From: Eledone cirrhosa | Taxonomy: Eukaryota | Assembly: GCA_964016885.1 (NCBI GenBank) | Contig: OZ024741.1 | Coordinates: forward strand, 345,092,001 to 345,156,000 | Direction of reading: 5' to 3' | DNA: 64,000 bases | Part shown: piece by piece, positions 1 through 64,000 of the stretch | Layout of the letters: every line of letters starts with the position of its first letter | How positions within the stretch are numbered: position 1 is the first letter of the stretch | The notes under the pieces: generated by a model | What the model was told of the DNA's origin: nothing | Database searches by the model: none | Seen by the model: only the letters and a program-made list of their open reading frames with translations | Translations under genes and position numbers: made by a program

Positions 1-922
1 ACATAGGGACACATTAGAGAACATAGATAGATATTATATCCACACACAGAAAAGATGCAATGCTCAGACAAATCACAGAGGCCACAAACATAAACGAACT
101 CCAAACAAAATTAAACAGAAAACATGAGTGAAATAGCAAATGGGTTCGATTCTTCCTCTATATATCTTTTTCAACTTTATTTTCTCACTCTCTCTATCCT
201 TCCCTGGAAGAAATCTGTTGTATTCCGACCTGGAATTTAAATTTCCCAAGAAACGTTGTATGTCAATACAACACCCTAATGATACCCTCGGGAGTTACGG
301 GATATATATATATATATATAGTTAGCTAGAATGAAGTATACTAATTATAATATTACAGTCTGCCCATATCGATTTAAAATAATAAATCAACAAAGACAAA
401 CAGTATTGCCAAGTGGCCAAGATGTTTAGACACATTTAAATTTCAAAATCAAACCTGTTCCGTAGATAAGTTTAAACTTTAAAATCCAAATATGTTTCGA
501 GATAAAAAAGTGTATGGATATCATGTCCTGCTCTCTTCAGTAAACATCCAGGAACAAATTGATATGCTTCACTTCCAAATATTTTAAAAGACTGTGTAAC
601 GCACATGGTTTACAGTTTCTAGCTAGCCTCATAACCGTACTGCTAGAAATAACAGCCGTATATATTAGGCTACTTTCAGCTCAACCTAAGGAGCAATAAT
701 ATTAAGTGTAATGAATTCTTTTACAATGAAATTAGCTCAAAGAAAGAAATATTTCTGAGCTGTGTAAAACATTTAAATATAAATTAATATATATGATGAA
801 ACACAAATACCAACATATCTGTATTTATATTGTAAAAGAAAATTTAGTTAGCTAGAATGAAGTATACTAATTATAATATTTCTTTCTTTGAGCTAATTTC
901 ATTGTAAAAGAATTCATTACAC

Positions 923-1001
<79 letters not shown>

Positions 1002-1012
1002 ATATGTATATG

Positions 1013-1061
<49 letters not shown>

Positions 1062-1068
<7 letters not shown>

Positions 1069-1230
1069 ATTAACAAATGGAAACTATATTTATAAAACCA
1101 TATTTATTTCATTATACATATTTCAAGGATACCAAGTTAAATTATGGTATGCCTTCATCAGACAAAATACAATGTATATCAGTTTTACAAATAAGCATTG
1201 ACGTACCCTTTCAAAATGCGACCATTACTT
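1062..1230 (-). mobile_element. Short hammerhead-bearing dispersed repeat (family H), copy
   Basis: Reverse complement reads CTGATGA-AGGCATACCATAA...TTGGTATCCTT-GAAA-TATG-TA. Near-identical to copies at ~1818-1983, 3238-3492, 8788-8855/10171-10220 and 10228-10430. Abuts (TA)n. Confidence 0.6.
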
Positions 1231-1315
1231 TTGGAGGACATCAGGATAGTGGTTTGTTTTGCATATATATATAGAGAGAGAGAGAGATTGATAAATAGAT
1301 AGATAGATAGATAGA

Positions 1316-1359
1316 TTTCTTTATTAGCCACAAGGGCGCAACAAGAAAGGGGACAATAC

Positions 1360-1362
<3 letters not shown>
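1316..1362 (-). mobile_element. Extreme 3' tail of Tx1/L1-like LINE inserted in (GATA)n
   Basis: Reverse complement (tttgtattgtcccctttcttgttgcgcccttgtggctaataaagaaa) matches the 3' ends at ~16520 and ~17069. (GATA)n on both sides. Confidence 0.7.
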
Positions 1363-1429
<67 letters not shown>

Positions 1430-1772
1430 GGAGGCACATGGCTTAGTGGTTAGAGCATTGGCCTTGCAATCGAAAAGTTGTGAGTTCAATTCTCAGATCG
1501 GGTGATGTGTTGTTTCCTTGAGCAAGACACTTTATTTCACATTGCTCCAGTTTACTCAGCTGTAGAAATGAGATGATAGGGACTGGGGTCCCTATCATTC
1601 CACTGCAAAGTGGTCGTGGAGGTGCCACGGCAAAAAAGCACCCAGCACTCACTGTAAATGAGGTTGGTGTTAGGAAGGGCATCCAGCTGTAGAAATCAAG
1701 CCAGAGTCAGTTCCCGTCCCACCCTTGCAAGCAGGGAAAAGCGGACGTAAAATGAAATGATGATGATGATGA
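1430..1772 (+). mobile_element. tRNA-derived SINE
   Basis: A box TGGCTTAGTGG, B box GTTCAATTC, central CCTTGAGCAAGACACTT block, (GAT)n tail. A related copy lies at 57835-58167. Confidence 0.8.
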
Positions 1773-1786
1773 TAGATAAAGTATAG

Positions 1787-1817
<31 letters not shown>

Positions 1818-1820
<3 letters not shown>

Positions 1821-3489
1821 GATATTAAACAAATGGAAACTATATTTATAAAACCATATTTATTTCATTATACATATTTCAGTGATACCATATTAAAAAT
1901 ATGGCATGCCTTCGTCAGATAAAATACAATATATAAACAGTTTTATAAATAATTTTGACGTACCATAAATATAAGCGACCATTAAGATAGGAAGCTGGCT
2001 TGGTAGTGAAGTGTTTATAATTATTTAGTTATAGTGTTAAGCACAGTTAGAAAGAAAGACGGAGAGAAAGAAGCAATGTATGTAAAGAAAACCAGAGAGA
2101 AATAGAGAGAGATATAGGGGAGAGAGAAAGAAGGAGGAGGTGAAAAAAGAGAGGCAACCGAAGGCAACAGATGAATAATAATAATTCACCATACAAATAG
2201 AGAGATTTAAGAGAGAGGGAGTACAGTAATTATTTAGTTATAGTGTTAAGCACAGTTAGAGAAGAGACGGAGAGAAAGAAAAAAATGGAGATGAAGAGAA
2301 AACAGAGAGAAAAAGAGAGAGGTGGGAGGAAAAGAAAGAGGGAGAAAAAATAATAATAATTATATAGAGGGAGGTGAAAACCAAGAGAGAAATAAGAGAG
2401 AAACATGAGAGGCAAAATCAAAGCGACAGATACATAAAACTTCATCATATATAGAGAGAGAGGAGAAGAAAGAGCCATATCTAGAGAGAGGGATGATACA
2501 GTTACATCTTTACGTCATGTCATATCAATTTGAATTATCAATTCATGTGAACTGGGTAATAGAATGTAAATATCAATATTCATGAATGAGACATAGATAT
2601 ATAATGTGTGAAAATAATTTTGCTCAATAATGACCATATGTTTAGTTTAAAACTCTGAGGTCAATGTACCAAAATCTGAGATAAATCTTCAAAAAATTAC
2701 CCTATTTATAAAAATACGGAGATATATAAGTATATATATATATACGCATATGCACTTTCTGAAAAAAGAAAAAGAGAAAGTTATGTCAAGCTCTAGTCGA
2801 TAATATAGACATACACATGACTTTACGTGATCAACTCTATAATTTCTTGTGTCATAAAAAAATTTCCTTGTGTTATAAAAAATTTCACTATATATATATA
2901 TACATAAAAAGTAAACGATTAATATTCATGCCCCCACACATATGTTTATCGTTCATGTATATAATATTATGCATATCTGTAACATATACAGAACTATACC
3001 CACATTTATATATATATATATATATGTACATATAAGATATCTGCGTGAGTATTCCAGCATATTGAGCAACATTATTTTCACACATTATATATCTATGTCT
3101 CATTCATGAATATTGATATTTACATTCTATTACCCAGTTCACATGAATTGATAATTCAAATTGATATGACATGACGTAAAGATGTAACTGTATCATCCCT
3201 CTCTCTAGATATGGCTCTTTCTTCTCCTCTCTCTCTATAATGGTCGCTTATATTTATGGTACGTCAAAATTATTTATAAAACTGTTTATATATTGTATTT
3301 TATCTGACGAAGGCATGCCATATTTTTAATATGGTATCCCTGAAATATGTATAATGAAATAAATATGGTTTTATAAATATAGTTTCCATTTGTTTAATAT
3401 CGTATATCTACTCCAAAAACTTGTCGAGTGCTTTATATCGATTATAAAATATTTACTTGTTGCAACCCAACAATTTTAAATAAAACTTT

Positions 3490-3492
<3 letters not shown>
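1818..3492. repeat. Composite inverted structure with family H hammerhead arms
   Basis: 1818-1983 is the reverse complement of 3238-3403, and ~2450-2630 is the reverse complement of ~3057-3237. (TA)n on both flanks. Confidence 0.8.
3299..3354 (+). ncRNA. Type I hammerhead ribozyme-like motif (family H)
   Basis: CTGACGA, stem II GGCATGCCATATT/AATATGGTATCC, then GAAA-TATG-TA. Stem I is weak and AT-rich. Confidence 0.55.
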
Positions 3493-3574
<82 letters not shown>

Positions 3575-3576
<2 letters not shown>

Positions 3577-4065
3577 TAGCCGAATTACCCGCGCCTTGCT
3601 GCGTTTCACACATTTCTTTTTGTAAGAAAATGATCATTGATTTTAAATCAGTGATATAATTTATGGAGAAAAACTCTACATTTCAATATTACTCAATGTA
3701 AAATGTAATGCATGAAAAATTGGAAAACATTATTTTTTGTAATATATCAAATCAAAATTACATTATTAAATATTATTCTTATTTTGTTTCTTGTAAATAA
3801 TTTTTTAATTCAAAACTTTTGTGAATAGGCATCATATCTTGTCATTTACCTATGGTTGAAATATCATATAAATCGAAGCGAAAAAATTTTCAACGATGTA
3901 AGAAAATTTGTGCCCCTGGGGAACCCTTTGATTAAAATGAAATATACTTATCTAAGTACCCTGGGCAATGTAGTTTCAGAATATATATGCTTGTGGGGGG
4001 AGGGTCTATCTCCAAAATCATAGGCGTAGTTCGTGAACAAACAAACAGACAGGAATACAACTTTA
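3575..4065 (-). mobile_element. Non-autonomous Helitron-like element
   Basis: On the minus strand it ends in a GC-rich segment plus CTAG|T (ACTAG at ~3575) and begins TATATAAAG...(GTTT/GTCT)n. Confidence 0.5.
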
Positions 4066-4133
4066 TATATATATATATATTACTCTTTTACCTGTTTCAG
4101 CCATCCGGCTGGAATTGGTGCTCTAAAATAGCT

Positions 4134-4612
4134 ATATATATATGAATGTATATATAGTGTATTTTGCAATACACTGTATGCTTAATTAAAAGCATTTTGA
4201 AGACCTTATGCTATTGTTTTAGAGTAGTGACAGTCTCACTTACTTTAATTTTCAGCAAACAGGGGAGATAAAGTTGACAAGACCCTGTTTCGCATTTATT
4301 GATGCTTATCAAAGCCAACTGCTCCTCCTGTTTGCTGAAATCATGGATGTTTGGTTCTTATAGAATTCTAGTAAATAATCTAGAATTCTATAAGAACCCA
4401 ACATCCATGATTTCAGCAAACAGAAGGAGTAGTTGGCTTTGATAAGCATCAATAAATGCGAAACAGGGATTTGTCATTTTTATCTCCCCTGTTTGCTGAA
4501 AATTAAAGTAAGTGAGTCTGTCACTACTCTAAAACAATAGCATAAGGTCTTCGAAATGATTTTAATTAAGCATACAGTGTATTGCAAAATACACTATATA
4601 TACATTCATATA
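4134..4612. repeat. ~480 bp fold-back palindrome with degenerate hammerhead-like motif in each arm
   Basis: Arms ~4134-4371 and ~4380-4612 are near-perfect reverse complements around an ~8-nt spacer. Each contains TTGATAA-GCAT(caataa)ATGC-GAAA-CAGG. Confidence 0.85.
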
Positions 4613-4834
4613 TATATATATATATATATTGGAGTAACATGTGCCCACACAACCGAGTTTGGTGTCAGAACGGAAAGCCTGTTAAGAAAGTAAATCCACT
4701 GTTCGATCTTCCAGAAACTTGACTTGTATACACTGCAAGCGGATTTTGTTGATTTGGGATTTACAGAAACCTAACTGAGACATTGCAAAATATTCGAAGT
4801 GATGGTCCAGGTTTATTATATATATGTGTATATA

Positions 4835-4972
<138 letters not shown>

Positions 4973-4974
4973 TA

Positions 4975-5680
4975 GCCGATAAGTGGTATTCTTTGTATGG
5001 TAGTTTTGATGAAAAGAATAATGCCATGATTGAGTTGTTAACAACGTTTATTTTATAACAACAATATTCACTTTGAACATCGAGTAATAATATTTATGAC
5101 ATGAATTATCCCTACATATTTAATTGAATAACTTCTACGAGTTAGTGTAAATGCATGTATCACAGAAAACGATATAGTAAAAGTTGTGATGTATCTAACA
5201 GATACAATATAACAGGAAGAATAGAATGTAAACAATATGAACTTACTATGTGTGAGTGTGTGTGCCTATTCTTAGAATACATTATTGTCGTAGTAGTAGT
5301 GGTCAATTTGTCAGGCAGGCATGTCTAGCTGTGTCTGTGGTCGAGAAGGTGACAACCAGTAAGGCCAGAAAAGAGTGATAGAGTAAAAGGTCTACTACAT
5401 CGTGAACCTTAACACGGGCTGCTTGCTTCGGTCTCTCTGGATTTTAGATTCCTTAACTCCTTGTATTTATAATGGTGCTAAAGTTAGAAGGTTGATTTAT
5501 GATCAGCCATGTGGATATCGTCTCCCAGGAAGCTGGGGTCACAGGTCAAGTGGAATGTATGCTTATCATCGCTGTCTTGATAGGACAATGGTGAGAACTT
5601 CCAACGATAGATTGTCTCAGAGGCGAGAAACCTCAGATTCGGTTTCGAATCTTCGCCGGTAAAACATAGGAGTATTCCGT
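4975..5680 (+). repeat. Dispersed ~0.7 kb repeat (family D)
   Basis: Homologous to 14968-15705 in the opposite orientation; shared blocks include TTTGATGAAAAGAATAATGCCATGATTG and GATCAGCCATGTGGATATCGTCTCCCAGGAAGCTGGGGTCAC. Confidence 0.75.
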
Positions 5681-6454
5681 TATATATATATATAACAAAA
5701 ATAGAAATGCTGATGTTACATAAATCGTTTAATCATTATAATTACTAGCAGAAAAACCAGAAGAACACAGCCCCCCCCCCCACACACACACCTACATACA
5801 TACATACATACACACATACATACACATATACACACATACATATATACATATATACATACACGCACACATACACACACACATGAAAACATACTCTGTTGTA
5901 GGGGTCAGCTGCCGACTTGATGGCAACGATGTAAGAAAAATACAGGAGAAGGAGGATATCTACGGACCATTGATGAGGAGTTTGCAGATCCAGTATCCAA
6001 GATACACCTTCAGCTATATCCATCATTATTGGAGCTACAGGTTATATACCGGCCCGCTTGGACCAAAGTATAACTGAACTTGGATTTGAGGACGAAGAAC
6101 GCAGCTCCCTAATTCATTGACTACAAATGGCTGCGATAGCTGGCACCTTCAAAATTAGCAATTTCTTTTCTTTTACAACCTTGCCACCAGGAAGGTGGTC
6201 GGTCAAAAATGTACTCGAAACTAAGAGAAAGAGAAACACGCACGCACGCACGCACACATACATACATACATACATACATACATACATACATACATACATA
6301 CATACATACATACATACATACATACATACATACATACATACATACAGCTAAATTGTTTATGGAAATATAAAAAAATATATACTGAATGAAGCGAAAACCA
6401 AACCAAACAGTGAGGGCGTTTTACTATTTTTTTGTCAATGTTAGGACTATATGA

Positions 6455-6880
6455 CCCTTGCTTAATATATGTGCTGCTGTGTGGGTCTGAGACTTGGACA
6501 CTGACCAAGAAACTCACTCAGATGGTGGATGGGTGCTACACGAGAATGCTGAGGATGACTCTCAACATTAATCAGTATACACTGAGGATGAAAAACTCAA
6601 AGCTGTTTGGGAGCCTCCCAAAAGTCAGCTCAAAAGTGACACAGAGGAGATTGAGGTTAGCTGGACATGCTCACCGACGTCCAGAGTTGACACTGCACTT
6701 AGTGCTCCTGTGGGAGCCCCTGCATGGACACACTGGAAGAGGAAGACAAAGGTTAACGTATGTTGATGCCCTAAGGACAGACACTGGTCTGTTGGAGACT
6801 CAGGACATGGCAGCGATAATGAGGGACAGAGACCGCTGGAGAGAACTCGTCCATTGATCTCGGGAATTTTACCTGCCCTA
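6455..6880 (+). mobile_element. RTE-clade LINE 3' fragment (C-terminal to RT)
   Basis: Translation VLLCGSETWTLTK...DGCYTRMLR...QRRLRLAGH...LW.P..G..GRGR...DRDRWR is typical of the RTE C-terminus. Confidence 0.8.
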
Positions 6881-7509
6881 GATAGATAAATAGATAATAT
6901 AATAATATAAACAATGTATTTTTAGTCTTTGTAGCGTATTTATATAAAAAATTCACGGATAATCCCCTCTCTCTAAATATTTTAAAACCCCCTCTATATA
7001 TATAAACCCATCCCTTTCTCTATATATTAAAACCACCCTCTCTATATATTATAACACCCCTCTCTCTATATATATATTTCACCCCCTCTCTCTATATATA
7101 TTTTAACCCTCCTTTCTCTATATTATAACCGACTCTCTCTATATTATAACTCGATTCTCTCTATATATTATAACCCATCCCTTTCTCTACATTATAATCC
7201 CCTCTCTCTAAATATATTATAACCCCCCCCCCTCTCTCTCTATATATATATAATAACCCATCCCTTTCTTATATTATAATCCCCCCCCCCCTTTCTCTCT
7301 CTCCTTTCCAACGTTGCAACGCTCTTTGATTTTCTTTGGCCGTAGATTTTCGTAGATTGTTTACCACCCCACTTTCATTGTTTTACTGAAAGCGTGACAC
7401 ACACGGCCGGACGTACGGTACAGGTATTAGAGTATTAATATATAGATATTTTAAATAACACTTCTCTTCCTATTCAAACATCTGAATTCATGTGAAACCA
7501 GTTGTGTAA

Positions 7510-7640
7510 TATTGATTTCTACAATAGGCACAAGGCCAGCAATTTGGGGAGGAAGGGAAAGTTGATCAAATCGAAACCGGTGCATTACTGGTGCTTTATT
7601 TTATCGACCCCGTTAGGATGAAAAGTAAAGTTAAGCTCCA
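7510..7640 (-). mobile_element. SINE fragment (same family as 50577-50765)
   Basis: Reverse complement shares CTTTCATCCT..CGGGGTCGATAAAATAAAG.ACCAGTA and TTGCTGGCCTTGTGCC. Confidence 0.65.
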
Positions 7641-8218
7641 TAATCCACCGCCCATGAATAATAGGACTCAACCAGTTGAGTCATATTACCGAGGAAACAC
7701 CTCTGACAAGATCAAGTTTTCTAACTAATTCCAGGAAAACATCACATCGTTCACGAATGAAGCCTCGTTTTCATAAAATTTTCTATTAAACTTAATATCT
7801 AGGTTTCCTACGCTAAAAAAACATAAGTATATTAACTTATCTGCTAACATATTTTCAATAGTATTGTGCTTTTACTAATATGATCCTATGTTAAGTATTT
7901 CCGAAGAAAAAGCAAAGGAATAAAAGAGTGCTCTATGTATAAAACAAAGATATTTAATTAGAAAGTTAACAGCACAATATATAATTACTCCATAGTTATA
8001 TATTGTTCACTTCCTAAATAATATAACTCTATACAGATCCATAAAAAATATCACTTGCATTAAACGACTTAGTTACATGTCAACATATTTTGTGGCTCAA
8101 ACTGTCCTTTATAAACCAAAAAGAAAGAATTGTGTTGATTATTAGAGAACTAAGAAGAGTGCAAACATACTATAGAATTTACTTACCGGAGAAAGCAAAC
8201 TTTTAATACACACACACA

Positions 8219-8253
<35 letters not shown>

Positions 8254-8264
8254 GCGCGCGTATG

Positions 8265-8613
8265 ACGCGATTTCAAACATAAGTCGGGGTACATAAAATA
8301 ACGATTTTAATATATACATATATATGTGTGGGTATTTGTTTATATGTGTGTGAGTGTGTGTATATATATATATATATGCGTATGTATGTGTATGTATATG
8401 TATATATCTCTCTCTATATATGTATATATATATATGTGTGTATGTGTATATGTATGTGTGTATATGTGTATATGCGTGTGTATTCATATATATGTATACA
8501 TATACATATGTATAACCTCCCCAATTTCAAACATAAGTCGGGTACATAAAATAACGATTTTAATATATACATATATATGTGTGTGTATTTGTTTATATGT
8601 GTGTGAATGTGTG

Positions 8614-8651
<38 letters not shown>

Positions 8652-8753
8652 TATGTATGTGTATGTATATGTATATATATCTCTTTATATATGTATATAT
8701 ATATGTGTGTGTATGTGCATATGTATGTGTGTATATGTGTATATGCATGTGTA

Positions 8754-8760
<7 letters not shown>
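8265..8760. repeat. Tandem duplication of ~250 bp microsatellite-rich unit
   Basis: ATTTCAAACATAAGTCGGG(G)TACATAAAATAACGATTTTAA occurs at ~8270 and ~8524 with a collinear downstream pattern. Confidence 0.75.
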
Positions 8761-8788
<28 letters not shown>

Positions 8789-8855
8789 GATATTAACAAA
8801 TGGAAACTATATTTATAAAACCATATCTATTTTATTATACATATTTCAAGGATAC

Positions 8856-10170
8856 TGTGGTAAAATGTAATGTATCCTAGTTGGATAGTTCATTGACATA
8901 GACGTGAGGGAAGGTCCCTCGTCTATTTACCATTTTGTGTTTGTGAGAATTACAACAAAGTGAGTGAGTGTGTGCGCAAACAAGACAATAACCACAACGA
9001 GAGTTAAGTTCAACAATTGTAAATAATGGTGGTTTATTTATACTACAAATGGAACATACCAAATGTTGACGTGGTCAGTTGTGGTGAAAGGAACGTATTA
9101 CCATTACAAAAGTATTGTTGGGTTTATTGTTTGCTTATTGGCTGCTTTCTGTGACGTGGTACAGAGGCTGTTTTCTGGCGTGTGATCAGTCTGCTTTCTA
9201 GTGGTGGCTGTCTGTTTACTCCTCGCGTTCTCAGCCAGCGGCAGATAACTAGGGTTATTCTATTATCCTGGCAAGAGGCGTGAGGCGTCTTACTACAGTA
9301 TCTCCTGCCAGATTTTCAAATCATCGAAAATCGATGTCATTACTCACATGTGGAGTAAGATGGCGAACAATGCAACAAGGGGGAGCTATTCACTCTACCA
9401 AAAATTGAATCCAGAATAAGGATTTGAAAAATGTTAGTTTTTGAAATACTGCTAATTTTTCAAAAATAATTTTGAAAGGAATATATTGTATTTTCGCAAG
9501 TTGCGAAAAGGCCGGCAACGCGGCAATAAAAGTTCAACTGAATAAAAAAGAAGGGCTGCGTTAAATTCTTACGTCGGTCACCACTTTAGCAGTGTAGCAG
9601 TATGAAGTCGTGAGTGTGGCAGTCTCCAGTGTAGCTGTGGCCAGTGGTCACAGTGTGGTAAAGTGATAGTATCCTCGTTGGATTGTCTTGTCGACATAGA
9701 CGTGAGGGAAGGTCCCTCGATCTATTTACCATCTTTGTATTTACAATGTTCCTTTCGTCAGGTCGCCAATTCCAGCAGCATGGATTATAGATGTTATTGA
9801 GACACGAGTAACATAATAATGATTTCAACAGCAGAAATTAGAGATGAAATGTATGTTTATTTTTGGTGTAGCACAAACAATGTTTGTTAACTTATATGGT
9901 TGAAGTTACATCTAAAAAGAGGTTACAAAAGGGAATGTGCCGTTGCGCCGGAAAGCCAGCGAGGCTAGGGGTGCAAAATCTCACCGTTACATTATGCGTG
10001 TTGCTGGTTTGAAATTCCTGGTACAAGAGAGAGATTCTTCAAATCTTCGCGGGGAATTTCTTCCTCAGGGCGCGTAGGGATACATCCTCTTCTACTGGCG
10101 CTGATTGGCTGAACTGAGCCAAATCACGCACAGAGAATGTATGTGAGCCCGCGGAATGTAGGTCACTACA
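8856..10170 (-). mobile_element. Non-autonomous LTR element with two dissimilar LTRs, inserted in a family H hammerhead repeat
   Basis: ATAC TSD (8852-8855, 10171-10174). LTRs ~9585-10170 and 8856-9297 both begin TGTAGT on the minus strand. tRNA-Trp-like PBS TGGTGACCGACGT at ~9571-9583; purine-rich tract at ~9298-9310. Confidence 0.7.
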
Positions 10171-10227
10171 ATACCATGTTAAATTATGGTATGCTTTCAT
10201 CAGACAAAATACAATATATATCCGTTT

Positions 10228-10430
10228 TATATTGTATTTTGTCTGATGAAAGCATACCATAATTTAACATGGTATCCTTGAAATATGTATAATAAAATAG
10301 ATATGGTTTTATAAATATAGTTTCCATTTGTTCATATCGTATGTTTACTCCAAATACTTGTTGAGTGCTTTATATCAGTTATAAAAATATTTGCTTGTTG
10401 TATCCCAACAATTTAAATAGAACTTTTGCA
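10228..10430 (+). mobile_element. Family H hammerhead repeat (right arm of a head-to-head pair)
   Basis: CTGATGA-AAGCATACCAT...ATGGTATCCTT-GAAA-TATG-TA at ~10243-10290. Inverted partner is 8788-8855 + 10171-10220. Confidence 0.65.
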
Positions 10431-10857
10431 TATATATATATATATACATATGCATATGTATAACCTCCCCAATTTCTCTAATACCCCGTCAATTATCACA
10501 TTCCTATCGCTTTCTCATTGCTCATAGCTTCGTACCTACATGCACACACACTCTTTTACTTACATATACACACATATCTCTTCTTAGCTTCGTACGGACC
10601 TATAATAACACACACACACACACACTCATGCTTACGCACGTGCTCAAGTATAGATCTTTTTACAAAACGCTATTTTTCCATTTCAGGTAGACTCGCGCCA
10701 TCATCTACTTTTCTAAAAAAATAAATCATACACAAAACGCCAGCACCAACAGTTTTGCAAGAGATGTCAACATGAATGGACCTGTTATTTTTATCTAAAG
10801 AGATTTTTTCCAATTCCATCCCACCCGTCCCCCTAATCTATTTTATTTCTCATTCTT

Positions 10858-10893
10858 TCTTCTGATGAAGGACTAGCGTCCGCAACGTTAAGA
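10858..10893 (+). ncRNA. Minimal hammerhead ribozyme motif with one core mutation
   Basis: TCTT-CTGATGA-A-GGAC(tagc)GTCC-GCAA(for GAAA)-CG-TT-AAGA; lies ~350 bp upstream of a PLE RT fragment. Confidence 0.55.
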
Positions 10894-10990
10894 CTTTCTT
10901 CCTGCTATATCAAGCGTTATCCTAATATATACCTTCCATATACTGTACCGATTGTGTTGTTATTTCTGTTTACCTTTTACATACATACAC

Positions 10991-11066
<76 letters not shown>

Positions 11067-11240
11067 TGTATGTAAAAGGTAAACAGAAATAACAACACAA
11101 TCGGTACAGTATATGGAAGGTATATATTAGGTTAACGCTTGATATAGCAGGAAGAGGGTCTTAACTTATATATATATATATATATAAGTTTATCCTGGGT
11201 TCAATCGGGGGTAACCACAGTAAGTATATATATATATATA

Positions 11241-11866
11241 CTCTTCAGCTCCTTCTCCTTACCTCCTGGTCCCCCTCGCCTTCTCTTTACCCTGGACATC
11301 ACCTCTTTCTATACCGTCATCCCTCATGATGACGGCCTCCGCGCTCTCCAACATTCTTTAGACTTACGCCCTACTCCTTACCCCAGCACTACCACTCTTC
11401 TCCGTCTGGCTGAGCTTGTTCTCACCCTCAATGGCTTTTCCTTTTCGGGTGAATTCTATCAGCAGGTCTCTGGGGTAGCGATGGGAACCAGAATGGGTCC
11501 AAACTATGCCAACTTGTTTGTTGGCTACGTCGAAGCCCAGATCTTCTCCTAATACGCTGGGCCAACTCCTGAGCTATACGGTCGGTATATCGACGACTGT
11601 ATTGACGCCACCTCTCAATTATGTGAACAGCTCGACTGTTTTCTTTCTTTTGTCCTATCTTCCATCCTGCTCTCACTTTCACCGCCTCTGTCTCCGATTC
11701 TTCTGTTCCTTTTCTATATATCTCTCTATCTCTATCTATTAATCACTCTCACCACACCCTCTCTACTTCCATTTCATTAAACCGACAGACTCCCAGTCTT
11801 ACCTCGACTTTACCTCCTCCCATCCAACCCACACCAAACACTCCATACCCTATTCCCAATTCCTCT
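11241..11866 (+). mobile_element. Degenerate Penelope-like element RT fragment
   Basis: Translation FTLDITSFYTVIPHDDG...QQVSGVAMGTRMGPNYANLFVG...RYIDDC...KPTDSQSYLDFTSSHP...SIPYSQFL, with a stop and frameshifts. Confidence 0.85.
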
Positions 11867-12100
11867 GATATGTTCTAAATAAAAATAAAATACAGTATAA
11901 TCAGTGGTACAATGTCATATTCCATATACTTGTGCCGGTCCCTTTCTTCATGTCCGTACCTCCACGGGGCTCAATTAATTTTTATATGGTTTATTTCACG
12001 TTATGACCTTATCTCACCCTACTCGATGTATGTGTGTGTGAGTGTGTACGCATATATGTATGTGTGGAGGCCTATGCATGCGTGTGTACGTGTGCATATG

Positions 12101-14346
<2,246 letters not shown>

Positions 14347-14850
14347 TATGCACATATGTATGCAGGGGTATATCTGTGTGTGTGTATATATCGAGGTATG
14401 CAACGGAGTGTATTGGTATGTGTGTCTAGATGTGAGTACATGTATGCACGTACATATATACACACGAGTACATGTATGCTCGTACATATATACATATATA
14501 TACATATATACACATATATCTATATATACACATATGTGTGCGTGTGTATGTATATACGCGTATGTATGTACACATGCATATATGTGTGTCTGCGAATGAG
14601 CGAAATTGAACCATGACAGATACTTTTACACGCCTCTGCCCGCATAATAGTAGTTTGCTCATCATATTAGAGTGATGGATAAGCCATGCATGAATGGATG
14701 CAGCCAGTGGTCGAATTGGACTGGTCAAAGGACGAAGTGACGCCTCAAACCCTTAGCCAAGGTCTAGGCCGTTTAAACAGGATGATGTCAAGGGATGGTG
14801 ATGAAACGCACTAACTATTGTCAGTATGAAAAAATGCATTGAAAACGTTA

Positions 14851-14944
14851 AACATATCTGAGGACCTTACGAGTGCAGAGTCAGGTTCGATCTATAATAG
14901 ATCCTACCTTGAGCTGATCGTCGGAGAAACATATGTAATATGTT
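14851..14944 (+). ncRNA. Type I hammerhead ribozyme motif with long stem II
   Basis: Stem I AACATAT/ATATGTT (perfect), CTGAGGA, ~60 nt stem-loop II region, GAAA, palindromic CATATG, TA. Confidence 0.7.
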
Positions 14945-14967
14945 AATGAATTATGTTTTAATGTATA

Positions 14968-15269
14968 ACAGAATACTCCTATGTTTTACCGGCGAAGATT
15001 CGAAACCTGATCTGAGGTTTCTCGCCTCTGGGACCACCCATTATTGGATGGTTCCCACCATTGTCCTGTCAAGACAACGATGATAAATGTATATACCACT
15101 TGACTTGTGACCCCAGCTTCCTGGGAGACGATATCCACATGGCTGATCATAAATCAACCTCATATACACATCCTTCTAACTATAGCATTATTATAAATAC
15201 AAGTATTTAAGGAATCCAGCAGCTAGAGAGACCGAAGCAAGCAGACCATGTTAAGGCTAACGATGTAGC

Positions 15270-15335
<66 letters not shown>

Positions 15336-15705
15336 CTCTGTCTCTTTCTCCCCCCTCCATCTCTCTCTCCCCTGGTCTCACTGTTTATCACCTTCTCGGC
15401 CACAGACACACCCAGACAGCCAGACATGAAGCAGCAGTCTTGAGACGAATAACGTATTTTTAAGAATAGACACTCACACACATAATAAGTTTCATCTATT
15501 CTTCCGTCTTCTTGTTGAATCACTTATATTGTATCGTCGTGTTTATACATGCATGCACGCTAGCTCGAAGTAGTTAGCCAGCAAATTAATGTAGCGATAA
15601 ATTCTGTCACATATTGTTTTTGTAAAATAAACATTGTCAACATCACAATCATGGCATTATTCTTTTCATCAAACACCCATCAAATAATAACATTTATCCG
15701 CTACA
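14968..15705 (-). repeat. Dispersed repeat family D, second copy
   Basis: Reverse-complement homology to 4975-5680, with an expanded (CT)n tract. Confidence 0.75.
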
Positions 15706-15725
15706 AATGCATCACTGATTCCTCG

Positions 15726-15777
<52 letters not shown>

Positions 15778-15778
15778 T

Positions 15779-16519
15779 TCCAAAAGTCCCTGGCCTGGCA
15801 GTGCTACCGAGGAGCTCTACCAGTTCGAGACAAGCTGTACAGACATGGGCGCCCGGGAAGGGACGCTTCGAAAAAGATCTGTCCGAGATGCGTGCGAGAC
15901 GAAGAAACCGTCGCGCACGCATTCATACACTGCCCGGGCGTTACCGACCTGTGGGGCTATGTAGAATGACTATTGTCGCGGGTGAGACCAATCCGGTTGA
16001 CCACCGAGTCCATTGTCATGATCAAACCGATTCAAAAACGAAGGAGGGGCGGTTTTCCTTTGTGTGATAGATATGGCGAAAGAGGTTGTATGGTGGACGA
16101 GGTTAAAAGGGCTGAGGTCAGACACCTTTCTCTCCGGCCAACAACTGATTCTTTTTTTCAAATACCACTTTGGAAGAAGAATCAGGATGGAGAGAGAGGT
16201 GCTGTACCCCAGCAAGTTTTATGAAAGGTAGGTGAAAGTGGCGAGAATGGCCCGAGTGAATGGGTCTTCTCTCTATATCAGCCTGTAGGTTGAGGAAAAA
16301 GAGGAAGAGAGGAAAGGGGTACAAACTCTTCGTACTCCTGGAGATGAGGGTTGCACATTTTTTCGGGGGTATGTGCTACCCATATGAACTGTCTCCCCCT
16401 ATTGGGGAAAATCGATTAACTTTTAATTTACAATTGTGATAATATTTTACACGCTTTGTATGTAAACTCCCCCTTTGTAATTGTCCCCTTCTTTTGTGCC
16501 CCTGTGGCTAATAAAGAAA
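15779..16519 (+). mobile_element. 5'-truncated Tx1/L1-like LINE 3' end
   Basis: CCHC finger CPRC...ETVAHAFIHC, then AKEVVWWTR...FKYH..RRIRME; AATAAAG 3' end; embedded in (TCTA)n. Confidence 0.75.
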
Positions 16520-16535
16520 CATATCTATCTATCTA

Positions 16536-17069
16536 TTGACTGCCGAGTCCATAGTAAGGATCAAACCACCAGCCTCTTTCAAAAACAAAAGAGAGGCGGT
16601 TTTCTTCTGTACAGTGGCTATGGTGAAATAAGTTATATGGTGGACGAGATTGAGAGGACTGAGGACAGATTCCTTTCTCTCCGGACAACAATTGATTCCC
16701 TTCTTTAAGTATCACTTTAGAAGGAGAATCAGAGTGGAGAGAGAGGCACTGCACCCCAGTAAATTTACTGAAAGGTGGGTGAATGTGGCGAAAATGGCTC
16801 GAGTGATTGGGCCTTCTCTGTTTATAAGCCTGTAGGTTAAAGAAGCGAGCAAAAGGAAGAAAGGAGCACTTGCACAACACGCTCCTGGAGTTGAGGGTTG
16901 TTCTATTGACGGGGTATTAAACAACCCATTTGTGACGCTTCCCCCCCTATTGGGGATTTTGATTGTTGTAATTGTTTGTTTTATATTTTTTACACGACTG
17001 TATGTAAAATCCCCGGCATGTCTTTGTATTGTACCCTTTTCTTGTGCGCCCTTGTGGCAAATAAAGAAA
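16536..17069 (+). mobile_element. Second, diverged 5'-truncated Tx1/L1-like copy in tandem
   Basis: Collinear homology with 15996-16519; ends AATAAAGAAA(TCTA)n. Confidence 0.75.
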
Positions 17070-17092
17070 TCTATCTATCTATCTATCTATCT

Positions 17093-17178
<86 letters not shown>

Positions 17179-17296
17179 GACGTAAAATAAGAAAATTATA
17201 AAAATTTACTTACTTACTAAAATTTCACTCCAACTAATTAGTTTCTGGAAGGGAATAAACATGGTGAATAAACATTCTGAAAGGGAATAAACAAGT

Positions 17297-17510
17297 GACT
17301 GATACAGTTGGGCGTTGGCTGTCAAGTGTCTAAGAGACCAACAGAATGATTAGGCTTAAATACCTGTAATATTCATGAAAGCTATTTTCGGCTTTGATGT
17401 TAGAGCTATTATCCTGGTCTGCATTTCATATCTGCAAATTTACCCATGGTAATTGCACTACAGCCCTCACTTTAATTCAATCAGTTGAACCAGACACCAT
17501 TCCATCTCTA
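17297..17510 (+). repeat. Dispersed ~215 bp repeat
   Basis: Near-identical reverse complement at ~54414-54632. Confidence 0.75.
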
Positions 17511-18134
17511 AAAACACACGTCCTTCTGCGCGTGTGACCAGCAGAAAATCGCTGGTATAAATACACCGTCTAGCTCACTCAACAAATTCAGTGATATATA
17601 TATTTTTATTTATATATTTTCTTTATAATACTTCTCTTCCTATTCAATCAATATCCGGTTTACAAATAAGGAGAATGTAGCCTCGTTTTAATACACCTTT
17701 TCTAAGAAACTTAATAGCTAGGTTTCATATCAATAACATACCAATCATTGATGTGTTCGCCTCGCTAAAACAACGGTAAGTACATTACATTTTTTTTGTT
17801 TTACTTGCAATTAATTTTTATGATATCAAAATAATCCAAAATTCAAATATTACATGTAAAATATATTACCCAAAACATGTATTTAGATCACCATACTTGG
17901 TAAATAACAAATATGCGTGGACATGAAATTATATACACTCTTTTCTCTTGTCTGCTAACATATTTTCAATAGTATTCATGTTTTTAGCTAAAAGGAGCCT
18001 GTCGTCTCTATAAATTCCTCCTTGGAGGTTACTAAATTTCTTATGTAAGTTATGCGCTATATATATTCCTACTGTTTTCATTTTCTTTATTCTCCGATGT
18101 ATCTATAAATACCAGTGCCCTGTGTTACCCACTT

Positions 18135-18249
18135 CAGTATTCCGATGACTTGATCAGATACACACACTGTAATTATGGTCGAGTGACGCAATTTTTAGCG
18201 ACCAGCGGCCTTTAGACTCACCTGATCAATGAAACAATTGTTAATATTG
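18135..18249 (+). ncRNA. Type I hammerhead motif, CCGANGA core variant, long stem II
   Basis: Stem I CAGTATT/AATATTG, CCGATGA, stem II TTGATCAG...CTGATCAA, GAAA, palindromic CAATTG, TT. Confidence 0.7.
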
Positions 18250-18449
18250 TAAATAAACCCTTTTTGTACAGCCGCCCATGATATTATTCACCCTTTCACT
18301 ATTATTACTCCAAGAATGACCTGCGTAGGAATTCTCGTAAACTCGCCACATAACTGAGGAAACTTCTTGTTGAGTCAAACAATGCCGTACGTTAAAACTA
18401 TCCATAGTACAGAGTACTCACAACCTCTAACTGGATTACCTAAAACGAC

Positions 18450-18519
<70 letters not shown>

Positions 18520-19016
18520 ATTTCCGTAGGAAAGGTAAAGGAAAAGAGAGTGCTCTATGTAGGCTACAGAGCCTTTTAGTTATGTAATAAACAACATAAG
18601 ATAATTATTTCATTTACCAAAGGTTTCACGGAGACAGACGATCCTGGCACAGACGTATGCCTTCAATCGTCAGAAACTTTGATAAATGAAATAATTATCT
18701 TATATATATATATATATGTATATAAAAACAAATAACGAAACGAAATTAAATTTCGTTTCGTTTGTAACTCACTTTTGTATGACTGACGCTTAAACAATTA
18801 AGTTAAAAATGTACATCCACATATGTATACTGAAATACTAGTATGCATATGAATACACACACGTATACATATGTAGATGTACCAAGTCTTTCACTGGTTA
18901 CTTTACTGTGAGTATCCAGCTATTCTGTATGTAAACACACAGACAAACCGGTTTTTAGAGTCATACTGGTTTTTGAGGAAACACCTTTCCTCTATTCTCC
19001 AGAAAGCCAGACAAGG

Positions 19017-19061
19017 AATATTGAACTAGTTTCGTTGTTGTTACAACTCATCAGCAATATT
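19017..19061 (-). ncRNA. Minimal type I hammerhead ribozyme (family A)
   Basis: Reverse complement AATATTG-CTGATGA-GTTGT(aaca)ACAAC-GAAA-CTAG-TT-CAATATT. Confidence 0.88.
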
Positions 19062-19548
19062 TACCTATCTACCGGCCTTTCTGGAAAATCGTAAAAGCAC
19101 ATATCGTTATATGCTTTTTCTATGAAAATTAGTAGTGGGCAGACTAATTTGCATAGAGTGTGAGTACGTACCGGCTCAACGGAGACGATAAAAACAAATA
19201 ACGAAACGAAATTAAATTTCGTTTCGTTTGTAACTCACTTTTGTATGACTGACGCTTAAACAATTAAGTTAAAAATGTACATCCACATATGTATACTGAA
19301 ATACTAGTATGCATATGAATACACACACGTATACATATGTAGATGTACCAAGTCTTTCACTGGTTACTTTACTGTGAGTATCCAGCTATTCTGTATGTAA
19401 ACACACAGACAAACCGGTTTTTAGAGTCATACTGGTTTTTGAGGAAACACCTTTCCTCTATTCTCCAGAAAGCCAGACTAATTTTCATAGAAAAAGCATA
19501 TAACGATATGTGCTTTTACGATTCTCCAGAAAGGCCGGTAGATAGGTA

Positions 19549-19593
19549 AATATTGCTGATGAGTTGTAACAACAACGAAACTAGTTCAATATT
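19549..19593 (+). ncRNA. Minimal type I hammerhead ribozyme (family A)
   Basis: AATATTG-CTGATGA-GTTGT(aaca)ACAAC-GAAA-CTAG-TT-CAATATT: perfect stems I and II, intact core, palindromic stem III. Confidence 0.9.
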
Positions 19594-20014
19594 CCTTGTC
19601 TGGCTTTCTGGAGAATAGAGGAAAGGTGTTTCCTCAAAAACCAGTATGGCTCTAAAAACCGGTTTGTCTGTGTGTTTACATACAGAATAGCTGGATACTC
19701 ACAGTAAAGTAACCAGTGAAAGACTTGGTACATCTACATATGTATACGTGTGTGTATTCATATGCATACTAGTATTTCAGTATACATATGTGGATGTACA
19801 TGTTTAACTTAATTGTTTAAGCGTCAGTCATACAAAAGTGAGTTACAAACGAAACGAAATTTAATTTCGTTTCGTTATTTGTTTTTATCGTCTCCGTTGA
19901 GCCGGTACGTACTCACGCTCTATGTAAATTAGTCTGCCCACTACTAATTTTCATAGAAAAAGCATATAACGATATGTGCTTTTACGATTCTCCAGAAAGG
20001 CCGGTAGATAGGTA

Positions 20015-20059
20015 AATATTGCTGATGAGTTGTAACAACAACGAAACTAGTTCAATATT
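20015..20059 (+). ncRNA. Minimal type I hammerhead ribozyme (family A)
   Basis: Identical to 19549-19593. Confidence 0.9.
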
Positions 20060-20479
20060 CCTTGTCTGGCTTTCTGGAGAATAGAGGAAAGGTGTTTCCT
20101 CAAAAACCAGTATGACTCTAAAAACCGGTTTGTCTGTGTGTTTACATACAGAATAGCTGGGTACTCACAGTAAAGTAACCAGTGAAAGACTTGGTACATC
20201 TACATATGTATACGTGTGTGTATTCATATGCATACTAGTATTTCAGTATACATATGTGGATGTACATTTTTAACTTAATTGTTTAAGCGTCAGTCATACA
20301 AAAGTGAGTTACAAACGAAACGAAATTTAATTTCGTTTCGTTTTTGTTTTTATCGTCTCCGTTGAGCCGGTACGTACTCACACTCTATGTAAATTAGTCT
20401 GCCCACTACTAATTTTCATAGAAAAAGCATATAACGATATGTGCTTTTACGATTCTCCAGAAAGGCCGGTAGATAGGTA

Positions 20480-20524
20480 AATATTGCTGATGAGTTGTAA
20501 CAACAACGAAACTAGTTCAATATT
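20480..20524 (+). ncRNA. Minimal type I hammerhead ribozyme (family A)
   Basis: Identical to 19549-19593. Confidence 0.9.
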
Positions 20525-20945
20525 CCTTGTCTGGCTTTCTGGAGAATAGAGGAAAGGTGTTTCCTCAAAAACCAGTATGACTCTAAAAACCGGTTTGTCT
20601 GTGTGTTTACATACAGAATAGCTGGGTACTCACAGTAAAGTAACCAGTGAAAGACTTGGTACATCTACATATGTATACGTGTGTGTATTCATATGCATAC
20701 TAGTATTTCAGTATACATATGTGGATGTACATTTTTAACTTAATTGTTTAAGCGTCAGTCATACAAAAGTGAGTTACAAACGAAACGAAATTTAATTTCG
20801 TTTCGTTATTTGTTTTTATCGTCTCCGTTGAGCCGGTACGTACTCACACTCTATGTAAATTAGTCTGCCCACTACTAATTTTCATAGAAAAAGCATATAA
20901 CGATATGTGCTTTTACGATTCTCCAGAAAGGCCGGTAGATAGGTA

Positions 20946-20990
20946 AATATTGCTGATGAGTTGTAACAACAACGAAACTAGTTCAATATT
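20946..20990 (+). ncRNA. Minimal type I hammerhead ribozyme (family A)
   Basis: Identical to 19549-19593. Confidence 0.9.
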
Positions 20991-21842
20991 CCTTGTCTGG
21001 CTTTCTGGAGAATAGAGGAAAGGTGTTTCCTCAAAAACCAGTATGACTCTAAAAACCGGTTTGTCTGTGTGTTTACATACAGAATAGCTGGATACTCACA
21101 GTAAAGTAACCAGTGAAAGACTTGGTACATCTACATATGTATACGTGTGTGTATTCATATGCATACTAGTATTTCAGTATACATATGTGGATGTACATTT
21201 TTAACTTAATTGTTTATATATATATATATATATATATGGTGGCTGCCAACTCGTTTTCGAGTACGGCCACTACTTTATATCCATGTAGGAGAACCCCTAC
21301 CGAAGCGCTGAACGAGTGTGACTTTTTAGTCCAGCCAGCGACTTGAAACCTCTGGTACAAACACAACACTTGTGACAATTATTGACACATAGTGCTGGGC
21401 CCATGGTACCATGTGAGGACAAGTGCAGAGAGATCTCCAGATATAAAGCAATGCCTGTGCCGTGAAGCTTTTATAGTGAGCAAAGGCACTGCACAAAGCC
21501 AGTCCCACTCTCTTAACCAACATGATATTTACCAAAAAGAAGAACAAGTCAACATCATTGGATACCATCAGGGTTGCAGGTGTTATATCAGAGTTTTCCT
21601 TCTCCTAGAATTCTGCCTTGATAAAGGCTAAGGGGTCATCTCTCCCGGTGATTTTGGATGGCCATTGACTCTTAAGAGCTCCTTTGCCCTTTGACAGGTT
21701 TTGTTTTTAGTCCTGCAGGATGTCCAAAGTCACCCTCCTCACCAAGAAACCTTGGTGGGGTTGCCAGTTTAGTCGCCAACGACCCGACCATGAGACAGGT
21801 TGTACTGGGATACATGTTACCAGTAGCACCAACTGGTGACCT

Positions 21843-21886
<44 letters not shown>

Positions 21887-22572
21887 GTTTTTGTAAGCTA
21901 TTAGTTTCTTAATAATTAGAAATTCTCCTAGTGTTTGATACTTTATTACTGAACTAAGCTTCCATAAATTGTGTGATATACGTATATATCTACTTCGTTT
22001 TTTCATTTATTTTGATTTCTAATCTGAAAACGTATTCAAACAGATATTGTTATACTTTGGTTTTCACTTCAATTTATTATAAACTAGCAGAATGGGCCGG
22101 CGTTGCTCGGGATTCTAAACATAGATTTACATGTTTGTATCAACATAGAAGCTATTGCTTCGGTTTTTGTCATATGCATTTTCATTTTGTTCTTATTGAA
22201 GAACAAAGCGATATTAAAGAGAAAGTCATGTAAGGCATTGTAAGAAGGTAAAAGCAGCGAGATATATTGTTCTAAACGTAAGAATATTAAAATGCATCAT
22301 TTGGAAATATATAGAAATTTGTTACGTGTTGCAATCTTCTCTTACGATACATTAAAATGCATCAGTTGGAAATCTCTATAAATATTTTACATGCTGCAAT
22401 CTTCTTTACGACATGAACATTTGCTAAAAATCAGAGTTACATCTCAAAATGAATCAACGCCTTTTCCAAAAGACTTAAAATCTTATTGTAAAGCCGTCTG
22501 TGCTTTCATGAAATAAATACGTTTGTTTATATTTTGTTTTTGTGTATGCAAAAATATCTGTACAAGTATATA

Positions 22573-22638
<66 letters not shown>

Positions 22639-22835
22639 GATAAATCTACCAAGAGTTTACGGTAGTGTCCAATCCGTATGAAGAACTCAATGTATTCCGG
22701 ATATCACGGAAAGAAGAGATGTAATGAAAAATCACTTTCGGTGAAAGATAAACGGTATACAGAGTCAAGATAAAATATTAAACAAATAATGAATAAAACA
22801 ATGAAACAGTTCCTTATATTAAACAAAAAAAGTTC

Positions 22836-22984
22836 ATTATTTAACGATCGTTTCTAGGATATATATGTGTTAGAATTGGCATGCATATTCAACAGATCTA
22901 TGTACAAAATTATACAAAATTATACAAACTATCAAGATTAAATATACATACCAAACACACATATACGCCGTCTTCAGAAATAAT
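22836..22984 (-). ncRNA. PLE-associated hammerhead ribozyme, long stem II
   Basis: Minus strand ATTATTT-CTGAAGA-~115 nt hairpin-GAAA-CGATCG-TT-AAATAAT. Confidence 0.75.
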
Positions 22985-23612
22985 TAAATATATTTATTGA
23001 TAATAACAACAATTCAAAATTTCAGGTCCGTTTGGGAACAGAGTTCAAAATTGACCAATGAAAATACAAAAGGTTTTATGCAGTTTGGTGTGTGTATATA
23101 CATGTAACTACCCCGTACACATATTTATACAAAGATGTATGCTCAACATGCATACGCATGCCAAAAAGATGCATGCAAATACAAAATTTCAAGGCTAATG
23201 TCTCTGTAAGTTTATAATGCACAGATAAGATGCGTATAGACACATAAATATGAAATAAGTGTATACACATATTCTCATACTCACACATATCCGTACACTC
23301 ACACACACGCGCGCGTATATGCATAAACATACACATAATTACGAACATACATACACACACACACCCCCACACACATATATATATGTGGATATAATATTAT
23401 CATAAGCACATGGATATTAATTCACTCACATAAACACTGCCACACACACTTAGATCAAGATACAGAAATTAGGTGGGAGGGGGGGAGAGGTCAGTATTCA
23501 ACGGTTTGGGCAGACTGCTTATTTATAGATGTATCTATAAACTAAGAAATAAAAAATAAAAAATAAAAAGGAAAGAAAAGAAAAAGAAAAAAGAAAAAAG
23601 AAATATATCAAG

Positions 23613-23671
<59 letters not shown>

Positions 23672-23738
23672 CTACACATAGAACACACATACACACACAT
23701 ATATATAAACATATACATATACACACATACACACATAT

Positions 23739-23807
<69 letters not shown>

Positions 23808-24324
23808 TACACATATAATCACACATACATATATAGACACACATATATATACACATACACGCACATATACATACACATACATACTTATATACATACAGAT
23901 ATACACATACATACCTATATATACACACAAATACATACAGACATACATACATACATACACACAAATACTTACGCATCCATATATCGGTATATACATACAA
24001 ACACCACTACACTCTCACACAACTCAGACATACAAAGAAAAAGGTATATACCTATACACATATACACATACAAATAGAGATACATATACATATATATATA
24101 TATACACATATATATATATATATATATACATACACATATACACATATATATATACATACACATACATACATGTACACACACATACATATACATACATACA
24201 CACATACACACATACATATATAGTCATACACACACATACACCTACACGAACATACACATACACATATATAAAGATATATATACACACACACACATACACA
24301 CACACACATATATATAAAATAAAG

Positions 24325-24357
<33 letters not shown>

Positions 24358-24918
24358 TATATACACATACACATATACATACACATATATGTACTTACAT
24401 ACACATACATACATACATATACACATATATATATATATATATACACACATAGACACATACATACATACACACACAACATACATACACACACATATATACT
24501 CATACATAGACATAGATATATATTCATACATACATACGCACTTACATATACTCATATATACAAATACATACGCATCCATATATGCGTATATACATACAAA
24601 CACCACTACACTCTCACACAACTCAGACATACAAAGAAAAAGGTATATACATATACATATATACACACATTAATAGAGATACATATACACATATATATAT
24701 ATATATATACACATACATTTATATATATACACCCACACACACATACAACCATAAACACACATACAAACACACACATACACACATATATACATACATATAT
24801 ATACACACACACAAAAAACACACATACACATATATATTTTTACACATATATATACACATATATACATATACACACCCTCACATATACACACATACACATA
24901 AGTTATATTATAATAATA

Positions 24919-24961
<43 letters not shown>

Positions 24962-26028
24962 CGAATATAGACATATATACACACATAGATATACATATAT
25001 ATATATATACACACACACACACACTCACATATATATGTGCGCACACGTACATATATACACATACACACATATACACATAAACATATACATGTGCATACAT
25101 GTACATACACACATATACCCACATAGATACGAAGATAGACATATATATAGAGAGACATACATATATATACACACATATATACATACACATACATACACAC
25201 ATATATATATATATATACACACACACATACACGCCCACACACATATACACATATACACATATACACATATATATATATATACATATACACATATACATAC
25301 ACATGCATATATACACATATATATACACATACACACATATATATACACACAATCTTACATTCTTATTTGCATGCGCATATATGTATTTTTATATTCAGAT
25401 ATAAACACCCAAACATATATACACCTACCTACATATATATTCATACATACACGCTTACAAACACAGATGATAATAGTATGGGGGAAAGGGGGGGGGGGTG
25501 GAGAAGGGGATTATAGTAAATATATGTTTCAAGAAACATAGAATATTATCTGTATCTGGATCCCAATATATGTTTTTACATAGTTTCAGTGTTAGGAAAT
25601 GCAAGAAATAAGGCAAAATTATGCATTTCAAAATAAGTATACCATTAATTATATGTTAACTAAACTAAAGATAGTTAACATATTGATTTCTAAGGTGTAA
25701 ATTAGTTAGGTTTATAATATTTGAAGCAGAATTTTGAAGTTAAATAGTAGTAGAGTATTAATTATAGTATAACTAAATTAAAGTTATTAACGTTATGGTA
25801 TCAATATTAGGAAATGAATTTAGTAATAGGGAAAAAACAAATAAAGTATTACATCGGTAGTAGAATATAAATTATAGGTTAACTAAATTAAAAATTATAT
25901 ATTAATTTCTATAGTATATGTTAATTAGGTATATAATAAATAAAACAGATATTGTATTTTATCAATAGCAGAATATAATTATATGCAAATAGAAATCAAA
26001 ATTAATACATATACATATACATATACAT

Positions 26029-26075
<47 letters not shown>

Positions 26076-26567
26076 TACATACACATACATATACATACAT
26101 ACATATACATATTTTTTCAAAAATTGCAAAGAATATATTAACTAGGTATACATCCAAAACACATCCCATTCTATGATTACATGACACTCTGCAATCCGTC
26201 TGTATTAGGATACTAATTTTAAGCCAATTAAATTAAATTTTTAGGTTGACTAAATTTAAAACCAAATTATAAATATATTTCTAAAATGTATATTAATTAG
26301 GTCTATAATACTAAAAATTATTTCTCTGTCATTGGATACACGATATTTTGTTATATTTTATCTGTAAAGGAATTTTAATAAAAGGTTTAAATAAATTAAA
26401 ATTAATCTATAAATTAAATTACTAAGTATATATTAGTAATATTTAAAGGTTTTTCACAATTTATGATTACACAATATTTTATATTCTCATCTGTAGTAGA
26501 ATTTTAATTAAATTAAATTTATAGGTTAACTAACATTTAAATTAAATTAATTTCTAAAATAATGTTA

Positions 26568-28493
26568 TTAATTAGGTTTATAATATTTAAATGTTTTTTT
26601 TAGTTTATGATTACACGATATAATTAATTCCTGTCGTTTATTTAATAGGATATCCTTGGATTTCATTATTTCAAATAGTTCTTGGGAACATAATCTACAT
26701 TCATTTCTATTATTTTGATAAGGGGTGGCTCTTTTGAGCACACTCCAGGTCAAATCATATTCTATATTCTTATTTTTATAACTATTGATTTTTTCTGCTA
26801 GAGATGTTGTATTAGCCAGTGCGGCATTTTTAAAACTATGCTTGTGGGTATTAAACCTTGTCTTAAAATTGTTAGAAGTAGCTCCTATATATGAGCAAAT
26901 AGAATCTTTAGTTTTAACATTACATTTATAGACTATGTTGTTAACAAGACAATTCCCTTTTAATGGGCAGTTTGCTTTGTTTCTACAGTTACAACCTTTC
27001 GTTAATTCTGTATTTGAGGAGATATTATGGTTAATTTGATGTACTGGTGGTATACTTATGGTTTTCTTACATTTATATGCATTATAGGCACTTATATTTT
27101 GTTTTATGTTATTTGTTGTTGAGTATGAGAATTTAACTGTAGACCTATTTAAGATTTGATGGTATTTGTGGTTTGGCGGGAAGTTTTTCTCTAGGATATA
27201 AAAAAATTTTTTAGCAATATTATCCTTAATTTGTAAATTAAATGGAGCATTATACCAAGTAACCCGTCTATTACGGTTTCTATGTTGTTTATTATTTTTA
27301 TTATTTTTATAGGTTGTATCGTGATGTTTACTAGGAGGATTAATGTTAATGATCTCACCACAACCATTTTTAGTTATATTTGTAGATTTAGGTGTTTTAT
27401 CTTTTTTATTAGGAGTTTTATTATTAATATTTATTAGAGTTGTATGATGAGTAGTTTTTTGAGAGTTACTATATTTTATATTAGAAGATTTGGTATTTTG
27501 GGGTATAGTGTGGGTGGCATTTAGGTGTGTACTTTTCATTTGGTGTTTGTTGGTAATATTAGGTTGTATGCTTTTAGTATTTTTAGTAGAAGGTATATAT
27601 TCTAATCTATTTTTGTGGCCACTTCTATCTAGAGCTTCGTTATAGAAGGTCGCATTTTTATCAAATACATCTTGGTTAGAAGAAAGGTTAGAAATTCTAA
27701 GTGATATATTATATGCAAGGTTTTTAAGGATAGATTTAGGGTGATTAGATTGTGAGTGTATGTAATGTAAGTTTTGGTTTGGTTTATGGTAAGGTTGGTA
27801 GATACCCGTAGCTAAATCTAAAGTTATATCTAGGAAATTTACTACTTTACTTGTTTTTTCAAAAGTAATATGAAGATTATAATAGTCTTTAAGGAAAGTT
27901 CTAATATGTTTTTTGTTTTTTTCAATTTCTGAAAGGCTAAGGTTGTTAGAAAGAAGAAGACAGTCATCACGATATAAACCACCTTTGAGGTGGGGAAAGG
28001 AGGCATTTATGTTGAAAAGGAGAAAGAGGCCCACAAGATCAGTAATTTGGGCGGAATCGCTTGAACCCATAGTAATATCAAATAGATTACTATATGTGTT
28101 TCTGGTCCAGTATTCATTCTGAAATTCAATAAGTGTTAGTCTAGCATGTGTAATAATATTAATGTCATCCAAAGTTAAGTTAGATCTATTTTTAGCAAAT
28201 ATCAATGCTTTGTTCAGGAGTATAGGTGATATAGAAGAATAGTAATTATCTATATCAAATTGTAGAAATGAAGCAGAAGATTTACATCTAATATTTTTAA
28301 ACCAGTTAATTACCTGGGAGGTGTTTTCCCAGAGTGGTAAAATAACGTGTTTTCTTATTTGTGGGATGACTCTATCCAAAATTTTTTTGCTAATTATTCC
28401 AATATCTGATTTGGAGGGACATATAAGTCTTATAGAAGGATTTGAGTTAAAGTTTGATTTATGATCCTTCAGGTTGAAGTGTGGTCTTTTCAA
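26568..28493 (-). CDS. PLE polyprotein (reverse transcriptase + GIY-YIG endonuclease), 5'-truncated open frame
   Basis: LKDHK, FDIDNYYSSI, ITMGS, LYRDD, VNFLDITL, SNHP, CNC..CPL..C, IVYKC...YIGAT..FKTR...H, CRLC..E; no ATG start. Confidence 0.92.
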   Translation of the reverse strand: MKRPHFNLKDHKSNFNSNPSIRLICPSKSDIGIISKKILDRVIPQIRKHVILPLWENTSQVINWFKNIRCKSSASFLQFDIDNYYSSISPILLNKALIFAKNRSNLTLDDINIITHARLTLIEFQNEYWTRNTYSNLFDITMGSSDSAQITDLVGLFLLFNINASFPHLKGGLYRDDCLLLSNNLSLSEIEKNKKHIRTFLKDYYNLHITFEKTSKVVNFLDITLDLATGIYQPYHKPNQNLHYIHSQSNHPKSILKNLAYNISLRISNLSSNQDVFDKNATFYNEALDRSGHKNRLEYIPSTKNTKSIQPNITNKHQMKSTHLNATHTIPQNTKSSNIKYSNSQKTTHHTTLININNKTPNKKDKTPKSTNITKNGCGEIININPPSKHHDTTYKNNKNNKQHRNRNRRVTWYNAPFNLQIKDNIAKKFFYILEKNFPPNHKYHQILNRSTVKFSYSTTNNIKQNISAYNAYKCKKTISIPPVHQINHNISSNTELTKGCNCRNKANCPLKGNCLVNNIVYKCNVKTKDSICSYIGATSNNFKTRFNTHKHSFKNAALANTTSLAEKINSYKNKNIEYDLTWSVLKRATPYQNNRNECRLCSQELFEIMKSKDILLNKRQELIISCNHKLKKTFKYYKPN

Positions 28494-28515
28494 TGCCTAA
28501 AAGACCATTTAGGCA

Positions 28516-30441
28516 TTGAAAAGACCACACTTCAACCTGAAGGATCATAAATCAAACTTTAACTCAAATCCTTCTATAAGACTTATATGTCCCTCCAAAT
28601 CAGATATTGGAATAATTAGCAAAAAAATTTTGGATAGAGTCATCCCACAAATAAGAAAACACGTTATTTTACCACTCTGGGAAAACACCTCCCAGGTAAT
28701 TAACTGGTTTAAAAATATTAGATGTAAATCTTCTGCTTCATTTCTACAATTTGATATAGATAATTACTATTCTTCTATATCACCTATACTCCTGAACAAA
28801 GCATTGATATTTGCTAAAAATAGATCTAACTTAACTTTGGATGACATTAATATTATTACACATGCTAGACTAACACTTATTGAATTTCAGAATGAATACT
28901 GGACCAGAAACACATATAGTAATCTATTTGATATTACTATGGGTTCAAGCGATTCCGCCCAAATTACTGATCTTGTGGGCCTCTTTCTCCTTTTCAACAT
29001 AAATGCCTCCTTTCCCCACCTCAAAGGTGGTTTATATCGTGATGACTGTCTTCTTCTTTCTAACAACCTTAGCCTTTCAGAAATTGAAAAAAACAAAAAA
29101 CATATTAGAACTTTCCTTAAAGACTATTATAATCTTCATATTACTTTTGAAAAAACAAGTAAAGTAGTAAATTTCCTAGATATAACTTTAGATTTAGCTA
29201 CGGGTATCTACCAACCTTACCATAAACCAAACCAAAACTTACATTACATACACTCACAATCTAATCACCCTAAATCTATCCTTAAAAACCTTGCATATAA
29301 TATATCACTTAGAATTTCTAACCTTTCTTCTAACCAAGATGTATTTGATAAAAATGCGACCTTCTATAACGAAGCTCTAGATAGAAGTGGCCACAAAAAT
29401 AGATTAGAATATATACCTTCTACTAAAAATACTAAAAGCATACAACCTAATATTACCAACAAACACCAAATGAAAAGTACACACCTAAATGCCACCCACA
29501 CTATACCCCAAAATACCAAATCTTCTAATATAAAATATAGTAACTCTCAAAAAACTACTCATCATACAACTCTAATAAATATTAATAATAAAACTCCTAA
29601 TAAAAAAGATAAAACACCTAAATCTACAAATATAACTAAAAATGGTTGTGGTGAGATCATTAACATTAATCCTCCTAGTAAACATCACGATACAACCTAT
29701 AAAAATAATAAAAATAATAAACAACATAGAAACCGTAATAGACGGGTTACTTGGTATAATGCTCCATTTAATTTACAAATTAAGGATAATATTGCTAAAA
29801 AATTTTTTTATATCCTAGAGAAAAACTTCCCGCCAAACCACAAATACCATCAAATCTTAAATAGGTCTACAGTTAAATTCTCATACTCAACAACAAATAA
29901 CATAAAACAAAATATAAGTGCCTATAATGCATATAAATGTAAGAAAACCATAAGTATACCACCAGTACATCAAATTAACCATAATATCTCCTCAAATACA
30001 GAATTAACGAAAGGTTGTAACTGTAGAAACAAAGCAAACTGCCCATTAAAAGGGAATTGTCTTGTTAACAACATAGTCTATAAATGTAATGTTAAAACTA
30101 AAGATTCTATTTGCTCATATATAGGAGCTACTTCTAACAATTTTAAGACAAGGTTTAATACCCACAAGCATAGTTTTAAAAATGCCGCACTGGCTAATAC
30201 AACATCTCTAGCAGAAAAAATCAATAGTTATAAAAATAAGAATATAGAATATGATTTGACCTGGAGTGTGCTCAAAAGAGCCACCCCTTATCAAAATAAT
30301 AGAAATGAATGTAGATTATGTTCCCAAGAACTATTTGAAATAATGAAATCCAAGGATATCCTATTAAATAAACGACAGGAATTAATTATATCGTGTAATC
30401 ATAAACTAAAAAAAACATTTAAATATTATAAACCTAATTAA
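28516..30441 (+). CDS. PLE polyprotein (reverse transcriptase + GIY-YIG endonuclease), 5'-truncated open frame
   Basis: Identical 641-aa translation to 26568-28493, with the same motifs. Confidence 0.92.
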   Translation: MKRPHFNLKDHKSNFNSNPSIRLICPSKSDIGIISKKILDRVIPQIRKHVILPLWENTSQVINWFKNIRCKSSASFLQFDIDNYYSSISPILLNKALIFAKNRSNLTLDDINIITHARLTLIEFQNEYWTRNTYSNLFDITMGSSDSAQITDLVGLFLLFNINASFPHLKGGLYRDDCLLLSNNLSLSEIEKNKKHIRTFLKDYYNLHITFEKTSKVVNFLDITLDLATGIYQPYHKPNQNLHYIHSQSNHPKSILKNLAYNISLRISNLSSNQDVFDKNATFYNEALDRSGHKNRLEYIPSTKNTKSIQPNITNKHQMKSTHLNATHTIPQNTKSSNIKYSNSQKTTHHTTLININNKTPNKKDKTPKSTNITKNGCGEIININPPSKHHDTTYKNNKNNKQHRNRNRRVTWYNAPFNLQIKDNIAKKFFYILEKNFPPNHKYHQILNRSTVKFSYSTTNNIKQNISAYNAYKCKKTISIPPVHQINHNISSNTELTKGCNCRNKANCPLKGNCLVNNIVYKCNVKTKDSICSYIGATSNNFKTRFNTHKHSFKNAALANTTSLAEKINSYKNKNIEYDLTWSVLKRATPYQNNRNECRLCSQELFEIMKSKDILLNKRQELIISCNHKLKKTFKYYKPN

Positions 30442-30933
30442 TAACATTATTTTAGAAATTAATTTAATTTAAATGTTAGTTAACCTATAAATTTAATTTA
30501 ATTAAAATTCTACTACAGATGAGAATATAAAATATTGTGTAATCATAAATTGTGAAAAACCTTTAAATATTACTAATATATACTTAGTAATTTAATTTAT
30601 AGATTAATTTTAATTTATTTAAACCTTTTATTAAAATTCCTTTACAGATAAAATATAACAAAATATCGTGTATCCAATGACAGAGAAATAATTTTTAGTA
30701 TTATAGACCTAATTAATATACATTTTAGAAATATATTTATAATTTGGTTTTAAATTTAGTCAACCTAAAAATTTAATTTAATTGGCTTAAAATTAGTATC
30801 CTAATACAGACGGATTGCAGAGTGTCATGTAATCATAGAATGGGATGTGTTTTGGATGTATACCTAGTTAATATATTCTTTGCAATTTTTGAAAAAATAT
30901 GTATATGTATGTATGTATATGTATGTGTATGTA

Positions 30934-31006
<73 letters not shown>

Positions 31007-31999
31007 ATGTATATGTATATGTATATGTATTAATTTTGATTTCTATTTGCATATAATTATATTCTGCTATTGATAAAATACAATATCTGTTTTATTTATT
31101 ATATACCTAATTAACATATACTATAGAAATTAATATATAATTTTTAATTTAGTTAACCTATAATTTATATTCTACTACCGATGTAATACTTTATTTGTTT
31201 TTTCCCTATTACTAAATTCATTTCCTAATATTGATACCATAACGTTAATAACTTTAATTTAGTTATACTATAATTAATACTCTACTACTATTTAACTTCA
31301 AAATTCTGCTTCAAATATTATAAACCTAACTAATTTACACCTTAGAAATCAATATGTTAACTATCTTTAGTTTAGTTAACATATAATTAATGGTATACTT
31401 ATTTTGAAATGCATAATTTTGCCTTATTTCTTGCATTTCCTAACACTGAAACTATGTAAAAACATATATTGGGATCCAGATACAGATAATATTCTATGTT
31501 TCTTGAAACATATATTTACTATAATCCCCTTCTCCACCCCCCCCTTTCCCCCATACTATTATCATCTGTGTTTGTAAGCGTGTATGTATGAATATATATG
31601 TAGGTTGGTGTATATATGTTTGGGTGTTTATATCTGAATATAAAAATACATATATGCGCATGCAAATAAGAATGTAAGATTGTGTGTATATATATGTGTG
31701 TATGTGTATATATATGTGTATATATGCATGTGTATGTATATGTGTATATGTATATATATATATATATGTGTATATGTGTATATGTGTGTGGGCGTGTATG
31801 TGTGTGTGTATATATATATATATATGTGTGTATGTATGTGTATGTATATGTGTGTATATATATGTATGTCTCTCTATATATATGTCTATCTTCGTATCTA
31901 TGTGGGTATATGTGTGTATGTACATGTATGCACATGTATATGTTTATGTGTATATGTGTGTATGTGTATATATGTACGTGTGCGCACATATATATGTGA

Positions 32000-32037
<38 letters not shown>

Positions 32038-32662
32038 GTATATCTATGTGTGTATATATGTCTATATTCGTATGTGTATATATATATATATATATATATT
32101 ATTTATTATTATAATATAACTTATGTGTATGTGTGTATATGTGAGGGTGTGTATATGTATATATGTGTATATATATGTGTAAAAATATATATGTGTATGT
32201 GTGTTTTTTGTGTGTGTGTATATATATGTATGTATATATGTGTGTATGTGTGTGTTTGTATGTGTGTTTATGGTTGTATGTGTGTGTGGGTGTATATATA
32301 TAAATGTATGTGTATATATATATATATATGTGTATATGTATCTCTATTAATGTGTGTATATATGTATATGTATATACCTTTTTCTTTGTATGTCTGAGTT
32401 GTGTGAGAGTGTAGTGGTGTTTGTATGTATATACGCATATATGGATGCGTATGTATTTGTATATATGAGTATATGTAAGTGCGTATGTATGTATGAATAT
32501 ATATCTATGTCTATGTATGAGTATATATGTGTGTGTATGTATGTTGTGTGTGTATGTATGTATGTGTCTATGTGTGTATATATATATATATATATGTGTA
32601 TATGTATGTATGTATGTGTATGTAAGTACATATATGTGTATGTATATGTGTATGTGTATATA

Positions 32663-32699
<37 letters not shown>

Positions 32700-33216
32700 T
32701 TATTTTATATATATGTGTGTGTGTGTATGTGTGTGTGTGTATATATATCTTTATATATGTGTATGTGTATGTTCGTGTAGGTGTATGTGTGTGTATGACT
32801 ATATATGTATGTGTGTATGTGTGTATGTATGTATATGTATGTGTGTGTACATGTATGTATGTGTATGTATATATATATGTGTATATGTGTATGTATATAT
32901 ATATATATATATGTGTATATATATATATATGTATATGTATCTCTATTTGTATGTGTATATGTGTATAGGTATATACCTTTTTCTTTGTATGTCTGAGTTG
33001 TGTGAGAGTGTAGTGGTGTTTGTATGTATATACCGATATATGGATGCGTAAGTATTTGTGTGTATGTATGTATGTATGTATGTATGTATGTATTTGTGTG
33101 TATATATAGGTATGTATGTGTATATCTGTATGTATATAAGTATGTATGTGTATGTATATGTGCGTGTATGTGTATATATATGTGTGTCTATATATGTATG
33201 TGTGATTATATGTGTA

Positions 33217-33265
<49 letters not shown>

Positions 33266-33333
33266 ATATGTGTGTATGTGTGTATATGTATATGTTTATA
33301 TATATGTGTGTGTATGTGTGTTCTATGTGTAGA

Positions 33334-33387
<54 letters not shown>

Positions 33388-34015
33388 ATTGATATATTTC
33401 TTTTTTCTTTTTTCTTTTTCTTTTCTTTCCTTTTTATTTTTTATTTTTTATTTCTTAGTTTATAGATACATCTATAAATAAGCAGTCTGCCCAAACCGTT
33501 GAATACTGACCTATCCCCCCCTCCCACCTAATTTCTGTATCTTGATCTAAGTGTGTGTGGCAGTGTTTATGTGAGTGAATTAATATCCATGTGCTTATGA
33601 TAATATTATATCCACATATATATATGTGTGTGGGGGTGTGTGTGTGTATGTATGTTCGTAATTATGTGTATGTTTATGCATATACGCGCGCGTGTGTGTG
33701 AGTGTACGGATATGTGTGAGTATGAGAATATGTGTATACACTTATTTCATATTTATGTGTCTATACGCATCTTATCTGTGCATTATAAACTTACAGAGAC
33801 ATTAGCCTTGAAATTTTGTATTTGCATGCATCTTTTTGGCATGCGTATGCATGTTGAGCATACATCTTTGTATAAATATGTGTACGGGGTAGTTACATGT
33901 ATATACACACACCAAACTGCATAAAACCTTTTGTATTTTCATTGGTCAATTTTGAACTCTGTTCCCAAACGGACCTGAAATTTTGAATTGTTGTTATTAT
34001 CAATAAATATATTTA

Positions 34016-34164
34016 ATTATTTCTGAAGACGGCGTATATGTGTGTTTGGTATGTATATTTAATCTTGATAGTTTGTATAATTTTGTATAATTTTGTACAT
34101 AGATCTGTTGAATATGCATGCCAATTCTAACACATATATATCCTAGAAACGATCATTAAATAAT
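34016..34164 (+). ncRNA. PLE-associated hammerhead motif with G>A change in stem III
   Basis: ATTATTT-CTGAAGA...GAAA-CGATCA-TT-AAATAAT (left arm has CGATCG). Confidence 0.65.
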
Positions 34165-34221
34165 GAACTTTTTTTGTTTAATATAAGGAACTGTTTCATT
34201 GTTTTATTCATTATTTGTTTA

Positions 34222-34262
<41 letters not shown>

Positions 34263-34287
34263 ATATATATGTATATGTATGTGTGGG

Positions 34288-34321
<34 letters not shown>

Positions 34322-34619
34322 TGTATTTATATGTATGGGTATATGTTTCACTTATTTTTATGTGTATGCATACAAACAGGTCAATATGCGTGAGGTTAAG
34401 TATGTGTATGTGTGTGTGTGTACGTACGTATGTATCGAACGTATGGATGTGTAAATGTGCGTATGTATATAAGCATGTATATTTTATGTCTCTCTTTTAT
34501 GTTTTTTATGTTTTTTTATATTTCTTTTGTGAGACATTCGCGTCTGTGTATGTACGAACCCCCCCCCCCCTATATATTTTTTGTTTCCTTTTTTTGAGTT
34601 TTTTCCTTCTATAAAAAAT

Positions 34620-34821
34620 ATTTTTATTTCTATTTTTTATTTCTAATTTTATGGATACATTTTTATAAGTATGTCGAGATTGACACTTTCCTTTAATTAC
34701 TTACTCCCTTACCTCCTTTACTTCTGCATCTAAATGTAAGTGTGTGTGGGCGTGTTTATGTGAGCGCCTCAATATCCATATATTTATAATAATAATATAT
34801 ATGTATGTGTGTGTGTCTATG

Positions 34822-34864
<43 letters not shown>

Positions 34865-35496
34865 GTATGTGTGTGTGTATGCATGTGTATATGTATGTAT
34901 ATATGTATATTCTGTCTGTAGATTGTAGACATACAGATACATTAGCCCCAAATTTTTATATTTACATACACTTTTTCAACATACGTATACATATGAGCAT
35001 ACATTTTTATGCACATCTGTGAACGGATTTACATACATATATACACACACCTAACTGTATTTTCTTGATGAATTTTTATGTATTTCATTGGTCTATTTAA
35101 AATCTGTTCCCAAACAGACCTGTAATTTTGAATTGTTGTTATTATCAATAAATATGCATCATTATTTCTGAAGACAGCATATATATGTAAAGGTATGTAT
35201 ATTCTATCTGATAGTTTGTATAATTTTGTACATAGATCTTTTGAATATGCATACCAATTCTAACACATATATGTCCTAGAAACGATCGTAAAATAATGAA
35301 CTTTTTTTGTTTAATATAAGGAACTGTTTCTTTGTTTATTCATTATTTTTTTAATAATTTATCTTGACTCTGTATTCCGTTTATCTTTCACCGAAAGTGA
35401 TTTTTGAATGCATCTCTTCTTTTCATGATATCCGGATTACATTGAGTTCTTCATACGGATTGGACACTACCGTAAACTTTTGGTAGATTTATCTAC
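34620..35496 (+). mobile_element. Diverged tandem copy of the PLE 3' end (pseudo-LTR-like)
   Basis: Collinear but diverged homology to 33440-34230, plus the terminal ~135 bp matching the reverse complement of 22636-22770. Confidence 0.8.
35160..35298 (+). ncRNA. PLE-associated hammerhead ribozyme, long stem II
   Basis: CATTATTT-CTGAAGA...GAAA-CGATCG-TA-AAATAATG. Confidence 0.75.
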
Positions 35497-36065
35497 ATAT
35501 ATATATATATATATAAAATATATATATATATATATATAAAATAACAGATTAAAGTTTAAGCAAAGAATCGCTGCTTTCACCCTTAACGGGATCTTCTGAA
35601 ACTAAAATAATCAATCTGTGAACGCCGAAGTAAATATTTCGAAAAAAGTTGCAACCGAAGCAAAACAGGAAGACGATAATTTGGTTCGTGAAGACGTCAT
35701 AATGTCGTAATGCAGACAGCCAGACAGACAGATATTATAAGGGTGCAACGTTGTAGCTATCTATCTATCTAAAAAGACAGACTAAGAGGGAGAGAGAGAG
35801 AGATCGCTTTTTCGCCTAATGCGGTCCCTAGGGCATTGAACATTTGAAATATTTGAAAATTTGAAATATTTAAAAGGAAACCAAACAAGCAAACCAAACT
35901 TTACACATGTAATACTTATTACATGTGTAAAGTTTGAAAAACATCGGTTGGGTTGTTCTCGAGTTTTAGGGAGTCAGACAGACAGACAAACATTCTCTGT
36001 TTTAGATATACAGATTACTGGTTGGTTGGTTCAATAACCGGATGGTCAAAATTGTTTCGTCACAC

Positions 36066-36141
<76 letters not shown>

Positions 36142-36185
36142 GGACAGAGTGAGAATCTGAGAGAGTAAAAGAAAGAAGGAGAGAA

Positions 36186-36960
36186 TAGGTATTTTTATCA
36201 GTATATATATTTGTACAATAAATGGGAGTTTTATACAGAAATTATATGTGGTAATTGGATAAATTTGTGCCAGCATCTGCGGTTATACAAATAATTAAGA
36301 TTAAAAAGATTTGGTTGAAAATAAAGTAATATAATATTATTTATGAGGAAAGATTATAATGAGTTTTTAGGTAAAATTTATATATAAAATTTGATTGTTT
36401 TTTTTTTGTTTTCTTTATTATAAATGCTTTGAAAATTCAATAATAAACTAGGATTATATTCCTTATTATTGATTTGTAAAAATAAAGTTATTTTACCTGA
36501 GTATTATGAATTATGTTTACTTTTATAAGATTACGTGTTTATTTAAAACTTAAAAAGTTTGGCGGTTCTACATATCCAATTAGGTGAGCTTGTTAATTTA
36601 TTTGATAATACTCAATTTAAACTAACTTTTTTTTGAAATTGTATATAAGTTCAGTTTGTATATTGCTGTCGTCAGTTTATGTTTTAAGAATTATGTTAAA
36701 AGACTAGAAAATATTTAAATTTTTATGTCAAGTCATAATGCATCTTATAAAGAAGGTTTAATGAGCTACTATAGTTAATTTTATTTTATTCCGGATTTAA
36801 AATTATATATTTTTATAGAAAGGTGGACTTAATAGTAATTTTTAATTAGTGTGTATATGTGAATAATGGTTTTGTAGGGTGTACATATCGCCCGTCACTC
36901 TTGTTATTTAGATAAGATAAGTCGTAACATAGTAGAGGTAATGGAAATTGTTTCTGGATT
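36186..36960 (+). rRNA. rrnS: Mitochondrial 12S rRNA (NUMT copy, 5'-truncated)
   Basis: GTGCCAGCATCTGCGGTTATAC, GTACATATCGCCCGTCAC, AAGTCGTAACATAGTA motifs. Confidence 0.9.
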
Positions 36961-36974
36961 TATATAATAAAATA

Positions 36975-37044
36975 CAAGAATTAACATAAGTATAATGTGT
37001 CTCACTTACGTTGAGAAAATATTTATTGATTTAATTATTTTTGA
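36975..37044 (+). tRNA. trnV: mt tRNA-Val (NUMT)
   Basis: TAC anticodon in CTCA-cttacgt-TGAG arm; between rrnS and rrnL. Confidence 0.75.
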
Positions 37045-37858
37045 AAGTTAATAAAATAGTTATTATTTAAATAGTTTAGATTAAAAATTTTAAATAGAAT
37101 TAGTAAGAGGGTTAGAAGAATGTTAAAATTGATTGTACTGAAAAGGGTGTTTAAAAAAATTAATGTATAGTAAATATTAATGATTGTATCTTTTGTATAA
37201 TAGATTAATAATATTAATAAGTAAATATTAGGTTCTCGAAATAGGAAGATTTATTTATTATATTGGTTTGTTAACGTGGTAAAGTTATATATTTAATAAT
37301 AAATGGTAGTGAAATGCTATTCGATTTTTATGGTAGCTAGTTTATTATATAGACATTTGAGTGTGTATTATAATTAAATTATAATTAATAATTGGTTTTA
37401 ATATAAATTTGGGGGAAAAGCTTCTTGTAAAGTGTGGTGAGAATTAAATTTAATATAATAATTTGGTTTAAGTGAAATTAAGAGTTTATCTTATAATTAA
37501 AAATAACTTTTATATTTATTAATTTTTCTTTATTTGATGATTAATAAATTATTTATAATAATTGAATAAATTATATATAATGTTAATATGAGTATTTCAG
37601 TGAATATAAAATATATATAGTTATAAAGGTATTAAATAAATCTATCTGGTGATGTAGCAATATTATTTTAGTTTAAAATAATTAAATATAGTAAAGGAAT
37701 TTAGCAAATATTAATTTCGCCTGTTTATCAAAAACATGTCTCTTTGATTAGATATAATAAAGAGTTGGGCCTGCTCGGTGATATTTTTAACAGCTGCGGT
37801 ATTATAACTGTACTAAGGTAGCATAATAATTTGCCTTATAAATTAAGGCTAGAATGAA
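37045..37858 (+). rRNA. rrnL: Mitochondrial 16S rRNA 5' part (NUMT, 3'-truncated)
   Basis: CGCCTGTTTATCAAAAACAT and AAGGTAGCATAAT motifs; breaks off after CTAGAATGAAT. Confidence 0.9.
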
Positions 37859-37895
37859 TTGGAAGTTATAGATTAAATGTATATTTATTTTTTGA
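37859..37895 (+). pseudogene. trnP: 3' half of mt tRNA-Pro (NUMT)
   Basis: Begins at TTGGAA (TGG anticodon) and ends TTTTGA immediately before nad6, the expected position. Confidence 0.6.
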
Positions 37896-37896
37896 T

Positions 37897-38409
37897 ATGG
37901 GAATAGTTGTAATGTTTTCAATAGGGTTTTCTTTAGTGAGGATATTATTAATTTTAATTCAACCATTGAGGTTAGGGTTTATAATTATAATAATTAGTAT
38001 TTATATAAGAGTTTTGGTTTCTTTTTTTATTTATTCTTGATATGGATTTATATTATTTTTGGTTTATATTGGGGGTTTATTAGTTATATTTATATATATT
38101 ATTAGATTAATTCCTAATTTAATTTTTTTATCTAAAGGTATAATGGTTTATTTGTTTATATTAATAATTGGTTTTTTTATTATAAATTACTATGTTATGG
38201 AAAGATTAATGGATTTAGTAGTTATAAAATTTGAATATTTAGAGTTTAATAATTTAAGAATGTTTTCTTCTACTTTATTGATGAGGAAATATAATATTTT
38301 AGGATATATTTTTTTAGGAATTATTTTGTTATTGGTATTAATTAGTGTTGTTAAAATTTGTTATTATTGTGAGGGGGCTTTACGAGTTTTTAAATATAAA
38401 TATGCTAAG
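37897..38409 (+). pseudogene. nad6: nad6 (NUMT)
   Basis: SWYGFMLFLVYIGGLLVMFMY...EGALR in the invertebrate mitochondrial code; end approximate. Confidence 0.85.
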
Positions 38410-39539
38410 TTCGTTACGAAAAACACATCCTGTTTTAAAAATTGTTAATAGGGCGTTGATTGATTTACCTTCTCCTGTAAATTTATTTATTTGATGGAAT
38501 TTTGGGTCTTTATTAGGATTATGTTTAATTATTCAGGTTTTAAGGGGATTATTTTTGGCTATACATTATACATCATGTGTTGAATATTCATTTGATTCAG
38601 TTATTCATATTATACGGGATGTTAATTATGGTTGAGTTTTACGTTATATTCATGCTAATGGAGCTTCTTTTTTTTTTATTTGTCTTTATTTACATATTGG
38701 TCGGGGTTTATATTATGGTTTATATTTAAATGTATATACTTGAAATGTTGGTGTGGTATTATATGTGTTGGTTATATTAACTGCATTTGTAGGATATGTT
38801 CTTCCTTGAGGTCAAATATCATTTTGAGGGGCAACAGTAATTACTAATTTAATATCAGTAGTACTTTATATTGAGGAAAGTTTAGTGTATTGAATTTGAG
38901 GAGAATTTTCTGTAGATAATGCTACATTAAGACGTTTTTTTTGTTTTCATTTTTTATTTCCTTTTGTAATTATAGGTTGGTTATTTTACATTTTTTGTTT
39001 TTACATGAAATAGGATCTAACAATCCTTTAGGGGTAAATAGGAATTTAGATAAAATTCCTTTTCATCATTATCATAGGTATAAGGATGTTTTAGGGTTTT
39101 TAGTTATAATATTTTTATTAGTTGAGTTAAGTTTATTATCTCCTAATATATTAGGAGATGCAGAAAATTTTATTCCTGCAAATCCGTTAGTAACACCTAT
39201 TCATATTAAACCGGAGTGATATTTTTTATTTGCATATGCAATTCTTCGTTCTATTCCTAATAAAATAGGGGTGTTATTAGTTTAATAATATCAATTTTAA
39301 TTTTGTTTTTTTGTCCTCTTTTTCATATTAGAGGGTGTACTGGGTTAAGATATAATTTTTTGTCTCAATTTTTTTTTTTATATTTAATTGGAGTATTTTT
39401 TATTTTGACATGAATTGGGGGGTGTCCAGTAGAGTATCCTTATGAGTTAATTGGACAAATTTTTAGGATTATATATTTTGCTTGTTTTTTATTTCGACCT
39501 ATTTTAGATTATTTATGAATATATATATCAGAATATTAA
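38402..39539 (+). pseudogene. cob: cytochrome b (NUMT, frameshifted)
   Basis: [47 protein letters not shown]; -1 frameshifts at ~38977 and ~39268. Confidence 0.92.
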
Positions 39540-39601
39540 GTTATATTGGATGAGAGGAGATTTTGAAAATCTTTTATAAGTGTTCGATTCACTTGTAACT
39601 T
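39539..39601 (+). tRNA. trnS2: mt tRNA-Ser(UCN) (NUMT)
   Basis: TGA anticodon arm AGAT-tttgaaa-ATCT; GTTCGATTC T-arm. Confidence 0.8.
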
Positions 39602-39602
39602 T

Positions 39603-39670
39603 AGTTATAGAAATATTATATTTAATTTTGGTTTACAAGACCATAGTTTTATATTTTAAACTACTATAAC
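39603..39670 (-). tRNA. trnT: mt tRNA-Thr (NUMT)
   Basis: Minus strand TGGT-cttgtaa-ACCA arm; acceptor GTTATAG/CTATAAC. Confidence 0.8.
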
Positions 39671-39674
39671 GTTT

Positions 39675-39971
39675 ATGATTATAAATAATGGATTGTTATT
39701 AGGAGGATATATATATATATGTGGGTTAATTATTTTAATATTTCAATGAAAACATGTTTTAAATATATTATTAGGATTTGAGGTGTTGACATTGAGGGTG
39801 GTATTTATATTAATATTTTCTTGAGGTTATATTAGATTAAGAATATATATAGTTATTTTATTGATTGTTTTGGGGGTTTGTGAAGCTTCTTTAGGTTTAT
39901 CTTTATTAGTTAGATTTATTCGTCTTCATGGAAATGATTACGTTGGAAATATAAGTGTAATAAAATTATAG
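39675..39971 (+). pseudogene. nad4L: nad4L (NUMT)
   Basis: 297-nt frame ATG..TAG with VCEASLGLSLLV...HGND. Confidence 0.88.
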
Positions 39972-41309
39972 GTGTAGTATTTAGATTATTAAGTATATTA
40001 TTTGTTGTATATTGGAGTTGAGAATTACGTTTTTGGTTTATATTAGTTTTTAGATTTTTAGTATTTAAATATTTAATAGTGGATAATTGAGGAATATATA
40101 TATATATTATTTTTATGTAGATAGATTATCAGGTGTATTGGTATTATTAAGATTATGGACAAGAAGATTAATGTTATTGTCTAGGTATAATTCTATTAAA
40201 ATTAATAATAATAAAGTTTATATTTTTCTTTATGTGTTTTATTATTATGTTTAGTGGTTATATTATTTTTTTTAATAGATAATATACTGATATTTTATTT
40301 GTTTTTTGAATTATCTTTAATTCCAACGTTGTTTTTAATTTTGGGGTGAGGATATCAACCGGAGCGTTTGCAAGCTGGTATATATATAATAATATATACG
40401 GTAATGGCTTCTTTACCGTTGTTATTATGTATTTTATTAATAAGATATTATGAGGGAACTGTTAATATAAATATATATATATATGAATTTTGAATTTAGA
40501 TGTTTATTGATTTGTAGGATTATTATTTGCTTTTTTAGTAAAATTACCTTTATATTATTTTCATTTATGATTACCAAAAGCTCATGTTGAGGCTCCTATT
40601 TCAGGTTCAATAATTTTAGCTAGAGTATTATTAAAATTAGGGGGGGGGGTATGGTATTATACGATTTTTATATTTGTTTAATTTTATAAGAGGATTTCAT
40701 ATTAAATTTTTAATAATTTTATGTGTATGAGGTGGTATTATGACATCTATTATTTGTGTTGGTCAAAGAGATATTAAAAGGTTAATTGCTTATTCGTCAG
40801 TTGGTCATATAGGAGTTATATTAGGAGGAATGATAAGGGGGTTTATTTTAGGTTGAGAAGGTGCTTTATTAATAATAATTTGTCATGGAATATGTTCATC
40901 TGGATTATTTTGTTTAGGGAATTTAATTTATGAGAAAGTAAATAGTCGAAGTTTATTTTTATATGGGGGAATAATTAACTATAATCCTATAATAAGTTTA
41001 TTTATATTTTTATTATGTATTTGTAATATAGGAGCTCCTCCTTTTGTGGGGTTAGTATCTGAGGTTATATTATATATATCTTTATATATATATAGATTTT
41101 TTTTTATATTATTTATTATTATTATAGTATTTTTAGGTGGATTATATAATTTACTAATATATGTAATGGTTCAACATGGGGAAATAATAAGTTTTATAAA
41201 AGTAATAAAAATTAATAAGAATAATGAAAATTTACTTTTATTGTTACATATTATTCCTTTATTAGGGTTTATTTTAAATGTTGGTTATATTAGAAAAATA
41301 TTTTTTTAA
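39968..41309 (+). pseudogene. nad4: nad4 (NUMT, frameshifted)
   Basis: [34 protein letters not shown]; frameshifts in (AT)n ~40100 and poly-G ~40640. Confidence 0.92.
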
Positions 41310-41373
41310 ATGAAATTAGTTTATTTAAAATACTAGGTTGTGGGCTTAGAGAAAAATATTATTTTATTTCATT
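41309..41373 (+). tRNA. trnH: mt tRNA-His (NUMT)
   Basis: GTG anticodon; acceptor AATGAAA/TTTCATT; between nad4 and nad5. Confidence 0.78.
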
Positions 41374-43051
41374 ATGAAGAAATTTTCTATTGAGTATTTT
41401 TTTAGAATAATATTGATATTATTTTCTTTTTTTGGGATAAGAATGTTTATGTATTTAGTGGTTAATAATTGCTGTTATATTATTTCTTGGGAAATTTTTA
41501 GGGTAATAAGATTATTTGTAGAGTTAGATATTTTATTTGATTGAGTGAGATGTAGGTTTAGGAGATTAGTTTGTTTAATTTCAAGTTCGGTTTGTATTTT
41601 TAGATTAAGATATATATATGGTGATATTAATAGAAAACGATTTATAATTGTTTTAATATTGTTTGTATTATCTATAAATTTTTTTATTTTTATTCCTAGA
41701 TTTATTAGATTGGGTTTAGTATCATTTTGCTTAGTAATTTATTATCAAAATAATAAATCATTAAGGGCAGGAATATTAACTGTATTAATAAATCGAGTTG
41801 GAGATTGTTTTATTTTAGGAGGAATTAGAATAATGGTTTTATTGGGACATTGAAATTACTTGTGTATTTGGTATTTTTTTTTTTTTTTTATATTTGTATA
41901 ATTTTTATTGTAATTGCTGGTATAACTAAAAGAGCTCAAATTCCTTTTAGAAGATGATTACCTGCTGCTATAGCGGCACCTACTCCAGTATCTGCGTTAG
42001 TTCATTCTTCTACTTTAGTAACGGCTGGGTTTTTTTTTATTAATTCGATTTTATAATCATTTATTAAATATTAGTGGGTTTTGTGAATTTATTATATTTA
42101 TTTCTATTATAACTACATTTATATCTGGTATTTGTGCTATTTTCGAGTATGATATAACAAAAATTATTGCTTTATCTACATTAAGACAATTGGGAGTAAT
42201 AATAATATCTTTAGGTTTAAAGATACCTATATTGAGATTATTTCATTTGTATACACATGCGATGTTTAAAGCATTATTATTTATATGTGGTGGAAATATT
42301 ATTCATTGTTATATAGGTATACAAGATATTCGTGATATTAAAGGTGTTTGTTATAATTTACCTTTTACTAATTTAATTATAAATATTTCTAATATGGCTT
42401 TATGTGGGTTGCCTTTTTTAGCTGGATTTTATTCTAAAGATTTAATTATTGAGAGATTGTTAAGAAGAAATATAAATATAGTGTTGGGTATATTAGGACT
42501 ATTAGGTGTATGTTTGACAATATTATATTCTATACGTTTATCTATATTTATATTATGGAGAGATGTAGTTAGAATTAATTATGAAGATATAAATGATGAT
42601 GATAATAATATTATTATATCTATATTAATTTTATCTTTAGGAGCTATATTTGGTGGATTATATTATCAAAATATAACTATTTATTTTAATGAAATTATTA
42701 TTTTACCTTTTATATATAAAAGGTTAGTTTTATTGTTATTGTTTTTTTCTATAATTATTTCGTTAAGAATAAATAAAATTTATAAAAAAGTTGAATTAAA
42801 TATAGTTTATTGATTTAATAGAAAAATATGATTTTTATCTTTTTTAAGGGGATATCCTTTTTTATATTTTATAATAAACATTAGTAATATAAATTTAAAA
42901 TCTGTTGATATAGGATGGTTTGAATTGGTAAGTGGTCAAGGGATTTTTTTAATATTAAAAAATTTTATAATTATTATGGAACGATGAATAATAGTTTTTT
43001 TTAATATTTATTTAATAATTGTTTTTTTGTTTATTATATTATTTTATTTAG
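41374..43051 (+). pseudogene. nad5: nad5 (NUMT, frameshifts and internal deletion)
   Basis: [47 protein letters not shown]; the conserved GWDG segment is missing at ~41708. Confidence 0.92.
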
Positions 43052-43111
43052 ATAGCTTAATTTATAGAGCATAACGTTGAAGGTGTTAAGGTGATATTTT
43101 TATCTTTAAAT
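43046..43111 (+). tRNA. trnF: mt tRNA-Phe (NUMT)
   Basis: TAGCTTAA D-arm; TAAC-gttgaaggt-GTTA with GAA anticodon. Confidence 0.78.
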
Positions 43112-43142
43112 AAATAAATATTTATTTATTTATATTTTTTAT

Positions 43143-43844
43143 CTATTGATGGTTATCTGAATATAAAGTAATTAAAAGAGAAAAAATATAACCTTGAATA
43201 ATGGCAATACCAATTTCGAAGATAAAATATCCTGTTTGAATTAATATAGTAATTATGATAATAGATGATGAAAATATAGTAATATTAAGAATAGATGATG
43301 CTAAAAGGTCTCCGATTAAAATTAAAATAATATGGCCTGCCCTAATATTAGCAGCAATTCGGATAGCTAAGGTTACAGGTTGAACTATAATTCTTAAGAA
43401 TTCGATAAGAGGGAGAAAAGGAATTAAAAATGATGGAGTACCAGAAGGTAAAAGGGAGGCTAGAGATGAATATGGATTATTTTTATAAGATGATAGTATT
43501 AATCTTAATCATAAAGGTAGCGATAAAGAAAATGATATAACTAAATGTCTTGTTGTTCTAAATACATAAGGGATTAATCCCAACAGATTAAAGTTAATGA
43601 TTAGTAAAAATAACGATGACACGATTAAGGAGAATCCTCCTATTTTTATTCTAAAAGATCGTGTAATTTGGATATTAATAATTTGATTGGGAATTATAAT
43701 TAATGAGTATCTTTTTGAAGGATGAATTCAGAGAGATGAGTTAATAAAAAAAAGGGATCAAATTGATAAAATTCAAGTTAGGGAATGGAGATATATGGTT
43801 GTTGAGTTATGATCATCAAATGAAGAAAAAATATCTACTATCAT
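43143..43844 (-). pseudogene. atp6: atp6 (NUMT)
   Basis: MMVDIFSSFDDH start; TLAIRIAANISAGH; QGYIF. Confidence 0.88.
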
Positions 43845-43845
43845 T

Positions 43846-44005
43846 ATATTATCAGCTATATTTATTTATTTTTTTTTTTTTTTGAATTGTTATTTGAGGA
43901 ATAAATGTTATGATTATTTCATCATATAATAGATGAGTTTAAAAATATAATTATTCAGAATATAGAAAATAAAAAGATTCAATTTAATGGTGATAATTGA
44001 GGCAT
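43846..44005 (-). pseudogene. atp8: atp8 (NUMT)
   Basis: MPQLSPLNW N-terminus. Confidence 0.85.
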
Positions 44006-44006
44006 G

Positions 44007-44078
44007 AAAAAAGTACTAGGATTAATAGTAAGTAATTTAAATTTGACAAATTTATGTTATTAATTTAACTAACTTTTT
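44007..44078 (-). tRNA. trnD: mt tRNA-Asp (NUMT)
   Basis: GTC anticodon on the minus strand; between cox2 and atp8. Confidence 0.72.
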
Positions 44079-44771
44079 AATTGATTAATTAATTATATTA
44101 TATAGTCAATTATTAAATGTATTTATATTTACAATTTCGAGGGTAATTGGTATAAAAGAATGATTTGCTCCGCAAATTTCTGAGCATTGACCATAAAAGA
44201 TTCCAGGACGACTTGAATATAAATTTACTTGATTAAGTCGTCCTGGAATTGCATCTACTTTTAAACCTAGAGATGGAATAGTTCATGAGTGAATAACATC
44301 TGATGAAGAGATAATTATTCGTGCATTTGTTTTTATAGGTATAATAAGGTGATGATCGGTTTCTAGAAGTCGAAATGTTCCTATATTAAGTTCTTCAGAG
44401 GGTGTTATATATGAATCAAATTCAATGTTTATAAAATCTGAATATTCATATCTTCAATATCATTGGTGTCCTAATACTTTAATTGTTAATAAAGGGTTAA
44501 TTGATTCATCTAATAAATATAATAGTTTTAATGAAGGAAGGGCTAAAAATAGTAAAATGATTCTTGGGATAATTGTTCAAATAGTTTCGATTTTTTGTCT
44601 TTCAGAGATTATTAAACAGGAAAATTTGTTTGTTATTAAGAGGACTGTAATATATATAACTAATGTAAGAATAACGGTGAGAATAAATATAGCGTGATCA
44701 TGGAAAAAAATTAACTGTTCTATTAAAGGAGAGTTTGCATCTTGAAATCCTAATTGTCCTCACTGGGTCAT
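44078..44771 (-). pseudogene. cox2: cox2 (NUMT)
   Basis: [43 protein letters not shown]. Confidence 0.92.
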
Positions 44772-44779
44772 AAATAGTA

Positions 44780-46319
<1,540 letters not shown>

Positions 46320-46321
46320 AT

Positions 46322-47332
46322 TTAAAATATGATGGGAATAAAGATTAATGTAATTGTTATATTAATACATATAATTTTTTTTAGATTTATTTTTATTTTG
46401 TTAATTTTTATTATATAAAATGATTTTATAAATATTCTTATAAGTATATTTAGATAAAAGTATAATCTAATTAATGTGGAGGTAAGTAATAATATTGATA
46501 ATATTAATATGTTTATAGATAATAATATATTCAAAATTATTAGTTTTGATAAGAATCCTATTATTGGTGGTATTCCACTTAAAGATAAGATTAATATAAT
46601 AATAAAGATGTTTTCTTTATTTAAGTTATAATTATGATGACTTAAAGAATATATAAATAGGTTGGATTTTGAATTAAAATATAAAAATAAGGGTATAATA
46701 ATTAGTATATAAATTAGTAAATATAGTATTATTAAAAGATTATTAATTGAACATGAGGCTAATATTCAACCTAGGTGGGAAATAGAAGAATATACTATGA
46801 TTAATTGTAGGTTTGTTTGATTAATTGCTTGTATTCTTCCTATAAATCTTCTTAATAATGAGGAAATAATAATAATAGTGTAATTGAAATTAATAAATGA
46901 TAATATAAATAAAGGTGCTAATTTTTGTCATGATAAAATAAAAAATAATATTATTCATCTTATTTGTTTACATATTCTTGGAAGTCAAAAGTGGAAAGGT
47001 GCACTTCCTAGTTTAATGAGAAGTGATACAATTATAATGGAGGAAAATAGAGAATTATTAAATATAGAGTATATAGATAAAGAGTATAAATATATAAAAA
47101 TTATGGATATTATAAAAATTGATGAGCTAAATCTTTGGATAATAAAATACTTTATAGATCTTTCAATTTCGTAATTTTTTGATTTAATGTTTATTAGAGG
47201 GAGGATACCTATTAAATTTAATTCTAATCCTATTCATATTATAAATCAATGTGATGATGATAATGAAATAATTGTTCCAAATATTATTATAGTAGTAAAT
47301 ATAAAATTAGCAGGGAAAAATTTATTATTCAT
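46322..47332 (-). pseudogene. nad2: nad2 (NUMT)
   Basis: WMGLELN, KYFIIQ, KLGSAPFHFW, YSSISHLGW, LSGMPPMMGF. Confidence 0.88.
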
Positions 47333-47401
47333 AAAGAGTAGTACAATTATGAATTGCTCAAATTAAAGTTAGCAGCTTTAATTTATAACATTATTACTCT
47401 T
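47333..47401 (-). tRNA. trnS1: mt tRNA-Ser(AGN) (NUMT)
   Basis: AAAG-ctgctaa-CTTT arm (GCT); no D-arm. Confidence 0.75.
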
Positions 47402-47750
47402 ATATTCAGTTTAATGATCCTTGATTTCATTCATGAAGGAGACCAATAATTAAAATAATTAAGAAAATTATAGCTGATGATAAAAATACAATTGATGGGG
47501 ATGATATAATATTTATAATTATGGGTATTAATAGGATAATTTCGATATCAAAAATTAGGAAGATAACTGCTAATAAAAAAAATCGTATAGAAAAGGGGGA
47601 GCGAGTATATCAAGATGGATCAAATCCACATTCAAAAGGTGAATTTTTTTCTCGATCTTTAGTAGTTTTAATTATAGTGATATTTCTGATAAAAAATAAT
47701 ATTATATTTAATAAAGATAAGAATATTAAAAATAATAAGGTGGATATCAT
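47400..47750 (-). pseudogene. nad3: nad3 (NUMT)
   Basis: 351-nt frame; REKNSPFECGFDP, FLIFDIEI, HEWNQGSLNW. Confidence 0.9.
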
Positions 47751-47818
47751 AAGTATAGAAGATAATTTTTCTTATTTTTTATAACATCAATATAATCCGT
47801 TCATTCCGGCGCTATACT
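47751..47818 (-). tRNA. trnI: mt tRNA-Ile (NUMT)
   Basis: GCCGGAATGAACGGA D-arm; GAT anticodon. Confidence 0.8.
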
Positions 47819-47887
47819 TTCAACAAAGAAAATATTTTCAGTTTTTTAATTAACAATTAAATGCCTCTATTTTGGCTTTTTGTTGAA
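47819..47887 (-). tRNA. trnN: mt tRNA-Asn (NUMT)
   Basis: GTT anticodon; acceptor TCAACAA/TTGTTGA. Confidence 0.75.
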
Positions 47888-47888
47888 A

Positions 47889-47947
47889 CAAGGGTAATAA
47901 AATACCTAATTATGGGTCGAAACCATATATGAAATTTCATTTCTTGA
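47889..47947 (-). tRNA. trnR: mt tRNA-Arg (NUMT)
   Basis: ATGG-tttcgac-CCAT arm (TCG). Confidence 0.75.
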
Positions 47948-47953
47948 GTAGGG

Positions 47954-48022
47954 TGGTATTAAATAGATATTTTCTATTTCTTTTTAAGTGCAAATTAAAT
48001 TTTCTTTGTAAAATATAATACC
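47954..48022 (-). tRNA. trnA: mt tRNA-Ala (NUMT)
   Basis: TGC anticodon; acceptor GGTATT/AATACC. Confidence 0.72.
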
Positions 48023-48087
48023 ATTAAGGATTATAATAATCATTTTCTAAATTAAAAGTCTAGTGCTTAAATTTTCGGCCACTTAAT
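48022..48087 (-). tRNA. trnK: mt tRNA-Lys (NUMT)
   Basis: TGGCCGAA D-arm; CTAGA-cttttaa-TTTAG arm (TTT). Confidence 0.75.
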
Positions 48088-48868
48088 AATATGATCCTCA
48101 TCAATAAATAAAAGTATATAGAAATAATCAAACAACATCGACGAAATGTCAATATCATGCAGCTGCTTCAAATCCAAAATGGTGGGATGATGAGAAGTGA
48201 TTTATAATAATTCGGATTAAACATATCAATAAAAAGGTTGAACCAATAATAACATGAAGTCCGTGAAATCCTGTAGCTACAAAAAAGGTTGTGCCGTAAA
48301 TACTATCAGAAATTGAGAATGAAGCTTCAATATATTCTATTGCTTGTAGGGCGGTGAAATAAAATCCTAAGGAGATGGTAATAATTATAGCTTGAATGGC
48401 TGGTTTAAGGTTATTTGTTATAAGAGAATGATGTGCTCAAGTTACGGAAACTCCGGATGATAGGAGAATTGCAGTATTAAGAAGAGGAATTTGGAAGGGG
48501 TTAAGAGGATAAATATTAATAGGAGGTCAACATGCTCCGATATCTATATTAGGGGCTAATCTTCTATGGAAATAAGCTCAGAAAAAAGCAAAAAAAAAAC
48601 AGATTTCTGAGATAATAAATAAAACTATTCCTCATCGTATTCCGTTATACACTTTTGAAGTATGAAATCCTTGGAATGTGCTTTCACGGATAATATCTCG
48701 TCATCATTGAATTATTGTTAAAATTATAAGAGAAAATCCAAGTATTAATAGTAAGGTTCCGTAATTATGAAATCATGAAGATAATCCAGTAGTTAAAAAT
48801 AATGCTCTTATAGATCCAGTTAAAGGTCATGGTCTAAATTCAACTAGATGGAATGGATTTCGGGTCAT
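48083..48868 (-). pseudogene. cox3: cox3 (NUMT)
   Basis: [38 protein letters not shown]. Confidence 0.92.
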
Positions 48869-49949
48869 ATATATACATATATATATAAGTATTATTTATT
48901 GTTTTGTTAAAGTATTAAATTGATTTTTATATATTTACAAATTTATATGTGATTTTATGATGTGTATTTGTGAAAAATAGATAAAGTTGTCAAGAAAAAG
49001 AAGACCATAGAGGGAGTTTTTTTATTTAAAAAAACTGATTATTATATATTATATAACTATTGTATATTCTTAGTAAAAATATATTTAAAATAAATGAATA
49101 AAATTCTATTCTTCTATTATCATTAAATCTAAATTAATATTATCTTTAAATTAAATTTTATTTAATTAATTAAATTATATATGATTATTTTAATTTATAT
49201 TATTATCCCTGCTTTTAAATAAATAAATTTTATACGTTATAACTTATATTGGTGTCCCTGCTTTTAAATAAAATTGTTTTAAATAACAGAATTATACTTA
49301 GATATTAATAATTTTATTATTATTTAATTATAATTATTTATTTTATAAATAAACCGTAATTGGAGTATTATAATTAATATAGTTATAATGTATTTTAGTT
49401 ATGATAACTTATAAAAGTACTTTAATTTATTATATAATAATATTTATTTAATAAATTGAATATTGGGGCCTGTGCCTCTGGTATTATAACAAGATCTGCC
49501 TCAGGTTAGTTAGATTAATTGTTTTTTTCTTCAATATATACTAAGTTAATTTAGATATCAAAAAAAAAAAAGAATATACTGGGATTTATAAATTTCGTTC
49601 GTATCGAGTATAGATATATATATAATTAGTTTTTGGTTGTTTTATACTTATATATTATTTAAAAATAATATAGATTTAATTTTCTAGTTAATTTATTTTT
49701 GTTAAATTAAGCTATATAATTGGTCTTTATAAATTAATATATATTGTTTAAAAAAAAAATGTTTTAATATATTGTTTAAAAGTAATGATATTTTTGAAAG
49801 GAAATATTTTAAAGTTATTTTATGGTTATTATTTTTTTGATTATTTAGTATACAAGATTGTGATGTATATATTAATATTAATACTAATTGTAAATGTTTA
49901 TATAATAAATAATATATATATATAAATATATAAATATATATTATTTAAG
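48869..49949. other. Mitochondrial control region (NUMT)
   Basis: ~1.08 kb AT-rich non-coding stretch between cox3 and trnE; repeated TCCCTGCTTTTAAATAAA motif. Confidence 0.8.
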
Positions 49950-50020
49950 GTTCTTATAGTGTAATAGGCACGAAAGATTTTCAATTTTTAGGGATGAATT
50001 TTAATAATTTATTGAGAATA
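49950..50020 (+). tRNA. trnE: mt tRNA-Glu (NUMT)
   Basis: GTTCTTATAGTGTAA start; TTC anticodon. Confidence 0.75.
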
Positions 50021-50021
50021 T

Positions 50022-50090
50022 ATTTTATTAGTATAAATAAGTATAATTATTTTCCAAATAATAGGTTTAGATATAATGTTAAATAAAATA
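50022..50090 (+). tRNA. trnG: mt tRNA-Gly (NUMT)
   Basis: TTATT-ttccaa-ATAA arm (TCC). Confidence 0.75.
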
Positions 50091-50091
50091 A

Positions 50092-50159
50092 TATAATTTG
50101 GTGTATGGGCATGTAAAGTTTTGATCTTTAAGGGAAAGGTTCAAGTCCTTTTTTTGTAA
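50092..50159 (+). tRNA. trnQ: mt tRNA-Gln (NUMT)
   Basis: TAAAG-ttttgat-CTTTA arm (TTG); GGTTCAAGTCC. Confidence 0.78.
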
Positions 50160-50227
50160 AGAGTTTTAAGTTAAAATAAACTGTAAATTTTCAAAATTTA
50201 AAATAAATATTTGTTGTTTAAATTCTG
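50160..50227 (+). tRNA. trnW: mt tRNA-Trp (NUMT)
   Basis: TAAAT-tttcaaa-ATTTA arm (TCA). Confidence 0.75.
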
Positions 50228-50296
50228 TATGAGGTGGTCGAAATAATTTTAGTCGGTAGATTGTAAATCTATTTATAAGTAGTAACTTTCTCATGG
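50228..50296 (+). tRNA. trnY: mt tRNA-Tyr (NUMT)
   Basis: TAGA-ttgtaaa-TCTA arm (GTA). Confidence 0.78.
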
Positions 50297-50358
50297 TTTT
50301 ATAATTTATATTAAAATATTAAATTGCAAATTTAAAAATACATTTTTGTTGAAACTTT
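50296..50358 (+). tRNA. trnC: mt tRNA-Cys (NUMT)
   Basis: TTAAA-ttgcaaa-TTTAA arm (GCA); last mitochondrial gene before nuclear sequence resumes. Confidence 0.75.
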
Positions 50359-50576
50359 ATTGATAGATATACACACAACACACACGCACACATCAATTAC
50401 GGATTTTGTTTGTCGCTATATATGACATGATTTTGTAACTTATTTCTGGCAATATTATTTTCTTTTTAGCGCTACAATGTCAAACAATAATGATCAATCC
50501 TCGATCGTAAAATATGTACGTTGTGCTGTTGCCGCTGCTGTTGCTGGTGCTGGAGTATATGCATTATATTCCAACT

Positions 50577-50765
50577 AGGGCGGTGAATTGGCAGTATCAG
50601 TAGAGGGTTGGACGCCATGCTTTCTAGCATAGTTACGTCCCTTTACGGTTTGAGTTCAAATCCCGTCGAGGTTAACTTTACCTTTCATCCTTACGGGGTC
50701 GATAAAATAAAGTACCAGTAGTGTACTGGGTAATTGCTGGCCTTGTGCCAAAAGTAGAAACAATT
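50577..50765 (+). mobile_element. tRNA-derived SINE (second family)
   Basis: B box GAGTTCAAATCCC followed by CTTTCATCCTTACGGGGTCGATAAAATAAAGTACCAG. Related minus-strand copies at ~7510-7640 and ~56470-56620. Confidence 0.7.
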
Positions 50766-51346
50766 ATATTCCAACTATTCAACAAATGAGTCAAAGCTGT
50801 GTTCTCGTCGCACCGTTACACATGCAACCGAACACATAAACACAACTCAATTGGGATCGGTAACAAACAGAACTATACATACCGATTGCGAAGAACATTT
50901 CTCTAATAAAAAAGAAACAATATCAAAAAAGTCCATTCATAAGGGCAACGAGTAATAACAAGTTCCTTGAATCCCTTTAATGAAAATGAATTTGATTCAG
51001 AAATTCTTCATAAGGTATGAAGTTACATAACTACTCTCGATGAGTCAATATATTAATATCACCATGGTTCATTGCACTCTTCAAAACATTGTAAACATTC
51101 TAAAATATTGTTCAACTAATATATAATAATAAATGCATTGAAAAATGGAAGTGAAAAATAAATCATTTGTCTTTATTTTCTATCTGTTTTTAACATTCTA
51201 TCTTATTTACAAAATTATAGAAATTAGCAAAACGACGCCTTCTAGATAGTTTGTTTTCGACTTGTAATATAATCATCTTTTTTATATAAATAGAATTATG
51301 GTGTCCTATGTCCTCTTTTCAATTGTAATCTATAATGTGTTGAGAG

Positions 51347-51896
51347 TTTAGCAGTTATTGGTTATAGAGTAGTCGCCACTTTAACAGGGTAGATGATTGA
51401 AGGTCGTTAGTTGCCAGTGTGGTAAGTGATAGTATCCTCGTTGGGTTATCTTGTTGACATAGACGTGAGGGAAGGTCCCTCGATCTATTTACCATCTATT
51501 TACAATATTCCTTTCGTCAGGTCGCCAATTCCAGCAGCATGGATTATAGATTTCATTGAGACACGAGTAACATAACAACGATTTCAACAGCAGTAATTAG
51601 AGATGAAATGTTTGTTTATTTATATGGTTGAAGTTACAGATACAAAGAGGTTACAAAAGGGAATGTGCCGTTGCGCCGTTAAGCCGGCGAGGCTAGGGTG
51701 CAAATCTCACCGTTACATTATGCGTGTTGCTGGCTTGAAGTTTCCGGTACAAGAGAGAGATTCTTCAAATCTTCGCGGGGAATTTCTTCCTCAGGGCGCG
51801 TAGGGATACATCCTCTTCTACTGGCGCTGATTGGCTGAACTGAGCCAAATCACGCACAGAGAATGTATGTGAGCCCGCGGAATGTAGGTCACTACA
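51347..51896 (-). mobile_element. Solo LTR
   Basis: Highly similar to 9585-10170; AGAG 4-bp TSD (51343-51346, 51897-51900). Confidence 0.85.
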
Positions 51897-52021
51897 AGAG
51901 AAATGTGGTTGCTATATACAGAATTGGTGGAGCTACTGTGTATATAATTTACTTACTGAGTATATGATAGGGGTGGTGCACGTAGGGATGACAAAGTTTG
52001 GTTATATATATATATATATAT

Positions 52022-52125
52022 ATAAATGGAATAGAATGAAACGAAATTTCATTTCTCACTCTTAGTACGGCATGTAAGTATGTATGTATACGTACATACA
52101 TATATGTATACAGACGTACAGTAGC

Positions 52126-52167
<42 letters not shown>

Positions 52168-52238
52168 GCTACTGTACGTCTGTATACATATATGTATGTA
52201 CGTATACATACATACTTACATTTAAGTAAGTGCCGTAA
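52022..52238. repeat. Fold-back fragment of retrozyme family B centred on (TA)n
   Basis: Matches 53710-53826 and its reverse complement; mirror ORFs in the track (51949-52209 and 52084-52302). Confidence 0.75.
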
Positions 52239-52388
52239 AGTGTGTGTACAGTGTTGTGTGTGCTGTGTGACTAGTGTGTATAGTGTTGTGTCTGCTGGGT
52301 AACTAGTGTGTGTTTATGTGCTTGTTGTTATTGTGCTTGTGTATGTATTTATTTATCTATCTATCTTATTTTATTTTATTTTATTTAT

Positions 52389-53255
52389 TTACTTATTTAT
52401 ACTTCTCTTTGTTTGGGTGTTGTTGTTGTTCCACTCATTCTTTCTGTTTAGCTTTGGTCTTCTAATTTCTATTTCACTGGCCTCTCTGATTTGCCTATCT
52501 GCTGGGTCATTCCTATGTTTAGATATTATTCTAATTTCTATGTTGTCTATGTTACCGTCATGTTGTTGTCTAGCATGTTCGTATAGTACTGACCCGTTTT
52601 TTCGTCCTTTTAGTTCCCCCCAGTGTTGGTCTATCCTTTCACCTATGCTACGAGCTGTCTCACCTATGTATGTTGTTGTCATGTTTCTGCAAGTACCCTC
52701 TGTACATCTTATGCTATAGACTACGTTTCTAGTTTTACAGTTTATCCGGGGGTTCACCTTACATATGATACATTTCCTATTGGTACAGTGGGTTTTCTTA
52801 AAAGGGTAGGTTTTGCTGATCAGGGATTTTATGGTGGTTCCTGGCTTTTCTACCACCTTTATTTTTAAGTGGGTCTTTCTCAGGGCCTTTCTACACTGGT
52901 TAGCTAATTTCCCTCCAGGGGTGGCGTCCACAAACATGACACTCTGATATCTCTGGTTGTCGTACCATGATGTGGCCTTCCCTATCTTACGTCTAGCCCT
53001 ATCTAAGCTATTCCATGATTTGCTCCTGTATAGTGGGCAAATTCCTTTCATGTCCAGTTCTATGAGGGTCTTATACTTTTCCATGGCTCCTTCGTATACT
53101 CTGACTCTGTCACTTTGGTTGTAGCCAGAGAACTGCATGCGGTTGATGAAGTGTTGGATGTGTCTTTTCATTTCTGTTGGGTCGCACATGCTGGACACAT
53201 TCTTCATCACTCGTACCAAATCTGCGATCAGAATATTAAACTTGTTTCGACACAC
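52389..53255 (-). mobile_element. Penelope-like element 3' fragment of a different family (thumb/linker + GIY-YIG)
   Basis: RMQFSGY, PLYR, VMFVDATPGG, C....C..C, VVYSIRC...YIGETARS..ER..QH, H....H, RQIREA..I....LN; 288 codons open. Confidence 0.85.
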
Positions 53256-53295
53256 GATTTCATATAAAAAACCTCGCTAAACTAATTCATCGCCG

Positions 53296-53396
<101 letters not shown>

Positions 53397-53547
53397 CAGG
53401 CACACATATATATATATGCACGTATCAGTTTACCGAACATTTATTATAATGTTCGCTCTGTTCGTTTGTAAACAAACGAACAGCCTGATTTACACCGTAC
53501 AGTGTTTAGGCAACCACGTCACCTTTTTGTTCAACACTGACACAGGA

Positions 53548-53590
53548 ACGATGTACTAGTTTCAAGCTTGTTAGCTATCGTCAGCACCGT
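53548..53590 (-). ncRNA. Minimal type I hammerhead ribozyme (family B)
   Basis: Reverse complement of 54025-54067. Confidence 0.82.
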
Positions 53591-53823
53591 ATACCTTTCT
53601 GCCAGATGGTTGAACGTCCGAAAGTATATACTTTCCTTATGAAAATTAACGGCTGAGCAGCCTAATTTGCATATCGAGTGAGTTCAGTCGGCCAGGCGCA
53701 CCGAAAACGATAAATGGAATAGAATGAAACGAATTTTCATTTCTCACTCTTAGTACGGCACTTACTTAAATGTAAGTATGTATGTATACGTACATACATA
53801 TATGTATACAGACGTACAGTAGC

Positions 53824-53909
<86 letters not shown>

Positions 53910-54024
53910 GCACACATATATATGCACGTATCAGTTTACCGAACATTTATTATAATGTTCAGCCGTTAATTTTCATAAGGAAAGTATATACTTTCGGACG
54001 TTCAACCATCTGGCAGAAAGGTAT

Positions 54025-54067
54025 ACGGTGCTGACGATAGCTAACAAGCTTGAAACTAGTACATCGT
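54025..54067 (+). ncRNA. Minimal type I hammerhead ribozyme (family B)
   Basis: ACGGTG-CTGACGA-T-AGCT(aaca)AGCT-T-GAAA-CTAG-TA-CATCGT. Confidence 0.82.
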
Positions 54068-54216
54068 TCCTGTGTCAGTGTTGAACAAAAAGGTGACGTG
54101 GTTGCCTAAACACTGTACGGCGTAAATCAGGCTGTTCGTTTGTTTACAAACGAACAAAGCGAACATTATAATAAATGTTCGGTAAACTGATACGTGCATA
54201 TATATATGTGTGCCTG

Positions 54217-54275
<59 letters not shown>

Positions 54276-54332
54276 GCTACTGTACGTCTGTATACATATA
54301 TGTATGTACATATACATACATACTTACATATA

Positions 54333-54382
<50 letters not shown>

Positions 54383-55403
54383 TATACAGAGATTCCTCAA
54401 TAATTTATACTAATAGAGATGGAATGGTGTCTGGTTCAGCTGATTGAATTAAAGTGAGGGCTGTAGTGCAATTACCATGGGTAAATTTGCAGATATGAAA
54501 TGCAGTCCAGGATAATAGCTCTAACATCAAAGCCGAAAATAGCTTTCATGAATCATACAGGTATTTAAGCCTAATCATTCTGTTGGTCTCTTAGACACTT
54601 GACAGCCAACGCCCAACTGTATCAGTCACTTGTCATTTAGGTACTGTTGCAGCCGGGACAGTAAATCTGTCGTGCACAAGGCAACATCTGTCCAAACTAA
54701 TGTCCCCACATTCACTCATAAATTTCTAAAATATCACTACAAAATGCTTTTATCAGTGAACACTACATGTAGTAACCTGTCAACGAAACACTTTTTGTTA
54801 TATCAAATATTTTATGTATTCCGGTTGTGTTGTATTTTGCACATACCATAAAAATGAACAAAAATATCAAAATTAGCTCTTTGGTTTCCTTGTTGGTCCT
54901 GGTCATTTTTCAATTACACCAATCAACTTGTGCAACACGTTACAACTTCAACAACAATCACAGCAACCAACTGCATATATGTTAGAATGGCAAGTACCAA
55001 CATTCCATCAAAATGTTCGCTAAAGCATTAACATTTTACATATATATGATATTGGAAATATGCACACTGTACACTAAACATGACGAACAGTAACACAATT
55101 ATAGAAGACTAGAATTTGTTTCCATACCCTGACGTGTGTGTGTGTATATGTGCATGTGCATATGCATACATTTATATGTATGAGTATATAAATATAAACG
55201 TGCAAACACAGACATGCTTACATTGACACAAATACACACATAGACATACACGTCACTGATAACTCTAATTTCTCACCATCCCCTTCCTTCCTTTTACACA
55301 TACATAGATTCACGCAGGCAGCAGACGTAAAGAGAGAGCAGTATGAGGTAGTCAAACTACTCCTCTCTCTTTACGTGTTGTGACAGAATCGCAGGAATGT
55401 ATA

Positions 55404-55576
55404 CAGTGAAATTCCGTTATTATGATATTCACAGGGTAAAAAAAAATTCGTTGTAACGAAAAATTCTTTATACCGAGATCGACCTAACACACCGAAAGTC
55501 TGGCCGGGAATTGAAAATATTTTGTTATACTGAAAAATTCGTTATAATGGTATTCGTTGTAATGGAATTTTACCTG
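55404..55576. mobile_element. Tc1/mariner(pogo)-type MITE
   Basis: Imperfect TIRs CAGTGAAATTCCGTTAT / GTAATGGAATTTTACCTG flanked by TA. Confidence 0.6.
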
Positions 55577-57101
55577 TACATAGATACTGTAATCATCATA
55601 AAATTTACAAATAGGTTTATCACAAAAAAAGAAATGCGACGTATACGTCATACCAGATATTTTTTGACAGCGGAACAGCTAATTCTTGATGAATGTAAAA
55701 TATTTAAAATGGAAACGCCTCTTACTGTTCTATTGCCTCTGACCTCTTACTTTACTAAACATGCTTAAGCCTATGAAAATATTGGCAGTTTATTCTTCTT
55801 CCGTAAGTTAAAATATTTAACTGGAATGACTTTAGTCAATGAGATAAAAAAAAAATTGGCTAATGCTTCTGAATTGTGTATTGTAATGAATTACTGGAAC
55901 ATTACGTTGTCCACAATGATGTAGACAATATTCTCTCAAAAATATATAGTATAGTCATTTCAAATGAATTTGAATCTCTTTCTATAGACAGAAAAAGTGG
56001 CCAGCTGCTGCTACAAGGAGACGGCTGGCCACTTTTTCGACTATAGGGGTACTATACTCGATTTTCCAAGCTATTGTTCATAGCAATCGACTGTGGCTAC
56101 AATTATTTTGCAGGTTTGGGATTCCTATATCAAATATAAATTAAACGCTTCGATACTTCAGATTTACGATGTTATTTCATTCGTTGTTTAAAAACAAATG
56201 ATTTTTGTTTATCTGAATGCATCTTCTCGGTGTGGTCTTCCATAATTTACTGCATCATATTAAAATGATTTTTTACCTAACAAAAACATCTTATTAACCA
56301 GCAACTCCAGGTGGAGTCGTAGGGTCGCCGTAGTCATATACGGTGTTTCTTGGACATTTTTAAAACCTGGTAAAGCCCATCTTCTCTTAATGTCTGAACA
56401 CAGCCGATTTCTTGCAGAGAAGCAGAGACGGAGAGTGATAGAGATGGAGTGAGAAAGAGATATAGAGGGAAAATCGACCCCAGTACTGAAATGGTATTTT
56501 TTTATCGACATCGAAACGATGACAATTAAAGTTAACATTGACGGGACTTGAACTCAAAGAGCAGAAAACCGGAACGAATACTGTAAAGCATTCTATCCTA
56601 CGTTCTAACGACTGTCCATTTGTCACCTCAACAAACACAACAAAATTAACAAAATAAGTATTGTCAACAAAATTAAAGCTAAAACGATATATTTGTGTAA
56701 CATTTATTTCTTTATAAATGATCTATTTTCTATATGGAGTCCGCAGAACTATTTCGTAATTCACTAAAAGCTTTATACAATAAAATTTAGCCTCAGCTCA
56801 GACCCAACCGAACAGACATGATCAAAGGCATCCAGCCGTTATCATCCTGTGTATTTCTTATCTACAGGGAACTCAGGATGATATTATTCAACGTGCCTTT
56901 ACCAGATTTGGGAGAGATCTTGTTATTTTTGCTACTTTTAGCAAGAGGAGCGACCATGTAGAGACTCCCACGTTGGCTCACTGGGGAGGTCGATTAAATA
57001 ATTTAAACTCCATTCAATTTCCACAAATCTTTGTGGTGTTGTAAACGTGAGAAAACAATATATATTTTTCTGTTTAATGTTCGTGGTAACTTAGAGTTGA
57101 A

Positions 57102-57296
57102 TCATGCTCGATAAGGAGCAAAAGGTGTGTATTGTTGATAGGAAAACAAACTGTAACAATTGCATGGTGGTTGGCTTGACGGCTGTAGATAGTTTAATAA
57201 ATTATCTGTAGGAAACAAATCTTTCGACATATCCAGAGTTTCCCGGCATTTATCGCGCTTGGATTTGGTCCTTCGGTTTTGAAACCAAACTTTCAC
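57102..57296 (-). CDS. Vax: Vax homeobox gene, last coding exon (helix 3 + C-terminus)
   Basis: VKVWFQNRRTKSKRD...* preceded by the acceptor TTTTAG (AG at 57298-57297); phase 0 join to ...LTETQ. Confidence 0.92.
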   Translation of the reverse strand: MKVWFQNRRTKSKRDKCRETLDMSKDLFPTDNLLNYLQPSSQPPCNCYSLFSYQQYTPFAPYRA

Positions 57297-57787
57297 CTAA
57301 AATCAAATAAAATGTAATACAGATGTAGATAATTAATGTCAACAAATAAACAAAGATAAGAACGCAAACGAAACAGTTTTTAACTAGCAACAACCACACC
57401 ATAGACATAGCACACTGACCACTGACACCTCATATATGTTTATAGGATATAGGATACTATCTATATTATTGGTACGCGGATTCTCTGTATATATATATAT
57501 ATATATACGAGGATCGGAATTAAGAGTATTCCGCAGTTCACAGTAATAATAATAATATTAGCTCAAAGAAGAATAGAGAATTTTCTTCTGAGCTCAGATA
57601 CAAATATATTACACAAAGAGAAGTGTGTTATACAGTGAGATGTGTGTAAAGAATTATTACAAGTGAATTTTACCGTTACTATATAGAGAACAATATCTAC
57701 AGGTTTAGCAATTAAATAGAAAAAAACTAAGTCAGAATCAAATCTCTGAAGTACTTCAGAGATTTGATTCTCTTTGTGTAATATATT

Positions 57788-57834
<47 letters not shown>

Positions 57835-57837
<3 letters not shown>

Positions 57838-58167
57838 CCCCACTCGGTCACGGATGACCATGGTTTTGCACCTAGAAAGTTTCCCTTCGAGGCACAAGCC
57901 TGGGCAAGGTTGTTTGAGGAAGACCAGCAGTCGCCCATGCATACCAGTCTCCCCTCTCCACACAACCGATGATGTCCAAGGGAAAGGCAATGACCGATAC
58001 AGCTTTGCACCAGTGACGTCGCAACTCATTTCTACAGCTGAGTAAACTGGAGTAACGTGAAATAAAGTGTCTTGCTCAAGGACACAATGCATCAGCCGGT
58101 CCGAGAATCGAACTCACAACCTCTCAATTGCAAGCCCAATGCGCTAACCACTAAGCCATGCACCTTC
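57835..58167 (-). mobile_element. tRNA-derived SINE in Vax intron
   Basis: Minus strand TGGCTTAGTGG...GTTCGATTC...CCTTGAGCAAGACACTT; same head as 1430-1772. Confidence 0.8.
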
Positions 58168-58239
58168 ACTTCACACCAGTAAAGTACTGGGATTGATATA
58201 TAATCAACTTTTTCCTTCCTATAAAATTATATTCCTCTA

Positions 58240-61200
58240 ATATATATATATAACATTGAAAAAGTGGAGAATAACATGGTCAACAGTACAAAAAAGGGGA
58301 TTTATTTACAGTCTAACAATTGTTTCACTGATAAAGTTGTCTAAAAATTGCTGAACACTAGAAGCAGTGCCACTCAATTTTAAATACGATGTTAGCTCGA
58401 TCAGATCTTCGGAAACTGTTATAAAAAATATATATAACCGGCAAATTTACAAATTCAAATTACATCATCAATAATAATATTAATAATAAAGATAGAGAGA
58501 GAAAAGAAGGAAGAAAGGGAGATAGATACAGTAAAGAAAGAAAGGAAAGGAAAAAGAGAAAAGAAGAAGGAAAAAGAAAAAGAGAAAGAAGAAGAAAAAG
58601 GAGAAATTATTACAGAGAAAGATATAAAGAAAAGAAAATATATGGAAATGATGGTAGACAGAGGAGAGACAAGCATAAGTAGAAATAACGTAAGATAGAA
58701 AGAAAAATAAAGGGAAAGATAATGATATCAGCAATAAATGAATAAACGTTAATACATGAATAAATGTAAATAAAAATAAAAATAAATATATATAAAATAG
58801 ATAAAAATTGATAAATAAATAAATAAATAAATAAACAAATAAATTACATCTAATGTGATATAAAATGGTATAAAATGTGAAAAATGAAAAATGAAAATAA
58901 ATACGTAAAAGAAATAAATATGTGCGAAGAATATTTAAACATTAAAATTATTGAGAGTGGTTTTTGAGAATTGTTAAAATATATGGAGAGATATGAAGGT
59001 AAAAATATGATAATATTAAATATATTTATGTGTGTATTGGTTATTTTAATAAATAAATAAATTAATTAGTTTTAAGTTATATTATATGATAAATAAAATG
59101 TCAGAGATGAAATAAATTTAGGGAGAGAAATATAAAGATAGAGAGTGAAAGATAGAGATATATAAAATAAGAATGTAAATATAAGAGGTTTTGATGTTGT
59201 TCTTTGATAATGATGATGATGAATCTGATAATGTGATATTATAATAGATCTAAGTGGTACAATCTGGGTTATGGAATAGATAAGATAGAATTAAACTGGT
59301 CTAAAGTTCTCCAATTTGGTCGCCGATTTATGTCGACAGAAAATAGTTCTTTCGATTTTACTGTTAAAAAGCATTTTGTTGTAATTTAAAATTTGGAAAA
59401 GTTCTATATTACAGAGATCGCAGTGGGACATACCAATTTGATAGGCCGTTGCTTTTGATAGCTTCGACCAGCTGATTTTATATTCCATGTTTGCATCCTT
59501 GAGTTGCCAGATTTTATTGGCGAGAGTCGTTGTGTTTAAGAGGTTCCTGTTAATTTGAGAGTGTCTGTGGACGTACCACCTTTTCTTAAACTCCACAGCT
59601 GTGGAACCAATGTAATGCCATGCTAAGCTACCTGAATTTATAGTACATAGGTATACTATATTTGTCTCTAGGCATCTATTTTGTAAAGGGCATTTGTCAG
59701 GTAGATGGCAGTTACATTTATATGCTTTTCTATGCGCCGGTTCTTCGATATAGTTTTGTAGGTTACTATGTATGGGCTGAGAATTGGGTTTGTTGATGTA
59801 TTGTGGTGATGTGTTCTGACGTGTGTTTGGTTGTGATGATGTTATATGCTTATGTTTTGTATTTGGTGTTATGGTACTTATTTGCGGGCCACTTGTATTA
59901 TAAATTCTTTTATAGTTAATTTTATGTATGTGCGATTCTATATTGTTGGCAGTGGAGTATGATAGTTTGATAGTTTTTCTATTAAAGATTTTATGATATT
60001 TATGAATTTTAGGGAAGTGTTTGTCAACCAATTTGAAGAAAGTGTAAGGTAGTTTTATTTTTATAGAGGAGTTAAACATTGGATTGAACCATAAGTAGTT
60101 TCTATTTCTGCATCTTCTATAGTTATTAGTGGTCTTTGTATTAGTATTCTGTTCCTTTAATTTACGTGCTTGTTGCCAATTTTTATGTTTAGTCCTAGGT
60201 TTGTTGTTTCTATAGGTGTGGATAGTGCTAATAATATTAAGTGTGTTGTTATTTTTTGTATCTGGTATGTATTTGAGTCTCTCTTTATGGCATGCTTTAA
60301 GTAAAGCTATGTTGTAGTAGTTAGCGTGTTCATTAAAAATCTCTAGGTTAGAAGATAGGCGCGAGATTCTAAGGGATTTACTGTGTGCTATGGAGTTTAT
60401 TCTGGATTGAGGATGATTAGAGTTATAATCAATGTAAGCTAAATTTTCATTATTTTTATTATACATACATATATACATACATTCATTTACATATGTATAT
60501 AGCTATGCATTTATACATTTGTATATACACGTGCATTTATATTTAAGTGTGTAAGGATATTGACATGATTATTTATGGGGGGGGGGGGGTAGGGGGGGTA
60601 CGGAGAGAATTCTGTCTCCAGATTTTATTACCTAGGGAGATTAAATACCACAGCTCTGGCTGAAAGGTGACCAGGTTCTCAACCTCATCAAACACTAACG
60701 CAGGCCTGTGTGTGTATATGTGTGTAACCTATGCTAGCGTGGAAAGTGGACGTTAAACGAGGATGATGACGATCATGATGATGTATGTATGTATGTATGT
60801 ATGTACATATGCATGTGTGTGTATCACCATTGCTTCTTTTTGTTGTCATTTCTGTTGAAGTTGTTCTTGTAACTGTTGTCAAAGTTGAAGTCTTTATGTT
60901 CATTTTCTTTGATTTCTTTTGTTTTTCTTTTATCTCCCTATGGAATTTGTTGACAAGCTTCTATAATTTATTTTCTTCGTTTTATTCATTCAAATGCATT
61001 CCCACTGGCTGTCTAAGAGACGTACAAATATGACTTATAAAACTTACCAAACTAAAAGGGCTTCCAGCGCCCTCCAAAGCTTCAAAAGCCCCCCTCGCTG
61101 CAAAGCGACCCCCCCCCCTGGAGCTCCGAAAAGCCGGGGGGGGGGGCATATGCCCCCCGTTGAGAACCTTTGGTCTAATTTATTAAACCAATCTGTTGCT

Positions 61201-61790
61201 TCATTTGTGTTACCCCAGAGCTGAATTATTAGTTGTTCTTTAATTTGTGGTATTATTCTATCTAGTATAAACTTGCTAATTCTGCTTATATCTGATTTTG
61301 ATGGACATATTAATCTAATAGTAGGGTTAGTTTCGAATTTATATTTATGATCCTTCAGATTAAAAGTGGGTTTACAAGGGGTTAGAGGTTCGGTTCTATC
61401 GGATATTTTAAGTTGTTTTACTATGTTAAGGCCTTCCTTGTTAATGCTATTGAGTGTAGACTCTGTAGTTTTCTTGTATTTTTTATGTAATTCCCGGCGT
61501 ATAAAGTTGCTGTATGTATTAAGGCTCATGGTGTATACATTTGATGTTTTGTCTGCCTTTACTATAATACCGTTGGTGCCACGTATTTTTTTAGTAGTGC
61601 ATTGATGTTATTTTGCAGTTTGTTATGATGTTTTTTGAATTTAATTTCTTTTATCATGTTCATGAGGTCAAGTTCAAAGGCATCAAGTTGTGGGTTGCTT
61701 GGTGGATTTTTGCAGGATCTAAACCCATATTTTTCACTGGTACAAAAACGAACACATCATAACAAACTGCAAAATAACATCAATGCATAA
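58240..61790 (-). mobile_element. Disrupted Penelope-like element in Vax intron (related to the palindromic family)
   Basis: N-terminal piece to ~61172 (FNLKDHK..NPTIRLICPSKSDI) and thumb-to-GIY-YIG piece 59291-60478 (SNHP, CNC..CPL..C, IVY...YIGST). RT core is replaced by ~0.7 kb of unrelated repeats; short 5' inversion at ~61752-61787. Confidence 0.88.
58308..58419 (-). ncRNA. Hammerhead motif (CCGANGA variant) in PLE 3' region inside Vax intron
   Basis: Minus strand ACAGTTT-CCGAAGA-T-CTGAT...ATCAG-T-GAAA-CAATTG-TT-AGACTGT. Confidence 0.7.
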
Positions 61791-61941
61791 ATATGAGAAC
61801 AAAAGAATAAATGTGAGAACAAACAATCATTCTAACTTTTGAAAATCTACTTGAATTGCCAACATAGTGGATGTATTTCAATAAGCGAGGTATGTATGCT
61901 ACGAACACAAACGCATACACACGCAGAATTACATTACCTAC

Positions 61942-62129
61942 CTGTGTTTCTGTCAGACAAAGACGTTTGGCAAGTAGGGACCTCTCTTTGCCAACCATAT
62001 ATTGTTTTCGTTGGAACTCTTCTTCTAGAAAATACAGCTGTTCCTTAGAAAAAGTAGTTCGTGATCTTTTAGGTCGGTCAAGGTCGAGTGCTTTAGGGAA
62101 AACCAGCTCCCGTATTACACCATTGGCGT
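61942..62129 (-). CDS. Vax: Vax homeobox gene, internal coding exon (pre-homeodomain motif + helices 1-2)
   Basis: (D)[62 protein letters not shown] matches the Vax-diagnostic [20 protein letters not shown] motif; TTTTCAG acceptor and CAG|GTAGGT donor; 188 nt. Confidence 0.92.
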
Positions 62130-62353
62130 CTGAAAAGAGAAGGCATGTTTTATATATCTTAATTTAGGTTACAATTAGTGAATCATAATTTTCTTGGTTA
62201 AAGATATCGAATGGGCCCTTTGATGGTCTACTAGATTCCAGACGGAGGCAAAAATATGGAAGTGTCTGTAAATCGGTAGAGAACAACTATTGCAAGGGAC
62301 GTCTAATAATATACATTACACACACACACACACATATACGATAGACGTCCCTT

Positions 62354-62416
<63 letters not shown>

Positions 62417-62597
62417 TTGTGTGTGTTTGTGTGTGTGCGTGTGTGTATGTGTGTGTGTGTGTGTACAATATGTACAATAAATGTCTGAATATAAAGTTTT
62501 ATTCTTTTTTCTAACTTTTATAACTTTCATAAAGTTATTTACATATTGAGCATTTGTAAATTTTGTAAATAAAATCGGATGGTTCTTTTTACACACC

Positions 62598-62656
<59 letters not shown>

Positions 62657-62723
62657 ATAAATGAAAGAAACAAAACATAGGAGGCAATTTTTGCAGTTGT
62701 ATTAGGAGTAATATAACATCCCA

Positions 62724-63600
62724 TCTCTCTCTATATATTAAATTCTTTGTCTCTCTGTCTGTCGATCTGTCTCTTCCTTATACATTCTCAAACGGTTCGA
62801 CCAAATCAAATCAAATTTTATAAGGTAATAGTATTAGACCCCAGGATTAACAACATGTAATTTTTATTTTCATTTGGATTAAAACAATATAACATTTTAT
62901 CTAAAATAATCTACTATAGACTATAAGTAAACGGACATTTTGTAACACGACAACGACGTCAGATTTTGTATATTAGTGTGTATGTGTCTGTGAGTGTGTG
63001 TTTGTGTTTGCGCGTTCGTTACATACGTTAGGCCTTAGTAAGTTACATACACACACATCTTCACGTAAATATTTAATCGGATACACAGAGAATTAAACAC
63101 ACACACACACATCTACACATATATATACATATGTGATGACTGACAACTATATGTGTGTGAGTGTATGTGAGTTTGAATTTAAGAGGATTCAGTTTCCAGT
63201 CAAATTTTGTTAATTGAAATAACAAAACCAAGTTTTGTTATTTCAATTAACAAATCTCAGGGTCAATCCCGGAAGTTAGTTGGACTTGATCTCTCTACTA
63301 CATCTTTCTCCCACGGTCCACTCTATGTTGGTTGCTCACGAGTTGGAAGTAGCAACAATGTATTCATTTGGACAGCAACAAAAAATTACGCAATGAATAT
63401 TGTTTACCCTGAGGTGCTTCAACATTGACAGATTTTCATTTCTAAATACTATTATCATTACAAATTTGATAAATTCTTTTTTATAGAATATAGATATTTT
63501 GAAATAATCATGAGGAAAAATATATATATCTTCATATTTATTGTTTAATAATCTGAATAAAAACAACAGTAACTTGGGCAACGCCAGGACACTCAGCTAG
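62724..63600 (+). mobile_element. Internally deleted Helitron with PIF1-like helicase C-terminal remnant
   Basis: KRIQFPV...INKSQGQS...GLDL...FSHG.LYVGCSRV...NIVYPEVL (63180-63428); A|TC start and CTAG|T end. Confidence 0.75.
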
Positions 63601-63616
63601 TATATATATATATGGG

Positions 63617-64000
63617 ATGCTGTTTAACGATTACTCCTTTGCGTATGCTCCAAATGAATTTGTTGGGGAGATTGTAAACAAGATCGAAATCACTGGATAT
63701 CGATCTAAACCCTTATTATGTCCCCTCTCGTCCCTCTTGTACGTATTGGCTCTCGAGCCGTTACTGCACAAACTGGGGGCGATGAGGGGCGTCCCACGCG
63801 AACTAGGATGCGGGAAATCCGAGTCGGCTTACGCCGACAACATCACTATGGTGGTATCGAGCACCAGACACGTCCAGATGCTCGGCACCGCTCTCAAGGA
63901 ATACGAAGCGGTGACAGGAGCAAAGATAAACCTGGAGAGGCAAATCCATGCCGTCCGACAGCGTCGTGGGGCGTTGGACGGACGGACCGGTTAAATTGCT
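63617..64000 (+). mobile_element. Tx1/L1-like reverse transcriptase fragment
   Basis: CPLSSLLYVLALEPLL...SAYADNIT...YEAVTGAKIN. Confidence 0.75.

Follow-up and report, generated by a model that had tools for sequence, protein, structure and literature searches.

A non-functional nuclear copy of most of the mitochondrial genome in the octopus Eledone cirrhosa

Gene content and structure of the insert

Within the window (the whole analysed stretch of 64,000 nucleotides) lies a copy of ∼88% of the mitochondrial circle, colinear with C1796, the 16,147-bp organelle contig of the same Eledone cirrhosa assembly, whose cox1 is 100% identical to that of E. cirrhosa in nr. The match consists of two blocks, both with E = 0: window 36192–37859 corresponds to mt 7620–9290 (97.3% identity) and window 37858–50360 to mt 10938–16147 followed by 1–7361 (96.1%). 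A reading of the sequence alone had recognized a ∼14-kb near-complete mitogenome in nuclear DNA, which the alignment upholds, with the start displaced from the proposed 36186 to 36192. The insert is present as one copy in the window and head-to-tail mitochondrial repeats are absent.

The insert holds 12 of the 13 protein genes, as claimed from the sequence, and nad1 is the absent one. Eighteen of the 22 ARAGORN -mt calls stand at syntenic places and are accompanied by the 3′ half of trnP, so that the earlier figure of ∼19 tRNAs was fair; the four other calls, inside rrnL, nad2, nad3 and the control region, were discarded. Rfam recovers one tRNA of the insert at gathering score and four by E-value. 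The circle is indeed opened with loss of trnM: the gap covers mt 7362–7619, removing trnM (mt 7361–7430) and ∼190 AT-rich bases, which may be the 5′ part of rrnS that the sequence-only reading took to be absent, and the insert terminates 3 bp past trnC, at the first base of trnM. An internal 1.65-kb deletion at 37859/37860 (mt ∼9291–10939) took the 3′ part of rrnL, trnL1, trnL2, nad1 and the 5′ part of trnP. It explains both the absence of nad1 and the short rrnL; the sequence-only reading had left this deletion unstated. In rrnS, a cluster at 36457–36469 (three substitutions and a 2-bp deletion) is private to the insert.

Table 1. Features of the insert and its nuclear flanks (window coordinates)
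Feature	Position	Strand	Evidence
Left nuclear flank: high-copy repeat, (TG)35, purine-rich tract	35550..36191	.	very high depth
Whole insert, single colinear NUMT, ∼88% of circle	36192..50360	.	alignment to C1796
rrnS (12S), from mt 7620	36192..36974	+	C1796 alignment
trnV	36975..37044	+	tRNA call
rrnL (16S), 5′ part, ended by internal deletion	37045..37859	+	C1796 alignment; X2, X5, X6 organelle contigs
1.65-kb deletion junction, 2-bp 'AT' microhomology	37847..37871	+	once in whole assembly
trnP 3′ half, break in anticodon loop	37860..37896	+	tRNA analysis
nad6, frame open	37897..38406	+	ORF
cob, 1-bp deletions at 38977 and at 39268; invariant residues altered by two G>E changes and a W>L	38396..39539	+	alignment, relatives
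trnS2 (+) and trnT (-)	39538..39670	.	tRNA calls
nad4L, frame open	39681..39971	+	ORF
nad4, frame shifted by indels in four runs (40094, 40223, 40471, 40640)	39974..41309	+	alignment
trnH	41309..41374	+	tRNA call
nad5, in-frame loss of 21 bp at 41708; two frameshifts (41874, 42030)	41374..43044	+	alignment
trnF	43045..43113	+	tRNA call
atp6 (frame open) and atp8 (3′ A-run differs)	43143..44005	-	ORF, alignment
trnD	44006..44078	-	tRNA call
cox2, frame open	44085..44771	-	ORF
cox1, three insertions in 3′ half; contains barcode stretch 46281-45624	44780..46319	-	alignment
nad2, frame open	46322..47332	-	ORF
trnS1 and nad3 (frame open)	47333..47747	-	ORF, tRNA call
trnI, trnN, trnR, trnA, trnK	47750..48088	-	tRNA calls
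cox3, frame open, 25 synonymous / 0 non-synonymous differences	48083..48868	-	ORF, codon comparison
Control region, 5.9% divergent; lacks one of the organelle's 49-bp repeat units	48878..49944	.	alignment
trnE, trnG, trnQ, trnW, trnY, trnC	49950..50357	+	tRNA calls
Right nuclear flank: 220 bp of single-copy sequence followed by a high-copy repeat	50361..50800	.	repeat in 51 loci examined

Divergence from the living mitogenome

Insert and organelle contig differ by K2P 2.8% over 14,125 aligned sites, about 380 substitutions in all. Coding differences number 257 in 3,333 codons, of which 210 are synonymous and 47 non-synonymous (pN/pS 0.058, synonymous divergence exceeding non-synonymous 17-fold), and third codon positions hold 196 of them. 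This excess, together with the third-position bias, argues that the divergence is not sequencing error. Across 11 gene sets, synonymous divergence shows no significant heterogeneity (chi-square p = 0.29), which points to one donor.

An older nuclear copy on another scaffold, C8, serves as a third sequence over 1,782 codons. Of the 134 differences at which C8 carries one of the two alleles, 109 are organelle-only, C8 agreeing with the insert, and 25 are insert-only; most differences are thus likely to be later changes in the living mtDNA. The two frameshifts that were checked, at 39268 and 40094, are absent from C8, and the two copies are therefore separate insertions. A two-phase likelihood model attributes about 0.4% substitution (0.2–0.6%) to the time after insertion; insert-private changes fall at none of 113 CpG positions, a count uninformative on CpG decay. 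The earlier description as a genuine decaying NUMT holds in that the copy is a NUMT and a molecular fossil and its decay is real, but decay is a minor share of the divergence, 210 of the 257 coding differences being synonymous. Among the 10 nuclear matches in the assembly, only the insert carries cox1 at full length. The C8 cluster is built of tandem control-region/rrnS units.

Lesions and nuclear setting

The three lesions named by the sequence-only reading are real. The loss of the nad5 GWDG segment is an in-frame deletion flanked by 5-bp direct repeats, and the segment is intact in the organelle contigs of X5. The cob change GGF>GEF is a G>E at 38903 (G in 17/17 relatives), and the cox1 change FDP>FYP a D>Y at 45668 (D in 47/47 relatives). 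In total, five changes in the insert hit residues invariant in 17–47 relatives, and four genes, cob, nad4, nad5 and cox1, are frameshifted. Programmed frameshifting, considered for cob, nad4 and nad3 of the organelle, was discarded for cob and nad4 as slips of the contig.

The insert sits in scaffold C2, which is chromosome-sized (416 Mb), and there is no N anywhere in the window. None of the four flanking ORFs matches a Pfam family. A search through flank paralogues found no empty pre-insertion site, and the right flank is single-copy in the assembly. Additional material comes from X1, X2, X5 and X6, fragmentary contigs of other individuals. No contig among those listed (range 35000–45300) bridges 36192 or 37859, a result that is evidence neither way, since contigs drop rare variants. 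The high-depth organelle contigs of X2, X5 and X6 carry the C1796 alleles: the sites that set them apart from the window are those of C1796, and in 14/14 ranges compared their number of substitutions is at most 1 off that of C1796. At the point where the window passes to trnP, these contigs continue through rrnL. At some sites X2 has low-depth cover without the organelle allele, which may derive from the copies on C8 and C7 and was left out of account.

Origin of the insert

That the sequence belongs to a second functional or recently functional mitogenome (heteroplasmy, a paternal type or a contaminating relative), or to an expressed nuclear transfer, would agree with the 7 of 12 frames open under code 5 and with the low pN/pS. 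Yet nad1 and four tRNAs are lost or truncated, frameshifts disrupt four genes and invariant residues are altered. Read with the nuclear code, the genes are interrupted by TGA stops, and just four fragments of at least 130 aa overlap the insert. The deletions already refute a functional mitogenome, and this whole family of explanations has next to no probability. An assembly artefact, in which organelle reads or a NUMT from elsewhere were mis-joined into scaffold C2, is very improbable. It could draw on the lack of a junction-spanning read at the left junction and the deletion in the contigs of other individuals, on the simple repeats that adjoin both insert ends (places where mis-joins happen) and on the indel slips in C1796, which reveal errors in the assembly. 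However, the insert is not organelle sequence, given its codon-patterned substitutions; 109 of its differences from the organelle are shared with C8, an independent NUMT, the 1.65-kb deletion junction is unique in the assembly and the window is without a scaffold gap. At most the placement is in doubt, not the nuclear nature. The idea that the differences might vanish after polishing is rejected on the same grounds (codon pattern, sharing with C8) and by the agreement of the organelle contigs of other runs with C1796.

A third alternative accepts a real NUMT but derives the insert, C8 and C7 from one mitochondrial lineage not ancestral to today's mtDNA, a ghost lineage or a mitochondrial capture in E. 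cirrhosa, replaced by sweep or introgression. If so, the nucleus would keep almost the entire genome of a mitochondrial lineage of Eledone that has died out. The signal first came from three-way counting, and likelihood models cut its support to weak. Older NUMTs, short and decayed, served as outgroups, as did relatives' proteins for cox1, cob and nad4 only. With 48 fragments of the older NUMTs in that role, 94 out of 196 synonymous differences are assigned to the side of the insert. Four-way site patterns count 27 sites with insert = C8 and organelle = outgroup, versus 12 and 1. A side-clade tree lies above the star by 2.8 lnL units with an internal branch of 0.026 and, with no clock, ahead of the trunk tree by 1.6; several shared changes are transversions or non-synonymous, and non-coding indels relative to today's mtDNA are common to the three largest NUMTs. 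Against this, the insert-side share grows with outgroup distance, from 14/42 at pS 0.1–0.2 to 61/110 above 0.35, a trend typical of biased sites that were hit more than once. A one-phase gamma model shrinks the side-clade branch to 0, and the insert lacks a private synonymous stem: in the two-phase model its private mitochondrial stem is about 0, and a stem of 0.02 costs 6.1 lnL units. Furthermore, decay in C8 is about threefold that in the insert, which is incompatible with a young shared side branch, and under one clock the trunk tree leads the side-clade tree by 7.7 units at a rate ratio of 19. A separate rate-ratio profile is soft, as class multipliers can rescale it, and is not relied on. 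A strict clock on the trunk tree stands 4.3 units below the free model, so nuclear rates must differ 2–3-fold between loci. All these likelihoods come from our own approximate model. Collectively, a vanished donor lineage, though better placed than an artefact, is unlikely, and the same holds for its replacement by sweep or introgression.

Thus, the insert is with good confidence a non-functional NUMT of 88% of the E. cirrhosa mitogenome, likely captured in one piece from a donor on or very near the ancestral line of today's mtDNA. A linearized mtDNA molecule would have been joined, in one piece, into a double-strand break of the chromosome by end joining. No target-site duplication is seen at the insert, and the two internal deletions show microhomologies of 2 bp and 5 bp. 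We infer end joining rather than see it, because the empty site was not found. After insertion the copy would have drifted slowly and neutrally, by the ∼0.4% noted above, while the living mtDNA appears to have changed about 20–30 times faster at silent sites; given this much faster evolution, most differences would be ancestral states kept by the insert. Its age is probably about 1–9 million years, a loose estimate. Most likely, this is an ordinary dead insertion, large and well kept, and it reveals no new mechanism.

Comparison with other NUMTs and consequences for barcoding

Like NUMTs in general (PMC9140377), the insert is organelle-derived, colinear and non-functional, retains ancestral mtDNA states and forms a single copy at a dispersed site; it is unusually complete. 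The hominine ps5 NUMT of the same source is also large and differs from living mtDNA mainly at synonymous sites, but its synonymous changes fall on a long stem private to the pseudogene and indicate a diverged donor, whereas the present insert at most shares a weak stem with C8. The felid numt, described in 10.1101/2022.04.04.487049 as a 7.9-kb tandem macrosatellite, is likewise multi-kilobase and able to contaminate mitochondrial data; the insert is single and non-tandem, and the C8 cluster is the closer analogue. In the octopod Tremoctopus violaceus, COI-like sequences suspected to be nuclear similarly disturb barcoding (PMC8749848); they were deduced from PCR products, whereas in E. cirrhosa locus, extent and junctions are visible in an assembly. 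The literature examined yielded no Eledone NUMTs and no survey of NUMTs in octopus genomes, and an earlier mention is possible. In the insert, 12 genes survive from an ancestral octopod mitogenome. Combined with the older NUMTs, it also allows a first approximate estimate, within one octopus genome, of the ratio of mitochondrial-silent to nuclear substitution: about 12–29, or 19 under one clock.

The barcoding risk raised by the sequence-only reading is confirmed for COI. The barcode stretch is a 658-bp open frame with no stop and no indel, and 17 differences, including one amino-acid change, set it 2.6% apart from the true barcode. With the forward-primer site also intact, it would escape the usual screens for pseudogenes, and barcoding, diet or eDNA studies could record it as a cryptic lineage of Eledone. 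The parallel warning for 16S does not extend to the standard amplicon, because the 1.65-kb deletion includes its reverse-primer site. Both 16S primer sites are present in another NUMT, the one on C7.

Extent and setting of the insert

The insert in scaffold C2 (416 Mb) of the E. cirrhosa assembly (3.0 Gb in 1,796 contigs) is a real NUMT, large and well preserved. The window covers C2:345,092,001–345,156,000. The reference is C1796, a 16,147-bp mitochondrial contig within the same assembly (mt positions). Its cox1 protein shows 100% identity to the nr Eledone cirrhosa entry and 96–97% to other octopods; the best match of cob and nad4 is also Eledone cirrhosa. Between them, the two colinear blocks of the insert retain 12 protein genes and the control region, besides 18 tRNAs at their syntenic places and half of trnP. 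Absent are mt 7362–7619 at the opening of the circle (trnM and ~190 AT-rich bases) and, inside the insert, ~mt 9291–10939 (3′ rrnL, trnL1, trnL2, nad1 and the 5′ half of trnP). K2P distance to the organelle, taken over 14,125 aligned sites, is 2.8%, with 2.17% transitions and 0.54% transversions. No prior description of the insert was found in the literature searched, most subscription papers being beyond reach.

The window is without any N. The left flank consists of a repeat at very high depth followed by (TG)35; on the right, 220 bp of single-copy DNA precede a repeat present in 51 of the loci retrieved. The internal deletion junction is unique in the assembly and has 2 bp of microhomology; the junction sequences give no sign of a target-site duplication. 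High-depth organelle contigs of three other sequencing runs (X2, X5 and X6) depart from the window where C1796 does, with counts within 1 in 14/14 ranges compared, and run on into rrnL at 37859, where the insert jumps to trnP; the X5 contig has the 21 bp deleted from insert nad5. This comparison used contigs and took in the left junction and the internal deletion; none of the contigs listed spans either of them. The insertion is characterized by a single colinear piece, neutral lesions and two short-microhomology deletions; its age may loosely be put at 1–9 million years.

Features in and around the insert (window positions)
Feature	Position	Strand	Remarks
Insert, first colinear block	36192-37859		mt 7620-9290, 97.3% identity
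Insert, second colinear block	37858-50360		mt 10938-16147 + 1-7361, 96.1% identity
COI barcode stretch	46281-45624		658 bp, open
Palindrome, 11.5 kb	22770-34230		near-perfect; centre 28502-28507
642-aa ORF, arm 1	26568-28496	minus	points away from centre
642-aa ORF, arm 2	28513-30441	plus	same ORF, points away from centre
Older Penelope-like piece	59291-61607	minus	59291-60502 36% identical over 266 aa to palindrome ORF
Older Penelope-like piece	52389-53276	minus	
Presumed LINE-like fragment	6414-6857		identified by motif; Pfam without match
466-bp units	18722-21216		99-100% identical, tandem and inverted

Lesions and nature of the differences

Seven genes are open under code 5 (nad6, nad4L, atp6, cox2, nad2, nad3 and cox3); frameshifts, the majority within base runs, occur in cob, nad4, nad5 and cox1. 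Substitution created no stop codon in 3,333 compared codons (18 skipped for gaps). The three lesions named in the sequence-only reading are confirmed: the nad5 loss is a 21-bp deletion with 5-bp direct repeats on both sides, and the G>E change in cob (38903) and D>Y in cox1 (45668) strike residues invariant in 17/17 and 47/47 relatives. Residues equally invariant are hit by G>E (38873) and W>L (39378) in cob and by F>L (45365) in cox1.

The 257 coding differences from the organelle comprise 210 synonymous and 47 non-synonymous (pS 0.102, pN 0.0059, ratio 0.058), and 196 lie at third codon positions. Since error or neutral decay predicts the opposite pattern, most arose in functioning mtDNA. 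Across genes, the synonymous divergence is uniform (p = 0.29), as expected for one donor molecule. The differences were polarized over 1,782 codons with the larger NUMT copy on scaffold C8: of the synonymous ones, 100 are organelle-only and 17 insert-only, of the non-synonymous 9 and 8, and 2 differences are three-way. At cox1 44896 and nad4 40520, among other residues, it is the insert and not living mtDNA that agrees with most relatives (L in 43/47 and 30/32). The insert is therefore, for the most part, a fossil of older mtDNA under a thin layer of decay.

Position of the donor

Large NUMTs with synonymous-rich stems, e.g. human ps5, have been interpreted as traces of diverged donors (PMC9140377). 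That the donor of the insert stood on a side branch shared with other NUMTs, apart from living mtDNA, is improbable. NUMT fragments were gathered gene by gene from the species' own genome, giving 48 outgroups of at least 15 codons (C8 copies and one of a duplicated pair excluded). With these, 94/196 synonymous differences fall on the insert's side, as a side branch would have it, but this share climbs with outgroup distance, from 14/42 to 61/110. Four-way patterns, one outgroup per site, also favour the side branch (insert with C8 27, insert with organelle 12, third 1), whereas its branch collapses in a one-phase gamma model.

A two-phase model (a mitochondrial, then a neutral nuclear phase; second and third codon positions) is our own simplification, with short and saturated outgroups; it gives the side clade a log-likelihood of −9037.77, against −9039.35 for the trunk, −9040.38 for the third tree and −9040.60 for the star. 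Yet the insert's private mitochondrial stem is ~0 in it, and a stem of 0.02 costs 6.1 units. Nuclear decay is 0.0039 in the insert versus 0.011 in C8. Under one clock, the trunk (−9043.66, rate ratio 19) surpasses the side clade (−9051.31); decay fixed at 0.002 costs 2.9 units, at 0.006 1.9. On the trunk tree, the strict clock is 4.3 units below the free model, thus nuclear rates vary among loci. Private non-coding change at 1,845 sites is similar in the insert (16) and the C7 NUMT (12), with 29 in the organelle. From these models, we conclude that the donor probably stood on or near the trunk of today's mtDNA.

Consequences for barcoding

The COI barcode stretch departs from the organelle at 17 positions (2.6%), with a single amino-acid change. 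At the presumed primer sites, placed by motif, the forward COI site equals the organelle's, and the reverse differs by an added base and a substitution. Of 10 nuclear matches in the assembly, only the one in the insert has a full-length cox1. For 16S, the forward site is kept (37718) and the reverse (mt 9704) deleted; the C7 NUMT keeps both. The barcoding risk proposed earlier for both markers would thus stand for COI, with its open stretch and intact forward site, but not for standard 16S. Nuclear COI-like copies are suspected in another octopod (PMC8749848).

Other NUMTs and the organelle contig

A 72-kb cluster (C8:31,271,000–31,343,000, L011–L018) contains many tandem control-region/tRNA/rrnS/5′ rrnL units and two rearranged coding blocks, and resembles felid-type numt in its tandem units. 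These form near-identical pairs and are otherwise 2–3% or more apart, with many deletions. The C7 NUMT (86,772,950–86,776,114, L021) is a rearranged 3-kb copy with rrnL, trnL1/L2, a tRNA cluster and rrnS, 94–98% identical to the organelle. An old cox1–nad2–nad3 NUMT (C2:115.16–115.19 Mb, L019 and L020; 71–75% identity) has two copies ~19 kb apart. In gene-wise own-genome searches, no nuclear protein-gene fragment came closer to living mtDNA than 97–98%; the genome may have no very young NUMTs, or they may have been lost during assembly.

In C1796 (L001, L002 and L005), reading frames are shifted by indels in cob (3), nad4 (1) and nad3 (1); the positions noted are mt 11945, 12016, 12305, 13619, 4543 and 8579. 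The cob and nad4 indels are likely consensus slips, because cob read around them agrees with nr E. cirrhosa cob at 368/368 compared residues and gap counts of X2/X5 contigs leave no space for them. The nad3 indel is not present in the insert or C8.

Repeats around the insert

The palindrome lies to the left of the NUMT, its near end 2 kb away. Over 5.7 kb, 7 substitutions and 12 gaps of microsatellite length separate its two arms. Pfam gave no family for its ORF; Atlas neighbours carry HTH_animal, RVT_1 and GIY-YIG. The palindrome is probably a Penelope-like retroelement in inverted orientation, but could be a fold-back assembly artefact.
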